IMG/VR virus record: IMGVR_UViG_3300011441_000012
Span: 1 to 56,858 of that record
Reading direction: 5' to 3' (one strand)
Length of the DNA: 56,858 nucleotides
Origin: a virus
Taxonomy: Duplodnaviria; Caudoviricetes
Shown: positions 1 through 56,858 of the stretch, in pieces
Layout: each line of letters opens with the position of its first letter
Position numbering within the stretch: the first letter of the stretch is position 1
Notes under the pieces: generated by a model
What the model was told of the DNA's origin: nothing
Database searches by the model: none
The model's input: the letters and a program-made list of their open reading frames with translations, nothing else
Made by a program: the position numbers and the translations under genes

Positions 1-1980
1 GGGGGTTACGCCTTCACCCAGTTTGGATTCGGCTTGCGATTTTTCGGCTTCTTGCACAGCCTCCACTTCCGGTTTTTCAGTTCGTATCGCTTCACTTGGC
101 TTCCTTGGATTGTAAACATTCGCCGTGTTGTAGGTTCTCTCAACTCCATTCGCAGCCCTTACCGTGATTCTTGGATTCAGTTTGTAGTTTACGGTGGAAA
201 AATAATTCTCCGCTTTTACGAGAGTCCACGGAGAAGGCATGTCAGCCGGACCTCCAGCGAACCCGAGTTTAATTTGCTCTCCGGGTTTGATCGTGTTTCC
301 GTCAGCGTCGAGAAGCGAGCCTTCTTCTGTGGCTCGAATATGCGATGCGTGCTCCTGAGGTTTCACCTCCCCACCCCTGCCTTGGATTTGGGGAGGGGGT
401 TGGGATTTACCCTGCTTTTCAGCGTATGGTTTTAGCACCTCCCAATCCAGTGCGCCATTTGGAAGGTCGAAAATTCTAGGGTCTTGGCGAACTTTACGGC
501 GCTCCAAGTCAGTCATGTCAGCCCAAACTGACTCCCTCAGTTTTTCGTCTGGAGCCACCTTGGATTCAGCCACAGCCCTTAGCTCTTTCTGCTTCTTCAT
601 CGCTTCGTTGGCTGATGTAAAACGGTAGGAGTCGGCGGCGTTCGGCTCGTAACCAACAATGCGCTCTTTTCCGTATCGCGAAATCTCTTTGACGGGACGA
701 ATGCTCCCTTTGGCTATGGCTTCCTGAATTGTTATTCCGTGGGCGTCGAGAAATTCTTGTTCGGCGGGGAGGAGTTTTCGACTTCTTTTTTCTCCCGCGA
801 TAGCAGGAACTCCAACTGCCTTCGGTGCATCTCCAGCCGGGCGTGCGCTGGCTCCAGTAGCGACTTCGCCGCCAGCACGTTCTCCAGCAATTCTCCCAGC
901 GGTTGACTGCGATATATCGCGTCCACCCATTTTATCACTTCGGATAGGCTCTCCAGTTGTTGATCCAGTATCTCCAATTCGTGTTGCTTGTTCATTCGGT
1001 GGTCCTTTCACCTCCCCACCCTGCCTCTTTTCACCTGATTCTGTCAAGAGGGAAGTGGGTTGTTTCCGAATATCCGTGGTCGGGTCCACCGGCAAAGTCT
1101 CGCGCAAGCCGGATTCGGTTTGAGCGGGGGTGAGAGCCGCCGCCTCGCGTTGCGCCTCCTCGAAGGTGAACTCCTGCGGCTTGACCTCTCGCGCAACAGG
1201 CTCAATCTCACGGGTCACTGGAGCAATCCTGTCCTGCGGGGGCATCGTAGCCTCCAGCGCCCTCTGGTTCGCCAAGTCCAGCTTCGCATCCCCCTGTCGC
1301 AGGGTTTCAATCGCAGGCTCAACCTTCTTGTAACCGTGCTTGGCGGCTGCTCCAGCCCCTAGGAACGATCCAAAGGCAATCGCCGCGTCTTTGGAAGCCT
1401 TTCTCCAATCGGACTTCTGGAACGCATCCCAAGCCTCCTCGGCGCTCTGGAAGCCTGCCCGTAGCATGTCATACGTCCACTTGGCGTACACGGCAGGGGC
1501 AAGCGGTGTGGCTGCTAGTCCCATCTGAATCGCCCCCGGCCCTGACGTGAAGAAGTTAGCCACTCCACCGACCAATTCCTCCAAGCCTTCCAATCCCCCT
1601 GAAATCACCTTGGCGGGAGCGCTGGGAGCTTGCGGAACAATCGGTGGAGGCACTACCCCGCTGGTTTCGTAGTCGCTGGCAAAACGGGTTGCGTCCAGCC
1701 CTTGCTGAATCACTTCAGGAGTGATCCCAAGTTTCGGAAGTTCAACTCCGGGATGGGTTGCCACGTCGCCAAATCCTTCCTGAACGGATTCCCGGAACGT
1801 GGCGCGGGCAACGTCCATCTCAGGCAATGCTGCCCGTGGACCGCCGCGAGTGGTGGTTGTGAGGTCGGGAAGATTGCGAACGCTTGGGTCAGAGATATTC
1901 TCGAAAGAATCCTCCAGAGCCTCCTCAAACGTGAAAGTCTTGGGCGCTTCCTGAACCTCCTCGAAAGTGAAAGTTGGCAT
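1..1980 (-). CDS. Giant internal virion/ejection (polyvalent-type) protein, N-terminal part; runs off the left edge
   Basis: Absent from the ORF track. Manual translation from ATG 1980 (MPTFTFEEVQEAPKTFTFEEAL...) gives 660 open codons to position 1. It follows the other internal-protein genes and probably continues as 56858..53497. Confidence 0.8.
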   Translation of the reverse strand, partial: MPTFTFEEVQEAPKTFTFEEALEDSFENISDPSVRNLPDLTTTTRGGPRAALPEMDVARATFRESVQEGFGDVATHPGVELPKLGITPEVIQQGLDATRFASDYETSGVVPPPIVPQAPSAPAKVISGGLEGLEELVGGVANFFTSGPGAIQMGLAATPLAPAVYAKWTYDMLRAGFQSAEEAWDAFQKSDWRKASKDAAIAFGSFLGAGAAAKHGYKKVEPAIETLRQGDAKLDLANQRALEATMPPQDRIAPVTREIEPVAREVKPQEFTFEEAQREAAALTPAQTESGLRETLPVDPTTDIRKQPTSLLTESGEKRQGGEVKGPPNEQATRIGDTGSTTGEPIRSDKMGGRDISQSTAGRIAGERAGGEVATGASARPAGDAPKAVGVPAIAGEKRSRKLLPAEQEFLDAHGITIQEAIAKGSIRPVKEISRYGKERIVGYEPNAADSYRFTSANEAMKKQKELRAVAESKVAPDEKLRESVWADMTDLERRKVRQDPRIFDLPNGALDWEVLKPYAEKQGKSQPPPQIQGRGGEVKPQEHASHIRATEEGSLLDADGNTIKPGEQIKLGFAGGPADMPSPWTLVKAENYFSTVNYKLNPRITVRAANGVERTYNTANVYNPRKPSEAIRTEKPEVEAVQEAEKSQAESKLGEGVTP
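361..1026. repeat. Direct repeat pair TTTCACCTCCCCACCC(C)TGCCT at 361-382 and 1006-1026
   Basis: 16 nt are identical; the copies lie 645 nt (215 codons) apart and both encode GGEVK in the giant ORF. Confidence 0.85.
732..995 (-). CDS. Nested (overprinted) 87-aa helical/coiled-coil protein
   Basis: Leu/Glu-rich heptad-like sequence with GGAGGTGAAAGGA upstream and the TTGAC-N8-GTGAA motif 35 nt upstream. The host frame over this stretch is low-complexity G/A/T/R. Confidence 0.65.
   Translation of the reverse strand: MNKQHELEILDQQLESLSEVIKWVDAIYRSQPLGELLENVLAAKSLLEPAHARLEMHRRQLEFLLSREKKEVENSSPPNKNFSTPTE
1030..1047 (-). promoter_or_regulatory. TTGAC-N8-GTGAA motif, copy 1
   Basis: Minus strand reads TTGACagaatcagGTGAA. 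Confidence 0.75.
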
Positions 1981-1983
1981 GGT

Positions 1984-2871
1984 TCACTGGACGAATTTCT
2001 CGCCGTCCCAAGTGGCTTCGCCTCGTGGAGTAAGGTAGCGTTCGCCCTTCTTCAGTTCAGCTTTTGACTTTGGCATGGGCGGAGCAGTCTTTGCGGCTTG
2101 TTCGGAGAGCGCCGGCGCTGGAGTCGCGCCCGAAACCGGAACTTTCCGCGTCACCGTCCGCTCCCCCTGCGCTGGCATTGCCGGTTGGTAAGCCTGCGCC
2201 TTTTTGTCGGGAATTAGCCAGTCAAAGTATTCGCCGCCGCGCTGCTTGGCTGGACTCGCTGGAATCTCAGGCGTGGCTTCAGTCGCCGGTAGGGTTTCCC
2301 GGATGGTGTCCATCTGAGGTCCGGGGTTGACCAGAGTTTTGGTTTCCCCGGTCAACGGGTTGATGGAAACAACTGAGCCTCCCGGACCACTTCGGATTTG
2401 ATTCGGCTTTTGAGGGGGTGCGGCAGGCTCACGCAACACAGTGGTTGCTCCAGTCACGGGATTCACCATTGCCAACCCGCCACCGGGCAGCGACCTGACC
2501 TGATTCGCCTGCGGCTTCGCCGGCATGAACGATTTCCTCACCGTCGCCAAGTCCTTCGCATTCCTCGCAAACATATCCTCCGCGAGTCTCGCCTGAAATT
2601 CCGGCGTCAACCTATTCTCCCTCGCCGCCTGCTGATAAAGCATCCTCCCCTTGAACTGCCTCGCCGCGTCAATGTAATCGTTGGCCGCTTCGACTGCCTG
2701 AGTCGGATTCTTGGTCTGCGTGAAGAAATACTTGTACACCTCGGCCATTTGCGCCGGGGAAATGCTCTGCGATGGCATTGTGTCCTGCGCTTGAACCGGC
2801 TCGTATTCAAAGCGGGTTTCCTTGCGCTGGCCCGTTACCGGATCGAATGAAGATGTGTAGCCTTCAGCCAT
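1984..2871 (-). CDS. Probable internal virion/ejected protein with repeated 'NQVRSLPGG..VNP.TG.T' units
   Basis: 295 aa, Pro/Ala/Gln-rich, located between the tail genes and the giant gene. Confidence 0.55.
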   Translation of the reverse strand: MAEGYTSSFDPVTGQRKETRFEYEPVQAQDTMPSQSISPAQMAEVYKYFFTQTKNPTQAVEAANDYIDAARQFKGRMLYQQAARENRLTPEFQARLAEDMFARNAKDLATVRKSFMPAKPQANQVRSLPGGGLAMVNPVTGATTVLREPAAPPQKPNQIRSGPGGSVVSINPLTGETKTLVNPGPQMDTIRETLPATEATPEIPASPAKQRGGEYFDWLIPDKKAQAYQPAMPAQGERTVTRKVPVSGATPAPALSEQAAKTAPPMPKSKAELKKGERYLTPRGEATWDGEKFVQ

Positions 2872-2877
2872 AAATCC

Positions 2878-3777
2878 TTACCAGAACATTGCATCTTCCC
2901 AATCGGCGTCTGAAGCCGGTGCCGTAGAGCCATTCCACGCCCAATCAAACGGATCATCAGCCCAGTTGCTGCCGATGCTGCGTTGTCCCGTGCCGCTGCC
3001 TGTCGAGCCTGTGGATGGCGAGAACACGTCGGGTAACTGCGGTTTGAATCGCGGATCGGTTTCCGTGTAGGGAGGCTTTCCAGTGAAGCCGCCACCTCCG
3101 CCTCCACTGCCCACGCCGAAGCTACCTGAGAGGTAGGGCTGATTTCCACTGCCATTCCTCCGCCGCGCTTCATCCCAAGCAATCGCCTCGCGGGCTTCGT
3201 TGGCGCGAATCTGCTCTGACAGACTGCGATTCTGAATATCAATCTGCGCCTGCTGTTCGGGGGTTAGGACCATGTTGCCGGCGTTGTAGATTGGAGCGGC
3301 GGGATTGCGACTGGTCGCCGCCGTCAGCCAGTTCTGCCCGGTGTTTTTCATTTCCTGACTGTTTCGATCAAGCGCCTGAAAATAGCCAGCGTTAGTTGAT
3401 GGCGACCCTGTGGCAATCCCCATCTGTGCCCCACGCTCGGCTGCCGCAAGGGCAAGCCTTCTTTTATCATCTTCACTCACCACGCCCATGAGGGCGTCCC
3501 TGATATTCCCGCTGGACAGAGCTTCGAGTTCCGCGCCTTGAGGGATGCGACCCGCGTTGGCTTGTTGCTGCGAGCGTTGGTTGATCTCGTTGGCCAACTG
3601 AATAACCTGCTCAGGCGTAGCCCCACCTCCGAGGGATTGGATGGGCTTACCGATAGCACCGCCACCTCCGACTCCAGCACCAGTTCCAGTCGTCGTCGCA
3701 CGCCTGTCTCGAATGGCGCTTATCGCGTTCGGCTGAATGCCCGCTGTTCCTGTGCTCCACCAGTCTGAAAATGCCAT
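2878..3777 (-). CDS. Probable internal virion (DNA-ejection/pilot-like) protein
   Basis: Gly/Ala/Gln-rich; likely start MAFSDWW at 3777; synteny with podovirus internal proteins. Confidence 0.55.
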   Translation of the reverse strand: MAFSDWWSTGTAGIQPNAISAIRDRRATTTGTGAGVGGGGAIGKPIQSLGGGATPEQVIQLANEINQRSQQQANAGRIPQGAELEALSSGNIRDALMGVVSEDDKRRLALAAAERGAQMGIATGSPSTNAGYFQALDRNSQEMKNTGQNWLTAATSRNPAAPIYNAGNMVLTPEQQAQIDIQNRSLSEQIRANEAREAIAWDEARRRNGSGNQPYLSGSFGVGSGGGGGGFTGKPPYTETDPRFKPQLPDVFSPSTGSTGSGTGQRSIGSNWADDPFDWAWNGSTAPASDADWEDAMFW

Positions 3778-3781
3778 AATT

Positions 3782-4240
3782 TTATCCTCCAAAAAGGTCC
3801 GCGTAATTCGCTCCCAGCCCCATCCCTTGCGGGAACATGTCCTCCAAAGGATTGCCAGTTTGCACGGCAGTTTCGTTCAAGCCGGGAATGGCTTCCTTGC
3901 CCATGCCGGAGGCCATTGGTGCGGCTTGAGGGATCGGCGGGAGATTGGTTTGGCCGAGGTTCATGCTGAGCGGCTGGGTTGCATCGTAGAGACTCATCCC
4001 ATTATTTCTCGCCCAATCAATCACCGGCTGCTTGCCATGATTCAGATTAACTCCTGAAAAATCCAAGCCTCCTGGGATCGGCGGGAGGACTGGATTCTCC
4101 TGCGGGCGAGGACCGCGCCCTTCAGGGTTTGTGGTGTTCCATTGGTGCAGCAACGGGTTTTGAAGTTCCCATTGCTTTCGCGCTTTAACCTCCGCTTCAA
4201 ACTGCTTGGACAGTATTGGGTCTGGACGTAGGGAGGACAT
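3782..4240 (-). CDS. Hypothetical protein, possibly internal virion protein
   Basis: 152 aa, in operon order. Confidence 0.5.
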   Translation of the reverse strand: MSSLRPDPILSKQFEAEVKARKQWELQNPLLHQWNTTNPEGRGPRPQENPVLPPIPGGLDFSGVNLNHGKQPVIDWARNNGMSLYDATQPLSMNLGQTNLPPIPQAAPMASGMGKEAIPGLNETAVQTGNPLEDMFPQGMGLGANYADLFGG

Positions 4241-4246
4241 ATTATG

Positions 4247-4274
4247 TTGACATGCACAAGCGCATGGGCATACT
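4247..4274 (+). promoter_or_regulatory. Sigma70-like promoter of HNH gene, probably leaderless
   Basis: TTGACA-16nt-CATACT; ATG lies 6 nt after the -10 element. Confidence 0.55.
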
Positions 4275-4280
4275 CAGATT

Positions 4281-4853
4281 ATGAATGAACTCTCCAAGGC
4301 GGCGGCGATTCTCGGTCGTAAAGGTGGCAAGGCTGGAACGGGTGCGTGCAAGGCGCGACCGGACACGGCAAGCAAAGCGGCTCGCATTCGCTGGGGCACT
4401 TTCGAGGAGCGATTTTGGCACAAGGTTGACAAGCGCGGACCTGATGAATGTTGGACGTGGATTGGAGCTAGAGCGGGAGGAAGGTATGGCTCTATTTGGT
4501 TTCGCAAAAGATGCACTCCATCGAACCGCGTTTCTTGGATATTGCACAACGGAGAAATCCCCGAAGGTCTTCATGTTCTTCACAAGTGCGATAACCCGCC
4601 GTGTGTGAATCCCAACCACCTGTTTCTTGGGACTGTGAAAGACAATCTTCAGGATGCTTCCAAGAAGGGGAAGTTTTATCACAGAAAAGGTGAGGGCAAC
4701 GGCCACACAAAGGTTTCCGAGAGCGACGTAAAGAAAATCAGAGAAGCCTTCAAATCGAAGTCCAGAACACAAGTCCAACTTGCAAGTGAGTTCGGACTCA
4801 CGCAGGGTCACGTCAGTTCGATTATTAGAGGTGTTAGCTGGAGTCATGTTTAG
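4281..4853 (+). CDS. HNH homing endonuclease (HNH_3-like) with C-terminal HTH
   Basis: FW.KVDK...ECWTW, VLHKCDNPPCVNPNHLFLGT..DN motif; antisense to the late operon. Confidence 0.9.
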   Translation: MNELSKAAAILGRKGGKAGTGACKARPDTASKAARIRWGTFEERFWHKVDKRGPDECWTWIGARAGGRYGSIWFRKRCTPSNRVSWILHNGEIPEGLHVLHKCDNPPCVNPNHLFLGTVKDNLQDASKKGKFYHRKGEGNGHTKVSESDVKKIREAFKSKSRTQVQLASEFGLTQGHVSSIIRGVSWSHV

Positions 4854-5902
4854 ATGGGCTGCATTCGCATCCGGTTCGATCCAAAGATGTGGCGTTGGAT
4901 TGCAGGGTTAGACTTCCCTAAATAATGGTCGCACTGGCCAAACAGAATCCTCAACGCGCTCGCGTGCTTCTTATCGCTCAACTGCTGCGCCCCCGGAGTA
5001 TCCATGCGCCCATAACGAATACTCATGCACTCGTCAATAAGGCTTGGAATGGACATGATCCTCAAATAGTCCGAGTCACAAGTCACCGGCACAAAATCCA
5101 ATTTGCACATCGCTGAAACCTGAAGCGTGGTCGAGGTCGTCGTGCAACTGTTGCAGCAATTCTGAGGCAGGCCGTTCACGTAGTATTTACGATAGCTCGC
5201 CGTAGTCTCCGCAGGTCCCATGACCAGCAACGGCGTCTCCACTCCCGTCGTCGGATCGACCTGGAAAAATTCGACCTCGCCAAAGGTCTTCTGCTTTTGC
5301 GCTCCCGTAATCTCAGTCCACAGCACGGCGGTATCCGTGAACGGGCTGCTCAAGGTCATGCCCTCGCCCAGACCGGAGTTACCAGTGCCAGCGTCCACGA
5401 ATCGGACTACCGCGCCGTTGCTATCCTTACCTTGAATGAGACAGTGGCGGCCCACGTCGTTGGGATTACTGGCATAAGCACGCACGTACTGTGCGGTGCC
5501 AAGCAACGGCTCAAACGTGACAACCGTCTCGCGCTCAAATGCAGTAAGGGGGCCGCACGGTTCAGCGAGCGAGCCGCAGCCCTTGGGGTGGAGTCCGGGA
5601 CCGAATTGGAGGTACTCATAAAATTCGTTCTCCATCCTTACGGGATGCTTGCAGACATCCATCAAAATCACGCGAGCCACTTCCTGAGGCGTCACAATCG
5701 TCGGCTCGGCTCGTGAAACGGTGAAAGCCATCTTTGCCCATGAGCCGTACCAACCCTCATCTGGGGCGAGCGGGTCGTTGATAAGGCGTTCCATAGCCTC
5801 ATTCACGGCTGCCATAATGGAAGTAATGTCAGTCGAGCATAATCCGATGGCGCTCGGACCTCCGCTTGATCTAAAATCCAATAATCTCGGGCGTGCTGGC
5901 AC
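4850..5902 (-). CDS. Tail tubular protein A / head-tail adaptor-like protein
   Basis: 350 aa; N-terminal 'AVNEAMERL' helix typical of adaptors; position. Family call is an inference. Confidence 0.5.
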   Translation of the reverse strand: MPARPRLLDFRSSGGPSAIGLCSTDITSIMAAVNEAMERLINDPLAPDEGWYGSWAKMAFTVSRAEPTIVTPQEVARVILMDVCKHPVRMENEFYEYLQFGPGLHPKGCGSLAEPCGPLTAFERETVVTFEPLLGTAQYVRAYASNPNDVGRHCLIQGKDSNGAVVRFVDAGTGNSGLGEGMTLSSPFTDTAVLWTEITGAQKQKTFGEVEFFQVDPTTGVETPLLVMGPAETTASYRKYYVNGLPQNCCNSCTTTSTTLQVSAMCKLDFVPVTCDSDYLRIMSIPSLIDECMSIRYGRMDTPGAQQLSDKKHASALRILFGQCDHYLGKSNPAIQRHIFGSNRMRMQPI

Positions 5903-5946
5903 TTTTATCCTTGTAGTTGGTCTATGAGTGTTATATGATAATCCCT

Positions 5947-6444
5947 ATGGATAAAATCGTAAAACTTCACATTAAAATTGGTGACGCCCTTGAGAAAAGG
6001 TTTAATGCGAAGCACACCAAGAAGTCGAAGCGAGAATGCTGGCTTTGGCATGGAGCAAAGGTGGTCACTGGATACGGCTACATTATGCAGTCGAAGCGGG
6101 TTCACTTTGCACATCGCATAGCCTATTATCTTCGCCACAAAAACATAGATGAAGCTATGTGCGTTTGCCACACCTGCGACAATCGTGCCTGCGTGAATCC
6201 CGATCACTTGTTTCTTGGGACACTTAACGACAACATTCAAGACTGCATTAAAAAAGGTCGCCGCAAGTATGTGAGAGGAGAAAACACCTTTGGAGCAGTT
6301 TTCAACGAAACCGCAGTTAGAAAAATAAGGTCTGAATACATTCCACGGAAGAACGGGATGCACCGGCTTGCGAAGCAATACGGGGTTTCCAAATGCTGCA
6401 TTCGTGGAATTGTTAAGAGGGAGACTTGGCGTCATGTTGTTTAA
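5947..6444 (+). CDS. HNH homing endonuclease (HNH_3-like)
   Basis: [33 protein letters not shown]; AT-rich; TGATAAT just upstream of the ATG. Confidence 0.9.
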
Positions 6445-7409
6445 GTTGTTATCTCTCTCAATCCTATTGCCGAATTCTGAACCGCGAACGCTTTCGAGTT
6501 GGTGAAAACCACATCCACAGGGTTCTCAAAACCCGTTTTGGCTTCACCTGTGTCGGTCACTGGGTCCCAAACTATCACCGTATTTGAAGTCATACAAGGC
6601 AGATAGAGTTTCTGGGTTCCCGGAAACGGCCAGTAGCGAATTCTACAAGGGTCGGCAGATGCTTCTACTGCGCCGAGGTTCAGCGGTGTGAAAGTTCCGG
6701 GGAATGGTGTGATGGTGTCCACGCGGCACATAGTATCCGATCCGCAGACTGCGTAGAACTTCGAGGTCGAAGTGCAGTATTCCACGGCACAGGGGTTGTT
6801 TGGTAGCAGATAAACCTCGTCATCACTACTGACCGCCAGATTGGAAACTCGTAGCTGACTGTTATTCGCTGCCAAGTTGGGCGTCGGCTGCGCCACCTGC
6901 GTTGGCGAGAACGCGCATTGCTCCGGCCTGAAGCGATTGCTGCTGTTGGTGCCAATGTCCGCAAGGTTGGTGGGGTCGAAACGGCAGAATCCGTAGCGCG
7001 AGGTGGTTCCAGTATTTCCCGAGACTGGGCGCACCACGTAGAGATAAATCCCATTCGATCCAATCCACTGAAAGCCTCCGTAGGGTGGCGCATTTTCGTA
7101 GATCGCATCCATGTCAATGCGAGTTCCGACCACCATCGCCGTTGATACTGGAAATATGTTTCGGCTCAAGAATGGAGTTCCCACGGGAGGAAAAATATAA
7201 TTCACCTCCTGCATGTTGGGCTGCCAGATGGCTGAGACATACATCGAAGTCGTCGCGGCGTGATAACAGATTCGCATGTCACCCATCAGCGGTGAGGCTA
7301 CCCGGACATAATCCTCACGCCTCCCTGTCGTGCCATTGCACTGGATGACGTAAGGACCGGACACGCCGTAAATCTTTCCATCGCTGGAGCAGTAGCAGGC
7401 GTCGTTCAT
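6441..7409 (-). CDS. Beta-propeller tail/receptor-binding protein, paralog 2
   Basis: Repeated P..xxY...xKxY blades; clearly similar to 7406..8431 ([31 protein letters not shown]). Confidence 0.65.
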
Positions 7410-8431
7410 GGCAGCGTGATCTCCTTCAAAGGTTCTTCTGGCGAGTTCTGGACTGCGAACTTTTTACCATCGGGAGTGAAGACGCAATCCACGGGATTCT
7501 CGAACCCGCCTTGGTAATACCACGCCACTAGATTCGGGTCATACATCACTATAGCGTTGTCCGTCATACAGGGCATGTAGAGCAATCCATCGTAAATGTT
7601 CCAACGTATTCGGCACGGGTTTGGAGTTGGAACAGGAACAATGGCGTCTGCCGGAATCGTGATGACATCAATGTTTTCCGTGATTGGATCGTTGATGCGA
7701 TACATGGTGCCGTTCCCATCCACGCCATAGAACAATCCATCGAATGTGCAATACTCGCAGGCTACCGGATAATTTGGACCGGGGATGTCCACCTCATCAA
7801 AATCACTGTCCAAATTCCACCCAACAACAGCGTAGTAAAATCGCTCATCGAATGGGTCGGGATACATGAAGTAAGTCGCCCCAACGGCAGCCTGCTCGAT
7901 CATCCGGTTTGCGGCGTAGTTTCGGGCCTGCGTGCTGCGGTCAGCCAGATTGGTGGGGTTCACCCGTATAAACTGGATGCTCGTCGCCCCCATCCATTGG
8001 ACGTAGAGGTAATCATCCTTTGATCCAATCCACAGCGGTCCCCACGATGGATTTAATGACGCATCAAAATCACTCGTCACGAGTAGCGTGCTCACCAAGT
8101 TCAGGCGTGCTCCCACCGTCATGGTCGCTGGATCAATCGGGTACACATCCTTGTTCGGATGAGTCAGTCCAGTGTCTCCCAGATTCGGCTCGTTCCACAC
8201 TGAGGCGTAAAGCGTATCATTGGCGAGGTGATAGCAAATCCTCGCACCATTGTTCACGGGAGAAGAAATCCGAACGCTATTCTCAATCGCTCCAGTTGTT
8301 GCGTTCAACTGAATCACGTACACCCCGGAGATTCCGTAAATCTTATTCGTGCTCGCCACGTACACAGCGTCCTGAAGCGGCACTTCTCCGAGTGCGGCTT
8401 GGCTCATGGTCAATGTCTTGTAGCAGGGCAT
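7406..8431 (-). CDS. Beta-propeller tail/receptor-binding protein, paralog 1
   Basis: Same blade pattern as 6441..7409. Confidence 0.65.
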   Translation of the reverse strand: MPCYKTLTMSQAALGEVPLQDAVYVASTNKIYGISGVYVIQLNATTGAIENSVRISSPVNNGARICYHLANDTLYASVWNEPNLGDTGLTHPNKDVYPIDPATMTVGARLNLVSTLLVTSDFDASLNPSWGPLWIGSKDDYLYVQWMGATSIQFIRVNPTNLADRSTQARNYAANRMIEQAAVGATYFMYPDPFDERFYYAVVGWNLDSDFDEVDIPGPNYPVACEYCTFDGLFYGVDGNGTMYRINDPITENIDVITIPADAIVPVPTPNPCRIRWNIYDGLLYMPCMTDNAIVMYDPNLVAWYYQGGFENPVDCVFTPDGKKFAVQNSPEEPLKEITLP

Positions 8432-10395
8432 TAGGTGTAAGCGATTCGGACGTTTTTCAAAGTGATGGTTCGATTCGTCGGAGGCGTCGGCAGCGATCCG
8501 AAAAGCGTGTGCGTTGTTCCCGAAGCGGTGAAGGTTTGAGTTTGCGGCGAGATATTCCCGTCACTTCTCCAGAATTGATAAGTTACAGTGTAGGATTCGC
8601 CGTCCACCAAGTTCGAGCATTGGAGTGTGAAGCTCGCATCCGTGAATCGTCCTTGATTGAACCGCATTGCGTTCTGAACGTAGGTGCGATAGTTCGGATA
8701 GTTCTCCGAAGTCCTGCCATTGCTGGAATACTGAGTCTGGGAATTGATCGCCTCTTGATCGGTAAATGGGCTGGAGAGTGTTACTGACCAATCGCCCGTG
8801 GTTATCAGGCTGATATACGGGAACGTGCCATCAATGAAGAAGCTCTGATTGACCGGGAATCCCGGAGGCGTCTGCCCGTTTGCCGTGGTTATCATCAGCA
8901 CCGTGCTCCCGGTCGTGTTCATCACGCCGTTGTAGGTTTGAACGGTGGCCGTCTGACTGTAGTTCGGAGCGTAGCCAGCAATCCGGTCCACCATAAACGA
9001 TGGCCGGTCATTGTTTCCGTACACCGCCCAATCACCGTTTGCCAGCCAGAGATTTTCGTCCGTCTCGCAGTTGGCGCAGGAAGTTGGATCATCGGGCCAG
9101 CAATAGCCGTAGAGAATCGGAGCAGACTGAAACGGAACCAGAAACAAAACCGGATCGCCGCCTGTGTTTGTCGTCTCGTAGGTCATCACGTTCGGCCTGC
9201 TGGCATTGCACATCACCGTCATGGACTTGGTGTGGCGCGATATGATGTTGCCGTAAATATCAATGGCGTCAGAGCCGTTATAGACATACTTCGCGCCGGC
9301 CATTTGGATGGCGTCAGTCGCAGAGTCATTGCCATACGGGAATCCAATCTGGGTCATGTAACCCGTGTAGGTCGCCACCTTGTAGAGATTGGTGTCGGAC
9401 GAATTGTAAGCCGGGAATCCCTTGTAGGTTCTGATCGTGGTGAGACTCGTGCTCGTCGTGGCAATCAGCGGCGTGAAATAATTACGGTTCGCGTTCTCGC
9501 AAGTCGTATCAATCACGTTGAACTGAATCGCCGCGCTACCGGCTGCGGTTGGCGTACCGCTAATCAAGCCAGTGGAACTCATCGTCAGTCCAGTCGGCAA
9601 TGACCCTTGCGATACCGCCCACAGATAATTCCCAGAGCCGCCCGCCGCCTGCATCTGGAAGGAGTAAGCCTCACCGATGACATACTCGTCCAGCGCAGTG
9701 GTGGTAATCTCAATGACGTAAATCGAATAGGTCCGCGTGGCGTAGTTTCCGTCTGCAAGGAAAGCCTTCACCGTGAAAACGAACGTGCCGGCGTCCAGAG
9801 TTGTGCCGGAAATTGATCCAGTGAACGAGTTCAGCGAGAGTCCATCGGGAAGTTCACCATCTATGACAAACCATGTCACAGGTCTGGTGCCGTCGTAAGC
9901 GATACCCTCGTTGTATGTGCTACCGAGGCAGGTGCAACCGTCCAATGCACCGAGGCGCACGCTGGTTTGAGGGTTGCCGCAATTCTCGCAGGCGTAGGCG
10001 TTGGCTTGAGCGTCCGCCGCCTCTTGAGTTTCAGCACAGAATGTTCCTGCCGGGGTCGTGTAACAGAACTCTGTTCCACCCTGACCAACGCAACAGCATT
10101 GCTGTTCCACGTTGCAGAATCTCGGAACCACAGGCTCGCACGGAGGATTCGCGCAGAATGGAGGTGGGTCGGGAGGTGGAGGACAACTTGATTCCTGCTG
10201 AAGCGCACAGAGGTCAGCCGCGTTCTGGGATTCTTCCACGCAGCATACCGTCATGCAACCCGCCTTGTCCCAGCCTGAAGGAAAAACCACAGAGCAGAAT
10301 ACCGGCTCTTGCTCGGGGCCTTCGCTTGAATAATTTGAGATCGGGAAGTCTGTTCCCGGACAATCTACCTTGTTTGGGCAGGGCATGGTCGCCAT
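8431..10395 (-). CDS. Tail protein with Cys-rich N-terminus and two putative Ig (He_PIG-like) domains
   Basis: GELPDGLSLNSFTGSISGT and GSLPTGLTMSSTGLISGTPT motifs; DUF5977-like YTTPAGTF..TQEAADAQA; 20 Cys in the first ~155 aa. Confidence 0.7.
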   Translation of the reverse strand: MATMPCPNKVDCPGTDFPISNYSSEGPEQEPVFCSVVFPSGWDKAGCMTVCCVEESQNAADLCALQQESSCPPPPDPPPFCANPPCEPVVPRFCNVEQQCCCVGQGGTEFCYTTPAGTFCAETQEAADAQANAYACENCGNPQTSVRLGALDGCTCLGSTYNEGIAYDGTRPVTWFVIDGELPDGLSLNSFTGSISGTTLDAGTFVFTVKAFLADGNYATRTYSIYVIEITTTALDEYVIGEAYSFQMQAAGGSGNYLWAVSQGSLPTGLTMSSTGLISGTPTAAGSAAIQFNVIDTTCENANRNYFTPLIATTSTSLTTIRTYKGFPAYNSSDTNLYKVATYTGYMTQIGFPYGNDSATDAIQMAGAKYVYNGSDAIDIYGNIISRHTKSMTVMCNASRPNVMTYETTNTGGDPVLFLVPFQSAPILYGYCWPDDPTSCANCETDENLWLANGDWAVYGNNDRPSFMVDRIAGYAPNYSQTATVQTYNGVMNTTGSTVLMITTANGQTPPGFPVNQSFFIDGTFPYISLITTGDWSVTLSSPFTDQEAINSQTQYSSNGRTSENYPNYRTYVQNAMRFNQGRFTDASFTLQCSNLVDGESYTVTYQFWRSDGNISPQTQTFTASGTTHTLFGSLPTPPTNRTITLKNVRIAYT

Positions 10396-10398
10396 AGG

Positions 10399-10563
10399 TC
10401 AATCAACAAAACTCATCATCACTCTCCTGCGCGTCACCACCACATCTATCGTGACATCCGACTCTACCACCGGGGCATCATCAAGCCAAATAGCAAACTC
10501 GTTATCCCCTCCCGCTGCCACAATGGGAGAACCGTCCAGCCAATAATCCATGTTGTCGGTCAT
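10399..10563 (-). CDS. 54-aa protein with internal repeat (YWLDGSPIV / IWLDDAPVV)
   Basis: Manual translation; fills the gap exactly and has an ATGA overlap with the upstream gene. Confidence 0.65.
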   Translation of the reverse strand: MTDNMDYWLDGSPIVAAGGDNEFAIWLDDAPVVESDVTIDVVVTRRRVMMSFVD

Positions 10564-11036
10564 GTGGTTTCAATGTGATCCCAGTAGCAGGGTGCGCTCA
10601 TGTACTGCCCATCGTAATTGGCGTGTAGTTCCACCCATGTTGCCCCATCAGCCGAGGGGCTGATATTGGCAGGCCCGATAGTGATCCAGTTCGTGCTGCT
10701 GCCTGCGGTTTCAATCACGTCAGCCGCAATGCCGATTGCCGGGTTGGCCTTGACCACGAGCGTTGGTCTGGGTGAGGCGTTGACCTCCTGCTTGACGTTC
10801 ACAGCTACCGTTCGTGCTCCAGATGCGAAAGCCCATCGGAAGCGATACACTCCGCGAGCATCCATTCTCAAGGAAGGTTGCGATGGGTCGCCTTCAGAGG
10901 TGTCCTTTCCTCCAAACGTGCTCAGGAATTGAGCGCAATCGGATAGGTAGTAACCACGCAGCACCACCCTTGGAGCCAAGTCAGGCATTCCGGTTGCGCC
11001 GGTGCCGTTCGTTGCGATTGAGCCGAGGTCGGACAT
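10560..11036 (-). CDS. Tail-associated beta-rich protein
   Basis: Likely start MSDLGS at 11036; position. Confidence 0.55.
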   Translation of the reverse strand: MSDLGSIATNGTGATGMPDLAPRVVLRGYYLSDCAQFLSTFGGKDTSEGDPSQPSLRMDARGVYRFRWAFASGARTVAVNVKQEVNASPRPTLVVKANPAIGIAADVIETAGSSTNWITIGPANISPSADGATWVELHANYDGQYMSAPCYWDHIETT

Positions 11037-11037
11037 T

Positions 11038-11997
11038 TCAGTTCGTGTCAACGGTGTTGCTCGTCTCGATCATATACACCCCTCCATTGCCAGAGGTCTT
11101 GATGAACTCGAAAGTCTTGCCAGAAAAATCTCCCGTCCCAGAAACAGTGTCGCCATCAGCAACCGATGCGATGGGATGGCAGAACTGCCAGAAGCCTCGC
11201 ATCCATCCCCTCACGCTGCCTGCTGGAGCGGTGGTCGGGTCACCTATCCATACCTTTGACAAGTATAACCCTCCATCGGATGGATTGGGATATGGCAGCG
11301 TTCCCAGCAATCCTGTGGTTGATCCCCTGATATTTGAATTACCACTCTTTCCAGATGTAATTGAACCTCCAGTTCCAAGGTATGACCGTGAAAAAAAATT
11401 CCCTGATGGCGCGGTGGTCAAATCCGTTACCAGCACGTCCAGCTTGTCCACTGATGCTGTCGCACTGTTCTCAGTAATACGTGCGGCAATCATGCAGTTA
11501 TAGAGGTCGCTATTCACCACGGAGTAGAAATCTCCGAACATGAAGGCGTAGTAAGTTCCCGCAACTCCAACCGCGACCTCGCTCTTGGCGAATACATATA
11601 CGGTGCGGTCGTCCGCGAAAATCTTCCAATCTCGGGCTGTGCCGTCTGCGGCCACGCTCTTACGAACGAACAATCCATTGGCCATTTGCGCCACGGTTGG
11701 AAACGGTCCAGTTCCCGTGTTCACATCGCTCATGGTTTCGTAGCCGATAATTCGGGCTTCCTTTGCCGCGCCTGCTCCCGGTCCAGCATCGTTCACGCGC
11801 AGATAGAATCCTGATCCTGCGCCTTGGAGATAGGCTGCGAGGTCGGTGCCAGTGTAGGGCTTAGTCCACCCTGCCGCAGCCTTCGCTCCGTATCCGTTGA
11901 CGAGGCAACCGTCGAGAACGTCAATGAGTGAGCTTACGGTGCCGTCCCATACTGGGGCTGAACCATCGAGGTTTGAATATCGGGTAAATTGGGCCAT
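11038..11997 (-). CDS. Phage tail-fibre-associated structural protein
   Basis: LDGCLVNGYG..AAGWT and GFYLRVND motifs, familiar from phage tail proteins. Confidence 0.6.
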   Translation of the reverse strand: MAQFTRYSNLDGSAPVWDGTVSSLIDVLDGCLVNGYGAKAAAGWTKPYTGTDLAAYLQGAGSGFYLRVNDAGPGAGAAKEARIIGYETMSDVNTGTGPFPTVAQMANGLFVRKSVAADGTARDWKIFADDRTVYVFAKSEVAVGVAGTYYAFMFGDFYSVVNSDLYNCMIAARITENSATASVDKLDVLVTDLTTAPSGNFFSRSYLGTGGSITSGKSGNSNIRGSTTGLLGTLPYPNPSDGGLYLSKVWIGDPTTAPAGSVRGWMRGFWQFCHPIASVADGDTVSGTGDFSGKTFEFIKTSGNGGVYMIETSNTVDTN

Positions 11998-11998
11998 A

Positions 11999-14275
11999 TC
12001 AGTTCTCTCCTAGCTCCACACTCACGGTCCAGTATTCTGCTGTCGCCAGAGTGAGAATGTTCATTCGTAATTTGTTTCCCGATGCCACCGTTCCGAGTGC
12101 GGTCGTATTGCTGCCTTCGTAAGCCCCGCTTCCAAGAGTGACATCGCCCACTGTCGCCGCACTGAATGCTCCTGAAGCCGTGGACTTCTCCACTCGAACG
12201 CTCGGCGCACCGCCTGCCGTTTCCACGCGCAAAGTGATTCGCCTCACATTCCACGTCAAGCCCGTCGTCCCGTCGTCGGGGTCGTAAGGCACGGTTAGTT
12301 CTCCACGATCTGCGCCGATTGCCAGAGGTGTGAACGCGATGCAGAAAACTAGAACGCAGCCTCGCTTCTGGGTCGTGGGAGTGACGTTGATGGTTCGCTC
12401 TCCGGGAGTGGTGTCGTCAAAGGAGACATCCGTTCCAGCGAGCAGCCTGCGACTATTCGGAAGCGTTCCAGTCTCGTCAGCGTCGGTCAGATACGTCTCC
12501 GTCGTGGGAGCACCACTCGCCGCCGCAATCGTAACGTCCACCTCGCCATCCCCGGCGTCGTCAGCCACGGTCAGGGTGACATTGCTTCCTTCGATGAAGT
12601 TCAGTCGGCTTCGAGTGCCGACATTCGCCCCGGAGTTCTTCCGTACTACTACGGTCTGAGGGTCAGCCAAGACCCCGGACAGACCGGCCACGCTTATCTC
12701 GTCGCCTCCAGCGTTCTCATGGGTCGAAGCATGGGCGGTTGGGGCGCGAGTGTTGGTGTTGCGCGGGTCGGAATCTGTGACGTAGGGATTCGCCGCGCTC
12801 GGGACGCCGTTGGTGCCTGCTAGGGCTGCCTTCTCGTCGGAGCTTGGAAACCGTGTGACTGGAATGCCGCTGTCCTGAATCAGCTTCCCGGTAAGACCGT
12901 CGAAGGTCGTCACGTTATCGTCCACGGAGCTTGCTGGACCAACTACGTCACCGCCGCCCGCAGGCACAGTGAAGTTCCCCTGACCGTTCAGGAACTCTGT
13001 GGCCACGTTGGACAGCTTCTTGAGCAGCCCGTGAGCCGTGGTCGAGGCGTTCAGGTTCGTGTTATCCGTAGTCGCCGCAAGCGTGTCCAAGGCTATCGGG
13101 TCAGCCCCGCCTGTCTTATGCCTCGTGGCGTGGATTAGCGGGGCGTAGAGCGCGTCCGCCTGCGCTTGGGTCAATCCACCGCTCGGAGGCTGAGTCGTCG
13201 CGCCTTGCTGCAATGAGATGTCGTCCAGATAGAATCCAATCGTGGACGGTCCCGCCCTCGTTAGCCTCACTCGGTCCACGGTAGCCCCCTCGGTGATGGC
13301 GAACCCGGTCAGGGGTATGGCAATCTGCTGGTACGCTCCCAAGGTGGCGGAGTTGAACCCGTAGAGTCCATTGCCAATCGTCAGGGTTGCCCCCACAACC
13401 ACCCCGGCGAGGCGAAATTGAACCGTGAGAGTCCGGTTATTAGCCCAAGCCGCCTTGGACCGGATGTACATTATCAGGAAACCATCGGCATTGGGATCAA
13501 ATGGAGCCGCTGCGACCCCTTCGATGTAGTTACCGGAGGAAATGTTGGTCGCCTCGATGTCCACCACTCCAGACCTAGGGAAGTTGGCTGAAGCCAGATT
13601 CCAGCCCGCTCCACTCGCCGTCCAAGCCCACTCCGTAGGAGGACCGGCGTTCTCGGCGTACATCAGCGTGGTAGTGACGGATGGAGGGGACGTTGTGGTA
13701 GCCACTACGAGGACCAGGGCGAGCTTCAACTGAGAGCCGGGGTCAGTCTCCGGCTCGGAAGGCTGCGCTGAAGCTGTCCCTGTGATCTTGACCACCGTGC
13801 CCGTGTCATCCACCGCGATAACGTCAATGCGGTCGTCGGTCGGGTCAGAGGCGTCCAGCGATATGATCTGCTCCAAGCTGGAGTAGAGCACGCCCATGAT
13901 GTAGTAGGTCGCTGCGGAAACCCGGAAGGTGTAGGCCGTCTCCCAGACCACCTGACCGCCACTCACGAGGAACGTGGTCTGCGCTGCGGCTGTTGTTGAG
14001 CCAATGGCGGCTATTGAGCCGTCCACGTAGTTCTTGGTAGCCGCGTCCTGAACTCCAGTGGGGTCGGTTACGTCGGTGATCCTGCCGTCATCCTGAACTA
14101 ATGGGGCACTGTTCTGGATGATCTGACCTGTTGCCCCGTCGTAGCGAGCAATCGCGTTGTCCGTGGAAACAACCGGCCCAACTACCGTTCCAGAGCCGGG
14201 AATACCGGCCAACCCGAGTTTGCGTCGGGCAATCGGAGCGTTATAGACAACAAGACTGTCACCATCAATCGTCAT
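11999..14275 (-). CDS. Tail fibre protein
   Basis: DAATKNYVD neck, two GxVVGP..S.D..I..xDG.TG..IQ.S repeats, two HAxxH motifs, RLNFIEG.NV unit, RIDVI motif. Confidence 0.8.
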   Translation of the reverse strand: MTIDGDSLVVYNAPIARRKLGLAGIPGSGTVVGPVVSTDNAIARYDGATGQIIQNSAPLVQDDGRITDVTDPTGVQDAATKNYVDGSIAAIGSTTAAAQTTFLVSGGQVVWETAYTFRVSAATYYIMGVLYSSLEQIISLDASDPTDDRIDVIAVDDTGTVVKITGTASAQPSEPETDPGSQLKLALVLVVATTTSPPSVTTTLMYAENAGPPTEWAWTASGAGWNLASANFPRSGVVDIEATNISSGNYIEGVAAAPFDPNADGFLIMYIRSKAAWANNRTLTVQFRLAGVVVGATLTIGNGLYGFNSATLGAYQQIAIPLTGFAITEGATVDRVRLTRAGPSTIGFYLDDISLQQGATTQPPSGGLTQAQADALYAPLIHATRHKTGGADPIALDTLAATTDNTNLNASTTAHGLLKKLSNVATEFLNGQGNFTVPAGGGDVVGPASSVDDNVTTFDGLTGKLIQDSGIPVTRFPSSDEKAALAGTNGVPSAANPYVTDSDPRNTNTRAPTAHASTHENAGGDEISVAGLSGVLADPQTVVVRKNSGANVGTRSRLNFIEGSNVTLTVADDAGDGEVDVTIAAASGAPTTETYLTDADETGTLPNSRRLLAGTDVSFDDTTPGERTINVTPTTQKRGCVLVFCIAFTPLAIGADRGELTVPYDPDDGTTGLTWNVRRITLRVETAGGAPSVRVEKSTASGAFSAATVGDVTLGSGAYEGSNTTALGTVASGNKLRMNILTLATAEYWTVSVELGEN

Positions 14276-16080
14276 GGTTCAATGGATAGCGGCCCCGCGG
14301 TGCATTGCATAGACCCGAACGGCGTCTTGAGCCACGGAACCGCATAAACGATAAGACCGCGAATGCGGCACCATCCTGAAAGCTCCACCTTCACTTGGAA
14401 CTGAAATCCAATGTTCGCCGGCCTTGAGTTGATTGAAATGCACGGCGCCAATGGTGGAACTGGAAACTGAATCGGCATTTTACCACTCTCCCTGAACACT
14501 TCCAGCGGATAGCACACTGGATTGTTGATGTCCTCGCAGGAGCTTCGAGCGGTGCAGATTTGCTGATGATGCCAGAGTTGCCAGCAAGGGTCTGCGTCAG
14601 GCCGGTAATAAATCTTGAGGTCCACCGTTCCAAACAGCTTGTCCAGCCAAAGCTCGCCCCCATCCAGAACCTTCATGTCGAACTCCCTGCCCCAAGTGTA
14701 GGCTGGGAACTCCACATACCAGCTAACCCGCGTGTCAACATTGTCGAACCGCTGATCCCGCGTGATCTCCCAAAGCTGGATGCTGTCGTCCTCTCGGGAC
14801 ACGATGATAGCAAAGGCTCGCTCGCGTCCACCGAAGTCGCCATTAAGTAGCTGGAGCACGTCCAAGCCCTCCTGAATCCCTTCCCAGTCCGGGGGCGTCT
14901 TCTCCTGAAGCGTCGTAATCGGGTCGAAGTCCAGCGTTGCAATGCCCCGGTGAACCACCCCTTGGGGTCGTTGTTCTGGAAGGATGCCCATGTAGAGCCG
15001 GGAATCGTACTCAATGCCCGTGGAGAATCGCATCAAAGCGCGGTCGTTGAACGCCAAGGCTCTGTTGATATTGTTCGAGATTGGTGTGTTACCCCATTGG
15101 TTGAAGTATCTTAGGGCGGTGAATAAGCTGCGAATACCCGGCTCGAGGCTCTGATAGAACAGGTCGCCGTTGTTCGCCACAATGCTGCGGTCGCTCACTC
15201 CGCCGTTATTTCGCTGAACCACCCTCTGGAGCGGCACGCCGTAGTCTCCAGCCCCGTCAGCGGCCTTAGTCCACGCCTCGCGGCTGATAGGCACATCCAT
15301 CGCATAGACCTGCTGCCGGGTGAACACGAACAGAGTTCCTTCACCCTGAGACTTGTCCATATTTGTGACATACTGCAAGGCTCGGATGTTTCCGGCTTGA
15401 GTGGGCACTGCGAAGCCGTCGCCACCGATGGCTAGGGGGTTCTCTGTGACCTTTAGGATGGAATCCCTCAGACTGTATGGCGCAGTGCCGCTAGGGCCGC
15501 CTACGATGTCCCCTGCCGTGTAGTAGCGGAAATTGGCATACCAGATGCGCCCTTGGTAATAGACCATGGGACCGGCTGCGGGAAGCTCTGCGGTGATCCC
15601 CGGTCCAGGATTCAGCCCCACGCTCTGCCGCATCGTCGTGCCGTCCCAGATCGCCGGCAGCGTCGTGTAATCCCCCGCCTGAACCACCATGAACTCCTCG
15701 CCTTGGGTGAAATGAAAGAGCGGCTCGGTAGCCGGGAAAACTACTGACCCGGTGATGTCGTCTATGCTGTTATCCGTATCTACACGGATGCGGAAGAATC
15801 GGCCACTGATTGCGACGATCAGGTAGGGGATACCTGTGGTCTGCATGTAGGTCCATGCGCCCTGAAATAACCCTCCAGAGTCAGCGATTCCACAGATCGG
15901 AACGTAGCCTGTGCGCTTGGTTATGCCGCCGCCCCTGAAGCTCGCGTTATTGGCCCATGACACCGCATTTCGCGGCAGTCCGTTGGGCATGTTTGGACCG
16001 GCGATGGTCGTCGCCCTGGATGAATCCACGCCCAAGCTGAAATCCAGTTGTCCATCTGCAATCCTTACCTCTCCAGCCAT
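14272..16080 (-). CDS. Tail tubular protein B / stabilisation (nozzle)-like protein
   Basis: 602 aa, beta-rich, N-terminal 'ANN...GGITKRTG' motif typical of podovirus nozzle proteins. Confidence 0.65.
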   Translation of the reverse strand: MAGEVRIADGQLDFSLGVDSSRATTIAGPNMPNGLPRNAVSWANNASFRGGGITKRTGYVPICGIADSGGLFQGAWTYMQTTGIPYLIVAISGRFFRIRVDTDNSIDDITGSVVFPATEPLFHFTQGEEFMVVQAGDYTTLPAIWDGTTMRQSVGLNPGPGITAELPAAGPMVYYQGRIWYANFRYYTAGDIVGGPSGTAPYSLRDSILKVTENPLAIGGDGFAVPTQAGNIRALQYVTNMDKSQGEGTLFVFTRQQVYAMDVPISREAWTKAADGAGDYGVPLQRVVQRNNGGVSDRSIVANNGDLFYQSLEPGIRSLFTALRYFNQWGNTPISNNINRALAFNDRALMRFSTGIEYDSRLYMGILPEQRPQGVVHRGIATLDFDPITTLQEKTPPDWEGIQEGLDVLQLLNGDFGGRERAFAIIVSREDDSIQLWEITRDQRFDNVDTRVSWYVEFPAYTWGREFDMKVLDGGELWLDKLFGTVDLKIYYRPDADPCWQLWHHQQICTARSSCEDINNPVCYPLEVFRESGKMPIQFPVPPLAPCISINSRPANIGFQFQVKVELSGWCRIRGLIVYAVPWLKTPFGSMQCTAGPLSIEP

Positions 16081-16083
16081 AGT

Positions 16084-16296
16084 TCATTCTTCCGGTGGAG
16101 GCGGAGGCCATTGCACTCCCAATCGCTCCGCCGCTTCCTTGTAGAATTGCTCAGGGGTTTTCTCATTGAGGCTAAGAATATCACTTAGTTCCTCGGCGGT
16201 CGGCTGCCAGCCTTTCGGTCTGCCGGCATGGTTCGCCCAAAGTTCGATGCCGCCGCGTATCACGGTGGCGATGAGAGATGCTAGTGCTGGATCCAC
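16084..16296 (-). CDS. Small protein in lysis-like cluster
   Basis: 70 aa with amphipathic N-terminus. Confidence 0.55.
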   Translation of the reverse strand: MDPALASLIATVIRGGIELWANHAGRPKGWQPTAEELSDILSLNEKTPEQFYKEAAERLGVQWPPPPPEE

Positions 16297-16304
16297 GGTG
16301 TTCC

Positions 16305-16643
16305 TTATAGTGAGTAGATTAACCGCATGAGTTCGTCGGCCAATTTCTGAACCTCGATTGGGGTCAGTTTGGTCATGTCGCTTTGGGCTGCCGCGAAGGC
16401 GAGTCGGAAGCTGGCCTGAAACTTGGCGTAAGCCTCCTCCACCTGAGCCTTCTTCTCGGGGCTGATTTCTTTGCGAACCACTTTCTCCGCGAACACATCA
16501 TACGCCCGGTGAGCGACAATCTGGATGTCCTTGAACGTGTAAAACACGATCTGCTCTTGGGTCGTGGCCGTCTTGCAGCCGGTGAAGACCGCTGGAGTGG
16601 CAGTCAGGCAGACCGCCAACAGGATTAGGCGGAGGTATTTCAT
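16305..16643 (-). CDS. Lipoprotein, possibly spanin-like
   Basis: Signal peptide with lipobox-like VFTG-C and a helical mature part. Confidence 0.65.
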   Translation of the reverse strand: MKYLRLILLAVCLTATPAVFTGCKTATTQEQIVFYTFKDIQIVAHRAYDVFAEKVVRKEISPEKKAQVEEAYAKFQASFRLAFAAAQSDMTKLTPIEVQKLADELMRLIYSL

Positions 16644-16783
16644 GGCGTTCGCTTCCAGTTGACGATCAGCGCAACGGCAGCGGCAACCGCTACCACTCCA
16701 AGCACCCAGCCTGGAATCTTGGTTTCGATCAGTTGCATGACTCCAAAGAGGAGCAGGAATCCGGCTAAGAAGAATGTGCTCAT
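16640..16783 (-). CDS. Small two-TM membrane protein, holin-like
   Basis: MSTFFLAGFLLLFG...WVLGVVAVAAAVALIV. Confidence 0.55.
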   Translation of the reverse strand: MSTFFLAGFLLLFGVMQLIETKIPGWVLGVVAVAAAVALIVNWKRTP

Positions 16784-16787
16784 AATT

Positions 16788-17069
16788 TTACTTTTTGTCT
16801 GGTGCTGGCTCAACGGTGACAGTCTGCGTCTCACCCGTATTGTCAGCTTTCTGTTGTTGGCGGTAAGTATTCCACGAACTGGAACAGAAAGCGAGCCATT
16901 GGGTTGCCCCGCCTACAATGCTGCCAAGTGTTAATCCAGCCCACATAATCATGGATGGCGTCTCGCCGGAGTTGGCCCACTGTGCGATTCCAGCGCCCAT
17001 GGGTCCGCAAAACCCTATGGTGACGTAGGCGAATCCCTTGCTGCCTATGATGAAGGTGTCCAGATTCAT
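16788..17069 (-). CDS. Two-TM membrane protein, holin candidate
   Basis: Two hydrophobic segments and a charged C-terminus. Confidence 0.5.
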   Translation of the reverse strand: MNLDTFIIGSKGFAYVTIGFCGPMGAGIAQWANSGETPSMIMWAGLTLGSIVGGATQWLAFCSSSWNTYRQQQKADNTGETQTVTVEPAPDKK

Positions 17070-17326
17070 TTTGGTAGGGAATCCCACATCCTGAACAACA
17101 CCTCAACAATGGCTACCGCTGCCGCCACCGCTCCGCCGACCCATGCTGCGGTTCGCAGCGATTGGTCTTCTATCTTTCGGACTCGCCTGCTCAAGCCATT
17201 GTCTCCGTGAATATCTTCCTCATGCTTCAACACCAACGGTCCAATACCAATCTCTTTACCGTCTCCGGTAATAATGCCTTCAAGGTGTCGCACACGGGGT
17301 TCTAGTTGATGAGCTTCTTCACGCAT
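17066..17326 (-). CDS. Coiled-coil protein with C-terminal TM anchor
   Basis: GLSRRVRKIE coil followed by AAWVGGAVAAAVAIVEVLF. Confidence 0.55.
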   Translation of the reverse strand: MREEAHQLEPRVRHLEGIITGDGKEIGIGPLVLKHEEDIHGDNGLSRRVRKIEDQSLRTAAWVGGAVAAAVAIVEVLFRMWDSLPK

Positions 17327-17736
17327 AATGGTTCAAATAGTTCATTCAATGACTTTTCCAGAAAGCTTTTGCTTATGAGCCTGACGCATCCCTGCTCCAG
17401 CGCCTCTTGCAATCCCGGCCATTCAAGATGTCCGGTGCAAAGAAACACCCTCACCAAAGGCCACTTGCTTTTGATTTCCTTGTGAATAGTCAGCCCGTCT
17501 ATGTCGGGCAGTTTGATGTCCAGTAGAACCACATCGTAAGTCACCAACGAAAGAGCTTCCAAAGCCTGATTCCCGTTCTCCGCCTCGTTCATGTCGAGGT
17601 TGTAGAGCGAGAGTAGATCGCGTATCAGCAGCCGTGTTGCCGAATCATCCTCCACCACCAAGACGCGAACCTTCCGAGAGATACATATTTTTGCAATGTC
17701 TTCTCGTAGTTGCTGGAGTTTTAAGTCCTGTGTCAT
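17302..17736 (-). CDS. Single-domain response regulator (receiver, CheY-like)
   Basis: VLVVEDD, phospho-acceptor in VVLLDIKLPDIDG, conserved T (CTG) and K (ISK). Confidence 0.88.
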   Translation of the reverse strand: MTQDLKLQQLREDIAKICISRKVRVLVVEDDSATRLLIRDLLSLYNLDMNEAENGNQALEALSLVTYDVVLLDIKLPDIDGLTIHKEIKSKWPLVRVFLCTGHLEWPGLQEALEQGCVRLISKSFLEKSLNELFEPLCVKKLIN

Positions 17737-17782
17737 GGCGGCATTGCGGAGATCAAAAGCAGACCGATTGCTATTGGTAGTT

Positions 17783-18127
17783 TCATACCTGCTCAGCTAC
17801 CAAACCTGTGGCCATGTCCGCAGGAGCAAACGTCACTTCTGTGTTGCCGGTCAAAGTTTCGTAACCGTTTGGGTCTGACAAATCGCGCCTGATCCTCGCC
17901 GTGTAACCAATCAACGCGACCACCTTTCGGGTCGGCTGAATGCTCTTAACCGTGGCTTGAATCCCTCCCGTGTTAGGGTCGGGTTCAATCGAAATCGCAC
18001 CGCTCTCCGTAGTCCAGTCCACCGGACCATCCTTGTCCCACACTCCGGGAATCGCGTTGCCCAGCACGTTAGATGGGCGGATCGCCAGTTGAATTGGTTT
18101 GTCGGAGGTTGAGATTATTGAATTCAT
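17783..18127 (-). CDS. Ig-like beta protein
   Basis: 114 aa beta-strand pattern including PVDWT. Confidence 0.45.
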   Translation of the reverse strand: MNSIISTSDKPIQLAIRPSNVLGNAIPGVWDKDGPVDWTTESGAISIEPDPNTGGIQATVKSIQPTRKVVALIGYTARIRRDLSDPNGYETLTGNTEVTFAPADMATGLVAEQV

Positions 18128-18149
18128 GGCTCAGGCAATGGCGGTGGTC

Positions 18150-18578
18150 CTATTGTATGCGAAGGTTCATGTCGCTGCGGGGCGGACTCGGTACCCCAGC
18201 GACGTTGGAAGGGCGCGACTCACCCCAGTAGTTTTTCGCTGTTATGACAAAGAACCTCAGTTGGGGAGACATCAAGATTGACAAGCTTCTGTTAGTTCCC
18301 GGAACAGTGGTCCATATCGGCCAGCTGGCCGTGTTCACAGCGGGATCGGTGTGCGAGTAGATCACGAATTGCTCCACATCGTTGGTGAACGTCTCAATGT
18401 CAGTCCCATTGGTGATCGAGTAGGAGTTGGTTGGATAATCCCAAACCAGAGTGCAACTGGTTTTCATCTGTCCTGGAGCGGCAAAAACAGAAAAGACGTA
18501 ACTCAATGCAATGAATAATGCGCAGCACAGCATGAGCGGGCCACATGTCTTAAGAAACACCCTATCAGTTAATTTCAT
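18150..18578 (-). CDS. Exported fibronectin type III-like protein
   Basis: Signal/TM segment; TLVWD...FFVITAKN..GES.PSN Fn3 signature. Confidence 0.65.
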   Translation of the reverse strand: MKLTDRVFLKTCGPLMLCCALFIALSYVFSVFAAPGQMKTSCTLVWDYPTNSYSITNGTDIETFTNDVEQFVIYSHTDPAVNTASWPIWTTVPGTNRSLSILMSPQLRFFVITAKNYWGESRPSNVAGVPSPPRSDMNLRIQ

Positions 18579-18867
18579 AGAATTCTCCAGTTTTTCCGAG
18601 CCATAGGTGTGCCTGACATCGCTGACTTCTTGCCGCGATAGTCATTCCGCATATCTGGCAACTACGATTTAAGTTGCGCTTCAGGAACGCCTTGATCCCG
18701 GAGAACATCTTGGCGCGGTCTTCGTCTTGATCGCGTCGGGCAGACACAATCCGATCCCGCAGGACAGGTTCAGCGTCCTGCCAGCGAGTCTGAAACGGCA
18801 GCCCAAGAAACTTCAGGATGCTCCGCTTGGAGAAGCGTGGCTTGGACTTCGTGAGTTGTAGTTTCAT
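18565..18867 (-). CDS. Basic protein with C-terminal Zn-finger-like motif
   Basis: CQICG...CQAH. Confidence 0.5.
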   Translation of the reverse strand: MKLQLTKSKPRFSKRSILKFLGLPFQTRWQDAEPVLRDRIVSARRDQDEDRAKMFSGIKAFLKRNLNRSCQICGMTIAARSQRCQAHLWLGKTGEFYEIN

Positions 18868-18870
18868 AGT

Positions 18871-18996
18871 TCATTCCCCGTTCACTGTGTTTTCCCAGAC
18901 GCAAAGCAGGTATATTTCAATCGCCTCAGTCTGCGTGCCGTCCAAACACACAAAGCACTTCGCCAGGTTCGCTAGTTCTGAGGGTTCGCAGGTCAT
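18871..18996 (-). CDS. 41-aa single-module CxxC protein (MTCEPSELANLAKCFVCLDGTQTEAIEIYLLCVWENTVNGE)
   Basis: Manual translation, below the ORF-track cut-off; clearly paralogous to 20152..20433. Confidence 0.8.
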   Translation of the reverse strand: MTCEPSELANLAKCFVCLDGTQTEAIEIYLLCVWENTVNGE

Positions 18997-19385
18997 TTTC
19001 GGGAGTATTTACCGCCGAGACTCCGCCACTTTTTCAGGAATGTATTCCAAGTGTCGTAGAAAATATCGTTCACTTTTGCCGTTCCCAAGGCAACACCTTC
19101 GACAATCTCGACGGTGTAACCCGGCACAACCGCCGTGTAGTACGTGTTCCAAGCGTAGTCATCGAAGAACACCACCCAGCAAGGGCCGGTGTAATCAACC
19201 CCATTTATCGGTCGTGTGACTCCATTCGGCACCCACAAGTAGGCGTAAGCCGGTCCAACGGTGTAGCTCTGATCTTCGATGAACTCCACGAACGATCGCT
19301 CTCCGATGTTGTCGGAAGCGGTCAAGGTCGCCGCGTTGATCGTGAGGCTCACCGAGAGCAGTAGTAGTGCGAGTAGTGTTTTCAT
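18993..19385 (-). CDS. Secreted protein
   Basis: Sec signal MKTLLALLLLSVSLTINA. Confidence 0.6.
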   Translation of the reverse strand: MKTLLALLLLSVSLTINAATLTASDNIGERSFVEFIEDQSYTVGPAYAYLWVPNGVTRPINGVDYTGPCWVVFFDDYAWNTYYTAVVPGYTVEIVEGVALGTAKVNDIFYDTWNTFLKKWRSLGGKYSRK

Positions 19386-20155
19386 TAGTTCGTTGTGACA
19401 GTTACGCCGCGACCTATCAAGGTGGCTTTATCGGCAATTCCCTGCCCTGATGGGGCGGCATTGGTGCCACCGTTCAATAAAACTGTTCCGCTTACATACG
19501 ATGGTTCTGCAACCAATAGAGCTAGAACAGAATTTACCGTGGCGGCATTTAGGGCATTGTTATTCAACGTGTAATTTTTTCCATTGTCAGGAAACTCAGC
19601 TCCCAAATTTATGGTTGTAAGGCTTGTGTTGTTGGCGATTGTTATGTGGTCGAAAACATCCACCAAAGATGGAAAACTCAGCGAAGTTAGCGATGTGTTT
19701 CCGATAGAAAGAAAAGAATAACAAGTTTGAAGCGATGAGAAGTTCAGGCTCGTAATTAACGGACAGGTTTGTATGTATAATGGGCCGTTTATTTCCGTTG
19801 CACCGCTAATGTTAATCGTGGTTAGTGCTGCACAAGCCTGAAACCTAACTTGGCCATTCTGAAAATCCGCGTTTGGTGCCGAAAATGTAATCAGTTGGTC
19901 TGCGTCATTTACGAAGATAGATTGTGGTCCGATTTCAAAGCTAACCGCAGTTATGTTTTCGAGTGGCAGGTTTCCCCAGTCTTTCTCTGTTGCTAACACC
20001 ACTACATCCATGATGCTATTAGCTCTTGGAGTCCACAGCATCCCAGTATTCTGAACCTCCAGCGTCCAATCCCCAGGCGTCAGGCTGTTCGCCCGCCACA
20101 GGTTTCCGTTGGTGGTGTCCTTGTAAATCTGGCCTATGAAATCAGGGGTTATCAT
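19385..20155 (-). CDS. Virion appendage protein with LRR/receptor-L-like solenoid
   Basis: TPDFIGQIY.DT anchor motif, repeats such as LTSLSFPSL, C-terminal LIGRGVTVTTN; AT-rich. Confidence 0.65.
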   Translation of the reverse strand: MITPDFIGQIYKDTTNGNLWRANSLTPGDWTLEVQNTGMLWTPRANSIMDVVVLATEKDWGNLPLENITAVSFEIGPQSIFVNDADQLITFSAPNADFQNGQVRFQACAALTTINISGATEINGPLYIQTCPLITSLNFSSLQTCYSFLSIGNTSLTSLSFPSLVDVFDHITIANNTSLTTINLGAEFPDNGKNYTLNNNALNAATVNSVLALLVAEPSYVSGTVLLNGGTNAAPSGQGIADKATLIGRGVTVTTN

Positions 20156-20433
20156 GTTGGATCTCCTGCTCCTTCCACGTTTTCACATTCAACCACAGGT
20201 CCACTTCCCCCATTCGCCGCCTGACAGAGGAGGTAGGTGTTGACTAGCTTCTTTTGGTTTTCATCAAGGCAGACGAAGCACGCGGCCTCGGTGGCCAATG
20301 TCGCGGGATCGGTTGACCCTCCCGCAATCACGGCAAGCAGGTAAATCCTGATCGATTCCTTCTGCTCTCGGGTTAGGCAGGTGAAACACGCTGCCGCTTC
20401 GGCTAGGTCTGCTGGTTCGCAAGAAACGGCCAT
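20152..20433 (-). CDS. Two-module CxxC protein, putative decoration
   Basis: CEPADLAEAAACFTCL..IYLL and DPATLATEAACFVCL..TYLLC. Confidence 0.7.
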   Translation of the reverse strand: MAVSCEPADLAEAAACFTCLTREQKESIRIYLLAVIAGGSTDPATLATEAACFVCLDENQKKLVNTYLLCQAANGGSGPVVECENVEGAGDPT

Positions 20434-20467
20434 AAAATCAGTGGGGCGGATTCCGCCGCCCTTCGGG

Positions 20468-20845
20468 TTATGCTACGACAAGGGTTTCAAGGAGGTGGCA
20501 GAGCAGGAACACTTTCATGCGCTGCTTCTCGTCTTTTCCAATGCTGCACTGGTAGCACTTGATCGCATCCCGGATTTCAGCAATCGTCGGAGCGACTTCC
20601 AATGCACCCGTGTTCACCGCAGCATTGATTGCCACCTGGGCTTCAAACGAGTTCAGTCGGGTGCCGCCGACACACCAGCACACCACAGCTTCCCGAAGTG
20701 TGTTCAGGTTGGTGTAGTCGCCGCCGTCAGAGGCGTTCAGGGCTTGGGCGGTGTAGTAAATGAACGCATCGAGCTTTTCCGCATCGCTCAGACAGTTCAG
20801 ACAATTTGCATCGTCAATCAGTTGGTCGAGATCGCAAGCAGCCAT
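20468..20845 (-). CDS. Three-module CxxC protein, putative decoration
   Basis: CLNCL, CWCV and CYQCS units, ending VFLLC. Confidence 0.65.
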   Translation of the reverse strand: MAACDLDQLIDDANCLNCLSDAEKLDAFIYYTAQALNASDGGDYTNLNTLREAVVCWCVGGTRLNSFEAQVAINAAVNTGALEVAPTIAEIRDAIKCYQCSIGKDEKQRMKVFLLCHLLETLVVA

Positions 20846-20847
20846 AA

Positions 20848-21165
20848 TTACATTTCCTCCATCGCGTCAATTTCCATGTCGGCGCTCATTGGTTCAGTTT
20901 TGGTTTTGCCAGTGGTGATTTCCACCTCGGCCTCGTCATCGTAAAGCTTCACGATTTTCAAGGTCACGGTGTCGCCAATCTTGGCGTTCTTTCCGAGGGC
21001 AGACGTTGGAATCAGGGCCGTTGGATTGGCCGCTTCTTCTTCATCTACACTTTCGGGAGTTTCCTCGGTCGTCTCGGTTTCTTCAGCGACTTCCTCAGTG
21101 CCTTCGGGAGAGGAATAAAAGGCGTCCGACATTTCATCGGTTTCAGTTGTAGCTTCGGCTGTCAT
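20848..21165 (-). CDS. Very acidic protein downstream of capsid
   Basis: Glu/Thr-rich N-terminus and a KIGDTVTLKIV beta unit. Confidence 0.6.
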   Translation of the reverse strand: MTAEATTETDEMSDAFYSSPEGTEEVAEETETTEETPESVDEEEAANPTALIPTSALGKNAKIGDTVTLKIVKLYDDEAEVEITTGKTKTEPMSADMEIDAMEEM

Positions 21166-21184
21166 AGTTTTGTGCGGTTAATGC

Positions 21185-21215
21185 GCCGGCAGTGGCAGGA
21201 GTAACCACTGCCGGC
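21185..21215 (-). terminator. Strong hairpin after capsid gene (attenuator or mRNA stabiliser)
   Basis: GCCGGCAGTGG-9nt-CCACTGCCGGC, perfect 11-bp stem; no clear U tract. Confidence 0.55.
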
Positions 21216-21239
21216 AACACACCACTAACCACCGAATCC

Positions 21240-22793
21240 TTAAGCCTCAGTCCACGGCATACCGATGCTGTTGCACGCGGTGCCGGTGAGCGTGATGTTG
21301 GGGTTGGCATTCGCCCAAGTTCCCAACGCGCCGACTTTGGCGGTCAATTCCACAACCAGGTCCGCCAGCGTTGACGTACCGGTGATGGCCGCGTGAACAA
21401 TGGGAATGCCATTGCACTGAATCGAGTTGGCGATGATCTCGTAGGTGCCACCCGCAGAGAGAAGCGGGAGAACCGTGAGAACCACGTCTTCGGTCGGGCA
21501 GGCGTCGTTGGCCGAGGAGTAATCCTGAGCCGGATAGCCGGGGTCTGCCGAACAGGTCGGGAGATCAACCACACACGCGGGTTCGCGCAAGGTGAGGAAC
21601 AGTTCCGCGAACTCAGGGTACTTTGCCTGGGTCGCGTAGGAGAAGTCGGCAATAAACTTTCCCTTGTTCTGGCGCTCGTTGTTGACCGCAATCGGATTTC
21701 CGTTGTCGTCCACGCCGCAGGTCATGTTGTTCGTGACGAACTTCCACTTGCCACCGAAATCCCGCGCTCCGTAGCTCATCATCGGGTTGATGCTCGTGGT
21801 GTCGCGCACCAGCGAGGTCATGGCCTTGCGATGCCAGATGAAGTTGGCCTGATAATGGGCATTGATGAAGTCGTCATTGAGGACTTCCTTGATGCCTTCC
21901 GTCGCCGCCGTGTTGTTGTATGGGAACACGAGACGCAACTGATGCGTGCCATCGGCGTTCTGCGTTTGCAGGTCGAGGAAACGCAGGGGCATACAGTCCG
22001 CACGCATACCGTAGTTGCCGATCTTTCCAGTCCAGCCGTACTTGTAGTAATCGCTGCCGGCAGAATCGAAGTCTTTGAAGCGCCAGAACTCGCTCAACTG
22101 GCTGTTACCCTCGATCATGTCGTTGATGGACTCGGGATCATTCACGAACTCCAGCATGGGCGCGGAGTTCTTGTCAATGTCCTTGCCCAGTGCGCCGAGG
22201 AGCGTCTGAGGCATGACCCGGCGTTGCAGGTGGCGCGGGGACATCTTGGAAGTCGGCTTGGTGCTGACGTTCAGGATCGTGCCCGTGGAATCCCAATAAG
22301 CCGTGATCGCGGTGAGCGTGTTGTTCGCCGTGGCCCACTTCTGACCGGCAATGCGAACTGCTTCGTGGCGCAGGCGGTCGGAGTTGATAATCGTGGTCGA
22401 GCGCCGGAGCACTTCCACGAAGGCCGCATACTGTTGCTTGGCGCGGTCGGCGCTGAGAATCAAGTCCCAGCAGAAAATGGCAGTCTCGAAGGCTTTGCGC
22501 TGGAGGCGGTAGCTGTCCCGCGTGAAACCCATCCCGATGACTTTCGAGGAGGGATCGCAAGGGGTGCCCACGCAACCGGAGGCTTCGACGTTTTCCCACG
22601 CGCCGCTCAGGTCGGGGAAGACGTTTTCAAAACGGTCGAACGTATGTTCGACCCCCGCTTGAGTTGGAAATTGTCCAGTGGAGACGTGCCCGATCCACGT
22701 ATCGTAGGGGTGCAGGCTGCGAAGAATCTCGTCGTCCAGATGTTCTGACCGGCGACTCAGAAAGTCACCGAATTTTGTGCAAGGAATGGCCAT
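21240..22793 (-). CDS. Major capsid protein with C-terminal extension
   Basis: 517 aa; follows portal, scaffold and GroES; strong codon bias; own promoter and 3' hairpin. Confidence 0.8.
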   Translation of the reverse strand: MAIPCTKFGDFLSRRSEHLDDEILRSLHPYDTWIGHVSTGQFPTQAGVEHTFDRFENVFPDLSGAWENVEASGCVGTPCDPSSKVIGMGFTRDSYRLQRKAFETAIFCWDLILSADRAKQQYAAFVEVLRRSTTIINSDRLRHEAVRIAGQKWATANNTLTAITAYWDSTGTILNVSTKPTSKMSPRHLQRRVMPQTLLGALGKDIDKNSAPMLEFVNDPESINDMIEGNSQLSEFWRFKDFDSAGSDYYKYGWTGKIGNYGMRADCMPLRFLDLQTQNADGTHQLRLVFPYNNTAATEGIKEVLNDDFINAHYQANFIWHRKAMTSLVRDTTSINPMMSYGARDFGGKWKFVTNNMTCGVDDNGNPIAVNNERQNKGKFIADFSYATQAKYPEFAELFLTLREPACVVDLPTCSADPGYPAQDYSSANDACPTEDVVLTVLPLLSAGGTYEIIANSIQCNGIPIVHAAITGTSTLADLVVELTAKVGALGTWANANPNITLTGTACNSIGMPWTEA

Positions 22794-22799
22794 AAACTA

Positions 22800-23045
22800 C
22801 AGTGTTTTGATTGTTTTGGGTTAAGCGCAGCCCAACGTGGGGAAAGCGCGACTGTGTTGGGAGCTGTTTCGAGGAGCGAACCCTCATCTTCACGGGGGAC
22901 GTGAAGCCGCATTTGACGCGAGACTCTACAGCGTTTGAGTCGCCGCGTTGGTGGGAGCCACTACCACCTATAGGCTCCGTCTAACTTTGAGTGATTGAAG
23001 TTTCCGGTTTGCGATCTCCGGTTGCGCACTCACTCCGAATTAAAC
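22800..23045 (-). ncRNA. Candidate structured 5' leader of capsid mRNA
   Basis: At least five stems in about 250 non-coding nt. Confidence 0.5.
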
Positions 23046-23053
23046 TTGGATGA

Positions 23054-23082
23054 CTTATCGGTTGAGTTGTCTCGGTTGTCAA
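23054..23082 (-). promoter_or_regulatory. Sigma70-like promoter for capsid
   Basis: TTGACA-17nt-GATAAG. Confidence 0.5.
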
Positions 23083-23363
23083 CTGAGAACTGCAATTACA
23101 TCCGTCGCCTCCACCAATTTCATCCGATCCTTCGCCTCGTGAATCCAGCGTCCACGATGCGCGTTGACCACAACCCTATCGCCTCTTTTGAAATCGTAGG
23201 CTATGAGGTTGCCTTGCTTGTTCGGTTTCCAGAGTCCGAAGGTGACAACTTTCCCAGTCGTCGCCCGCTCCTGCGACTTCTCGGGAATGAGGATACCTCC
23301 GATTTGTTCCTCGGGGCGGTCCATACAGAGGAGGACTTGTCCGGCTAGGGGGCGGATTTTCAT
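23079..23363 (-). CDS. groES: Co-chaperonin GroES (Cpn10)
   Basis: MKIRPL..VL, GGILIPE mobile loop, GKVV..G, K.GDRV, DVIAVL. Confidence 0.9.
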   Translation of the reverse strand: MKIRPLAGQVLLCMDRPEEQIGGILIPEKSQERATTGKVVTFGLWKPNKQGNLIAYDFKRGDRVVVNAHRGRWIHEAKDRMKLVEATDVIAVLS

Positions 23364-24712
23364 CCCTTAAACTGCCTTTCCAGCGCGTCGAGTTCTTGGT
23401 CCGCCGTGAGTTCACCCTTCACCGCGCTACCACCGTCCGCAGCGCGTGCGCCATCAGGTCCGCTCGCCTCGTAATCCTTGAGTGACTTCTCCAATTCAGC
23501 CACGCGGGCCAGTAGCCCCTTGTTTTGATGCGCCAATCGGTCGTGGTTCGCCGCCTTGTTACGCACGATGCTGTGGAGCTTCACAATCTGCTCCTGCGTG
23601 AACGGTTTCTTGGAGTTGATCGCCTCCTGAAACGCCTTGGGCAGCATGGCGATTTTCTCAGGGCTGATGTCCTGCGGGAACATTGCCAAGTCAGCCAGAG
23701 CCGATCCCCGGTCGAACAGGGTGTTGCCTTCGTTGTCGCCTTCCACCTTGTTGAACCAGTTGGGATACTTGGTGGCGAGAGCCTCGTTTGTCTGCCGCCA
23801 CAGTTTGGCGCGGTTCTGCTGGAATTGCTGCTGCTGCTCCTCACGGGTCTTGGCAAACGTCTCCGCGTCCTGCTTCGCTTTCGCCTTGGCAGCCTGCGTC
23901 TGCTCGAATAGGTGGCTGATCTGGTTGATGTGGCGCTTCACTTCCTCCTTATCCTCGGGGAACAGGCGGTTGATTTCCGTGCGCCGCGCTGCCGGCTCAA
24001 GGCTGGCGAAGTATTGCAAGTCAGCTTGTGTAACTTCTCGGGTTACAGATTCTCCGGTCTTCGGGTCTTCCACGGTCATGGACAGACCTTTGAGTTCCCG
24101 GATCGCGTTGCTCCACGCCTGCTCGTAGGGTTTCCAGTACTTTTCCTGGTAATCTGCGTCCAGTTCGTAGTCCTTGAACTTGATCGCCGCTTCGAGTTCC
24201 TGATTGCGCTTCTCAATCGCGGCTACGCGCTCTTGATTCGCCTTGTCGAGTTGCGGGGTGGTCGCTTCGAGTTCCTGAACCTTTTTCTCAAGGGTGGTCA
24301 GCTTTTGGAGCTTGGGTTCGTACTCCTCCTTGACCTTTTTCTTGAGGGAGTCGTAGGCGGTTCGGAGTTCGGCGGCTTTGACGGGGGGCTTTTCATCTGG
24401 CTTCTTGCCATCGTCCTTGGGCGCAGGGGGAACAATGGAGTCGTCCTCCAAGTTCGTAGAGGAGGCGTCGTCCTTCTCCGCAGGCTTCGCAGCGGTAGGG
24501 TTTTGGTCATCCTTCTTCGCCTCCTTTTTCGGTGCGGGTTTTCCAGACTCCATCGTGTCCAGTTCCGCGAAGGCGTCGGCGTAGGCGTCCTGAGAATCAG
24601 GAGTGGATGGTGGCGTTGGCGCTGCCGGTTTCGCATTGGGCGATGGCGCGGGTGCGGCCTTCGGTGCGCTGGTTGTTGGTGCCGGTGGTGGGGCGGTAGG
24701 GGCTGCTGGCAT
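23360..24712 (-). CDS. Capsid scaffolding protein
   Basis: Pro/Ala/Lys/Glu-rich coiled coil between portal and capsid. Confidence 0.7.
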   Translation of the reverse strand: MPAAPTAPPPAPTTSAPKAAPAPSPNAKPAAPTPPSTPDSQDAYADAFAELDTMESGKPAPKKEAKKDDQNPTAAKPAEKDDASSTNLEDDSIVPPAPKDDGKKPDEKPPVKAAELRTAYDSLKKKVKEEYEPKLQKLTTLEKKVQELEATTPQLDKANQERVAAIEKRNQELEAAIKFKDYELDADYQEKYWKPYEQAWSNAIRELKGLSMTVEDPKTGESVTREVTQADLQYFASLEPAARRTEINRLFPEDKEEVKRHINQISHLFEQTQAAKAKAKQDAETFAKTREEQQQQFQQNRAKLWRQTNEALATKYPNWFNKVEGDNEGNTLFDRGSALADLAMFPQDISPEKIAMLPKAFQEAINSKKPFTQEQIVKLHSIVRNKAANHDRLAHQNKGLLARVAELEKSLKDYEASGPDGARAADGGSAVKGELTADQELDALERQFKG

Positions 24713-24718
24713 AGGTTG

Positions 24719-24925
24719 TTAGGATTTATTGGATTCTGCGTCGGGAGTGGGTATCCATTTATCAAAGGTATGATTTTCGCCTTCCTTTAGCCGTTTGGTC
24801 CTTCTTGAATCCCATACAATTCTTGGATAAAACTGCCCATCTTCAATCTGGATGTAAAAATTCCAGAATATCCTGCGATAATGGATCCTGGTGCATCCCC
24901 AGCCTATTTGTTCTTCGTTTTTCAT
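24719..24925 (-). CDS. Hypothetical protein
   Basis: Operon-packed 68-aa ORF. Confidence 0.45.
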   Translation of the reverse strand: MKNEEQIGWGCTRIHYRRIFWNFYIQIEDGQFYPRIVWDSRRTKRLKEGENHTFDKWIPTPDAESNKS

Positions 24926-25212
24926 GGTTTCTTTGGTGTGTTTGCTGCGTAGTTGAGAGTGGGGAACGGAACCGCCTTGGATGGCTCATCCTTGACGTGA
25001 AGCTCCGACAGAATTTCCAGCACCCGCCTAGCCCCTACGATTTGCAGGTACGCATCCCACGCTTTCGATGGGTCGGCAGAGTGCGCCGGCAGGGATTCAA
25101 TCAGTCCGAGCAATGCCGCCGAGCAGGCCGGCTCGAAAGCGCGGTTTGTCAGGATTTGGCTGAAGTCCGCAAACGCGGGTGAGGATTGGAATAGTTCTTT
25201 GCTGGTTCTCAT
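24922..25212 (-). CDS. Small head-module protein
   Basis: Helical (GARRVLEIL) protein of the type found between portal and scaffold. Confidence 0.55.
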   Translation of the reverse strand: MRTSKELFQSSPAFADFSQILTNRAFEPACSAALLGLIESLPAHSADPSKAWDAYLQIVGARRVLEILSELHVKDEPSKAVPFPTLNYAANTPKKP

Positions 25213-25801
25213 TCGGTTGGTGTGTTGGTCGGTCTGAAAACCTTGTATCGGTCAGGCTGGATGTCGAAGCATCCCAGAAACGGCACGCTGTTCGGATCAT
25301 CGAAATCCCGCATCATAATCTTGTTCCTGCGGTGGTTACTCACCGGGATTTTCTGTCCGTGAGATTCAATCTCGTATGAGTGCTGATGGTTTCCATGAAT
25401 GAGCCACCGCTTCTCGGGAGACGAGTTGTAAGTCAACACCATCCCGTCGCGTAAGTCGGCGCTGCTTTTGATTGGGATTTCTTCGAGGGTCATTTCTTTA
25501 GCTCCTCAATATAGCCCCTGATCTTAACGCATTCAGATTCATTGTAGCTCAATAGCGCCTCAAGCTTTGATATCGCGTCTCTATCCTGGCTCTGATAAAT
25601 TTCGTAGGCTCGGTTGCACTGATCGTCCAATTCCTGAATCCTGTGCGATGCCTCCTGAAGACTCGCTTCGTGTAGCATCAGAATTTCTAGCTGATCTCGC
25701 ACCGACTTGTGGCTTATCTCTGGAACACCGTCTTTTCTCCAATCTATTTTTATTTGTGAAATGGCCCAATCCATTGTTAGGGAGCCTGTCAGTATTTTCA
25801 T
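25209..25801 (-). other. Two hypothetical CDS (25209-25493, 25490-25801)
   Basis: ATGA-coupled ORFs. Confidence 0.55.
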
Positions 25802-28134
25802 TCGGTAGCTTGGTTTGGTGTGTTCTCTTTCTTGATCGCATCTCGCCCTTGCTGGCGAATATCCGCTGCGGTTTGCAGGAACTCCGTCGTCGCATCCCGC
25901 TTGATCTGCGCCTCCATCTCCCGGTCCTTCCGGCCCTCCTGCAACTCGAACGCGGCCTGCTTCTGCGCCTGGGTCTGAGCCGTCTTCTCCGCGTTGGTCT
26001 GAATCTTCGCCTTATCCACCCTCATCTTGCTCTGGAGTTCAGCCTGCTTCAGCGCGAGTTCACCGTTGGCCTCGCTGCCATTCTGAGACTGCTGTTGCTC
26101 CTGCAAGCGTTGGGCAAAGCCTTTGACCACGTTCATCATTTGGCCGAGGAGTTCTCCAAACTGCCGCACCTTCGGACCAGCGGCTTCGTCGCCTGACATT
26201 ATTTCGAGGAACATGCCAACGTGCTGCGCCATATTCTGCAACCCCATGATCTGTTCCTGCGTGCCCATGTTGGTCGTGCCTTGAATCTGCTGGATGATTA
26301 GCCCCATGTCGCGCAACCACGTCACCACGTAGTCCTCGTAGATCATGTGCGGCGTGGGCGTAAGCGGCAAGCCTCGCATCAGTCGGTCGGTGGTCAATTC
26401 CGCATCGTGCATGGACTTGCTCACCGGAGGTTGTCCCTTGGTCGAAGCCAAGTCCTCGGCAATCGCCGCGTCGTCCGTCATAATACGGATGCCAATGTTG
26501 TCCACCTTGCGTTGGGATTCGGGACCGAGATTTGGCCGAACCGTGTTCAGGTATTGCACGATGGCCATTTGAACGGTCTTATTTCCCGCCCCCATAGCCC
26601 GTTCAGCCTCGATGATCCACTTTTCGGTGTCGAGGTATTCAGGATCAACACCGTCGTGAATGCAGTCTTTGCGGAACTTTTTTGCCACCGTATCGGGATT
26701 GTGCTTGATGCACAGCCTCCGGCAAATTTCGCGGTACTTTGAGGTTTCATAAAGCTTCGCAAGGTTCATTACGCCCGAGGTCATCGCGTTCGCGGAGTTC
26801 ACCTCAGCCATGACTTGGGTTGCCGTCTTTTCCTTCTCGCTCGTCATGCGCTCGCTGCTGCGCGTGTAGCTGGTGGAGTTTGCAGCCAGCATGGAGCGGT
26901 TTTTCTCCATCACCATTTGGATAAACTGCGGATTCGGAGCAAACCGTTCGTTGCCTTTGATGAAGTCTATTCCTGAAGGCACTACGCCCATGTGCAGGAA
27001 ATCCGCTTTCTTGATCCGGTTGAAATCGCCCTGACTCGCCACGCGGAAGAACCACATCAGGTCCGAGAAAGCCTGCTCCGTCATTTTGCACTGCATCTGG
27101 TTTCCAATATCCACGATGCCCCAGTTCATCCAGCCGAGGGAGCGCACGGAATGATACTTGAACGGAGCCACGCAGGAGCAGTCCCCGTAGTTGACATGGA
27201 GAATCTGACTCCAATGGTCGGCATACTTGCGCTTGCCGGCGTTGTATAGCCAAGTGCCGTTGTTCGGGTTGCTGGATGGCATTCCTTCCGTCATTGTCAC
27301 GTCCCGCCCACCGCTGCCCCAGTCGAGGAAACACTTGCGACACCAACCACCGGATGCGTTTGTCTCGCGGTAGTAGAAATCCCAGTAGTCTATGGTCGGT
27401 ACCGCATCGCTGTTCCAGTAGCCGATGTCCTGCTTGATGATTTCTTCGATGCGCTCCGGCATGAACTCGAAGGCCGCCGAGTTCTGTCCTTTCTGGGTCT
27501 GCGAGGCGACAAACTTGATCTCCTGCATCACCAAATCCATGTTCCAGCCGGGATCAACCTTCGGGCCGTGCGTCCGCTCGTAAAGCTGTGCTGGGGTCTG
27601 CTCCCGGAAGATGGCGAAGTATTCCAGATTGGAGAAATCAATATCCGTCTCCGATGGAATCATCAGCGATGAAATTGGAATGACCTTGGGAATTGGACTC
27701 CTGCGATTTTCCCACACTGAAGGTCCAATCCCATGAAGCAAAACTCCTGCGCCAGTCTCCCGCGTATTCACCATCATCTCGGGCGACTGCTTCAAGGCTC
27801 GGTTGAGATGCCGCGTAATGGTCTGACCCCACTCCTGCTTTTTGTGCACTGGCCCGCAGTCGAGTTGGACGTTGAGCATGTTCCCCGCGCCAAGAAAATT
27901 CGCGTTCCATTGGTTGCGAGCGTCGGTCAGGATTCCCGTGCCTTCCAGAAAGTTCCGGTTAACTTCGATGTTGTTCTCCTCGGCGGTCGCACGGTCGAAG
28001 GGTGGCTCGCCGTTGTAGGTGCGGTTCAGGATTACCCGGTTGTCGGCTCGTGGAAGGTCGGCAAGCCTCATATCCCAGACTATAGCAGCAACTTTTCCCT
28101 GATCGGTGAACTTGGAAGGAGTCTCAGTCTTCAT
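25798..28134 (-). CDS. Portal protein
   Basis: 778 aa; KTATQV motif, Gln-rich C-terminal barrel; position between terminase and scaffold. Confidence 0.85.
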   Translation of the reverse strand: MKTETPSKFTDQGKVAAIVWDMRLADLPRADNRVILNRTYNGEPPFDRATAEENNIEVNRNFLEGTGILTDARNQWNANFLGAGNMLNVQLDCGPVHKKQEWGQTITRHLNRALKQSPEMMVNTRETGAGVLLHGIGPSVWENRRSPIPKVIPISSLMIPSETDIDFSNLEYFAIFREQTPAQLYERTHGPKVDPGWNMDLVMQEIKFVASQTQKGQNSAAFEFMPERIEEIIKQDIGYWNSDAVPTIDYWDFYYRETNASGGWCRKCFLDWGSGGRDVTMTEGMPSSNPNNGTWLYNAGKRKYADHWSQILHVNYGDCSCVAPFKYHSVRSLGWMNWGIVDIGNQMQCKMTEQAFSDLMWFFRVASQGDFNRIKKADFLHMGVVPSGIDFIKGNERFAPNPQFIQMVMEKNRSMLAANSTSYTRSSERMTSEKEKTATQVMAEVNSANAMTSGVMNLAKLYETSKYREICRRLCIKHNPDTVAKKFRKDCIHDGVDPEYLDTEKWIIEAERAMGAGNKTVQMAIVQYLNTVRPNLGPESQRKVDNIGIRIMTDDAAIAEDLASTKGQPPVSKSMHDAELTTDRLMRGLPLTPTPHMIYEDYVVTWLRDMGLIIQQIQGTTNMGTQEQIMGLQNMAQHVGMFLEIMSGDEAAGPKVRQFGELLGQMMNVVKGFAQRLQEQQQSQNGSEANGELALKQAELQSKMRVDKAKIQTNAEKTAQTQAQKQAAFELQEGRKDREMEAQIKRDATTEFLQTAADIRQQGRDAIKKENTPNQATE

Positions 28135-28702
28135 CGTTCACTCTTTACACTGGATTGTAATGGGTGGCAACAGTTCAGGTTGTAGCGGTATGCGTCAATG
28201 ACCCTCGCCGCCAATCCCAAGTCCACACCGTCCTTGATTCCGCTAACCCCATTCCATTCTCCGCTAAGATTGGACCGAATCTTGGCAGCGAGTTCGGTGG
28301 CTTCCTCTCGGCTGCATGGAAAGGTGAAGGGGATGGATTCTTGCGCGTCGAACAACGCCTTTATCTGCATCAGCTTTTCGCCTCCATGCTTTGCCTGCTC
28401 GGAAGTTTCCCACCAACCGGAAGCGTCGTCGGTTTCAGTCAGGTTGATCCCGCGAAGTATCTCCGCAATTTTTTCGTAGGTGGGGTTCATGGTTCAATAA
28501 TCTCCTCAACTATTCCGTAAAGTGTCAGTCCGTGGGTCTTGCAGTAGTGTCTCGCATCAGTCCAATCCAGACACCAGATCGTGATTCCCCAAGTGCGGTC
28601 CATGAAACGGTAGGTCGCGGAGAATGGCCACAGATTTCCTTGGCGACCTACTTTTCCAGGCTTTAGCCCGTCGTCTCCGAAATCGGTGTCGAATCGGCTC
28701 AT
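28131..28702 (-). other. Two hypothetical CDS (28131-28490, 28487-28702)
   Basis: Coupled ORFs; GWWETS motif in the first. Confidence 0.55.
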
Positions 28703-28703
28703 G

Positions 28704-29795
28704 TTAATACCAATTTTTCCCATCCGATCCGGGCACAATATGAAACGCCAAGTTCTGGCGGTATTTGATGCACTGCTTGCAGAATGAATGTCCCGTGCGT
28801 TGCTCCACCATCTGCTCCGCCGTTGTGTCCATGAAATCTCCAACCGTTATTCTTCGGTCGGCAACGCAAGCGCACATCGAGGTTTTACCGTCATGCCGGA
28901 TGAACGTGAACATTCCGCCAGCACCCACTGGGCACACTTCCTGAATCGGGATATGCGCGTAAATCTCCCGCCCTTTCCTTGGGGAAACAAACAACCTGTC
29001 CATCGTGTCCTCCCATTGCTGAGACACTGGAGGCAGAATCGCATTCCAATCCGGCCTGCCTTCCTGAACCTCGAACGGGGTAGCCTCGGGATCGTGCTTG
29101 CGGCAATACTGAACCGCGTTCTCCATTGAGATCGCCCGCGCAAAGCTCGTGAAGAATCCTATGCCGCAGCTTTCCGCGTAGGCTTTCATTGCGTCAACCT
29201 CGTGGGCGTTGTCGTTGTACACGTGATAATTCACAAGGATGGTCACGCGCTTATCCTTCGGTCGCGCCTTGTTAGCGTCCCCGATGATTTTCATGTTCTC
29301 CTTCACCTTCTCGATGTTCCCGCCTTGATGACCCTTCACATACACTTCCTGCGTGAATCCTGATAGGCTGATGATGATGAGGTCAGGTCCGGCCTCCAGC
29401 AATTCTTCCACGCGCTGGACGTGGTTGAGGTTGGTGGACATCTCGGGGTGCAGCCCTCGGGACTTTATAGCGGTGATGACCTCGGGTAGCTTGGGATGCA
29501 CGAACGGTTCGGAGTTTCCATAGGTGAACACGATGGCGTTTGGATTCTCGGCTTTGATCTTGTCAAGAATGCGCTCCATCAAATCCCAATCCATCAAGCC
29601 GTTTAGGTGATCGTATTTCTTTCCGTCAATTTCTTCGCGGTTGCCTTTGGTGCAGGTTGGGCACTTCAGGGTGCAGGCCGAATTCACCTCCAGGAACACT
29701 CTCCAGTGCGGGGTCTTGGTGACTGCCTCTGTGATCGCGCCACTGATGAACGGCTTGGAGGCAAGCCCGTATTTTGCTTTGAGCTCAGGTGTCAT
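28704..29795 (-). CDS. Radical SAM enzyme with C-terminal SPASM/twitch-like Cys domain
   Basis: CTLKCPTC (CxxxCxxC), SEPFVHP, STN motifs; C-terminal C...CAC...CKQC. Confidence 0.9.
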   Translation of the reverse strand: MTPELKAKYGLASKPFISGAITEAVTKTPHWRVFLEVNSACTLKCPTCTKGNREEIDGKKYDHLNGLMDWDLMERILDKIKAENPNAIVFTYGNSEPFVHPKLPEVITAIKSRGLHPEMSTNLNHVQRVEELLEAGPDLIIISLSGFTQEVYVKGHQGGNIEKVKENMKIIGDANKARPKDKRVTILVNYHVYNDNAHEVDAMKAYAESCGIGFFTSFARAISMENAVQYCRKHDPEATPFEVQEGRPDWNAILPPVSQQWEDTMDRLFVSPRKGREIYAHIPIQEVCPVGAGGMFTFIRHDGKTSMCACVADRRITVGDFMDTTAEQMVEQRTGHSFCKQCIKYRQNLAFHIVPGSDGKNWY

Positions 29796-29798
29796 TGG

Positions 29799-30302
29799 CT
29801 AGGTTAGCACAGTTGGGAAGTTAAGTTTTGCGAATTCTCCGAATAACACTGAAGCCTTTTTGTCGTAAGCCCTGCCAGCGGATTCCTCGTCATTAAAAGC
29901 CCCGATGTATATGGATTTTCTGTTGTTCACCAATCGAGCTATCCACTTTTCGTCTCTTATGTGCCAATAAACGCCCTTAAACCTGCTGCTAAGACCCGGC
30001 TCTTTTCTTCTGTTTCTCACATTCTCAGTCGCAGAGCACGGCCTTAGATTTGAACGCTGATTGTTTAGCCCATCCCCATCCCTGTGGTCGAACAGAGTGT
30101 CCGGTGAAAATCCAAGTCGAATCATTATTTCCCTGTGCATGTACATAGTTTCACCGGATGGTCCGACAGTATGGAGCGCATACCATCTCTCAATCCCAGT
30201 GGGGCATGTCCTCGTCGCCCTCCAGCTTAACTTTTCAACCCAGTCAAAGTCACTATCGTCAACGAGTGCAATCTTGCCTCTGGTTAATTCAATCGTTTTC
30301 AT
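29799..30302 (-). CDS. HNH-AP2 homing endonuclease
   Basis: ALVDD.D, YMHR, DHRDGDGLNNQRSNLR, SRFKGV, AGRAYD...FGEFA.LNF. Confidence 0.92.
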   Translation of the reverse strand: MKTIELTRGKIALVDDSDFDWVEKLSWRATRTCPTGIERWYALHTVGPSGETMYMHREIMIRLGFSPDTLFDHRDGDGLNNQRSNLRPCSATENVRNRRKEPGLSSRFKGVYWHIRDEKWIARLVNNRKSIYIGAFNDEESAGRAYDKKASVLFGEFAKLNFPTVLT

Positions 30303-30304
30303 AA

Positions 30305-30988
30305 TCAGTGTTCGATTGATGTCGGCTTCCAGCCGTGGTGGTAATCTTTTATTTTTGGGAGTCTTGGACCAAACCCGATAAAACATTCCGCTTCATACCG
30401 CGACTCAATGGACTTGATCCCTGATTTCTTGATCCTATCCCGGCGCGTCATGCTCGGCAGAGTCCGTAGAAAGTTGGATTGTGAGAAGTGGAAATTTCCC
30501 GCCCAGATGCTTTGAGTTCCGTCAGCCTGATTGGTCATCCAGTGGCAACCTACCGACTCATACCCCGCCTCAAGGTCTTCAATGCAACGCCACCATTCTT
30601 TGATGACGTGGCGCATCATGCAATTTCGCCAGTTGATTCCGTGCTCAGTCTGTTCCTCCCTCGAAGCACCCTTCGCGTGGAAGTACAACACGTTCCAACC
30701 GGGATGACTCAGCGCAAACTCGTGCATCGCGCAGATCGTCAGGTTTTCGTTTCTGCAATCCAAGCCGTGCATCATTATTTCCGCCTTGGGTGGTATCACC
30801 AAGTTCGCAATCTCGCGGCTCGCCTCTCCGCCGTTAATTCCTACCACGAACTTGGATGCTGTATCCAGCAAGCCTGAAGCGCGGAGTTGCACCATCTGCT
30901 CGTGGACAATGTTGACAGCTTGCGGTAGGACTTCGGGAGGGTTGCCCAACTCGAACAGGCAATGGAAATAAATCGCAATGGGCTTCAT
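30305..30988 (-). CDS. Glycosyltransferase-like protein
   Basis: ENLTI, VLYFHAKG, WR..M, AGNF, RYEAE.FIG motifs. Confidence 0.6.
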   Translation of the reverse strand: MKPIAIYFHCLFELGNPPEVLPQAVNIVHEQMVQLRASGLLDTASKFVVGINGGEASREIANLVIPPKAEIMMHGLDCRNENLTICAMHEFALSHPGWNVLYFHAKGASREEQTEHGINWRNCMMRHVIKEWWRCIEDLEAGYESVGCHWMTNQADGTQSIWAGNFHFSQSNFLRTLPSMTRRDRIKKSGIKSIESRYEAECFIGFGPRLPKIKDYHHGWKPTSIEH

Positions 30989-31239
30989 GCGCTCTTAATC
31001 GGCTCCGGGTGGTTGTAAATCGGAAGCGTTTCCTCCGCCCATTTCCAGAAATCACGATGGCTGTTTTCAGTCGCCTTCTGAGAGAGCGCGGCTGGAATGT
31101 GTGGCTGGTCGAACCACGGGCCGGCATTGGCCTTCGTGTGCAAGTGCAGGCAATGCTTTCTAGTGCGCTCGTGGAGCATTCGTATGAGGCAAATCCCTTG
31201 TGGAATTTCGTCCCAGTTTGAGGTTTCGTTTTGGTTCAT
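30985..31239 (-). CDS. Hypothetical protein
   Basis: Start MNQNET with ATGA coupling. Confidence 0.5.
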   Translation of the reverse strand: MNQNETSNWDEIPQGICLIRMLHERTRKHCLHLHTKANAGPWFDQPHIPAALSQKATENSHRDFWKWAEETLPIYNHPEPIKSA

Positions 31240-31910
31240 GGAATGTGGTACTGCTCCGTCAACCGATCCCCGCACATCATTCCGCTCTGGTCGCCACGGA
31301 AAAACCCATTCGGATAATCCCAGTCTTTCCACTCGTACTCATTCTTCCAGCACACAGCCAACACCGGAAGTTTCTGAGACTTCACCCACTCAAAGAAGCA
31401 TGTCTTTCCATGCTCGAAGGCATACCTCTGCTCGTTCTTGGCGATCCGGTGCGGGTAACGATTCATCAACTCTGGAGGACACCAGAATCCCGTGGTTCTG
31501 AGATGGGGATAGACTTTGAAACGGTCATCACCTTTGTTGGCCATCACTCCGTACACTCCCATCCCGTGCTTTTGGAATGCCTGAACCATTCGCACGAGCC
31601 AGCCCCTCCCCTTGAGGTAAGTTGACCCTCCAAAGAACACCATCAGGTCGCAGGGGAATCTCGCCGCCGCCTCTTGGTATGCGCCAATGTCCTGAGCCTC
31701 GCCCTTGGGCCGTTCCAGAAACGTCACATTTTGAAGGCTGGAAAACATGCAGGTGATTTCAGGGGTCAACGGAGCGCAGTTCAGGGTTACAATCGTGTCG
31801 TGAACCATCCCCGGAGGGTGTTGGTTATACGATTGAATGAATCTCAGCGCCCACTGGACATGCTGATCTCCGGCGAGGGCGGGGAAGTTATACATTATTT
31901 TGACGTTCAC
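31236..31910 (-). CDS. RgpF-like glycosyltransferase, paralog A
   Basis: DIGAY, HLRTTGF and RYAFEHG motifs. Confidence 0.6.
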   Translation of the reverse strand: MNVKIMYNFPALAGDQHVQWALRFIQSYNQHPPGMVHDTIVTLNCAPLTPEITCMFSSLQNVTFLERPKGEAQDIGAYQEAAARFPCDLMVFFGGSTYLKGRGWLVRMVQAFQKHGMGVYGVMANKGDDRFKVYPHLRTTGFWCPPELMNRYPHRIAKNEQRYAFEHGKTCFFEWVKSQKLPVLAVCWKNEYEWKDWDYPNGFFRGDQSGMMCGDRLTEQYHIP

Positions 31911-32038
31911 TTGTCTTTTCTGCGGTTAATCGTGATTCGTATAATTCCTCCAACGCCTTCAGCAATTATTGCGATCAGGATTACCGTTCCAAGCCACACC
32001 CAGAACGATGAGAAAATGAATTTTAGAATTTCGAGCAT
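31907..32038 (-). CDS. 43-aa membrane protein
   Basis: Manual translation MLEILKFIFSSFWVWLGTVILIAII... Confidence 0.6.
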   Translation of the reverse strand: MLEILKFIFSSFWVWLGTVILIAIIAEGVGGIIRITINRRKDK

Positions 32039-32041
32039 AAT

Positions 32042-32846
32042 TCACTTCACCCTTCGATTAACCCAGTGCATTCGCATTCCATTCACGGCTGCCTTGCTTT
32101 GTTTCCACAGTTCATCCGAGCACTTGTCGCAAAGTTTTACGAAGTTCATGGGGTATCCGTAAATCCCGTATTCGACTTCAACGATTGCGGGCTGATTGCA
32201 TTGCTGGCAGGGAGGGTTCACTTGACTGAGTTCAGCCTCCATGAGTTTCCAGTTCTGTGGACCGCCACGTACTTATTCCCATTGGAGTCGGTTAGTATGA
32301 TGGCTTTGCTCTCTTTAAGTAGCTCTTTTAACCTGATGTCATCCGGCGGAAAACTTAGTGTGGCCAATTTGAATACGATGAACCCGAATATAAGGGAGCA
32401 GGCAAAAATCATCCCGTATTCTTTGATGAAATATTTCATCACTTCACCTTGCTCGCGCCCACGATTGCGTCCGCCAATTCCTTGCCCGTGGCGAAGACTT
32501 TTTCGGAGATGCAACGGTTCGCCAGTTTGACCAGCATCGTCGGCAGGTGCTCTTTGGGAGCTTTGTCCACGAGTGCGGAGAAGGCTGCGAGGGGGGATGG
32601 CGCGGCTGGAGCGGCTGCTTGAACCGGAGGCGTCGGCAGAGTCGGAGGTGCTGCAACTTTGGTTGCGGGTTTTTCAAGCTCATCCAGTTGCTTGTTGGCC
32701 TGCTCGAAAACGGATGGTTTCGGTGCAGTTTTCGCCGCAGGCTTGATCGGCACTACGGGCTTTGGTTGTGGTGTTGCGATCTTCGCCAACTCAACAGGAT
32801 TGACGAGATCAATGGACTTGGTTTGCGGTTTGGTTTCTTTGTTCAT
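32042..32846 (-). other. Three hypothetical CDS (32042-32242 Zn-binding, 32218-32439 TM, 32439-32846 Pro/Ala/Lys-rich)
   Basis: Packed ORFs. Confidence 0.55.
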
Positions 32847-32849
32847 AAA

Positions 32850-33119
32850 TTATTTTTCAGATTTCATGGCCTTAATTCGTATGATGGCTGATGAGAAATT
32901 CTTTTTGTTCCAATCGGGAAGTCGGCTGTAAAAAACTTCGAGCGAATCAAGACACATAGCCAATTCCTGAGACAGTTCGTTAGCCTCACTCAACTCACGT
33001 TCGAGTTTTCGGGCGAAGTCAACGTGAACAAACTGTTTTCCTTGCGTTGATGAGTAGTCTCCGTCGCTCATGTATGCGCCCTCACTGGCGGCTGCATCTG
33101 TTAGTGGTGTGTCGCTCAT
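32850..33119 (-). CDS. MSDTP.TDA...DFAR.LERE family protein, copy 1
   Basis: Paralog of 40537..40881. Confidence 0.65.
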   Translation of the reverse strand: MSDTPLTDAAASEGAYMSDGDYSSTQGKQFVHVDFARKLERELSEANELSQELAMCLDSLEVFYSRLPDWNKKNFSSAIIRIKAMKSEK

Positions 33120-33136
33120 AAATTCACCATCTCAAT

Positions 33137-33154
33137 TTCACTCAAATCTGTCAA
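33137..33154 (-). promoter_or_regulatory. TTGAC-N8-GTGAA motif, copy 2
   Basis: TTGACagatttgaGTGAA, intergenic, 17 nt before the ATG at 33119. Confidence 0.8.
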
Positions 33155-33171
33155 GACATTTGAAGGCGAGA

Positions 33172-33441
33172 TTATTTTGGCACGATAAAATAACCAGCTT
33201 CACTTTTTAGCTCGGAAATGGCGTCCTGCATTGTTGGGAAGTATTTCTCGTCTAGCCAATCTTTCATTTTTTCGCCTTCTTCCTTGGCAACTTCATTGAA
33301 CACGGAACACTCTGTTATGTGGTATTTTTCACACAGCCTTTCTATCACGCGCACGTACAAATGATGCTTTAAGGTCTTGATGTCCCGGTTGATGATGAAA
33401 TCGTCAACCTCCGTTAATTCTTCTGGATTTTGGTCGCTCAT
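33172..33441 (-). CDS. Hypothetical protein
   Basis: Coupled ORF. Confidence 0.55.
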   Translation of the reverse strand: MSDQNPEELTEVDDFIINRDIKTLKHHLYVRVIERLCEKYHITECSVFNEVAKEEGEKMKDWLDEKYFPTMQDAISELKSEAGYFIVPK

Positions 33442-34160
33442 TTGAATGGCCTGTCCGCAGAAATCTGCCAGCTACGCTTTCGCTTCTCGTCGGCTTCCTC
33501 GTAACGGACTAGGTGGTTACAACGCATGAGGCAATCACTTTGGTCGCCTTTCCAGATGCAATTCTTTGGCAACCTCCACGCGCCGGGATTCCAGTCGCCT
33601 GACCACGTAACCAATTTCACTGGCCTGTTCTGTTTCCTGAGTCGTCGCCATAGTGCCCGTTCTCCGTGCTCAAATTCGTAGCGAGATTTCTTGTCATTCA
33701 CGATCAGGGGGTAGTCCCTCAAGAATTCCGGCGCGGTCGCGAACGCGGTGGTTTGGAGGTGGGCGCGTACCACGTGTGTAGCGAAAATTCCAAGCATGGA
33801 TTTTCCGTATCTTTGCCACGCTTCTTTGAGCCGCGTGAGCCAGCCGGGTTTCCAGAAGTGAACCGACTCACCAAGGCAGAGAACCATTTCGTAATCCGCT
33901 GCCACGTTTTTTGCCGCACTGATGTAGGCTGCAATGTCGCGGCCTTCGTCGTTGGGTCTTGGCCAGTATTTCGGAGCCACCTCTCCCACGCCTTCAAATA
34001 AGCAAGCTTGCTCTTGTGCAAGCGGTCCCCCTTGGCAGATGATGATCGTGTCGTGCGCTTCCCCTGGCGGGTTTTCGTGGTAGCTCGCTGCGAAGCGGGC
34101 CGCGTGGTCGGTTGTTTGCTCATGGTTAGCAAGTGCGATGTAGAGGAGGCAGATTTTCAA
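33438..34160 (-). CDS. RgpF-like glycosyltransferase, paralog B
   Basis: EGRDIAAY, HLQTTAF, RYEFEHG; paralog of 31236..31910. Confidence 0.6.
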   Translation of the reverse strand: MKICLLYIALANHEQTTDHAARFAASYHENPPGEAHDTIIICQGGPLAQEQACLFEGVGEVAPKYWPRPNDEGRDIAAYISAAKNVAADYEMVLCLGESVHFWKPGWLTRLKEAWQRYGKSMLGIFATHVVRAHLQTTAFATAPEFLRDYPLIVNDKKSRYEFEHGERALWRRLRKQNRPVKLVTWSGDWNPGAWRLPKNCIWKGDQSDCLMRCNHLVRYEEADEKRKRSWQISADRPFK

Positions 34161-34354
34161 GCGTTCCCCGAATCCGGTTTAATCACAATCTGCTCCAATC
34201 CCCCATACTTCTCACGGAACGCGATGGTGGCTTCGACGCACCTTAGTTCCAGCTTAACGATTTCCTTTGCGTCAGGATTGGTTTGCGCCAACTCAAGTCT
34301 CACTAGAGCCTTCACGCGCTCTTTGAGCAGGAAAATGGTTTCGGAGTTGGTCAT
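34157..34354 (-). CDS. Hypothetical protein
   Basis: Coupled ORF. Confidence 0.5.
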   Translation of the reverse strand: MTNSETIFLLKERVKALVRLELAQTNPDAKEIVKLELRCVEATIAFREKYGGLEQIVIKPDSGNA

Positions 34355-35100
34355 GCGTCACGTTTTCGTATCCAGCAGGAATTTGGAAATTCCCCCATGA
34401 TCTCGTCGCTCGTTTTGGCGATGATGTGCTCAAGGGGAGTCCAAATTTTCATTGGGAGCAAACATCTGCACACGTTACAGGATTTTAGTTTGTCGCCCTG
34501 AGAGTTTTCAAACTTGAACTCCGTGTTTCCAGTCAGAGTTTTCCATGCCTCAACGGATTTCTTGATGAGTTCTGCCGGCGCTTTTGTGAACCACTCTCCT
34601 TCTTGGTTCATTGGACACGCAACGCAGGTTGCCGCACGCTTTTCAGCGAGTTCTTGCGGCACCGTTTTTGCACCCTTGCCGAGCCATTCCAGCACCACTG
34701 ACGTTCCCGCAGCCGCACGCTTAAGCCCAGCCATTGCATTGAGTTTCTGGTCACCCACCGCAGCACCCGCCTCCGCGCTTTTTGATGTGCTGCGGTTGAC
34801 CCGAAAAGGCGTTGGAACATTCTCCTCGCTGAGTCCCAGCCTTCGGTTGTTAAATTTCAACGCCTCCGCTTTTACCACCTCGGGATTCGTGGCCAGCTTA
34901 AACCTGGCTGTGATCGCCGGGTTCTTCTTCCGCATGTTGATGATGTGCGTCACGAGTTGATTCAGCGTGATTGACACGGGTGATATTTCATTTGGCGGAG
35001 TCGGCTGTCCCGGCTTACGGCGTGATGGAATTCCCCATCCGGTTTCAGGCTGGTAAAATTGCCAACCTTGAGGGGGGATTTGATGTTCGTTTAGTTGCAT
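34351..35100 (-). CDS. Cys-motif protein next to terminase
   Basis: PP.GW.F.QP.TG N-terminus; R..CxxCP, CxxCxC and CW motifs. Confidence 0.65.
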   Translation of the reverse strand: MQLNEHQIPPQGWQFYQPETGWGIPSRRKPGQPTPPNEISPVSITLNQLVTHIINMRKKNPAITARFKLATNPEVVKAEALKFNNRRLGLSEENVPTPFRVNRSTSKSAEAGAAVGDQKLNAMAGLKRAAAGTSVVLEWLGKGAKTVPQELAEKRAATCVACPMNQEGEWFTKAPAELIKKSVEAWKTLTGNTEFKFENSQGDKLKSCNVCRCLLPMKIWTPLEHIIAKTSDEIMGEFPNSCWIRKRDA

Positions 35101-35392
35101 AGATTTTTCTGGAGTCGCTTCATCAGTTCCTCAAGTTGAGTCAATGAAAGGTAGGCGAGCGCGGCAGCTTCTTCCAAGAGTTCTTTGGCGGTCATAATTA
35201 TCCGATCGCAAAGGCGATGGGGGTGTTCAGGTCGTACACCTTCCAATCTTCCCAGTATGTTTTGTTCAGTTCATGGCCGTACACTTTGACCACCATTCTC
35301 ATCGCTTCTTCCTCGTTTGGTGCAATAGCAATAGCGAGTCCTTCAGACTCCGGCAGCACTCCCTCCCACACGTAAAGTTTTAGCTCAGCCAT
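35091..35392 (-). other. Two small CDS (35091-35195, 35198-35392)
   Basis: Manual translation plus ORF track. Confidence 0.5.
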
Positions 35393-37187
35393 ACGTTAGC
35401 TCCTTTTTCTTCATCATCTGACGAAAACTTTTCGCTTCGCGTTCGAGCCAGTATTCTTCCTGCTCCTCACCTTGCTTCACTTCCCGATTACGTCCAATGA
35501 CAAATCCCAATCGTCGCGCTCCTTCAACGCCAATCGCCACAGCGTCCGCTTTGTTTGGCGAGTAGCCACAGCGTTTCTTGAAATCTTCCTTTGTTTCCAG
35601 TTCGTAGCGGTCGCCTCGGGCGTACATCCACTCGCGCTCTCCGAACTCCTTCACCGCGCTTTTTGGAAACTCCCGCGCCTGCTTGCACTCCACGAGGAGG
35701 CGCACTGAGAAGTAGGTTTCCGTGATGAACTTGGAATAATGCTCATCGCAACGCTTCAGGCGCTTCCTGCCGAAACCAGAGGTGTCGTCGTCCACAAATA
35801 AATCATCGCACACAGGCCGCGTCGTCGCCATGCCGCCAGCGTTCACCGCGTTGACTTCGTTGGAGAGCAATCGCGCAAGGCTGATCGCCAGCGTGGCCCG
35901 CATACCCGCCTCGAAATAAACATTCGTGTAGGGAACTTTGTGAATCTCGCACAGCCGTTTGGCTTGCATGGCGATTTGATCCTCGGGCGTGGAAGGATCG
36001 TTCAGGTTAATCACAATCAACTCCGGCTCGTGGAATTTTATCACCGGCTGACGTTGCGCGTCCTTACCGAATTGCAGGAGCACCGCTTCGCAAGCATCGC
36101 CTCCGTAGCCTGCGTCAATGGCCAGCAGGTTCGTGATTTCTTCCTCGCTCCAGATGCAATCGTCGTAGGCTCCGTTCTGCCGGCACATCTCGCTCGTGAG
36201 AACCAGTCGTGCGTTCAGGCCGGATTTGCGAACGCCTTTGATCTGGGAGTAATACTCAACGGAATTTTTCCCGAATCGTTTTTCAACCCGGTTCACGTCG
36301 TCCTGATTCATCAGGTACGGATAATCCTTTGGCCGATTGGCGTCGTAGTTCGGTGAATCTGTTCCAACGAGATTGATCGTTGTTCCATCGAACTTGTTTC
36401 TCCACGTCATCGTCTTTTCCGGCTCGGGATGAGCGTCCCAACCGCACTCCGGTTCAGCCACTTTGTCGAGGGCTTTTTGACCGAGTGGATTTCCGGTGAA
36501 GATGGATTTGAAGTCGCCCTTGTCGAGATTGGAAAGAATGTTCAGGTAGGACGGACTTAAAAACTGCACCTCATCTGCGACCAATCTCCGCCGCTTTTGT
36601 TTTACACCGACAAACTTCTCCAAAGCTTTCGTCTCATTGCCTTCGCTGTCCAACACAGGAACACAGATCACCCCTTTCCGCATGTCACGCACATCCCCAA
36701 TTTCAGGGTCAAGAGCATCCGTGAAAATACCGTGCTTGGAATCTATCGCGTTCCCGTAAATTTCATCGCCGTGCCGATCCCTTGCGCGTTGCCATAAGTC
36801 TTTCATATTTCCCCACACTCGAAGCTCCAATCCGCGCACGTCCGTTGAGGACATCAGGATCAGGGTGTTCTGCGGGAAGCAGAAATAGTCCGTGAGAACA
36901 TACTTCGTGAGCGTCTGAGTTTTGCCAGAGTCGCGGCAGCCCTGGATCACCGTCAATCGCTCCTCCAGAATCGTCTTGAGAATCAAATCACTCCAACGGT
37001 TGTGATCCTCGTCGGGCCAGAGCAGGGTCTGCGCGGCCTTGAAATGATGGAACAACCCCTCCCCGTATTTCACGCCTCCGATTTCAATGAACCCGCCAGC
37101 CCGAATGAACTGAAACTCAATCTCTAAAGCCGAGGTCGAAGGATCGAAGCGCAGGCCATACTTGCGGATTTTTGGGGCGGGGGTCAT
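35385..37187 (-). CDS. terL: Terminase large subunit
   Basis: Walker A GCRDSGKT, Walker B LVADE, motif III TGNP, RNase H AIDAGYGGD and SPNKADA. Confidence 0.92.
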   Translation of the reverse strand: MTPAPKIRKYGLRFDPSTSALEIEFQFIRAGGFIEIGGVKYGEGLFHHFKAAQTLLWPDEDHNRWSDLILKTILEERLTVIQGCRDSGKTQTLTKYVLTDYFCFPQNTLILMSSTDVRGLELRVWGNMKDLWQRARDRHGDEIYGNAIDSKHGIFTDALDPEIGDVRDMRKGVICVPVLDSEGNETKALEKFVGVKQKRRRLVADEVQFLSPSYLNILSNLDKGDFKSIFTGNPLGQKALDKVAEPECGWDAHPEPEKTMTWRNKFDGTTINLVGTDSPNYDANRPKDYPYLMNQDDVNRVEKRFGKNSVEYYSQIKGVRKSGLNARLVLTSEMCRQNGAYDDCIWSEEEITNLLAIDAGYGGDACEAVLLQFGKDAQRQPVIKFHEPELIVINLNDPSTPEDQIAMQAKRLCEIHKVPYTNVYFEAGMRATLAISLARLLSNEVNAVNAGGMATTRPVCDDLFVDDDTSGFGRKRLKRCDEHYSKFITETYFSVRLLVECKQAREFPKSAVKEFGEREWMYARGDRYELETKEDFKKRCGYSPNKADAVAIGVEGARRLGFVIGRNREVKQGEEQEEYWLEREAKSFRQMMKKKELTYG

Positions 37188-37366
37188 TCGGGCTTTTCTT
37201 CTGGAGAATTATCGCGGCGACATTTTGAGCACAGCCTCATTCCGATTGCATTGTATTCAACCGCCGTTTTTTCACCGCACTCGTCGCAGTGATATTTCGG
37301 ATGCGGATACCTGCCGGAAGGATTATCGCAATCCGGCTGGAACATTTTACGTTCGAGGCTTTTCAT
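37184..37366 (-). CDS. Small Zn-finger protein
   Basis: CDECG...LCSKC; probable start MKSLER. Confidence 0.5.
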   Translation of the reverse strand: MKSLERKMFQPDCDNPSGRYPHPKYHCDECGEKTAVEYNAIGMRLCSKCRRDNSPEEKPE

Positions 37367-37644
37367 TTCAAATTCAGCTTCGGAAATGGCTTGGGTTCGA
37401 GGTGGTCGGTCCACAATTTTAGCCCTTGATGCGGATCGGGAGAATCCCATTTTATTTGGAACTCCTTAAATGTTGCGCCTTTGTACCACGCGATCACTAG
37501 CGGCGCATTCACCCACTCTGGATTCAGCACCCAAATACTCTCCGTCTTTTTCCAGCTTCGCGCATACGTCGTCGCGGCGGGCAGGATCGTAAATCCAGCC
37601 ACGCCCAAGGCGAGCTTCGAGAGGAATGAGCGGCGGGAGGTCAT
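37363..37644 (-). CDS. Small protein with twin-arginine (Tat) signal peptide
   Basis: MTSRRSFLSKLALGVAGFTILPAA. Confidence 0.75.
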   Translation of the reverse strand: MTSRRSFLSKLALGVAGFTILPAATTYARSWKKTESIWVLNPEWVNAPLVIAWYKGATFKEFQIKWDSPDPHQGLKLWTDHLEPKPFPKLNLK

Positions 37645-37808
37645 ATCAAATTCATCAGTTCAGGCTTCTCTCGAATCTCTTGTTTCAGTTCTTCGGGAAG
37701 TTGGTCAAAGCGTTTAAGTTGTTCTGATTTGGTCTGCGCCCTGTATCTGTCTTCAAAAGTAATTGCACGGAGCAACCCCCTGCGTTTCCAATTTGATTTG
37801 CGTGCCAT
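37641..37808 (-). CDS. 55-aa hypothetical protein
   Basis: Manual translation MARKSNWKRR... Confidence 0.5.
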   Translation of the reverse strand: MARKSNWKRRGLLRAITFEDRYRAQTKSEQLKRFDQLPEELKQEIREKPELMNLI

Positions 37809-37832
37809 TTCGTTATTTGGCGAAATATGTAT

Positions 37833-38090
37833 TTAAGATCGCTGCCAAGTTTCATCCAGCCTAATCCACAGCCCCTTGCTTGTTCCGAATACGCTGGCTA
37901 GTTGCGCTGCGGTTTTTTCATCGAGCGTCACACCTTTGGTTGGAGCGTAGATTAGAAGATTCAAGTCAAGCTCAGTTGTTTCTCCACCCATTCGATGCGC
38001 TAAATCCTGCACCGACCAGCCGCGCTCCTTAGCCTCATCAAAGATGAAACACCCCACAGGGAATACCTCGGCTTGAGTTTTATCGCTCAT
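37833..38090 (-). CDS. XRE/HigA-like HTH regulator
   Basis: PVG.FI.DE..ERGWS..DLA.RMG...A.QLA.VFGTS..LW. Confidence 0.8.
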   Translation of the reverse strand: MSDKTQAEVFPVGCFIFDEAKERGWSVQDLAHRMGGETTELDLNLLIYAPTKGVTLDEKTAAQLASVFGTSKGLWIRLDETWQRS

Positions 38091-38116
38091 AACATTTCCA
38101 CCCTCTCATTATTTTC

Positions 38117-38152
38117 TTGGCACGGCAAGAACATTTCACTAATATACGTCAA
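38117..38152. promoter_or_regulatory. Plus-strand leaderless promoter overlapped by motif copy 3 (38135-38152)
   Basis: TTGGCA-17nt-TAATAT-7nt-ATG on the plus strand; TTCACtaatatacGTCAA is the motif on the minus strand. Confidence 0.75.
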
Positions 38153-38398
38153 ATGAAATTGCGCTGCCCTAGATGTCACGGTCTCGGAAAAGTCGAACTC
38201 GAATCCCTCTCGACCGCCCACCGAGAATGCCTGAAAGTCCTGAGCAACCTCGGCACCGCAACCCCGGAACAGGTTCACGTTGCTTCCAGAACCAAGTTGG
38301 GGTTGACCGCTACTCATCATCGGCTTTATCGGCTGGCCAAGCTGGGGCTGGTCAAGCAGGTTGGAGTTTCTAGGCCGGCGCGGTGGAAGGTGGCGTGA
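38153..38398 (+). CDS. Zn-ribbon + winged-HTH regulator, candidate repressor
   Basis: CPRCHGLG followed by LST..RECL..L...ATPEQV...RL..L.KLGLV; isolated antisense gene. Confidence 0.7.
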   Translation: MKLRCPRCHGLGKVELESLSTAHRECLKVLSNLGTATPEQVHVASRTKLGLTATHHRLYRLAKLGLVKQVGVSRPARWKVA

Positions 38399-39050
38399 TT
38401 TTTTTTGGCTCACACCTTCCTTTGCGAATAACAATCCAATAACAGTGAACATTTTTTGAGTGGTGTGAATTTATCCATCTCCCGCTCTTTAAGTTTCCTC
38501 CGCATGGGTCGCGCTTGATTATCAAGTCGCATGGCGTAAGGCCAGCCTCTCGCGCTGCGATTTTGAAGTATTCAAGATTCCACTGATAGCAATGGTTGTG
38601 GATGTAGTCCTTGATTTTCGCCAGTATCAGCCCGTCGCGGCGCAGCACTCGCTTCGCCTCTTTCAGCATTGGCGGGTGGAGTTCTGCCACGTTGTCTGCC
38701 TTGGCGCTGCCATGAAGCCCGTAATCTGTTCCGTATCTGGCGAGTGATTTTGGGGAGGCGGCAGCCGCAGGGAGGTGTGGCGGGTCATACACGATTACGT
38801 CCACGCTCACGTCGTCATCGGGTAGGCTGTCCCACGCGCACACCACATCTGGATTCATAGCGGAATCCCTGTCGTAATAGGCAACCCGCTTCGCCCATTT
38901 GCTGCCTTTCCACATTCTGCGTGTATTGCAGCACACGTCTATCACGCGATGCGCGTTCGGAGCATAGAAGTTTAACATCAAATCTAGTAGCGCGTTATCC
39001 TTTCCCATGAATACCGATTCTGGCCGCTGATTTATTTCATAATCACTCAT
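38370..39050 (-). CDS. DNA amino-methyltransferase (N6-A/N4-C)-like
   Basis: VIDVCC SAM-binding strand, VYDPPH catalytic-type motif, EAKRVL..DG; start at ATG 39050. Confidence 0.75.
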   Translation of the reverse strand: MSDYEINQRPESVFMGKDNALLDLMLNFYAPNAHRVIDVCCNTRRMWKGSKWAKRVAYYDRDSAMNPDVVCAWDSLPDDDVSVDVIVYDPPHLPAAAASPKSLARYGTDYGLHGSAKADNVAELHPPMLKEAKRVLRRDGLILAKIKDYIHNHCYQWNLEYFKIAAREAGLTPCDLIIKRDPCGGNLKSGRWINSHHSKNVHCYWIVIRKGRCEPKKITPPSTAPA

Positions 39051-39382
39051 TTTTCCTCCAGCCATTTCATCCTCTTGCGGAGCGTGGCCGTTGAGATTCC
39101 CAGAACCGCAGCAATCGCCACTTTGGTTTTCTTGTCGCCGGAGATTTGCTCCTTCGCCATGCTGATTTTCTGACTCCACTCCAGCCGCATCCTCTCCGCA
39201 GCCGATTCCTGAGATTCAATCTCCGAGTAGCGCACAATCCAAGGTGCGCCCTCAACCTCGATCATGCACACGGGTTCAAAGTTGACCGTCCCCAGGTCGC
39301 GCAGGAAGATCGCGTTCGGCTGGCCGTTGTATTGGTCCGCGTTCGGTTTCTTTTTGAAGAACAGTGGTTGGTTCTTTTTCAT
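39047..39382 (-). CDS. Protein with C-terminal Fis-type HTH
   Basis: AIAAVLGISTATLRKRMK. Confidence 0.7.
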   Translation of the reverse strand: MKKNQPLFFKKKPNADQYNGQPNAIFLRDLGTVNFEPVCMIEVEGAPWIVRYSEIESQESAAERMRLEWSQKISMAKEQISGDKKTKVAIAAVLGISTATLRKRMKWLEEK

Positions 39383-39387
39383 GGTGG

Positions 39388-39964
39388 TTATTTTTCGATG
39401 AGGTAAATCGTCGGTTCAGGAAGCATCACGATGCGGTCAATCTCCAGATCGTAAGGATCGTCGTTTCGGGTTGGCTTAACCCGGAGTATCACCTTCCGAT
39501 TCTGGTCGTCGCGCAATAGTTCTTCAGCTAGTTCTTTTGTGGTCATGGCGTTTTTACCTTCATGTGCGAATAGTCATTGTTTGGATTGAATCCTTTTTTA
39601 ACCCTCCACTCGGCGGAAAGCTTTTGCTCTTTCTTGATTTGTTTTAAGCTGCTGCAAAGTGGTATCGGTCTTGGTTGAATGGCATAGCAAATCTGCTCTC
39701 CTGGGTAATAATGTGCTGGGCGACCGTCCAAGGTGTGCATGTATTTATATTTCATAGGTGTCCCGTTCCTTTCTCGTAAAACGCCAACCGGATAATCCGA
39801 TCCTTCTCGTTGCAGGGTTGGCCAATCGAAGTCTCAGATGGGCTTTCGATCCAGGTGTCATTCACCACTATATCCCCGGCGTCAATTATCTCTCGCGGTT
39901 TCAAGGGCCGGAACGTGCCGCCAAATCCCTTGCGGAGCATTTTTTTGATGCTTGATGTATTCAT
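39388..39964 (-). other. Three small hypothetical CDS (39388-39546, 39543-39755, 39752-39964)
   Basis: ATGA-coupled ORFs. Confidence 0.55.
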
Positions 39965-40185
39965 TTCGCGTATTCGTTCTTAACCATTTTCTTCGCCAGC
40001 GCGTAGTGCGTCAGCTTTGCGATGGAGTCAATCCGAAGCTCCATCTTGATCCGGTCTATGTTCCGCTGCACGCCGCTCTCAGTGAGTCCTATGTCGAAGG
40101 CAATGTGTTTGTAGGACTGGCCGTCAACGACTCGCTTCAGGACTTCCTTCTGGCGTGGGGTGAGGGTTGGGGTTCTTGGTTTCAT
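39961..40185 (-). CDS. Stand-alone LuxR/GerE-type HTH regulator
   Basis: LTPRQKEVL..VVDGQSYK.IA...L..YA. Confidence 0.85.
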   Translation of the reverse strand: MKPRTPTLTPRQKEVLKRVVDGQSYKHIAFDIGLTESGVQRNIDRIKMELRIDSIAKLTHYALAKKMVKNEYAK

Positions 40186-40540
40186 GATTCGTTAAACTCC
40201 TTTCGGTATTTCTGGATCGCTGCTTCCGCCTCGTCGTAGCTGATGTCGCTCGGGACGCACATGTGGCAGGCGATGGCGAACTGGCTAACCGTGCCGTGCT
40301 TTTTGATGAGAGCTTGCTGCCCCGGCGTGAATCCCTTCATCATCATTTCAGCTATTTGTCGCCTGACGTGTTTTGGTGGTGCTTTCGTATTCATTTCACT
40401 TTCCTCCTCTTGGTTGCCACCAGCATTTCCAGATGCGTCCTGAATTTGAAGGTGTGTTTTACCCCGCACTTGCAACAGCGGTGAGTCAGGGTCTTCGTGA
40501 TCGGAAACCAGGTGTCCACTGGGATGGGTTCGCGTTTCAT
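40182..40540 (-). other. Two small CDS (40182-40394; 40391-40540 with CCKCG..H)
   Basis: Manual translation. Confidence 0.55.
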
Positions 40541-40881
40541 GGTACCCAAGCGCTTTTTATGATGTGGCACGATTTGGTGATTGCGAAGCGGGATAGGGCT
40601 TCGTGCGCTTCTGGACAGTCCGCAGTGCGGACAAGGTGAGACGCCAACTCCTCCGCCATCTTCTGCCAGCGGTCGCGGTCGGCGCAGGCGGCCAGCAAAG
40701 CTACTCCAGATTGATGATCTGCTACTTGGTGTATGTTTAGCAGGGTCTTCGCCTCCGCAAGCTCGCGTTCGAGGGTGCGGGCGAAGTCGGCTTCAACATG
40801 CTCATAGTTGGTATGCTTACCTTGTGAATTAAAATGCTGTCCTCTTGTGAGGTTTGCATCCGTCCGTGGTGTGTCGCTCAT
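40537..40881 (-). CDS. MSDTP.TDA family protein, copy 2
   Basis: Paralog of 32850..33119. Confidence 0.65.
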   Translation of the reverse strand: MSDTPRTDANLTRGQHFNSQGKHTNYEHVEADFARTLERELAEAKTLLNIHQVADHQSGVALLAACADRDRWQKMAEELASHLVRTADCPEAHEALSRFAITKSCHIIKSAWVP

Positions 40882-40882
40882 A

Positions 40883-41083
40883 TTATTCCTCCTCCTCCAG
40901 CACTACTCCGTGGTTAATCAGGTCCGCGAGAATCGTCGCCTTCGATGTGGCCCGTTGCAGGCGATCCCGAATCTGGGTCGCGTCGGCAAGCGTGAGTGAA
41001 TTCTTCAGCCGGCCAATCGCCGTCAGTGTAAAGTAAGCCTCGTCGTGAATTTCGAGGACAAGTTCGAGTGGTGTTTTCTTCAT
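40883..41083 (-). CDS. Hypothetical protein, first gene of the leftward block
   Basis: Start MKKTPLE. Confidence 0.55.
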   Translation of the reverse strand: MKKTPLELVLEIHDEAYFTLTAIGRLKNSLTLADATQIRDRLQRATSKATILADLINHGVVLEEEE

Positions 41084-41094
41084 TGCGATTTCAG

Positions 41095-41160
41095 GTAATA
41101 AACTGTTCACGCATTTTTGTCAAAACAAATGTGGACATTTCTTCACTGCTGTGTTCTACT
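41095..41160. promoter_or_regulatory. Divergent promoter region with motif copy 4 (41106-41123, minus)
   Basis: Minus: TTGACAaaaatgcGTGAAcagtt-TATTAC (17-nt spacer). Plus: TGGACA-17nt-TCTACT. Confidence 0.7.
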
Positions 41161-41166
41161 CTCCTC

Positions 41167-42185
41167 GTGGCAAAGAAAAAACGCAAAGTTGACCAGCCGA
41201 TTCCCGTTGACCCCAACGCGCAGAAGTTTGAACCGCTCGACCCAATCCGTATTACTAAATCGGTTTTGTGGAGCGGCTATCGCGGCGTGGTAGTCTCTGT
41301 GAATGGCGGCCAGCATCTCGTCAAGTTGCGCGGGAGTAATGGCGCGGAATTTCACAGCTATGCAACGGCGAGTGAGATGGAGTTTGATTTATGACCGACC
41401 AAGAACAACAACGGGCGTGTGCGGAGTTGGATGGGCATAGCTGGGTGATACTCAACTACAACACCTACGACGCCATCATTCCGCTGATACAGAAGCAGTT
41501 CATTCACCACTACCAGTGGTTGGATTTCGAGCGCGAACTAGCAAAACTGTGTGGTTTTTGCACTACAATTTTATATAGCCGTGACGCATTGCGAGCAACC
41601 CCCACCCAACTCCGCGAAGCGTTGCTGCGTTCCACAGACCGATGGATTGACTAATTTATGAAACCCGAAAAACCCTCGCTCCACAACGATCCTCAAGGCG
41701 GCACGAAACTCGTCGGCACTTTCACCATCGCGTGGTTCATACTGTTTGCAATCGCAGCCGGCGCGATCATTGGAAAAATTGTGATGGAGTTGATTACGAG
41801 ATGAAAATGTTTTCCCGCTTCCGACCTCCAACCCGCGCCGATGAAATTTACGAGTGCCCCGGCTGCGGTCGTAGCTTCCACTACACGAGCCTCGATGAAC
41901 TCGGATTCTGCCCCACCTGCCGCGAAGATAAACTCACCGATGAAATGGAGGAGGAGGGGAAGGATGGGAAGTTGAGAGATGAGCCACGAGTGTAAATACT
42001 GCCGGGGAACTGGAGTCAGTAATCTCGTTGGAAAGATTCCGAAGCATATTCGAGAATGGCTTGCGGATTATCCTGAGATTCCATCCTTCATGCTGGTCTG
42101 CGATGAGCACGGAGAATGGTTTGAAGAAATTGACTGCCACGCTCCGTATCATTGGGATCAAAGCCGGTGTCCGAGATGTAAATAA
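41167..42185 (+). other. Five small CDS (41167-41394, 41391-41654, 41658-41804 TM, 41801-41995 Zn, 41979-42185 Zn)
   Basis: Coupled ORFs. Confidence 0.55.
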
Positions 42186-42188
42186 TTT

Positions 42189-42479
42189 ATGATCTCAATT
42201 TCTCTGGACCTCAATCTCATCTCCGAAAAACGCTGCAAAATTCAGAAGCGCAGAAACGGAGCGATGGGAAAATTCTGCAACCTCATTTTGATCGAGACTC
42301 CCAACGGGGAATACGGAGATTGGATGGTCAAGGAGCAAACCACAGCCGAGGAGCGGCGGGCGAAAATCAATCTGCCGATTATCGGGAACGGGGACAATTT
42401 GCAGAAGGGGGAGAGGAGTCAGAAGGAGAGTGAGCCTTGCTCGGAGACTCCTGGTGATGATGGACCGCCGCCTTTCTGA
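42189..42479 (+). CDS. Small SSB-like protein
   Basis: EERR...LPIIGNG motif and acidic DDGPPPF tail. Confidence 0.5.
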   Translation: MISISLDLNLISEKRCKIQKRRNGAMGKFCNLILIETPNGEYGDWMVKEQTTAEERRAKINLPIIGNGDNLQKGERSQKESEPCSETPGDDGPPPF

Positions 42480-42619
42480 GTCCAATCCTCCACCCACTCA
42501 ATTTCATAGTGCCCATTCAGACTTTCGCATTTCATCCTCAAGACCACCTTGCCTTGAGCCTTAAGTTCCGCGAGGCGGGTTATCAAGTCCTGGCCGTGGA
42601 GGGTTTCCAGATTGAGCAC
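42419..42619 (-). CDS. Possible small antisense protein
   Basis: GTG start with a divergent TTGACG upstream; uncertain. Confidence 0.35.
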   Translation of the reverse strand: MLNLETLHGQDLITRLAELKAQGKVVLRMKCESLNGHYEIEWVEDWTQKGGGPSSPGVSEQGSLSF

Positions 42620-42663
42620 GAACGGAGCTTTGAAGCATTTCCGAAAAGCGTCAAACACTTTCG

Positions 42664-42691
42664 TTGACAACTTGAGGTGAAGGGGTATAAA
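42664..42691 (+). promoter_or_regulatory. Replication-operon promoter with motif copy 5
   Basis: TTGACAacttgagGTGAAgggg-TATAAA (16-nt spacer). Confidence 0.8.
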
Positions 42692-42699
42692 CGTCCGTG

Positions 42700-42835
42700 T
42701 TAGCGCGACCTTTGGACGGGCCGCACAAACAGAATGTTCCGAAACTTAACAGCGCCAGCTTGTGACCCCGTGGGTTTTGACATTGCGCCCGCATTGTCTT
42801 TGTCCCGCCCGTCCGCACAGGCTGGCGTTTTTAGG
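42700..42835 (+). ncRNA. Candidate attenuator/pseudoknot leader
   Basis: GGACGGGC pairs with GCCCGTCC; AGCGCCAGCTTGTG pairs with CACAGGCTGGCGTT, followed by a U run. Confidence 0.55.
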
Positions 42836-42843
42836 ATTCGGAT

Positions 42844-43242
42844 ATGACTGAAAAATCTGGGAGTTGCTTCCTCTGCAAAACCACCACCCGGTTCGTTTTG
42901 CATCGGCAACTATTTGCCAGCGGGGCGAACCACTTCGTCTGGGTCTGCGGATCGTGCGCCACGCGGAATCCAGCCCGTGACCGGGTGTTTTTCATCCCGC
43001 ACGAGAAGATTGAACAGCACCTCACCCCGGAGCAGATTGAAAGCCTTCCGCTGATATTGCCCGACTGGACCAACCGCTGCGCCCGGTGTGGCCGGCGCGA
43101 GTGCGAGCTACATCACTGGGCTCCAACACATCTTTTCAAGGATGCCAGCGAGTGGCCGAAGGATTATTTGTGCACTGACTGCCATAATCTCTGGCACTCC
43201 GTAGTAACACCGAACATGGGAGGAGCAAATGGAAGTTTCTGA
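42844..43242 (+). CDS. Zn-binding HNH-like protein
   Basis: CARCG..ELHH...LCTDCH..WH. Confidence 0.55.
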   Translation: MTEKSGSCFLCKTTTRFVLHRQLFASGANHFVWVCGSCATRNPARDRVFFIPHEKIEQHLTPEQIESLPLILPDWTNRCARCGRRECELHHWAPTHLFKDASEWPKDYLCTDCHNLWHSVVTPNMGGANGSF

Positions 43243-44245
43243 TCGCATCGCAAGATACATGCTTAAAATTCCTCCAGCCATCGAAGGTCAGAACGGGAGC
43301 GGTGTCACCTTCTATCTCGCTTGCCAGCTAGTGAATGGCTTCGCGTTGGATGAATCTGAAGCCCTGCGCTGGATGGACCTCTACAACCAGAAATGTCAGC
43401 CCCCGTGGTCGGAGCGCGAGTTGATTCACAAGGTCAAGTCAGCCATCACTGCGTCGCACTCCAAGCCACGGGGTCATCTCATCGGCGGCAACGGGACTTT
43501 TGAGAAGTCCGACCTGGCGATCCCGCCTCGGCCACTCGAACCCAAGCCCAAGATTGACCCGGCGACCGCCATCGAAAACTGGCTGGCCGGTTTCCGATGT
43601 TCCGAGGAGGAACTTTACGAGGCCAGCCCGATCAAGCCATCACAAGACTTCACTGAGGATGGTATCCTGCTCGTCAACTCTCTGTTCGGCCCCGGCGAGA
43701 TCATCAACTTCGTCACCAAGTATTCCACCTACACCCGGAAGTCTGACAACGCCGTGAAAGCCAACCCGCAGGGATTCGGTGAATCCGTCGAGCGCGATGA
43801 ACTTTCCTCCCGGTGGATGCTCAACGGGATGCCCAAGTCCGATTCGGGAGGCTGGATGCGAATGAACCCGGTGGATGGCGAAGGAGTGGACGATGCCAAC
43901 GTGACCGCCTTCCGGTTTGCCCTGCTAGAGTGGGATGGCATACCACTGGAGCTTCAAATGGCCTTCCTTGCTCGAGTACCGCTGCCCATATCAGCCATTC
44001 TCACCAGCGGAGGCAAGAGCCTGCACGCCTGGATACGCACGGACTGTGGTTCGCGGGAGGAATATGAATCTTGCGTCACCAAACTGCGCGATGTCCTCCT
44101 GAATTTTGGGATGGATCGCAAAAACAAGAACCCGAGCCGGCTTTCCAGGTTGGTCGGCGTCACCCGGGTCTTCGGGGCTGACGGGGATGGTCGGCAGCGA
44201 CTCCTTTTCCTGTCACCCAATCCAGAGCAGAAGGGCATTTTATGA
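43229..44245 (+). CDS. AEP-type primase with N-terminal PriCT-like domain
   Basis: N.KCQPPWSEREL..KV.SA (PriCT-like); LEWD, TSGGKSLHAW and NPSRLSRL (AEP motifs). Confidence 0.75.
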   Translation: MEVSDRIARYMLKIPPAIEGQNGSGVTFYLACQLVNGFALDESEALRWMDLYNQKCQPPWSERELIHKVKSAITASHSKPRGHLIGGNGTFEKSDLAIPPRPLEPKPKIDPATAIENWLAGFRCSEEELYEASPIKPSQDFTEDGILLVNSLFGPGEIINFVTKYSTYTRKSDNAVKANPQGFGESVERDELSSRWMLNGMPKSDSGGWMRMNPVDGEGVDDANVTAFRFALLEWDGIPLELQMAFLARVPLPISAILTSGGKSLHAWIRTDCGSREEYESCVTKLRDVLLNFGMDRKNKNPSRLSRLVGVTRVFGADGDGRQRLLFLSPNPEQKGIL

Positions 44246-45366
44246 TAGATTTCGACAAACTTTCAGTCGCCATGACCATCCCGGTCGCTGTCGTGTCGCC
44301 AACCGGACCAGTCAATGGCGCCGTGGCTGAATACTTCCCATCCGGTGAAGACGAATCCTCAAACCTACCTCCCGGAGAGAGCAAGCCATCCATCTCCCTC
44401 CCTCCCATCGTTGACTCCGCCACCTTCATCGCCACCGAACTCCCGGAGCCTCCCTCCCTCATCAAAGGCTTGGTCCACCAAGGCACGAAAACCATCGTCG
44501 GCGGAGGCAGTAAGTCCTTCAAAACCTGGATTCAACTGGACGTGGCCATCTGTGTCGCCTACGGCCAGCCCTGGATGGGATTTGAAACCACCCCCGGTCG
44601 CGTCCTGTTCGTGAATTTTGAGATTCAGCCAGCCTTCTTCCAGCGCCGGCTCAAAACCATCATGGAATCCAAAGGCATCACCTTCGAGGAGGGCCGGCTC
44701 GACCTCTGGAATCTCCGGGGATTCTCCGCCGCCTACGGAATCCTCATCCCCCAGATCATCGAACGAATCAAATCTGTGGGCTACTCCCTCGTCATCCTCG
44801 ATCCCATCTACAAGCTCTACGGGTCGGCCAATGAAAACGATGCCTCCGAGGTGGCCCAACTCCTGAACTCCCTCGAAAAGGTCTGCGTCGAAACCGGAGC
44901 CGCCATCATGTTCGGCGCTCACTACTCAAAGGGCAACCAATCAACCAAAGAGTCTGTGGACCGCATCTCCGGCTCTGGCGTATTCGCCCGTGACCCGGAC
45001 TCCATCATCCCGTTCACCCGCCACGAGGAGGAAGGCTCTTTCGTGGTCGAGCCCACCTTGAGAAACCTAGCCCCGGTCCCGGCTTTTACCGTCACCTGGA
45101 ACTTCCCAATGATGGAGCGAAACGAGTCCTTGGACCCATCCAAATTGAAGCAGTCAGTTGGTCGCCCAAAAGAGCATTCCTCGCAAGCCATGCTGACCCT
45201 TCTAAATGACGGTCGTTTAACCAACGAAAAATGGCAGGAATTAGCCTCTGAAAGTCTCGGAATTTCGAGGGCAACCTTCTTTCGTCTGAAATCGGAGCTA
45301 AAGTCTCAAGGTCGCATAATGTTTTCTAGGGTGGACGAAACGTGGGTAAAGATTGAAAAGCAATAG
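44242..45366 (+). CDS. RepA-type (AAA_25, SF4-like) replicative helicase with C-terminal HTH
   Basis: GGSKSFKT, VLFVNFE, VILDP, HYSKG, SGSGVFARD. Confidence 0.88.
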   Translation: MIDFDKLSVAMTIPVAVVSPTGPVNGAVAEYFPSGEDESSNLPPGESKPSISLPPIVDSATFIATELPEPPSLIKGLVHQGTKTIVGGGSKSFKTWIQLDVAICVAYGQPWMGFETTPGRVLFVNFEIQPAFFQRRLKTIMESKGITFEEGRLDLWNLRGFSAAYGILIPQIIERIKSVGYSLVILDPIYKLYGSANENDASEVAQLLNSLEKVCVETGAAIMFGAHYSKGNQSTKESVDRISGSGVFARDPDSIIPFTRHEEEGSFVVEPTLRNLAPVPAFTVTWNFPMMERNESLDPSKLKQSVGRPKEHSSQAMLTLLNDGRLTNEKWQELASESLGISRATFFRLKSELKSQGRIMFSRVDETWVKIEKQ

Positions 45367-45380
45367 GTTGTGAAAACTCA

Positions 45381-45480
45381 GTCTCACAATCTCATAATTG
45401 TCTCAAAACTGTCTCAGAAGTCTCCAGTCTCAAAGTCTCATAACCCTTATAGGGTATGAGACTGAGACTAGACTGAGACT
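45381..45480. repeat. Iteron-like GTCTCA array with central palindrome; candidate replication origin
   Basis: Five exact and two near GTCTCA copies, a hairpin, then three TGAGAC. Confidence 0.75.
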
Positions 45481-45518
45481 TGGAGAGCGGAAAACAGCAT
45501 CCAAAAACCAACACCAAA

Positions 45519-45974
45519 ATGAGCACCCCCTACCAACTCGTAAAATCCCAGTGCGACTGCCACCAACCAGACGGCACCTGCCTGGGCATCACAACCAACG
45601 ACCAACTTCAGCTAATCCGGTTTCTCAAGGAAGGCTCGAAATGCCTCTTGGCCTACAACCCCATCAAACGCTGCCAGCACTTCGAGCAAGCCATCCTGCC
45701 CTACCGACCGGAAAACAAAGACTCCAGGCTCGAATCAAAACTCCAGAGCGACTGGAACGAAGGCTGCCACACCTACCGAATCGCCACAGGCTTCATGTCC
45801 GAAAAAGTCCGACTCTGCCCGCAATGCCGAAAATCCAAAATCGGTGAAGGCCGAAAACTCTGCGATCTCTGCAAGTCCAAAAACCGCAGAGAATCCAAAT
45901 CCCTGTCCGACCACAAGCGGAACACCGAGTCTAACTCACACAGTTCGTCACTTTCAGTCGTTGATAGCCAATAG
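45519..45974 (+). CDS. Cys-rich Zn-binding protein
   Basis: CPQC...CDLC plus additional Cys. Confidence 0.55.
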   Translation: MSTPYQLVKSQCDCHQPDGTCLGITTNDQLQLIRFLKEGSKCLLAYNPIKRCQHFEQAILPYRPENKDSRLESKLQSDWNEGCHTYRIATGFMSEKVRLCPQCRKSKIGEGRKLCDLCKSKNRRESKSLSDHKRNTESNSHSSSLSVVDSQ

Positions 45975-46296
45975 CTTGCAAGGCCACTTTTTGAGGTTGG
46001 CTACCCATATAGCGGACTCGTCAAAAACGGAGGTCTAAAAACTTGGGAAAAATCCGGGAAATTTTTGGGGGGAATTTTTGGAAAAATGAGGTGTCGAAAG
46101 AGGGTGTATTTCGTATCACGAGGTCGCGGAGTTCCCCCTCCCCCTCCCCTCCGCCCCCACGGTCCTAGCCAAAAAGAGATTCCTTGCTCTGAAATTCTCA
46201 AGGGACGGCCAGTGATCCGAGGCGATTAGAGTGTAAGGATTGCCAGCAACAGAACATAACCAATGTTGTGCATACATTATTATCTGTCGGCGTTCT

Positions 46297-46755
46297 TTAC
46301 ACTGTTGGAGGGTTGGACGTAGGCGGGACAGGCTCAGTGTCCACTTCAATCGCGACCTGGGGAGCAGGCTGCCGGCGCTTGGATTGGTCAGTCTTGAGCA
46401 CTCCTGGTTTGGCTTGGCCAGTGACGAGGTGATACACTTCGCGGACGTTCTTGAGGGCTTGGGCAAGGGCCGAGACAGCCTTTGCATCGTCGTTGCCTGT
46501 CATCCGTTCAATCAACTCATCTTGCACGCGCTCTAGCCTAGTCGCTGGGGAATCAATCGCAGGAGTCGTCTCTGGTTGCGTTATTGGCGTCTCTGGTATC
46601 GCTGGAGGATTCGCCGCTAACTCCGCTGCCCTTTCCTTGCGTCTAATATGCGACAGCCTAGCCATCTCTGCGGCCCTTGATCCGGTGAATAGCCAAGGCT
46701 TATCTATGGCTTGCGGTTCGCTACGGTCAGCTTGCGGTAGTTCTGCGGTAATCAT
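46297..46755 (-). CDS. Terminase small subunit-like protein
   Basis: FT...AAEMA N-terminus, helical core, L.TG.AKPG motif; isolated gene. Family call is an inference. Confidence 0.45.
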   Translation of the reverse strand: MITAELPQADRSEPQAIDKPWLFTGSRAAEMARLSHIRRKERAAELAANPPAIPETPITQPETTPAIDSPATRLERVQDELIERMTGNDDAKAVSALAQALKNVREVYHLVTGQAKPGVLKTDQSKRRQPAPQVAIEVDTEPVPPTSNPPTV

Positions 46756-46891
46756 TGGCTTTCCTACGGTCAGCTTTCCAATACCTCACTACGCACTTTC
46801 CCGCAAGTTGATAAGCATTATGCTTACGTATTCCTACCTACCTCCTATCCGTATTTCCGCCACACACCTTAGTTCACTATTTGGTGGACTC

Positions 46892-46909
46892 TTGACGGGA
46901 AAGGGTGAA
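46892..46909 (+). promoter_or_regulatory. TTGAC-N8-GTGAA motif, copy 6
   Basis: TTGACgggaaaggGTGAA at the head of the early-gene block. Confidence 0.75.
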
Positions 46910-46954
46910 TAGTTCGAGTGACGATAGTTAAACCTAAAACCGAAAGATGACGAC

Positions 46955-49900
46955 ATGAAAACGCTAACTCTAACACCAAGTCAAATCTACCATCGCAAAA
47001 ACAAACTCTGGAAAGCCTATTCCGACTTTGCCAAACGTGTTCGCAAAGCCTTCTTTCCAGACACTGACGGCGTGAGTCTCTATTTGCATAATTGGTATAT
47101 CTGCGCAGAGAAGTCTAACCCCAAAGGCGCAAAGCTGGCGCAATGGGTAGAGGATTCCACTTATGCGCGATACAAGAAATTGGAAGCGAAACTGGAATTT
47201 GACGCCGTTGAACGTGAACACAAGTTTGGCAACCATAGCAAGCGCAACGGAGGATTTGATCCGCTCTGGTGTCCTATCTGCAATCCTCACAAGGCTTCCG
47301 CTTACGGCTATGTGATGGTCAATGGAAAGTGGATTGACGAGAAGTATGCCAGTCTATTGCCCGAACAAAAGTTTGCTCTGGTTTCCAACTAACTCCACAC
47401 CCCCGCTACACACCATGAAAACTAAAACGACGAAACTCGAAACAATTACATACACGCTGCCCTCCTATTGGGCCAGCTATCTAATCAACGGAGATGCATC
47501 AGGCATTAGTGACGATGATCAAGCGCAGGCTGATGCGTTCTTAAAACGCGAAGGTCTGCCGTCGCCTTGCTCATGCTCTGATGAATCTTGGTTCGCGCAT
47601 CGCAATGACGCCGGAACGCTGGCGGGCGATGTATTGGACTATACTTTTTTCATTCACGCTTAATCCCCACACCCCAAACCAAAAGACTATGAAACAAAAA
47701 AACTATATCCCAGTTGACGGCATTGAAGATGGAATTGACTTCGATGCTCACTACAAGATCGGCCCAGTTGCCGTTTCTTGGCGCTTGCTTGGCTGGCACG
47801 CTGAATGGGTGCCGATTATGTGCTATTGCACGGATGACGACGGCAACGAATACGAGACGGAAAGCGGAGAATTTGAACAAGAGGCTGACTGCTCCAAAGT
47901 TGTGGCTGTCATGGTTGGTGACGACAGGAAACACATCGTTGACCGTGACGACATTGAGCTAATCCCCGAGGATAGCTTTTGCCGATCCTGCGGTCAGATT
48001 GGATGCGGTTGTAACGTGTACGCCTAGCTCTAATCCCTCCCCGTTTCCCCCTGGCTTCAAGTCGCGGGGAAAGGGGCGGGGATAGACAACCATAAAAACG
48101 ACGATATGAACACAGCGACTAAAATCTACCTAGCTCTAGGACTGGACAAAGCGACGACAATACGACGGATGGCCGCGCATGTGGCTTGCGTCTATTGGAT
48201 GGAGATGCACCGCTACGGAGAAATTGCCGGCAACATCAAATCAATGGAGCGTATTTGCAAACGTTTCCACGTTGGAGATTTTATCTGCGCCCTTGCTCCC
48301 CACTATCCGATTAGGAAGTAACAGCAAACCACAAAACCAAAGAAAGAAACGACGAAATGAAAACGACGATTGAAACGACGACGGATATTTTCCCGCCCTC
48401 CATCCTGACCAAAAACCAAAAGAAAAAGTTCGGCCCTAAATCCTACATGGAGCACGGGAGCCGGATGAGCATAACGGCAGAGGTCCGCTATGATGACCAA
48501 TGCGGAAACGGTCATAACTCGTTTTCCATCACGGCGGAAATTCGCTGCAACGGGCGAGAAGATTCTTTTGGGTGCTGCCACGATGAGGTTGCCAAGCATT
48601 TCCCCGAACTGGCTCCGCTAATCAAATGGCACCTAACGTCATCAGATGGTCCGATGCACTACGTTGCGAACACGGTTTACCATGCCACACAGCACGGACC
48701 GAAAAGCGCATGGGTGTATTTCGAGGACAAAAATAACGGCATTTCCCGGCATTGCGTCAAATACTGCGACCTAGACGAGGCGCAGAGCATTTGCACAACG
48801 AGAGGCTATACAATGGAAGTTGACGCAAAGACGGCAAAGGAAGCCAACCTGGATCACGCCCGCTCATCGGCAGTATGGCCGGAAGCAACACAGGAACAAC
48901 TTCTGGATAAAGACGCGCTACTGGGCCGCCTCCCTGCGCTCATGCTGGAATTCAAGGCGGCAGTGGAGTCTTTGGGATTTGTTTATTAACCCACACCAAC
49001 CTAGAACACACCACACCATGAAACTAAACAGTATTGCAGCAAATCAAACTGAAGTCGAACGCGCCGACGGATCAACCGTTTTCTATTCTTACAAAACGCC
49101 AGTTGCCGTCTTTGTTCCTGGCCGTGGCGCACTGGTCACGTCCAAGAAATACAGCAAAACGACAAGCAAGCACATCACCCAGACCGTTAACCGTTGGGGA
49201 GCTACGCGCCACGAGGTTGAACAGGACGAGATTGATAAGTTGTCGGCATAGCCACATCTCCCCTCCCCGGTTGCTCTAAAACTAGGGCACGGACTCGTCA
49301 TCCGGGTTTGCCGGGGAGGGGTAAATTTGAACCAGACCGAAAACGACGGGAAAACTGAAAAGACTTATGAAAACTGAACACACACCGACGCCGTGGGAAA
49401 TTGGCATCAGCCACACAGAAGAAATCGCAATCCGTCATCCCGAAGGCGATTGCATTGCTACCGTATGCGACCTGTTAGAAGGAGAGGCGCAAGCCAACGC
49501 CTCATTCATCGTCCGCGCCTGCAATTCTCATGACGAGCTTGTGGCTTGCTTGGAGGATATTCTGGACGCTGACGGCGACTTAAACGTGATGGACTTCAAC
49601 CGCTACCGTGCCGCCCTAAAGAAAGCGAGCGCCAAATGAGCGACTTCACCCGCTACCACCAACTACGCGAAGCAATGGCCGCAATGCTCAAGGCCGGCCA
49701 GTTTCAAACCCTGCCGTTCCAGGATGCGTGGCTCGCATCAGAGCGCATTAAAAACCGGCATGGGGGAATGCCTCCGTTGCCGGATGACTACGAAGCGGAC
49801 AACATGGAACAGGCAGAGACGGCGAACCTTCAAGGATTGCGATGAAACAACCAATCACATTCAAAAAATTCTCGCCTCAATGGTTCCAGAATTACATCGC

Positions 49901-50448
49901 TCTGCGCCAGCTAGCTTTTGAGCGATCAATGGACCGTGGCGACTATCACGCCGCGAATATCGCTTGTGCTCAAAAGCAATGGGCTGAAATGCGATTGGCG
50001 GACATGACAGAAACAAACGAGGACGGCAGGGCAATTCAGAAAACAATTAAATACAAAAAGGAAACTAAATGAAAGTTGTAATCAAATGTCCATACTGCGG
50101 GATTGAACATGAGCGTGAATATGACGTTGAAATCGTGCGCCCTAAGGTAGAAAACTGCGACTGTGAATCCGGGGGCTGCGATAAGTATTTCGCTGTGACA
50201 GTTTGGTTCAAGCCGGAGGTGCAAGCCTTCAAGGTGCAACCCGCATGACCCCCATCACCCCCGAAATGGTTGACCGCTTTGCCGTAGCAATGCGCCACGG
50301 CTATTACTGGTGCATCCCATGCCAAAAGATCGTCGAACCCGTGAACCAAGGCGAGGCTAACCTGCAACGCTGCCCGGATTGCGACTGTGCGCGGATAGCG
50401 TTTTATCCGGCAGTCCTGCCCGGTTCAAAAGACGACGAAAACATTTGA
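46955..50448 (+). other. Early small-gene block: 46955-47392, 47415-47663, 47689-48027, 48106-48321, 48357-48989, 49018-49251, 49367-49639, 49636-49845, 49842-50072, 50069-50248, 50245-50448
   Basis: Familiar phage early-gene motifs (WASYLINGD, GCCHDE..HFPEL..LIKWHL, FYSY.T.VA..YSKTTSKH, HTP.PW); A/C-rich leaders. Confidence 0.7.
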
Positions 50449-50463
50449 CTCCCCTCCCCAAAC

Positions 50464-50481
50464 TTGACAGAATCCAGTGAA
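50464..50481 (+). promoter_or_regulatory. TTGAC-N8-GTGAA motif, copy 7
   Basis: TTGACagaatccaGTGAAaag, nearly identical to copy 1. Confidence 0.8.
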
Positions 50482-50489
50482 AAGTAAAT

Positions 50490-50867
50490 ATGAAGATGCC
50501 GAAGTCAACGAAAGCTGAAACTGAAGGAAAGTCCACGCGGTTTCTGTTGAGCGAACGGGAGCGAGTTCGGCGGTCATTGCACCGCCGCAGCCGGCAACGG
50601 CGAGAGCGAACAAGTAGCGAGATGCAGATTTCTATCACCGGAGGTCGCAAGGCCGAGCGAGGGACAAACGAATCAACTGAGCCTGATATTTCGGCATCTT
50701 CTGTTGTTTACCTAGCCCGCGCAAACGGCGCACTGGTGGAATCACATCGAAACCGAAATGGCGATTTGCCGGAAGGAATGGAGATGGCCGCATTCATGGC
50801 TACGTTCCATCCAACCTTCAAAACAAAAAAGGAACACAAAGAACATACCCGAAAAGAAAGTTTATGA
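50490..50867 (+). CDS. Hypothetical basic protein
   Basis: ORF directly after the motif; reading frame uncertain. Confidence 0.35.
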   Translation: MKMPKSTKAETEGKSTRFLLSERERVRRSLHRRSRQRRERTSSEMQISITGGRKAERGTNESTEPDISASSVVYLARANGALVESHRNRNGDLPEGMEMAAFMATFHPTFKTKKEHKEHTRKESL

Positions 50868-50990
50868 GCGCGTGGCGTCGAGAGACGTATCTGAACTCGG
50901 GAGGCATTTGCCATTTGGCTTTTGCGCCCGTGACTTGTCCGGCTGCAAAGAAAGACCCGGCACGCGCTCAACCAAATAACACACACCACT

Positions 50991-51872
50991 ATGAGCAAAC
51001 TAAAAGCAAAACCACCAGAAGAAGTAACCCCAGGCAAAACCAAAGGCATGATCTTCGGCGCATCAGGCGTAGGCAAGACATGGTTCACACTGACATTCCC
51101 AAATCCCTACTACCTCGACACCGAGGGCGGGGCTGATCTGGCGCACTATCAAGATCGCCTAAAGAAATCGGGCGGTGCTTACCTCGGACCAAAAGACGGC
51201 ACGCTTGGATTTGATTTCGTCATTGAGCAGATGCAGGCGCTCGCCACAGAGAAGCACCAGTACAAGACGCTCATCGTTGATTCCATAACCAAGCTTTACC
51301 AGACGGCCATCGCCAACGAAGCAGAGCGGCTGGGCGACAAGGATGCGTTTGGCGCGTCCAAGAAACCCGCCATCGCTGGGATGCGGCGGTTGGTGAATTG
51401 GGCAATGAAGCTCGACATGAACATCTGGTTTGTGGCTCACGACACTGCCGAATGGGGTGTTGATTCCAAGACCGGACAGCGAACCGAAATCGGTCGCATC
51501 CCTGATGTATGGGACAAGCTGATTTACGAGCTACACCTGACGCTGCAAGCGGTCAAGCGCGGCCCGGCGCGGATCGCCATTGTAAAAAAGTCCCGGCTGC
51601 TCGGCTTCCCTGACTTGGAGAATTTCCCGCTGGAATACGCCGATTTCGCCAAACGATACGGCAAAGACTACATCGAATCCGAAACGCACCAAATTGTGTT
51701 TGCCACGACGGAACAGGTCGGTGAAATTGCGCGGCTGTTGTCTGTGGTCAAGGTGACAGAATCCGAGATCGAAAAAGTTTGGACGAAAGCCGGCGTCGAA
51801 AGCTGGAATGAATTGTCCACGGAACAGGCCGCCTCTACTGTCACTTGGCTCAAGAAGAAAATTGCCGCTTAA
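50991..51872 (+). CDS. AAA_24/Sak4-like ATPase (recombination)
   Basis: GASGVGKT, LDTEGG, LIVDSIT, FVAH motifs. Confidence 0.85.
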   Translation: MSKLKAKPPEEVTPGKTKGMIFGASGVGKTWFTLTFPNPYYLDTEGGADLAHYQDRLKKSGGAYLGPKDGTLGFDFVIEQMQALATEKHQYKTLIVDSITKLYQTAIANEAERLGDKDAFGASKKPAIAGMRRLVNWAMKLDMNIWFVAHDTAEWGVDSKTGQRTEIGRIPDVWDKLIYELHLTLQAVKRGPARIAIVKKSRLLGFPDLENFPLEYADFAKRYGKDYIESETHQIVFATTEQVGEIARLLSVVKVTESEIEKVWTKAGVESWNELSTEQAASTVTWLKKKIAA

Positions 51873-51884
51873 CCACCAAAACTT

Positions 51885-52385
51885 ATGCCCATTCAATTCC
51901 AACCCAAAAAAGAATCCGAGATCAAACGCTTCTCCAATCTGCCTCCCGGAGATTACCCCTTCACCGTGCTGGCGTCTCAGGAACAGGCCAGCAAATCGGC
52001 CAAGAACAATGGCAGGCTCATGTGCGTCGTAAAGCTGAACGTGCACGGACCGGATTCGGACAAGCACGTTTATGACTACTTCGCGGATTGGTTCAGCGAG
52101 TGGAAGCTGAAGCACTTCATGGAAACCACGGGTAACGCGCAGGCGTATCTCTCTGGCGGTGTGGACTCGTCTGGTGGCCAATGGGAAGGCTGGCAGGGGT
52201 TCGTGAAGCTGGACGTGGAGAGCGACGAGAAATACGGCGATAAGAACGTGGTAGTGGATTATCTGCCGAAGGAAAATCAGACTGTTGAATCTCTCGACTT
52301 TTCCAATCCCACGGCAGCAAGCAAAGCTGAACCAAAAAAGAAAAATGAAACCGTGCCCCCACCCGACGACGACATCCCATTCTGA
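51885..52385 (+). CDS. Phage SSB (DUF669-like)
   Basis: LPPGDY.F.V, WKLK.F, acidic DDDIPF tail; follows the Sak4-like gene. Confidence 0.75.
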   Translation: MPIQFQPKKESEIKRFSNLPPGDYPFTVLASQEQASKSAKNNGRLMCVVKLNVHGPDSDKHVYDYFADWFSEWKLKHFMETTGNAQAYLSGGVDSSGGQWEGWQGFVKLDVESDEKYGDKNVVVDYLPKENQTVESLDFSNPTAASKAEPKKKNETVPPPDDDIPF

Positions 52386-52401
52386 AACAATTACAATTTG
52401 T

Positions 52402-52611
52402 TTGAAGCCACCATCCCCACGTCACCGGAAAGTCATTGAGATGCTGTCCAATCGACCACTTAACACATTCCAAGTCGCCAGCGTCCTGAGAATCCCAAGG
52501 CGCGTCACCACCACCCTCCTGCACTACATGGAGGAACGCGGGATGATTCGCCGGTCGCAGGTTGGCCGGGCTGGGAAGCGCGGGTATCCGGCAGTGTGGG
52601 GTATTAAATAA
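52402..52611 (+). CDS. Winged-HTH protein
   Basis: PLNTFQVASVL...L.YMEERGMI; start uncertain. Confidence 0.55.
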   Translation: MKPPSPRHRKVIEMLSNRPLNTFQVASVLRIPRRVTTTLLHYMEERGMIRRSQVGRAGKRGYPAVWGIK

Positions 52612-52612
52612 C

Positions 52613-52987
52613 ATGGTCACATACTCCTACTCCGACTACATGGCTCTAGATGCGAAGCTGTCCAAGTCCAGGTCACACCCTGGGGCTGCGGAGCGTGAAA
52701 CCGGCAAAGGCGGGCTGCACGAGCAGATCATGGACTACTGCAACGCGCAATGGCCGCGCTGGAAATTTATCCACTCGCGCACGGATCAGAAGTCCACGGT
52801 GGCGGTTGGGAGTCACGACTTCACGATATTCCTACCTGGTGGCCGAACGGTCTTGATAGAGTGCAAGGCGAAAGGCGGAAAACTGTCCAACGAGCAACTG
52901 GCTTGGGCGAAGGAGTTATCCCTGCTCGGGCATGGGGTTAATGTGGTGTTCTCGCTTGAAGAATTTAAGAGGGTGGTGGAATTATGA
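52613..52987 (+). CDS. VRR-NUC nuclease (Holliday-junction resolvase-like)
   Basis: G.HD...IECK..GGKLS.EQ PD-(D/E)xK pattern. Confidence 0.85.
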   Translation: MVTYSYSDYMALDAKLSKSRSHPGAAERETGKGGLHEQIMDYCNAQWPRWKFIHSRTDQKSTVAVGSHDFTIFLPGGRTVLIECKAKGGKLSNEQLAWAKELSLLGHGVNVVFSLEEFKRVVEL

Positions 52988-53495
52988 CCAATCTTGAACT
53001 AGAGGCCATCCGAGCACTTCCTGAATCAATGATCGTGGATGGCATAGTGCTCTGCGAGTTCAATGGGAAGGTGGTGCTCGCGGAACGCAATAGCATCCCG
53101 CTGATGTACGATCCCGCAACCAAGGAATGGGTGAAATTTAACCCTGATCGCCTTACTCCCATTTCAACTGGTTAGTCATGGACCTAATCCCAAATCCAGA
53201 ATACGAAGCGGCTGAACTAGAGGCATCGGTTCTTGACGCGGCTGGAAACCGGATGTCAGAAATGACGGTGTGCCGGTTGTATGGGAGGATTAGACCTCCG
53301 CGCTATAAGAGAAATTCTGACGGTAGTTTTGCGGAGGTTCTGCCGTTTCTCACTGGTAAAATGTGGTGCAAAACTCACAACCGAGAGGCGATTTTCAATG
53401 ATGGAGAATGGAAGTGCGACAAGCGCCTCGGCGGCATCATGTTTCCATGCCAAGTTGAACTCACTCCCCCTTCATCGGGTAGTGCGGATTCTTGA
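52984..53495 (+). other. Two small CDS (52984-53175, 53178-53495)
   Basis: Last plus-strand genes, converging on the giant gene. Confidence 0.55.
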
Positions 53496-53496
53496 G

Positions 53497-56400
53497 CTAT
53501 CTTTGCTTTTCTCTCTCCTCGTAAGTAGAAACGCCCGCACCAAAAGTCGCCAGAACTTGAATGATTGCCCCCTCGGTCATTCCGCGATCCCGCATCACTG
53601 CAATGATCTCTTGGACCGACAATGGCACTGGCACCCACGCTGCCGCCGCATCTCCAACAGTCACTCTCACCTTGCTCGCAGGCTTTCCAGAATCAATGGC
53701 GGCGATAGCCGTCTTAACTATGGCGGCAACGTCTGGTCTAGCCTTGTTCTTGAAGAAATTCCAAATGACCTCCCCAGTTCCAAAATCCGAAATGTCCCTT
53801 TCCTTTCCAGAGATTCCGGTTGTAATCCCCTTGGCGATCCTTGAACTAGATACGATAGGTTGCTGAAATCCAGCCCACGGATCAATGCGCGTGTCCCCGC
53901 GTACCACCTTTCCGAAATCGCTAGAGGTAGAATCAGACTCTCTTTTGTCTGAAAACAGACGGCTCACCGAATACAAGGCGACAATGGAAAGAATCCATCG
54001 GACATATTCCTTGGCCGCAATCTTTCTGGCGCGACCACTGCCGGCCCATTCTGCTGCTCCCCATAGCGGCTGACCACTCAACGCCTGAAGCCGGCTGGCC
54101 AACAGGCTTGGCGACCAGAGTAATTCCCCTGTCACCTTGGCCACGCCTCGATTAAGATTACCTCGCCCCGTGGAGATGTTGACCAGATTTCCGATCACCT
54201 TCAAATCCGCTGCGGTCGGCGGCCTATCCTTGAAATTAACCTCCAGTAGATAGTCCGCCAGATTGGCGCGGGCGGAGTTTAGGAATGTGATGAATGCTCG
54301 GTTGCTCATTCGCACTCCTTTGGCTCCGGCTTTTGGAATCGCAGTAACCCCCGTCTTGATTGCGCTTCCGGTTCTCATAGGAACTTCCGCCCATTCGTCC
54401 AGAATGGAATGCGCCCGGTCCTCCCATTTGGTAAAGTCCGTCGTCTTGAGTTCGGTGTACTGAATCCCCATCTGCTTATCTGCGCCACTTTTTGCATTTG
54501 GCCGGTTCGTGCGCCACTGCTCAATGCCATTCGCCACTGACTCGCTTTTCATGGCCTGATACATCTTCACGAAAGGATCACCCATAAGCCTCTTGGCGCT
54601 GGACGGGTTGGTGATGGCACGGCTCAGATTCGCCAGTAAGTAAAGAAACGCCTGTCTTGGGGCTGACAAGTCGAACGATGACAGAAGATTCACGAATGCG
54701 TCCTTACCCTGCCTGATTCCGTGCCACACCTTCTGCATTCGGCTGCGCTTCGCCATGTTGTCCAGATACAAACCATGCTTCCATTTATGCTTGATGGATT
54801 CCACCTCTCCAAGCAAACGCATGGCTTTTGCATCGCCTGAAATATCCAGCGGAGGCTTGCGGGTTCTGGGTCGAAAATCCCCACGGGCTAACTTTCCGCT
54901 CCAATATTCCAATTCCCGCGACAGTGCCGCCGTCTTGGCTTTCAAGGCTGTCACCGCAGGATCGCGCTCTGGCTTTGGCTGGAGTGCGTCCCTCGCCCAC
55001 TCTCTTTCCGCCTTGAGCGCGGCGATGGTCTGCCTATTCGCCTCCAGCTTTGCGCTGGTCAACTTCAAAGGCTGTTTGGATTTCGGGAAAATTTCTCCGG
55101 TTTCTTTTTGCCGTTCCAATACTGCGATCTGACGGGTGGTCGAGCGTTCCGCCAGTTCCACGCGCTGCAAGTCGGTCAACCCTGGTGTTTCAAAAATCGA
55201 ATCCCGATCTGCCTTGGTCTGCTTGTATTCCTGCCGCAGCGCCTCTAGCTCAAGATCAGTTGGAGCAGGGGTTTTGGATTTAACGATTTTCTCTCGCGTC
55301 TTTATTTCGTGCCGCAAATCTGCCAGCCGGTTGCGATAGTAGGTCTTTTGAGAATCCAACACTGATGCCAGATGCTTCGCCATGTCCGTCACTACCACGC
55401 CGAACTTTCGTTTCAGTTCATTCAACCGCTGAACCTCCCGCCGTGCCGCATCGCTCAATGGCCTGCGCTGGAGCCCAGTGGGCGGTAGCGGCTTTCTGGC
55501 TTCCACATCCATTTGATGCCCCATCAATCGGATTTGGGTTTTCAAATCGGCCACCTTTGCGGAAATTACATCCTCGCTTGGCAGTGTATATTTGCCACGG
55601 GTTGAGATGGCGTCCATTGCCTCCAGTCTGGTGATCTCTGGAATGAAGGCTTTTAGGATGCCCTGCACCTCGTTAATCAAGGCTTCACGATCTATCTTGG
55701 GGTCGCGCTCCACGATGGCCCGAACCAGTTTTTGCACGTCCGACGCCACCGCATCCAATTCCCCCTTTTTCACCTTGGCTTCGATGCTACTTGTCGCCAA
55801 ATCAATCTTCTCGGCGGCATCTCGCTTCTTGACCACCCGCTTTACCGCTTCCGCTTCCGGTGCAGTCTTTACAAACCCGGCGAGCCGTTCATCTACCATC
55901 GCGTTGCTCGCCTTAAAAATTTCATCCAAGTGCGGCTTTATCCATTCTCCAACGTCACGCACCATCGCGTCCGCCCACTTGACTGAATCCACAAGCCCGC
56001 GAGTAATCTTTGAGGCTCCGTAAATCGAAAGGTCTATCAACTCCACAGGGTCCACGCCCGCCCCGCGACCCATTATGCCTTTTTCCGCTGCCGCCTGACG
56101 CGCCTTGATTCTAGCTAGAGCGGAACTTCCCAACTCATCCATGTAGAGCGAGAACTTCTCTGCGTATTGAAGCACTTTAGGCGAGTATTGTGGCGCGGCT
56201 TTAGACTCCGCCAGTGCTCGGGCAATTTCCGCATCCACCAACTCGCGCCCCTTCTGCTCCAGTTGCGCCTCAAACTCCTTCAGTTTGGCTTGGTAGGCAT
56301 CATGGGTTTTCTGAATCTCAACCCGCTCCGCATCCGTGATCGGCCTCCAGTCGTTCGCCTCCCGTTTCTGCATCTCCAGAGCCGCAAGGCTGTAATCCTC

Positions 56401-56858
56401 GTTCAGCAATCTTTGCCGGGCTTGGCCGGCGCGACCCCACTCTGTCCCTGCCAGCTTGGTGATCTCCGATAGCTCCTTAATTTGGTTGCTCCAGTGCTGT
56501 GCGCGTTCTCCAGCCTCCTTGACCGCATCCATGCGCCCGTCGTCATAAGCCTGAGCCGCCTCTCGGGTCGCCTTTGCGTGTTCCACTTTCAGGTCCACCA
56601 GACGATGATCTAGAGCGAATACTTCCTCATCGGTGAGTTGCCGCGTCTTTTTTTTCAGATCAGCTATAAGCACATCCTGCCACGCCGGGTCCAAGTCAAT
56701 TTTCGCCATTACGCGATCCCACAGCGCTTGATTGCTCTGTCGCTGGGCCTCCAAAAGCCCCGGCATCCCAAGCCGAGCCAATTCCTTTTCCATCGCGGCA
56801 TTTTTGATTCCCGTGGCGGTTTGGAGATTGGGTTTGTACTCGGCTGGGACTGCGCCAC
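53497..56858 (-). CDS. Giant internal virion protein, C-terminal part (open at the right edge)
   Basis: Frame is open upstream of ATG 56793 to the edge; long helical protein with SSDFGK..G.TR.D..AG motif. Confidence 0.8.
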   Translation of the reverse strand, partial: GAVPAEYKPNLQTATGIKNAAMEKELARLGMPGLLEAQRQSNQALWDRVMAKIDLDPAWQDVLIADLKKKTRQLTDEEVFALDHRLVDLKVEHAKATREAAQAYDDGRMDAVKEAGERAQHWSNQIKELSEITKLAGTEWGRAGQARQRLLNEDYSLAALEMQKREANDWRPITDAERVEIQKTHDAYQAKLKEFEAQLEQKGRELVDAEIARALAESKAAPQYSPKVLQYAEKFSLYMDELGSSALARIKARQAAAEKGIMGRGAGVDPVELIDLSIYGASKITRGLVDSVKWADAMVRDVGEWIKPHLDEIFKASNAMVDERLAGFVKTAPEAEAVKRVVKKRDAAEKIDLATSSIEAKVKKGELDAVASDVQKLVRAIVERDPKIDREALINEVQGILKAFIPEITRLEAMDAISTRGKYTLPSEDVISAKVADLKTQIRLMGHQMDVEARKPLPPTGLQRRPLSDAARREVQRLNELKRKFGVVVTDMAKHLASVLDSQKTYYRNRLADLRHEIKTREKIVKSKTPAPTDLELEALRQEYKQTKADRDSIFETPGLTDLQRVELAERSTTRQIAVLERQKETGEIFPKSKQPLKLTSAKLEANRQTIAALKAEREWARDALQPKPERDPAVTALKAKTAALSRELEYWSGKLARGDFRPRTRKPPLDISGDAKAMRLLGEVESIKHKWKHGLYLDNMAKRSRMQKVWHGIRQGKDAFVNLLSSFDLSAPRQAFLYLLANLSRAITNPSSAKRLMGDPFVKMYQAMKSESVANGIEQWRTNRPNAKSGADKQMGIQYTELKTTDFTKWEDRAHSILDEWAEVPMRTGSAIKTGVTAIPKAGAKGVRMSNRAFITFLNSARANLADYLLEVNFKDRPPTAADLKVIGNLVNISTGRGNLNRGVAKVTGELLWSPSLLASRLQALSGQPLWGAAEWAGSGRARKIAAKEYVRWILSIVALYSVSRLFSDKRESDSTSSDFGKVVRGDTRIDPWAGFQQPIVSSSRIAKGITTGISGKERDISDFGTGEVIWNFFKNKARPDVAAIVKTAIAAIDSGKPASKVRVTVGDAAAAWVPVPLSVQEIIAVMRDRGMTEGAIIQVLATFGAGVSTYEEREKQR

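What the first reader, a model, noticed from the sequence alone, without database searches (positions are those of the whole stretch)
361..1047. Overprinted gene on an in-frame, repeat-flanked cassette inside the giant virion gene
Seen: ORF 732-995 (87 aa, helical) lies in another frame on the same strand as the open 660-codon giant ORF. It has the phage motif (1030-1047) and a strong SD (GGAGGTGA) upstream. The SD is part of a 16-nt direct repeat (1006 and 361) whose copies are exactly 215 codons apart, so recombination would add or remove the nested gene without breaking the host frame. The host frame over the nested gene is low-complexity filler. Inference: a moron-like swappable slot hidden in an essential structural gene and expressed separately from it, for example for exclusion or anti-defence.
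Basis: partly seen in the sequence, partly recalled or inferred. Interest (0 to 1): 0.8.

Follow-up and report, generated by a model that had tools for sequence, protein, structure and literature searches.

The report
Candidate overlapping gene in phage linker
A small helix-coding reading frame hidden in the flexible linker of a giant phage gene shows real statistical signs of being, or having been, a gene, but its expression is unproven and several of the signals first cited for it are ordinary.

Summary
The ORF (995->732, minus strand, 87 aa, +1 frame of the host gene) and the exact 16-nt repeat (361-376 / 1006-1021, 645 nt apart) are there. The host gene spans the contig ends and is 1787 aa long: a conserved N-domain (aa 1-306), a hypervariable mosaic middle (aa 307-~668) and a conserved C-part.

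Ordinary:
- ORF length: 13 such ORFs in 30 kb of genes.
- Openness, given the host protein: P 0.08-0.46.
- The 'SD': 15 nt from the ATG, in a phage where 22 of 36 gene starts have no SD-like motif.
- The 'phage motif': two copies only.

Not ordinary:
- Host-frame GC3 over the linker is 0.29, the lowest in the genome.
- The +1 frame reads as an amphipathic helical hairpin.
- A distant relative (L004) has an equivalent +1 ORF at the same place, with a significant amphipathic signal (P 0.002) but no sequence similarity.

The repeat looks like a duplicated module-junction motif. The in-frame cargo between its copies is a protein module shared with two other giant proteins. In two metagenomes an alternative allele starts at codon 307, not at the repeat.

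Odds: live overlapping gene about 0.42, codon-usage by-product 0.33, out-of-frame relic 0.18.

The parts
1..1980 (-). First 660 codons of the giant gene (ATG at 1980). It runs off the window start and continues at the other end of the record.
   Evidence: P0002 bridges the two ends with 8 residues (TPEIKGMG). About 22 nt are missing, and the total is 1787 aa.
53497..56856 (-). Conserved C-part of the giant gene (1119 codons plus stop), beginning with the family-wide junction GMGGAVPAEYKP.
1063..1980 (-). Conserved N-domain, aa 1-306, ending in DPTTDIRK.
   Evidence: Shared with P0003-P0006, P0008, L004 and L002. Contigs of runs X3 and X6 match the window down to 1063 and then diverge.
1..1062 (-). 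Hypervariable mosaic middle region (aa 307-660, plus about 8 codons missing from the record).
   Evidence: Its length and content differ in every homologue. Loose ends at 1063 appear in 2 of 4 runs. The record's own ends fall at its right boundary.
1006..1021 (-). 16-nt repeat, copy 1 (GGGTGGGGAGGTGAAA; GGEVK, aa 321-325). It holds the +1-frame TGA that closes the nested frame upstream.
361..376 (-). 16-nt repeat, copy 2 (GGEVK, aa 536-540). It lies inside PPPQIQGRGGEV, which resembles P0003's junction into the C-part (PPPQIQGMGGAI).
   Evidence: and (12-aa match, 75% identity, E 0.024 in a database of 11 sequences).
781..1020 (-). Low-complexity linker, host aa 321-400, with GC3 of 0.287.
   Evidence: It holds the lowest of 1025 windows of 88 codons, and the three lowest of 1898 windows of 25 codons.
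732..995 (-). Nested +1-frame ORF, 87 aa. Helices at residues 2-29 and 34-74. The tail 75-87 is read out of frame from module A.
388..786 (-). Module A, host aa 399-531: a host-frame protein domain shared with other giant proteins.
   Evidence: 82% identity over 135 aa to P0007; 31% identity to P0009 (E 5e-14).
1..360 (-). Module B plus tail linker, host aa 541-660. No detected relative.
1027..1048 (-). Two-copy motif CTTGACAGAATCAGGTGAAAAG, starting 14 nt inside the allele-specific segment.
50463..50484 (+). Second copy of the motif, in the region upstream of the plus-strand replication genes (the AAA_24 gene is at 50991).

Best explanation
The finding lies at the start of the swappable, mosaic middle region of a 1787-aa giant phage protein that is probably virion-borne. 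That protein has a conserved N-domain, variable modules joined by linkers, and a conserved C-part.

The 16-nt repeat is a duplicated module-junction motif. It is related to the family-wide GMGGA(V/I)P junction and brackets [linker + module A] in phase. This part is shown or well supported.

The 240-nt linker is most likely dual-coding (inferred). The giant gene reads it as a disordered Gly/Ala/Thr/Arg-rich spacer. The +1 frame encodes a small soluble amphipathic helical hairpin of about 75 structured residues. The hairpin would be translated from its own ATG at 995 on the long late mRNA, by the SD-independent initiation that most genes of this phage seem to use.

By the codon-usage criterion the small frame would be the older frame and the giant gene's spacer would be the overprint. 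A positional counterpart exists in a distant relative. The function of the small protein is unknown, and nothing here points to exclusion or anti-defence specifically.
For: - Host-frame GC3 over aa 321-400 is 0.287. Other segments: N-domain 0.637, module A 0.526, C-part 0.609. Twenty other genes range 0.47-0.76.
- This stretch holds the lowest of 1025 windows of 88 codons and the three lowest of 1898 windows of 25 codons. The dip starts at repeat copy 1 and ends where module A begins.
- Because of the dip, 74% of nested codons 1-72 have A or T at position 2, against 47% in the tail.
- The nested frame has the GC1/2/3 pattern of a gene (0.61/0.31/0.70).
- Of the 13 same-strand nested ORFs, it is the only one whose own frame scores better on synonymous codon usage than the host frame: +0.081 against -0.104.
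- Amphipathic helical moment, with host protein and codon set kept: P 0.054 (mean) and 0.034 (maximum) by synonymous permutation. P 0.003 and 0.0003 against genome codon usage.
- Among 50 alternative-frame open stretches of the window, this one has the 2nd highest moment and by far the lowest host GC3, 0.30 against a next-lowest of 0.46.
- Replicate. In L004 the giant gene's N-domain is 36% identical by tblastn. The linker just after that N-domain holds the longest +1 open stretch of the 1788-codon gene, 111 codons, or 99 aa from its ATG. Host GC3 there is 0.34-0.36.
- That L004 stretch ranks first of 50 stretches in four relatives' loci for moment, for low GC3 and for permutation P (0.002-0.003).
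- The permutation test is roughly calibrated: 5 of 100 stretches reach P <= 0.05.
- AlphaFold2 on single sequences gives pLDDT 80.7 for the window ORF and 86.0 for the L004 ORF, both helical.
- The start context of the nested ATG scores at the 88.7th percentile of 451 internal ATGs and at the 40th percentile of 30 real starts scored leave-one-out.
- The ATG is the 4th codon after the upstream +1 stop.
Against: - No expression evidence: no RNA run holds the stretch.
- No homologue of the 87-aa product was found:
  - 5.8 billion predicted proteins of 47-153 aa;
  - six-frame tblastn of 50,697 phage records at E <= 1;
  - IMG/VR peptide patterns;
  - Pfam, PHROGs, NCBIfam and PADLOC;
  - ESM Atlas;
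  - relatives' proteins and loci.
- The window ORF and the L004 ORF are not similar (E 4.5).
- ORF length and openness are expected by chance given the host protein.
- The window's amphipathic P of about 0.02-0.05 does not survive correction for 50 stretches. Another, junk-like stretch scores P 0.002. The tail of the null is about 3 times heavier than uniform: 3 of 100 stretches reach P <= 0.006.
- The good synonymous score of the +1 frame follows partly from the G-starting codons of the host frame.
- The ORF has no stop at the end of its helical part. It reads 13 codons into module A.
- Other family members (P0003-P0006, P0008) have short or Pro/Glu-rich linkers with no room for such an ORF.
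- Distant relatives L002 and L003 show no GC3 dip.
- No promoter or terminator, and no special RNA fold (z -0.55).
- High single-sequence pLDDT is usual for any Leu/Glu-rich amphipathic sequence. No negative control was folded.
Confidence: 0.42

Rival explanations
1. By-product. The linker is only a disordered spacer of the giant protein. Its A/T-ending, mostly rarer codons have another cause. One candidate is a rare-codon cluster that slows translation after the N-domain folds. Another is a patch of foreign, lower-GC DNA in a recombination-prone region. A hydrophilic spacer with few T at codon position 2 is automatically open in +1. A/T at position 3 then automatically yields Leu/Glu/Lys/Gln-rich, helix-looking text.
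For: - Openness is expected: P 0.08-0.46.
- 13 ORFs of this length occur in 30 kb of genes.
- Host-frame synonymous usage is at the 1.7th percentile, meaning rarer codons: GGA 10 of 16, GCT+GCA 10 of 12, ACT+ACA 5 of 6, GAT 4 of 4.
- The dip follows the N-domain in both phages, as a folding pause would.
- Low-GC3 genes exist in this genome (19385-20155, GC3 0.47).
- L004's middle region is somewhat low in GC3 outside the +1 ORF too (0.45-0.48).
- The window's amphipathic P is not significant after 50 tests.
- No homologues and no expression signals.
- That rare codons cluster at domain boundaries is recalled from the literature and was not checked here.
Against: - It does not explain why, with host protein and codon set held fixed, the order of T-ending and A-ending codons gives helical periodicity in +1. 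In L004 this reaches P 0.002-0.003, the best of 50 stretches. In the window it reaches P 0.02-0.05.
- GC3 of 0.12 over 25 codons is lower than a merely foreign or rare-codon patch would be expected to give. The adjacent module A of the same cassette is at 0.53.
- The nested ATG has a start context typical of real starts.
Confidence: 0.33
2. Out-of-frame relic. The linker DNA once coded a helical (coiled-coil) segment or small gene in what is now the +1 frame. It was captured, or frame-shifted, into the variable region. It was tolerated because helix-coding DNA read one base off gives a stop-free, hydrophilic, disordered spacer. The nested ORF is a recent fossil and is not expressed for its own sake.
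For: - The same compositional evidence as for the best explanation.
- The ORF's 3' end is not clean. The helices end at the module A boundary and the frame runs on to a chance stop.
- The region is a demonstrated site of mosaic exchange.
- Out-of-frame remodelled genes are described, and their alternative-frame parts are reported as short and disordered. Source: Watson et al. 2021, PMC8788219; I saw the abstract and section headings only.
Against: - No donor was found in any frame.
- It needs two independent and recent events at the same place, in two phages whose N-domains are only 36% identical.
- The ATG four codons into the open stretch, with a good start context, would be a coincidence.
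Confidence: 0.18
3. Frameshift isoform. The +1 frame is reached not from its ATG but by a +1 ribosomal slip at GTG-AAA-G (K325). This site lies 2 nt after the SD-like GGAGG of repeat copy 1 and just past the +1-frame TGA. The product would be a 416-aa protein, the N-domain plus a helical tail, made beside the full-length protein.
For: - Geometry read. AAA-G allows tRNA-Lys to re-pair on AAG. An SD-like element sits 2 nt upstream. The last +1 stop lies inside the repeat, so the open +1 stretch begins exactly at the slip site.
- That an SD 3 nt upstream stimulates +1 shifting in prfB is recalled from the literature.
Against: - There is no in-frame stop or rare codon at the A site. The next codon is GGA, 28% of Gly codons.
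- No stimulatory RNA fold.
- L004 has no like motif at the start of its +1 stretch.
- This phage's genes make little use of SD pairing.
Confidence: 0.05

Closest known systems
Embedded same-strand overlapping genes of phages, e.g. lambda Rz1 inside Rz (recalled, not checked here)
   Same: A small ORF lies wholly inside a larger gene of the same strand, in the +1 frame, on the same late transcript.
   Different: Rz1 is a secreted lipoprotein that works with Rz and is conserved with it. Here the product is a soluble helical hairpin with no relatives. The host gene is a giant mosaic protein, and expression is not shown.
Overprinted viral genes and the codon-usage test for the ancestral frame (Pavesi, Magiorkinis & Karlin 2013, PMC3744397; abstract read)
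   Same: Two frames share one stretch. One product is ordered and the other disordered. The frame whose codon usage is closer to the genome's is taken as ancestral.
   Different: Here the small ORF, not the large gene, has the genome-like usage, so the giant gene's spacer would be the overprint. The overlap is only about 80 codons, too short for their formal test, which I did not run.
Out-of-frame remodelled genes (Watson, Lopez & Bapteste 2021, PMC8788219; abstract and headings read)
   Same: A short, disordered part of a protein is derived from the alternative frame of other coding DNA.
   Different: No donor gene was identified here. Their cases come from E. coli gene-family networks.
Polyvalent proteins and DarB-like giant injected proteins (Iyer et al. 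2017, PMC5512222; abstract read)
   Same: A giant phage protein encoded beside structural genes, with a variable set of modules on a conserved scaffold. One homologue (P0003) has a weak match to PHROG 'DarB-like antirestriction' (E 6e-7).
   Different: No recognised enzymatic or binding domain is present in the window's protein or in P0007 and P0009. Packaging and injection are not shown.
Morons (extra genes with their own promoter and terminator in phage late regions; recalled)
   Same: An extra coding unit of deviant composition sits in a late-gene block, and the segment that carries it (the variable middle region) differs between related genomes.
   Different: It lies inside a gene, not between genes. 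No promoter or terminator was found.

Membership tests
Embedded overlapping (overprinted) gene | An ORF wholly inside another gene, in another frame | tested here: met
   995->732 on the minus strand, in the +1 frame of the host frame 1980->1.
Embedded overlapping (overprinted) gene | The ORF is longer than the host sequence would give by chance | tested here: not met
   13 such ORFs in 29,946 nt. Permutation P 0.08, 0.18 and 0.46.
Embedded overlapping (overprinted) gene | Constraint on the nested frame is visible at the host's synonymous sites | tested here: inconclusive
   The GC3 dip is the most extreme in the genome. Amphipathic order gives P 0.02-0.05 in the window, not significant over 50 tests. 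In L004 it gives P 0.002-0.003.
Embedded overlapping (overprinted) gene | The nested frame is conserved across relatives | tested here: inconclusive
   No relative carries this linker. L004 has a positional counterpart without sequence similarity. Three other runs are 100% identical over the ORF, so they give no information.
Embedded overlapping (overprinted) gene | Evidence of translation | not testable with these tools
   No RNA holder was listed. There are no proteomic data.
Moron | Own promoter and terminator | tested here: not met
   0 promoter-like and 0 terminator-like sites in 600-1200. The two-copy motif has no -10 partner (read).
Moron | Present or absent between otherwise related genomes | tested here: inconclusive
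   An alternative allele starts at codon 307 in 2 of 4 runs, but its content is unknown beyond 30 nt.
Repeat-flanked in-frame cassette (module shuffling at boundary sequences) | Direct repeats in phase at both ends of a module | tested here: met
   A 16-nt exact repeat, 645 nt apart. Copy 2 lies in a degenerate copy of the C-part junction.
Repeat-flanked in-frame cassette (module shuffling at boundary sequences) | Variants that differ exactly by the segment between the repeats | tested here: not met
   No joint in the 4 runs laid. The only observed breakpoint is at 1062/1063. The data are low-depth contigs, so this is a weak negative.
Polyvalent / DarB-like injected giant protein | Several domains of disparate known activities in one polypeptide | tested here: not met
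   No Pfam, PHROG, NCBIfam or PDB-sequence match for the window's protein.
Polyvalent / DarB-like injected giant protein | Variable domain architecture on a shared scaffold, encoded with virion genes | tested here: met
   Neighbouring genes include a tail assembly protein (phrog_9600, 3e-46) and an Ig-domain protein.
prfB-type programmed +1 frameshift | A slippery codon followed by a stop or a hungry codon, with an SD close upstream | tested here: not met
   The SD-like element and AAA-G are present, but the next codon is the common GGA and there is no stop.

The most novel reading that the evidence does not exclude
A position-conserved but fast-evolving overlapping gene lives in the first linker of the giant injected-type protein gene of a group of uncultured freshwater-sediment phages. 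The +1 frame would encode a small amphipathic helical-hairpin protein and would be the older frame. The giant gene would have extended its reading across it as a disordered spacer. The small gene would then travel with the swappable module block that recombines at short junction repeats.
Probability: 0.35. Interest if true: 0.75.

Novelty: new member of a known kind. Interest (0 to 1): 0.55.

Why it matters
Gene callers never report embedded ORFs, so protein databases are blind to them. If this one is real, it is a case where a small gene hides inside the disordered spacer of a giant mosaic phage protein and is detectable from codon statistics alone. It would suggest a general recipe: look for sharp GC3 dips in the linkers of large phage genes.

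It would also be an unusual polarity of overprinting, with the large gene overprinting the small one.

Independently of the nested ORF, the work defines a new family of giant phage proteins of about 1300-2200 aa. They have a conserved N-domain, a conserved C-part beginning GMGGA(V/I)P, and a hypervariable modular middle. That middle is polymorphic within natural populations and breaks metagenome assemblies.

If the ORF is a by-product, the case is still a useful warning. A hydrophilic spacer with A/T-ending codons can mimic a convincing helical protein, up to pLDDT 80-86.

Tried and rejected
HOMOLOGY OF THE NESTED ORF. Every search was empty. Foldseek against BFVD gave 0 of 500 listed matches at E <= 0.001, only generic helical hairpins. 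The Atlas 'recognition' score of 2174 is not evidence, because the bona fide conserved module A scores lower, at 1899.

COMPENSATED-FRAMESHIFT IDEA. The idea was that the nested peptide equals an in-frame helix of a relative. There was no similarity to P0001-P0009 or to any locus.

HOST-FRAME CONSERVATION OF THE LINKER. The apparent extension of the P0007 alignment into the linker is not significant on its own. The linkers of the window and L004 are dissimilar (E 2.2).

OTHER NEGATIVE CHECKS.
- Tandem-repeat origin of the linker: none was found by TRF at score 30. YTGGAG is enriched, with 18 matches against 4.9 expected in 3.5 kb.
- RNA structure around the repeat and motif: z -0.55.
- Module B against P0003: not significant.

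MORE DNA OF RELATIVES.
- INPHARED: none.
- Genome contigs: none true. The 14 pattern matches were chance; tblastn confirmed none.
- Metagenome contigs: only the distant L002 and L003.
- IMG/VR: only L004/L009, plus the C-part relatives L005-L008.

SEQUENCING RUNS.
- No RNA holder was listed among 24 runs.
- I laid 4 of those 24 (X3-X6). No joint, meaning no 645-nt deletion, was seen. Parts without cover prove nothing.
- The 30-nt loose-end sequence was not found in IMG/VR or in the homologues.

TOOLS AND SOURCES I COULD NOT USE.
- Complex prediction was not used; I make no binding claim.
- Supplementary files of papers were not consulted.

A slip of my own: a notebook entry says 23 of 36 starts lack an SD-like motif. 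The recount is 22 of 36.


Full report
WHAT THE WINDOW IS.
The window is a whole IMG/VR virus record of 56,858 nt, classed linear, with a CheckV completeness of 100%. It has almost no matches in Pfam or PHROGs. The few matches are:
- a tail assembly protein (phrog_9600, E 3e-46), an Ig-domain protein and a weak virion structural hit on the minus strand;
- a primase, an AAA_24 ATPase and a radical SAM protein elsewhere.

The genes near the finding are on the minus strand.

The 660-codon open frame 1980->1 runs off the start of the record. A 1119-codon frame, 56856->53497, runs in from the other end. Protein P0002 comes from another assembly and is 100% identical over 310 + 1119 residues. It joins the two frames through eight residues, TPEIKGMG. 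So the genome is circular or permuted, the record lacks about 22 nt, and the giant protein has 1787 residues.

ARCHITECTURE OF THE GIANT GENE.
Seven longer homologues were found.
- P0003-P0006 and P0008, together with locus L004 (a 1787-aa ORF), share the N-domain up to DPTTDIRK (aa 306).
- They also share the C-part, from GMGGA(V/I)PxE(F/Y)xP onwards.
- What lies between differs in each, from about 80 to 600 residues of unrelated linkers and domains.
- P0007 and P0009 are different giant proteins. They share only host aa 399-531 of the window, which I call module A: 82% identity over 135 aa, and 31% identity at E 5e-14.

None of these proteins has a known domain. The one exception is a weak match of P0003 to the PHROG family 'DarB-like antirestriction'. 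In concept the nearest known kind is the polyvalent, injected giant protein of Iyer et al. 2017 (abstract read). Membership is not met, because no recognised domain is present.

THE MIDDLE REGION IS POLYMORPHIC IN NATURE.
Twenty-four public runs hold part of window 1-2000. All are freshwater sediment, groundwater or similar, and none is on record as RNA. I laid four of them, X3-X6, which are kept as contigs at depth 2-5.
- In X3 and X6, contigs match the window from 1230/1241 down to 1063. They then continue for 186 and 100 nt with the same unlike sequence.
- Read in the host frame this gives ...DPTTDIRK|APMEVQGQAE. An alternative allele therefore begins exactly at codon 307.
- The record's own ends fall at the other boundary of the variable region, GEGVTP|...|GAVPAEY.
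- No contig joined across the 645 nt between the repeats.
- Contigs of X3 and X4 cover the whole nested ORF, and X5 covers it apart from a 21-nt gap (803-823). All do so without a single difference, so they say nothing about selection.

THE REPEAT.
The 16-nt repeat is exact, in phase and beyond chance. Copy 2 lies in PPPQIQGRGGEV. This resembles P0003's junction into the C-part, PPPQIQGMGGAI (E 0.024 in a database of 11 sequences).

I read the repeat as a duplicated module-junction motif. Short shared boundary sequences of this kind would let modules be gained or lost in frame. But the in-frame cargo between the copies is the spacer plus module A. And the only breakpoint seen in nature lies 41 nt upstream of copy 1.

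SIGNALS CITED FOR THE NESTED ORF THAT ARE ORDINARY.
- Length: 13 same-strand alternative-frame ORFs of 87 aa or more occur in 29,946 nt of 21 genes.
- Openness, given the host protein: P 0.08-0.46. A spacer with almost no T at codon position 2 cannot make +1 stops.
- SD: GGAGG ends 15 nt from the ATG. Of 36 gene starts, 22 have no SD-like motif within 30 nt. Upstream regions are A-rich instead.
- Motif: two copies only, with no -10 partner. No promoter or terminator was found.

WHAT IS NOT ORDINARY.
- Host-frame GC3 falls to 0.287 over aa 321-400, and to 0.12 over 25 codons. On both sides it is 0.5-0.64.
- This is the most extreme dip in the genome. It starts at repeat copy 1 and ends where module A begins.
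- Its effect is that nested codons carry A or T at position 2, which gives Leu, Ile, Glu, Lys and Gln.
- The +1 frame shows a gene-like GC1/2/3 pattern.
- Alone among the 13 nested ORFs, its own frame has better synonymous usage than the host frame. That last point is partly forced by the G-starting codons of the host.

With host protein and codon set held fixed, the order of the synonymous codons gives a higher helical hydrophobic moment than 95-98% of permutations. Across all 50 alternative-frame open stretches of the window this P is not significant. The test is calibrated there, with 2 of 50 stretches at P <= 0.05.

The nested ATG has a start context like that of real genes. It is at the 88.7th percentile of 451 internal ATGs.

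AlphaFold2 gives a two-helix hairpin at pLDDT 80.7. The confident structure ends where module A starts.

A REPLICATE IN A RELATIVE.
In L004 the N-domain is only 36% identical to the window's.
- The spacer after that N-domain holds the longest +1 open stretch of the whole gene, 111 codons.
- The stretch coincides with a GC3 dip to 0.34, reaching 0.13-0.27 locally.
- I chose it by place, length and GC3. I then tested it with the statistic already fixed on the window. It gave P 0.002-0.003.
- Among 50 stretches in four relatives' loci it ranks first for moment, for low GC3 and for P.
- Its product is also predicted helical, at pLDDT 86.0.
- It is not similar to the window's product.

In both genomes, then, the most gene-like alternative-frame stretch lies at the same place in the same gene. 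Distant relatives L002 and L003 show nothing of the kind. The other homologues have linkers that are too short or of another type.

WEIGHING.
The shared place and the ordering signal argue for a cause that acts on the +1 frame. Against this stand:
- the absence of any homologue or expression evidence;
- the unclean 3' end of the ORF;
- the post-hoc choice of the window's test;
- a null with a tail somewhat heavier than uniform (3 of 100 stretches at P <= 0.006);
- a credible non-coding cause for A/T-ending rare codons just after a domain, such as a translational pause or foreign DNA.

Embedded ORFs are not called by gene finders. Their absence from databases of predicted proteins is therefore expected even if relatives exist. 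The six-frame searches are the more telling negatives.

My odds are:
- live overlapping gene, 0.42;
- by-product, 0.33;
- out-of-frame relic, 0.18;
- +1 frameshift isoform, 0.05.

By the codon-usage criterion of Pavesi et al. 2013 (abstract read), the small frame would be the ancestral one and the giant gene's spacer the overprint. I did not run their formal test.

VERDICT.
- The kind is known (embedded overlapping genes; mosaic giant phage proteins). The members are new.

Noticed in passing
window 1 and 56858 (record ends): Both ends of the record lie inside the giant gene, at the boundary between its variable middle and its conserved C-part. About 22 nt (8 codons, TPEIKGMG) are missing. P0002 from another assembly bridges them. 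The 'linear' record is therefore a circular or permuted genome broken at a polymorphic site.
   Followed up: yes
window 1062/1063: Contigs of two runs (X3, X6) share the N-domain and then carry an unrelated sequence from codon 307. This alternative allele of the middle region co-occurs with the window's allele in X3.
   Followed up: partly
window 1377-1441 and 127-199: Dense patches of differences sit in otherwise identical contigs: 17 in X3 within 65 nt of the N-domain, and 13 in a 151-nt X5 contig. This suggests mosaic recombination between strains inside the giant gene.
   Followed up: no
window 1154-1170, 1919-1935, 1955-1971: A three-copy direct repeat encodes the peptide (T)FTFEE(A/V). 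It occurs twice at the very N-terminus and once at aa 271-276 of the giant protein, and is also present in P0003 and P0005. Its meaning is unknown.
   Followed up: no
whole window, gene starts: 22 of 36 gene starts have no SD-like motif within 30 nt. Upstream regions are A-rich (34% A, 21% G). This points to a host with SD-independent initiation. The host is unknown.
   Followed up: partly
window 4850-5902 (-), +1 frame from host aa 89: A second alternative-frame open stretch (76 codons) has a high amphipathic moment (0.983; permutation P 0.002) but normal host GC3 (0.65) and a junk-like sequence. It served as a warning about the test's tail.
   Followed up: partly
window 19385-20155 (-): This gene has clearly deviant codon usage (GC3 0.47; the lowest synonymous-usage windows outside the linker). 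It is possibly of foreign origin.
   Followed up: no
window 24188-24203 / 24263-24278 and 33104 / 40866: These are the two other exact direct repeats of 16-17 nt in the window. The first pair is only 75 nt apart, inside gene 23360-24712.
   Followed up: no
window 21393-22748 (+): A 451-aa ORF lies antisense to, and almost coextensive with, gene 21240-22793 (517 aa, GC3 0.76). It is probably a by-product of high GC3.
   Followed up: no
window 50368-50990: This is a region of about 600 nt ahead of the plus-strand replication genes. It holds the second motif copy, preceded by CCCCTCCCC. ORF 50490-50867 in it has a junk-like Arg/Ser/Glu-rich product and no family match, so it may not be a gene.
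   Followed up: partly
P0003 aa 811-999 (homologue of the C-part): A weak match to PHROG 10089 'DarB-like antirestriction' (E 6e-7). This is the only functional hint for the giant protein family. The window's own C-part does not reach E 0.01.
   Followed up: no

Follow-up and report, generated by a model that had tools for sequence, protein, structure and literature searches.

The trimeric cement proteins gpD of phage lambda and Soc of phage T4 are homotrimers of beta-rich subunits. The locus considered here lies in a 56,858-nt stretch of viral DNA that was analyzed as a whole (the window), and a preliminary description had read it in a similar way, as a three-part unit at a capsid site, encoded next to the capsid gene. 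Unlike gpD and Soc, the three-module protein of this locus (125 aa) is all-helical in its structural model, and the parts would be repeats within one chain or would be spread over two chains. A beta-rich subunit of the gpD/Soc type was rejected on this ground and on the prediction for the two-module protein (93 aa), which holds helices only.

In the Agrobacterium phage Milano, LP1 (gp16) is composed of an N-terminal anchor and an Ig domain and LP2 (gp128), with 38 aa, is an anchor-only paralogue; both are joined by disulfides in the particle, where they fill quasi-equivalent sites of the capsid, with the result that an appendage is present at some sites only (PMC10491603). The module proteins resemble this pair in that a short paralogue corresponds to the anchor part of a longer, domain-bearing protein. 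In the portions of that report concerned with LP1 and LP2, however, the anchor consists of an extended strand at the N-terminus, bonded to a minor capsid protein of jellyroll fold, rather than of a helical hairpin, neither tandem arrays nor an exchange of linker for Cys pair is described, and the capsid location is shown (PMC10491603), whereas for the module proteins it is a prediction. The module profiles gave no PDB sequence match to LP1 or LP2, provided that the chains in the PDB include the capsid model of Milano.

Phage T5 pb10, which binds at the centers of capsid hexamers, joins an N-terminal alpha-helical capsid-binding domain to an exposed Ig-like domain and is present as a monomer per site (PMC5292684). 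This two-part design of helical anchor and displayed domain is shared with the module proteins, but the sections of the source that deal with pb10 describe one helical domain, with no repeated Cys-pair hairpins and no bare paralogues (PMC5292684). The N-terminal domain of pb10 was not matched in the PDB by module profiles A1 and A4, and pb10 is absent among the best 50 fold matches from VIA, a search in which helical models give a high background that leaves a shared fold possible. T4 Hoc and other capsid proteins that display Ig or FN3 domains are also described, in the parts of the sources that cover them, as having a small helical binding part and a variable displayed part (PMC5292684, PMC10491603), and the module proteins likewise appear to present variable, adhesin-like beta-sandwich domains on a helical part. 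The binding part of Hoc is C-terminal and single in that account, whereas the module is N-terminal, occurs in one to five copies and is sometimes split over separate genes.

Gene Arrangement and Detection of the Module

The genes that concern us are given below in descending order of coordinates.

21240..22793, minus strand: 517-aa putative major capsid protein, with a predicted HK97-type core (approximately residues 8-405) and a C-terminal extension; heads the conserved gene order
20848..21165, minus strand: 105-aa acidic protein, whose gene accompanies the capsid and module genes and stands between them, with BLASTP homologues and a conserved position
20468..20845, minus strand: 125-aa three-module protein of a divergent subfamily, modules at approximately residues 4-38, 45-80 and 86-120
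20152..20433, minus strand: 93-aa two-module protein, two modules and a 20-residue linker-like tail
20323..20427, minus strand: module 1 of the 93-aa protein (residues 3-37), domain E 4.8e-19, Cys pattern CCCA
20215..20319, minus strand: module 2 of the 93-aa protein (residues 39-73), domain E 2e-17, Cys pattern TCCC
20152..20175, minus strand: split-gene junction of the 93-aa and 256-aa genes, a Shine-Dalgarno-like AGGAG followed by an ATG that overlaps the TGA of the 93-aa gene
19385..20155, minus strand: 256-aa LRR-like appendage protein, apparently the split-off C-terminal part of a two-module protein
18871..18996, minus strand: 41-aa bare one-module protein, HMM E 3.4e-16, with C3, C14, C17 and C32

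The three module ORFs lie where the preliminary description had placed them, all on the minus strand, and packing is tight, with ATGA stop/start overlaps at 20152-20155 and 18993-18996. That they lie downstream of a capsid gene also holds, in that the 517-aa protein at 21240-22793 resembles, by its predicted structure, capsid proteins of the HK97 type. It has no Pfam or PHROG match and a PDB sequence search with profile A6 returned chance rows only; in the ESM Atlas it has a feature score of 0.96 to coat-protein clusters and TM values against Phage_capsid_4 and Phage_capsid_3 clusters of 0.47-0.50 by query and 0.72-0.80 by target. A homologue of the 517-aa protein is found upstream of the module genes in all 22 related viral loci as well as in loci L025 and L026, and every locus keeps the order of capsid gene, small acidic gene and module genes, although the identity of the capsid protein ranges from 21% to 96%. 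A candidate scaffold gene lies at 23360-24712, and a GroES-like gene is also present. The 105-aa protein has no family match in Pfam, PHROG or NCBIfam, and its BLASTP homologues stand at the same position in ten loci (L001, L002, L003, L004, L012, L016, L018, L022, L025, and L026). A tail assembly match (phrog_9600) is located at 11038-11997, and a block of small genes separates the tail genes from the module genes. The capsid protein alone as a query found no viral-contig locus, GenBank phage records held no match for the capsid, 93-aa or 602-aa proteins, GTDB genomes gave none either, and a metagenome scan with the 130-aa neighbor found nothing.

To detect the module we used an HMM of 35 positions, built from the two halves of 54 database homologues without any window sequence, and searched it against every six-frame ORF of 25 aa or more in the window (1,376 in total). 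The 93-aa ORF matches with an E-value of 7.3e-36 and contains two full modules, the 41-aa ORF contains one, and the top unrelated ORF among the 1,376 has an E-value of 0.39. In the 93-aa protein the first module has the first Cys and the CxxC with Ala at the position of the last Cys, and the second has Thr at the position of the first Cys, followed by the CxxC and YLLC. The 125-aa ORF is a weak match (E 7.4e-6), with E-values of 0.021 and 0.017 for its first and third modules and a middle module that the HMM fails to detect (3e+02). Profile-profile comparison (hhalign) aligns its three segments a/b/c to the canonical module with probabilities of 94.7%/86.0%/95.1% (E 6e-8/5e-6/3e-8), and segments b and c to each other with 96.4%. 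The middle module is thus supported by this comparison, by the clear CxxC at that place in relatives of the 125-aa protein from L001, L002, and L012, and by the AlphaFold model, in which the 125-aa chain forms six helices (6-18/21-38, 47-54/62-78, 88-99/104-124) arranged as three hairpins at a pLDDT of 91.2 and a pTM of 0.79. This confident prediction is the outcome of the check on the three-copy monomer that had been proposed at the outset; the 93-aa monomer is modeled poorly, with four helices and a pLDDT of 57.5. The module is homologous in all three genes, and its presence in three, two and one copies in the 125-aa, 93-aa, and 41-aa ORFs, as first described, is confirmed by HMM, hhalign and AlphaFold. 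As to the CxxC motif ascribed to it, the middle module of the 125-aa protein in the window has C-W-C and the second Cys is not strictly conserved in the family.

Conservation and Partnership of the Chains

The 125-aa protein has 30 database homologues with 57-98% identity, in which C4, C15, C97, and C116 are nearly invariant, and it is 98% identical between phages whose other module genes are at 85-92%. By these comparisons the 125-aa protein and its homologues form a subfamily of their own, divergent and highly conserved, which speaks against the earlier proposal that the three-copy chain is an interchangeable filler of the same site. Of 66 candidates, 54 are homologues of the 93-aa protein at E ≤ 0.01; their usual length is 74-76 aa, and they consist of two modules only.

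The 41-aa ORF is kept at 85-88% identity, with length and frame preserved, in L025, L026, and the database homologue P0233, the last being 41 aa long and identical at 36 of 41 residues. In L025 and L026 it directly follows the two-module-LRR gene, and relative to these the codon differences are 8 synonymous and 5-6 non-synonymous, the latter all confined to the N-terminus and to the loop or its vicinity (residues 2, 10, 20, 21, 23, and 24). Bare one-module ORFs of 39-42 codons are also present in L006/L007, L008, and L015, and these, like the chain of the window, align with the module that forms the N-terminus of 250-625-aa proteins. Conservation of this ORF, on which the preliminary description had staked its proposal, is thus found in near-identical phages, and the ORF is, as judged from such comparisons, a real gene.

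The two-module and one-module chains go together. Among 15 related loci in which the two-module gene is separate, 14 have a one-module chain as well, the exception being a contig that ends shortly after. Natural fusions occur in both orders, one module before two in P0124, P0139, P0159, P0125, L005, and L010, and two before one in P0108, P0196, P0133, and P0129. Given this co-occurrence and the fusions in both orders, it is plausible that a two-module and a one-module chain make up a three-module unit (“2+1 = 3”). The appendage is borne by the two-module chain in the window, L001, L025, and L026, and by the one-module chain in L003, L011, L013, and L019. The suggestion that only some sites carry an appendage fits with the relatives, in which a single partner bears it beside bare copies such as the 41-aa ORF.

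The appendage of the window has a particular genetic arrangement. In L025 and L026 the two-module part and the LRR part form one open frame, and the 256-aa protein aligns with the fused part at 35.8% identity over 260 aa in L026 and 27.5% over 240 aa in L025; regions homologous to it follow a one-module anchor in L006 and L007. By this comparison the 93-aa and 256-aa genes correspond to one fused gene in close relatives, which is a new finding. The 24 nt at 20152..20175 are identical in the window and L001, where the two-module proteins are only about 53% identical. A programmed −1 frameshift joining the two frames was rejected because the open overlap holds no slippery heptamer and the conserved 24 nt read as a Shine-Dalgarno sequence and ATG, and an assembly error was rejected since L001 has the same junction. 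Assignment to the LRR class is weak for the 256-aa protein itself, with 16 bits for LRR_5 (E 0.012) below the Pfam gathering cut-off of 27.7 bits, and homologous appendages score 30.4 (L006), 27.2 (L011), and 24.1 bits (L025). The appendage is hypervariable, at 27-36% identity between phages with a 94-96% identical capsid protein. The LRR protein of the window, unlike that of the fused relatives, forms a chain of its own.

The Module Family

A search of 1.84 billion proteins with a one-module profile gave 2,504 cluster representatives at E ≤ 1e-3 and 877 at E ≤ 1e-10, so that the survey across metagenomes suggested in the preliminary description reveals a large family. It has no Pfam, PHROG or NCBIfam match, and a search of all chain sequences in the PDB with profiles A1 and A4 gave only chance rows (E 0.11-1.3), none of them phage. 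No helical repeat family of the TPR type was matched in Pfam, PHROG or NCBIfam, and the 125-aa model had no Foldseek match in PDB or BFVD at E ≤ 0.001. In the wide fold search of VIA its best Z was 6.6 over 66 residues, which is below background for helical proteins, and the ESM Atlas, whose own model of the protein has a pLDDT of 0.43, gave no usable match. The full-text literature (supplementary files being outside the scope) holds no description of the module, which is not proof of absence.

Arrays in the family contain 1-5 modules and are N-terminal in proteins with FN3, lectin, Ig or LRR domains, and in the 22 related viral loci the module forms the N-terminus of 250-625-aa proteins. Among the 148 representatives described below, 86 are at least 200 aa long; Pfam matches were obtained for 22 of these, and all are adhesin-type monomeric domains (fn3 in 10, Laminin_G_3 in 8, Ig/He_PIG in 3, LRR in 5, some proteins having two). 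Since the module is N-terminal in adhesin-like proteins of related phages, it probably anchors such surface proteins to the virus particle. Two, three, four and five modules per chain were counted in 68, 15, 28, and 37 of the 148 best-scoring newly fetched representatives, from a list that favors multi-module chains. With arrays of four and five this common, three is not a general closure number; this speaks against the trimer as a universal rule, and a three-module unit would be at best a local one. A total module count per phage that is a multiple of three was likewise rejected as a general rule.

Boundaries Between Modules

Module boundaries come in two types, one with a tight 7-residue linker (of the type YLLA-VIAGGS-T/L-DP) and no flanking Cys, the other with a chain end, a break or a longer linker and a Cys pair at its flanks (YLLC ... 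x-C-D/E-P). The 282 internal junctions, counted over related sequences that are not independent events, comprise 230 without either Cys, 51 with the pair and 1 with a single Cys. Most of the Cys-free junctions (188 of 230) are spaced by 7 residues, and most of those with a pair (38 of 51) by 10-12 residues. The 208 chains with both ends covered have a terminal Cys at both ends (194), at neither (8) or at one (6). Within a chain, the first Cys is restricted to the opening module and the last (YLLC) to the final one. L022 has no terminal Cys at either end in all three of its module chains, and many arrays of the wider family have none at all. The rule that a junction has either a 7-residue linker or a Cys pair is, as read from these alignments, a new finding, and the occurrence of the two types at repeat boundaries indicates that the peptide link and the Cys pair are interchangeable ways to mark or hold the boundary of a unit. 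The terminal-Cys rule had been missed in the preliminary description. The Cys statistics fit two models equally, a disulfide across the junction or a unit that closes on itself.

Candidate Mechanism and Alternatives

The reading that we prefer, and to which we give about an even chance, is that the modules are a new family of helical hairpins of approximately 35 residues that serve as the assembly and anchoring part of a capsid-surface display system, with the 93-aa and 41-aa chains forming a three-hairpin unit. Modules are strung head to tail, and after lysis the Cys pairs would form disulfides, by which successive chains would be linked end to start or, in the other version, each unit would be closed individually. 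The 125-aa protein would be a self-contained three-hairpin domain, and the two-hairpin 93-aa chain together with the one-hairpin 41-aa chain would make an equivalent unit. Such units would sit on the capsid surface beside the major capsid protein and display the variable LRR domain (fused to the two-module chain in close relatives, but in this phage the product of the split-off 256-aa gene), which may mediate adhesion to host or environmental surfaces, and bare copies of the module would supply sites without an appendage.

The strongest alternative, though an unlikely one, is that the modules do not decorate the capsid but dock appendages (receptor-binding proteins) to the tail or neck, where a bare multi-module adaptor on the tail receives one-module N-termini that bear variable receptor-binding domains. 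A hypervariable appendage between near-identical phages is equally typical of tail receptor-binding proteins, one homologue (P0034) has K1-lyase_C, a domain that also occurs in a tailspike-type enzyme, and in L003, L011, and L021 two alternative one-module appendage proteins stand beside one bare two-module protein; the resemblance of single hairpins to polyketide-synthase docking domains is at noise level (Z 3.0). The module genes, however, are invariably part of the head module, where they follow the capsid gene directly, apart from recognizable tail genes, and the Pfam scan of the 86 long homologues gave no fibre, collagen or tailspike family, the appended domains being of monomeric adhesin types.

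Next in probability, and improbable in our judgment, comes a reading in which each chain is an independent mini-domain closed from its first to its last Cys, without mutual assembly, so that the chains are separate small cement proteins or have separate roles. Self-closure fits the Cys data as well as bonding across junctions does, the two termini of a hairpin lie at the same end so that the 41-aa chain could staple itself, and the 125-aa chain folds alone with high confidence in AlphaFold. The two-module chain, on the other hand, is modeled poorly on its own despite a 50-sequence alignment, the fusions of one-module and two-module chains in both orders argue against self-closing chains, and self-closure of five modules would require a ring of ten helices.

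More doubtful is an elaboration in which the modules close as disulfide-stapled, pseudo-symmetric rings, a Cys pair replacing a peptide bond. Their number would then equal the symmetry of the capsid site, three here (three in one chain or 2+1) and five in phages such as L014, L016, and L018, and splitting or fusion of the repeats across genes would place exactly one appendage or none per site; gene fission and fusion would, if rings were true, solve a symmetry mismatch.

That the modules are small metal-binding (CxxC) regulatory or intracellular proteins outside the particle is very improbable. The CxxC pair is the most widely kept feature of the broad family, and the 93-aa protein has a weak match to a RING-type zinc finger (zf-C3HC4_4, E 0.018), but at 15.6 bits it falls under the Pfam cut-off of 30 and the second CxxC Cys is replaced in many members and in whole phages (K in L004, G in L008), so membership in the RING/C3HC4 class was rejected; fusions to FN3, lectin, Ig, and LRR domains are typical of extracellular display, and the module genes keep a constant place within the head gene block. 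Least credible is a 41-aa ORF that is the decaying remnant of a duplicated module without a protein product, since its extreme shortness, its lack of an obvious ribosome-binding site and the single homologue of similar length in the database search are outweighed by the preserved length and frame in L025, L026, and P0233 with 8 synonymous codon differences, a start that overlaps the upstream stop, counterparts in L006/L007, L008, and L015, and retention of all four Cys.

Implications

With linker and Cys pair interchangeable, one structural unit could be encoded as one, two or perhaps three genes, and a 41-codon ORF of a kind usually missed by gene callers becomes a predicted structural protein. 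If the preferred reading of a capsid-surface display system is true, the module would offer a short tag of 35-41 residues, possibly self-ligating, by which cargo could be attached to phage particles, and would give a handle on the display of adhesins by uncultured environmental phages, as part of a widespread and hitherto undescribed anchor system for phage surface display.

Genomic Context of the Module Genes

The window record is complete, 56.9 kb long and derived from an uncultured virus, and all of its genes from 14 to 42 kb lie on the minus strand, including those around the module genes.

Genes in and around the module cluster, in order of transcription
Ahead of the GroES-like gene, minus strand: 450-aa protein, first in this order
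23079-23363, minus strand: GroES-like co-chaperonin (Cpn10, E 8.5e-14; phrog_3188), directly upstream of the capsid gene
21240-22793, minus strand: 517-aa capsid protein, by ESM Atlas resemblance
20848-21165, minus strand: acidic 105-aa protein, between the capsid gene and the 125-aa gene
20468-20845, minus strand: 125-aa three-module protein
20152-20433, minus strand: 93-aa two-module protein
19385-20155, minus strand: 256-aa LRR-like protein
18993-19385, minus strand: 130-aa protein whose N-terminus resembles a signal peptide, flanked by the LRR gene and the 41-aa ORF
18871-18996, minus strand: 41-aa one-module ORF

Beyond the 41-aa ORF in the direction of transcription come small genes and then large structural genes, from 16080 downwards. 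The 517-aa protein has no sequence match in Pfam, PHROG or PDB; model-based comparison in the ESM Atlas places this putative capsid protein with HK97-type capsid proteins, with a feature score of 0.96 to coat-protein clusters and, for residues ~8-405, a structural TM score (by query) of 0.47-0.50 to Phage_capsid_4 and Phage_capsid_3 clusters. Both scores agree with the preliminary description, which had put the module genes downstream of a capsid gene. Three cysteines of this protein, C74, C414 and C432, are invariant across 16 homologues of 21-66% identity to it; C414 and C432 lie in its C-terminal extension, outside the HK97-like core, and all three could form disulfides inside the shell or with the module proteins. 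The position of the GroES-like gene upstream of the capsid gene is kept in several related loci.

The 130-aa gene looks like an inserted accessory gene, since no homologue of its protein was detected in L025 or L026, two metagenome loci of near-identical phages in which the 41-aa ORF directly follows the preceding, fused gene; a metagenome scan returned no relative either. Among the small genes, with the module genes on one side and the large structural genes on the other, is a stand-alone response-regulator receiver domain protein (17302-17736, minus strand; Response_reg, E 1.4e-22). Upstream of the head genes, 28704-29795 and 29799-30386 (both minus strand) encode a radical-SAM protein (E 1e-11) and an adjoining HNH endonuclease with a weak AP2-domain match (30.9 bits vs. 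a cut-off of 33.3). At the ends of the record, an ORF starting at 1980 (minus strand) exits on the left (1-1980) and another without a 5' end (53497-56856, minus strand) enters from the right and stops at 53497; neither piece has a match in Pfam or PHROG, and if the record is circularly permuted and both frames join, they would form one gene of ~1,779 codons.

Module Content of the Three Proteins

The family of the 93-aa protein comprises 54 database proteins at E<=0.01 among 66 candidates, mostly of 74-76 aa with two similar halves, and an HMM of the first half alone picks up the second (domain E 4e-12), which confirms the internal duplication. A module HMM of 35 positions, built from the split halves of these homologues without window sequence, was searched against all 1,376 six-frame window ORFs of at least 25 aa. 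It found two full modules in the 93-aa ORF (E 7.3e-36), one in the 41-aa ORF (E 3.4e-16), and weak modules 1 and 3 in the 125-aa ORF (E 7.4e-6), with the middle one not detected; the best unrelated ORF (E 0.39) holds no module.

Three modules in the 125-aa protein are supported by three further lines. Profile-profile comparison, with profiles drawn from 30 close homologues, matched its thirds to the canonical module at 94.7%, 86.0% and 95.1% probability and its middle third to its last at 96.4%; distant members of its subfamily, in the related loci L001, L002 and L012, have CxxC in all three modules; and its AlphaFold model (42-sequence alignment; pLDDT 91.2, pTM 0.79) contains six helices that form three hairpins (6-18/21-38, 47-54/62-78 and 88-99/104-124). 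The preliminary description, which had assigned three, two and one copies and had named modelling of the three-copy monomer as a check, is upheld for the 93- and 41-aa proteins by an independent profile and for the 125-aa protein in its number of modules, but the middle module of the latter carries C-W-C in place of CxxC. Neither the module nor the 125-aa protein has a match in Pfam, PHROGs, NCBIfam or PDB sequences, or a fold match above background in PDB or BFVD.

Comparative evidence marks the 41-aa ORF as a gene. It shares 36/41 residues with a database protein of 41 aa, and in L025 and L026 it keeps its length and its place directly after the preceding module gene at 88% and 85% identity, with the capsid protein (partial) at 96% and 94% and the 125-aa protein at 98.4% and 97.6%. 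Its codon differences there are 8 synonymous vs. 5-6 non-synonymous, and amino-acid changes fall only at residues 2, 10, 20, 21, 23 and 24, which lie at the N-terminus, in the loop or close to it. The conservation on which the earlier proposal had depended is present, and L006/L007, L008 and L015 likewise contain bare one-module ORFs, 39-42 codons long.

A Split Gene and Its Appendage

The two-module sequence of L026 and L025 is 86-92% identical to that of the window and is joined in frame to an LRR-like domain, so that the ORFs reach 357 and 337 codons, respectively; this domain in L026 aligns with the entire 256-aa window protein (35.8% over 260 aa). In the window and L001 the two-module-LRR gene is cut in the linker, where the 93-aa frame stops at a TGA that overlaps the start ATG of the 256-aa protein. 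The window and L001 match exactly over the 24 nt ahead of the junction, AGGAG included, with proteins only ~53% identical, and the database homologues P0001, P0003 and P0004 have the same end residues as the 93-aa protein. The shared junction in L001 rules out an assembly error, and the lack of a slippery site rules out a programmed frameshift; we interpret the junction as a conserved split of the gene, with the two frames coupled in translation. The appendage, the putative displayed domain, varies most: its identity is 27-36% between phages with 94-98% in neighbouring genes.

A short Trp-rich motif (W-x-Y/W-N ... W-x-x-I) closes some module proteins after a Gly-rich linker (the window 93-aa tail, 20152-20211, minus strand; homologues P0015, P0031 and P0054; L008:8113-8415; L015:7347-7745) and also opens the 256-aa window protein; this motif may represent a small domain at the appendage base.

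The Family in Other Loci

Twenty-two viral-contig loci, on contigs mostly of 51-57 kb, were recovered with the alignment of close homologues. The order of capsid gene, small gene (often recognisably the acidic one) and module genes is found in 22/22 and persists at capsid-protein identities of 21% to 66%.

Forms of module chain
Divergent three-module subfamily, 112-140 aa
Bare two-module protein (without appendage), ~75 aa
Bare one-module ORFs
N-terminal 1-2 modules, a Gly/Pro-rich linker, then 60-590 further residues
Five-module proteins, two each in L014, L016 and L018

The search with a module HMM that had been proposed for metagenomes was run on 1.84 billion cluster representatives with A5, a one-module profile of 23 sequences, and returned 2,504 proteins at E<=1e-3, 877 of them at E<=1e-10. 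The best 148 newly fetched matches, a list whose ranking by score favours multi-module chains, have 2, 3, 4 or 5 modules in 68, 15, 28 and 37 cases, and none has more than five. Pfam matches (E<=1e-4) occur in 22 of the 86 among these 148 that are at least 200 aa long, always in the C-terminal part: fn3 in 10, Laminin_G_3 in 8, LRR_4 or LRR_5 in 5 and He_PIG or Ig_3 in 3, some proteins carrying two; fibre, collagen and tailspike families are absent from the Pfam matches of these 86. A K1-lyase_C domain is found in one shorter homologue, P0034. The second Cys of CxxC is replaced alike in all modules of all chains by K in L004 and by G in L008 (module genes at ~6.6-8.4 kb of each locus), which points to concerted evolution or co-adaptation of paralogues.

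Proposed Chain Pairing and the Cysteine Pattern

By our reading, 15 loci have the two-module chain as a gene of its own, and 14 of these encode a one-module chain nearby; in the exception, L002, the contig stops 229 nt further on. Natural three-module chains occur in both orders, 1-2 (P0124, P0139, P0159, P0125, L005 and L010) and 2-1 (P0108, P0196, P0133 and P0129), each with the Cys pair retained at the fused boundary. In the window's clade the two-module chain bears the appendage, in L003, L011, L013 and L019 the one-module chain does, and in all of these the bearer's partner is bare. The two-module chain alone models poorly (pLDDT 57.5, 50 sequences), and the three-module chain models well. 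Co-occurrence, fusion in both orders, appendage exchange and model quality support a putative partnership of two- and one-module chains. The three-module closure proposed earlier (3, 2+1 or 1+1+1) is unlikely to be a strict rule, as four- and five-module arrays are common and surplus chains occur in L015 and L022, both of which count against it.

Every module was aligned to the HMM and four positions were read: the first Cys, both Cys of CxxC and the last Cys, that of YLLC. The sets came from the 54-homologue family search, the A5 search, the 22 viral loci and the window, without L007 and L020, which are duplicates of L006 and L019. The pattern is strict: C-C-C-C in one-module chains, CCCA + TCCC in two-module chains, and in five-module chains the first Cys only in module 1 and the last only in the final module. 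Counting related sequences rather than independent events, 230 of 282 internal junctions have neither flanking Cys (7-residue spacing in 188), 51 have both (10-12 residues in 38) and 1 has one (7 residues); on the same terms, both ends are covered in 208 of 260 chains (not in 52), and these carry both terminal Cys in 194 cases, neither in 8 and one in 6. All three module proteins of L022 lack both.

By these patterns, the last Cys of a unit and the first Cys of the next are present or absent as a pair, and the pair appears exactly where the tight linker is missing. Two explanations suit the counts equally: the junction may be spanned by a disulfide (or shared ligand site), which at chain ends would tie separate chains, or the first and last Cys of each unit may bond so that the unit closes on itself. 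The near invariance of C4 and C116 in the 125-aa family agrees with junction disulfide and self-closure alike.

Proposed Location and Mechanism

A tail or neck location of the module proteins is a serious rival, but the capsid surface is the most likely location in our analysis, because the genes always follow the capsid gene, because the displayed domains are monomeric, of the kinds that Hoc, pb10 and Milano LP1 carry, and because phage Milano offers a direct precedent. The passages on these proteins in PMC10491603 describe LP2 (38 aa) as a paralogue of the N-terminal anchor of the Ig-bearing LP1, with both at quasi-equivalent capsid sites and disulfide-bonded. We found no description of the module anchor, of its 1-5-fold repetition, or of an anchor divided among separate genes in which a Cys pair takes the place of the linker, in the full-text literature or the family and structure libraries searched.

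The module system shares with Milano a known kind of arrangement, in which a small anchor carries a displayed domain and has bare paralogues. The modules would act as anchoring and assembly domains for surface-displayed adhesin-like domains, joined by peptide linkers or, at chain breaks, by Cys pairs that are probably oxidised after lysis.

Follow-up and report, generated by a model that had tools for sequence, protein, structure and literature searches.

An 18-bp near-palindrome with a variable 8-bp center, T-TGAC-N8-GTGA-A, is found in seven exact copies, counting both strands, in the 56,858-bp window (the whole IMG/VR record, 100% complete according to CheckV, in which no terminal repeat was found). 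Strong selection acts on this motif, TTGAC-N8-GTGAA; its copies follow the direction of transcription, and it is linked to P0002, a small gene beside one of them. The product of P0002 is the best candidate for the protein that would bind the motif: population variants keep the gene and the site together even when the neighboring XRE-type gene is swapped, and in one related genome (G015) the promoter of a P0002 homologue carries a similar dyad.

The motif and its seven sites

Chance would place 0.15 copies of the motif in the window, and none of 100 shuffles of the window reaches seven; among all words of the form 5-N(0-15)-5 in the window, the motif is the most enriched (7 copies vs 0.20 expected, Poisson 2e-9). 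The sequence-only reading from which this work started had listed seven exact copies, and all of its coordinates and strands agree with ours. Allowing one mismatch adds just four sites (at 6543, 7463, 43425, and 48743, all within ORFs) vs 4.2 expected in all, that is, the level of chance; copies of the motif are thus either perfect or absent. When the seven sites are aligned with 45 nt on each side, no additional column is conserved outside the pentamers, with two small exceptions (at position 6 the base is A or G, and six of the seven sites have a purine at position 13). The G/C asymmetry between the half-sites is kept in every copy and in all eight of the metagenome variants described below; a symmetric dimer alone does not explain it.

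All seven copies are co-oriented with local transcription: the leftward region has four, all minus-strand, and the rightward region has three, all plus-strand (Table 1); if orientation were random, the chance of this agreement would be 1/128. Six copies are intergenic and are located at operon heads, so the earlier claim of a gene start ahead of each copy is true of these six but not of copy 1 (1030-1047), which is intragenic. The 660-aa ORF that contains copy 1 (1..1980, minus strand) extends off the end of the window, and the copy falls in an apparently low-complexity stretch of its protein; the ORF at 732-995, previously taken as the gene at this site, is an alternative frame within the longer ORF. 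The ATG is 17 nt past the motif for copy 2 and just 8 nt past it for copy 7. Copy 3 points leftward to the XRE-type gene (start 38090, minus strand) and then to conserved genes for 600-aa, 249-aa, and 240-aa proteins; the gap that holds copy 4 is divergent, and the opposite, rightward ORF starts at 41129 or 41131. The hairpin and T-run that follow copy 5 may be an attenuator or terminator. The block after copy 6 had been described as a glycosyltransferase insert; the genes scanned in 46955-50248 have no glycosyltransferase match in PHROGs or Pfam. Scans of the window with Rfam and for tRNAs gave no matches. An iteron cluster is located at 45301-45480, separate from the motif sites, and is a better candidate for an origin.

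Table 1. Motif copies and associated features of the window
Feature	Position	Strand	Description
Copy 1	1030..1047	-	TTGACAGAATCAGGTGAA; inside and co-oriented with the 660-aa ORF 1..1980(-)
Copy 2	33137..33154	-	52-bp gap before gene 32850-33119(-), head of the 33-kb leftward structural array
Copy 3	38135..38152	-	62-bp divergent gap; overlaps -10 and start site of the P0002 promoter
Copy 4	41106..41123	-	Head of leftward small-gene block that includes the LuxR/GerE-type HTH gene; ATG at ~41083
Copy 5	42664..42681	+	Head of primase/helicase block (phrog_2597, AAA_25); first gene 42844(+)
Long hairpin and T-run	42738..42842	+	In the 162-nt leader from copy 5 to the first replication gene (42844)
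Copy 6	46892..46909	+	Head of rightward block from 46955; its genes have no known family
Copy 7	50464..50481	+	Head of Sak4-like, SSB, VRR-NUC block; gene start 50490(+)
P0002	38153..38398	+	81 aa; CxxCxGxG putative zinc knuckle and winged helix-turn-helix; candidate motif binder
P0002 promoter	38117..38145	+	TTGGCA (38117-38122), 17-nt spacer, TAATAT (38140-38145); sigma-70-type
XRE-type HTH gene	37833..38090	-	85 aa; first gene leftward of copy 3
LuxR/GerE-type HTH protein	39961..40185	-	74 aa; sigma region 4-like; Pfam GerE 5e-9

On whether TTGAC doubles as a -35 element, as the same reading proposed, the results point both ways. The hexamer is perfect (TTGACA) in five of the copies and is TTGACG in two; also, the hexamers located 16-18 nt after the seven motif TTGACs are more -10-like than those that follow the other 122 TTGACs in the window (mean score 2.33 vs 1.57, Mann-Whitney p = 0.002, using E. 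coli weights and a background of TTGACs that is mostly coding sequence). The best of these hexamers are TATAAA (copy 5, at 16 nt), TATTAC (copy 4), AAATAT (copy 7), and GATGGT (copy 2); for copies 1, 3, and 6, neither the seven-site alignment nor the -10 scoring identified a convincing -10 downstream. However, none of the seven sites passes a scan of 37-53.6 kb with the sigma-70 consensus, in which 10 promoter-like sequences were found vs 11.3 expected. Canonical promoters without GTGAA are present both in this phage (TTGGCA-17-TAATAT, upstream of P0002) and in the relative G013 (TTGACA-17-TTACAT), and G015 has a promoter of the canonical type (TTGACG-17-TTGTAT); from these examples, the hosts probably use ordinary sigma-70 promoters.

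Several other explanations of the motif were considered and rejected. It misfits the consensus sequences of sigma-54 promoters, ECF promoters, CRP boxes, and FNR boxes; a hairpin in the RNA is disfavored by the central G-G mismatch that is present in all copies.

P0002 at copy 3 and among related phages

P0002 is the only plus-strand gene within the leftward region. Its ATG is located 7 nt past the TAATAT of its promoter and a Shine-Dalgarno sequence is absent, so the mRNA is expected to be leaderless. Copy 3 abuts this ATG at 38153 and, as had been proposed, covers the -10 and start site of the promoter (TTGGCA-17-TAATAT-7-ATG), an architecture that is kept in the variants; position 38117, previously given as the start of the feature, is in the TTG of the promoter, and the gene itself starts at the ATG. 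At 38087-38452, P0002 overlaps a 121-aa ORF that is read from the minus strand. When codons are compared in the P0002 frame, the changes per variant contig are 4-15 synonymous vs 2-8 non-synonymous; in the opposite frame, they are 0-6 synonymous vs 7-19 non-synonymous. Because the changes in the P0002 frame are mostly synonymous, P0002 is the coding frame; the minus-strand ORF, in which most changes are non-synonymous, was rejected as a true gene. The proposal of a lone antisense gene for a Zn-ribbon/winged-helix protein is therefore confirmed by the codon changes, the protein family, and the winged-helix model (vide infra), with the zinc site a putative one.

A scan of JGI metagenome contigs identified eight that encode P0002 at 84-98% identity; together with the window, these give seven haplotypes in which copy 3 can be compared. 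The window sequence is present in 24 sequencing runs, none of which is listed as RNA, and four of the DNA runs yielded variants at the level of contigs only. The 62-nt gap between the two start codons has exactly the same length in all of the variants. The pentamers vary at none of their 10 positions, the N8 center varies at five of eight, and 24 of the other 44 gap positions vary (Fisher p = 0.0009); the motif is invariant in all eight contigs while its spacer and flanks change, as expected for the selected cis element that it had been taken to be. The fixed positions in N8 are the T, A, and T of the rightward -10 hexamer (TAATAT, TACATT, or TATCTT); the TTG 17 nt upstream of the -10 is also fixed, and the distances in the promoter are unchanged. 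P0002 and the site occur together in all eight contigs, and none of the contigs that extend far enough has a change in the recognition helix or wing of P0002. In contrast, the first gene to the left of copy 3 is the XRE-type gene of the window in four contigs and an unrelated gene in the other four, with three different replacements (a 106-aa gene in two contigs, a 62-aa membrane-like gene, and a 71-aa Cys-rich gene). Since the XRE-type gene is swapped while P0002 and the site persist, the conserved unit is P0002 with the site, not the XRE-type gene with the site. The 74-aa LuxR/GerE-type protein is an alternative candidate binder; in contigs L052 and L053, which have an identical motif, its recognition helix is different from that in the window.

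A HMMER search of 1.84 billion representative sequences retrieved 28 members of the P0002 family at E <= 1e-3, nearly all of 77-109 aa. Their alignment has an N-terminal CxxCxGxG, after which comes a winged-helix pattern. No member departs from C5 and C8, at least 90% of the members share G10 and G12, and most also have C26; there is no conserved second cysteine pair, and the putative third ligand in P0002 variants is H9, C9, or C11. In knuckles of the DnaJ and anti-TRAP type, two CxxCxGxG pairs bind each zinc ion; with only two cysteines invariant in the family, the zinc site of P0002 is putative. The AF2 model calculated with the family alignment is a classic winged helix (pLDDT 83.7; a single-sequence model with pLDDT 43.9 was set aside) that spans residues 21-80, with helices at 21-33, 38-45, and 51-63 and wing strands at 67-70 and 77-80. 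Using this model, Foldseek matched Fur, MarR, MecI/BlaI, ArsR-type, and AspA domains at TM 0.65-0.71, with E just above 1e-3; MarR, Rv1846c, and MecI are at TM 0.69-0.71, and the structures of the pNOB8 centromere-binding protein AspA (4rs8 and 5k5q) are at TM 0.58-0.60. The Fur, MarR, MecI/BlaI, and AspA proteins are mostly dimeric repressors. A complex prediction for two copies of P0002 with the family alignment and Zn (score 0.11, mark 0.42) argues neither for nor against a dimer.

Sequence profiles gave weak matches only, to MarR and ArsR chains (E 0.002-0.02, with MarR at 0.002), to the DnaJ zinc domain (1exk, E 0.008), and to anti-TRAP. None of the 26 family members that were scanned reaches a curated Pfam cut-off; below the cut-offs, MarR_2 matches two of the 26 and TrmB three, each with E >= 0.0015, and P0002 itself matches only DUF4423 (17 bits vs the 30-bit cut-off). 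The Pfam scan detected neither an XRE-type HTH nor an S24 peptidase domain in P0002, and no PHROG matches it at E <= 0.001. With no Pfam cut-off reached and only weak profile matches, the family is unclassified. A single-protein scan of viral contigs found no close relatives of P0002, the helicase, or the 517-aa structural protein, and the family members P0143, P0136, and P0138 have no relatives in viral contigs (other members are encoded on contigs of 16.6 kb for P0133, 44.8 kb for P0134, 48.5 kb for P0131, 48.9 kb for P0139, 55 kb for P0132, and 55.7 kb for P0143); a word-index search with P0002 returned only itself, and a search of the ESM Atlas returned only sub-threshold leads (0.85).

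The 517-aa structural protein has hundreds of relatives; its alignment against genome contigs gave no matches and, hence, no hint of the host. In 21 related IMG/VR records (48-70% identity, with a common structural module), the motif is found in none. When six complete relatives were compared with the window gene by gene, the common block was restricted to ~2.9 to 37.2 kb; in the region that encodes all of the regulators and the replication and recombination proteins (37.2-53.5 kb), just four ORFs have matches in the six relatives, and these are weak and partial. From this distribution, the motif is part of a mobile regulatory module and not a property of the phage group or of a common host. 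A de novo search for dispersed words in seven related genomes identified no comparable word; the top words in these relatives, whose GC content ranges from 49 to 60%, are tandem repeats, terminal repeats, or palindromes counted twice.

Among the 21 related records, only G015 encodes a member of the P0002 family, a distant one (E 6e-8). The homologous gene has a leaderless promoter composed of TTGACA, a perfect TCAC-N8-GTGA, a -10-like GAGCAT, and an ATG ~8 nt further on. A second dyad, which shares the 9-mer TCACCGGAA, is located at 20543-20575 in a gap between genes on the same strand and fills the 17-nt spacer of the canonical-type promoter mentioned above. These two are the only such palindromes in G015, that is, this genome has no genome-wide set. 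We estimate that the chance of such a dyad, T[GC]AC-N8-GTGA, occurring in the 100 bp upstream of an independent homologue is ~0.006; although only one genome is involved, it ties the P0002 family to GTGA half-sites that are 8 bp apart. An operator inside a 17-nt promoter spacer is in the position of a repressor, and the position of the dyads suggests that a protein bound there would block polymerase. A search with the G015 homologue (P0155) returned only its own record and one identical fragment. Because the six complete relatives lack the regulatory module and none of the 21 records has the motif, the comparison of co-variation between protein and site is limited to G015.

A candidate repressor circuit and competing explanations

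We propose, tentatively and with somewhat less than even confidence, that the motif is a dispersed operator fused to a -35 element and is read by P0002 as a dimeric, autoregulated repressor. An ordinary promoter of the sigma-70 type would give a leaderless P0002 mRNA, and the protein, probably a dimer, would bind T-TGAC-N8-GTGA-A wherever it is present. The preferred half-site would be GTGA(A), as in both arms of the G015 dyad; the left arm, TTGAC, which is one base off TTCAC, would double as the -35 hexamer of weak promoters at operon heads. If the left arm must also be a -35 element, this would account for the fact that all copies retain both the G/C asymmetry and the orientation. P0002 on a site at an operon head would occlude the -35 and the spacer and so block RNA polymerase; on copy 3, it would cover the -10 and start of its own promoter, resulting in negative autoregulation; and copies 1 and 3, which have no plausible -10 in their own sense, may act as road-blocks to read-through, similar to stoperators. 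The binding, the dimer, the zinc, the repression, and the road-block role are what we infer for P0002 from the patterns described above.

Some of the evidence fits a repressor poorly. The six complete relatives lack the regulatory module, and co-variation between protein and site can be compared in G015 alone, with a distant protein and two sites; the asymmetry of the half-sites goes beyond what a symmetric dimer needs; and the failure of all seven sites in the sigma-70 scan, together with the missing -10 at sites 1, 3, and 6, would fit promoters that depend on an activator. A global repressor also makes little sense for a strictly lytic phage, and PHROG and Pfam scans of the window genes found no integrase (in agreement with the sequence-only reading), no partition protein, and no S24 peptidase; no gene that was scanned matches the combination of an XRE-type HTH and an S24 autopeptidase that is characteristic of lambda CI.

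The absence of lysogeny genes from these scans and the results of the sigma-70 scan are in accord with positive control, which we regard as possible although rather doubtful. The motif would then be a phage-specific promoter or activator site, and the early factor would be either P0002 or the 74-aa LuxR/GerE-type protein, which resembles sigma-70 region 4 and is encoded at 39961-40185; host polymerase would make the factor first, and the factor would activate all of the blocks, the -10 elements of which would be too weak to act by themselves, and shut the P0002 promoter. Consistent with this, no -10 column is conserved in the seven-site alignment, a single class of promoter precedes the early, replication, recombination, and structural blocks alike, and the ATG 8 nt past copy 7 fits a start point that is set by the motif. 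Promoters of phage-specific transcription machinery are perfectly conserved and non-degenerate, and the seven copies resemble them in this. However, a site over the -35 and spacer is the position of a repressor for the sigma-70 holoenzyme, and the G015 dyads, inside normal 17-nt spacers of canonical promoters, fit an activator badly; the fold of P0002 matches mainly repressor families, the recognition helix of the LuxR-type protein is changed in L052 and L053 with the motif unchanged, and neither a phage RNA polymerase nor a full sigma factor was found by PHROG and Pfam scans of the window genes.

It is quite unlikely, in our judgment, that the sites belong to the host, that is, that they are boxes for a global regulator (LexA-like or another dimer) or a sub-class of host promoters, with P0002 having only a local role. 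TTGAC is the general bacterial -35 core, and the E. coli LexA box (CTGT-N8-ACAG) has the same N8 spacing; in addition, some phages without a CI repressor rely on host LexA, as GIL01 reportedly does. Yet none of the 21 phages that share the structural module has the motif (their hosts could, however, be different ones), the canonical promoters of P0002 and G013 have no GTGAA at that place, and the dyad recurs beside the P0002 homologue in G015; host boxes are usually degenerate, whereas here all seven copies are perfect and near-copies are not above chance. We assign less probability still to a role outside transcription, in which the sites would be centromere-like (partition), replication, packaging, or modification signals and P0002 a segregation adaptor; this is very improbable even though the fold matches include AspA and a plasmid-like prophage, which the missing integrase might suggest, would need a partition system. 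Partition sites are normally clustered and these are dispersed, all oriented with transcription, six of the seven at operon heads and one overlapping a promoter -10; PHROG scans detected no ParA-type ATPase among the window genes, and the iteron cluster is the better origin candidate.

Returning to the repressor, a broader version can be formulated, although it is improbable that all of its parts hold together: an unrecognized family of leaderless zinc-knuckle/winged-helix proteins of ~80 aa would provide single-protein global switches for phages of 50-57 kb, with the half-site merged with the -35 so that every phage promoter is repressible from the outset. In this combined and unlikely picture, the lone CxxC pair would form a zinc bridge between subunits, and a prophage with neither an integrase nor a RecA-cleavable repressor would be induced when oxidation or metal stress breaks the bridge.

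Relation to known systems

To our knowledge, gene regulation in uncultured environmental phages is almost unexplored, and the majority of genes in this phage match no family. Nevertheless, its sequence provides a complete candidate circuit: a small regulator, a leaderless autoregulated promoter, and seven perfect target sites. If P0002 binds these sites, a new family of minimal transcription factors from phages would be defined, and its operator would be known; the logic of immunity or timing would become testable for a group of 50-57 kb freshwater and groundwater phages; and the protein and its site would be a compact, orthogonal regulator-operator pair.

The mRNA for lambda cI from PRM is leaderless, and its promoter is overlapped by an operator. 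P0002 is similar in that its start is at, or within 1-2 bases of, the predicted transcription start, with a candidate operator over the promoter; it differs in having a single operator instead of three in tandem, in lacking both an XRE-type HTH and an S24 domain, and in having no conserved Cro-like partner (the divergent gene is swapped in four of the eight variants). The repressors of phage P1 (C1) and Streptomyces phage phiC31 have many operators scattered genome-wide and control several operons, and P1 is a non-integrating plasmid prophage. The scattered sites across several operons described here are similar; however, the repressors of P1 and phiC31 are much larger, of unrelated folds or families, and their operators are not known to be fused to a -35 in every copy. 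Also, the plasmid-maintenance genes of P1 have no counterpart among the genes found by PHROG scans here.

A parallel in arrangement is the repressor gp71 of mycobacteriophage L5 (cluster A), which has many near-identical sites genome-wide in promoters and short intergenic gaps; the orientation of these stoperators tracks transcription, and a reversed site loses its function (PMC9283540). In our phage, likewise, all seven sites are co-oriented with transcription and six are intergenic. The L5 repressor is described there as a 183-aa monomer with two DNA-binding domains and >20 asymmetric 13-bp sites (PMC9283540); by this account, it differs from our candidate, which has 81 aa, a single winged helix, and a putative zinc knuckle, and which would read seven 18-bp near-dyads with a free 8-bp center.

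In fold and site geometry, P0002 is similar to the MarR/PadR proteins. PadR operators are ATGT/ACAT inverted repeats that are 8-10 nt apart and are bound by dimeric winged-helix proteins (PMC3506622); compared with these, TGAC-N8-GTGA has the same geometry, so the motif is ordinary for a winged-helix fold. As for homodimers on inverted repeats in the MarR/PadR families, the site is near-palindromic, and the G015 dyad is a perfect TCAC-N8-GTGA; P0002 differs from these families by lacking the extra N- and C-terminal dimerization helices and having the CxxCxGxG knuckle instead. Dispersed operators of one phage repressor are already known, from L5 as well as from P1 C1 and phiC31; the new features are a family of leaderless zinc-knuckle/winged-helix proteins of ~80 aa, the candidate fusion of operator and -35, and the presence of seven perfect copies.

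Leader and repeat cluster of the replication block

The second copy of the TTGAC-N8-GTGAA motif lies close to a small gene and the fifth lies ahead of the replication block; these and the other features discussed here are collected in the table. The leader from motif copy 5 to the first replication gene is 162 nt long and is predicted to fold strongly (−67 kcal/mol, z = −3.3); downstream of the motif it contains a long hairpin that ends in a T-run and that could serve as an attenuator or terminator, or belong to a small RNA. Farther along, at least 10 (A)GTCTCA words are clustered in both orientations, starting inside the final 66 nt of the helicase gene (gene end, 45366) and continuing for about 115 nt past the gene; the cluster also contains direct repeats of 19 nt, along with several inverted pairs, and is likely an iteron-type replication origin.

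Positions of the features in the window and in the related phage record G013
Feature	Position	Strand	Match or remark
660-aa ORF	1-1980	minus	open at left window end
Response-regulator receiver domain protein, stand-alone, 144 aa	17302-17736	minus	Pfam Response_reg, 1.4e-22
Radical SAM protein and adjoining HNH/AP2-domain endonuclease	28704-30386	minus	radical SAM: Pfam, 1e-11
Small gene directly upstream of motif copy 2	33172-33441	minus	
DNA methyltransferase-like gene	38370-39179	minus	phrog_24333, 1.6e-15
Leader after motif copy 5	42682-42843		
Hairpin with terminal T-run	42738-42842		
(A)GTCTCA cluster	45301-45480		
1119-aa ORF	53497-56856	minus	enters from right window end
Knuckle protein of G013	24400-24700 (G013)	minus	locus L058

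Genes of the conserved block and ORFs at the record ends

The response-regulator gene sits within the structural gene array. The radical SAM and endonuclease genes are both located in the block that the window shares with six complete relatives, four of which carry copies of the radical SAM gene (47–64% identical). The 1119-aa ORF has relatives in two related records, G002 and G011 (27–28% identical). When the record is simply circularised, the 660-aa and 1119-aa frames do not join exactly, that is, 2 nt are left over; combined, the two ORFs would encode one late protein, or a pair of them, of very large size.

Surroundings of P0002 and a related knuckle protein

The methyltransferase-like gene overlaps the 3′ end of the gene for P0002 (the candidate motif binder, with a CxxCxGxG knuckle and a winged helix) by 29 nt. 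In metagenome variant contigs L051–L053 of this region the methyltransferase-like gene is missing, and approximately 236 bp occupy its place. Contigs from two DNA sequencing runs (X6 and X9) skip the small gene upstream of motif copy 2, with joints 33167>33454 and 33157>33451; thus, motif copy 2 borders a variable slot.

G013 encodes a small protein with an N-terminal CPxCxGxG knuckle like that of P0002, but joined to an XRE-type HTH where P0002 has its winged helix; the G013 gene has the promoter TTGACA-17-TTACAT and a near-leaderless start. The knuckle seems to be a module common to different small phage regulators.
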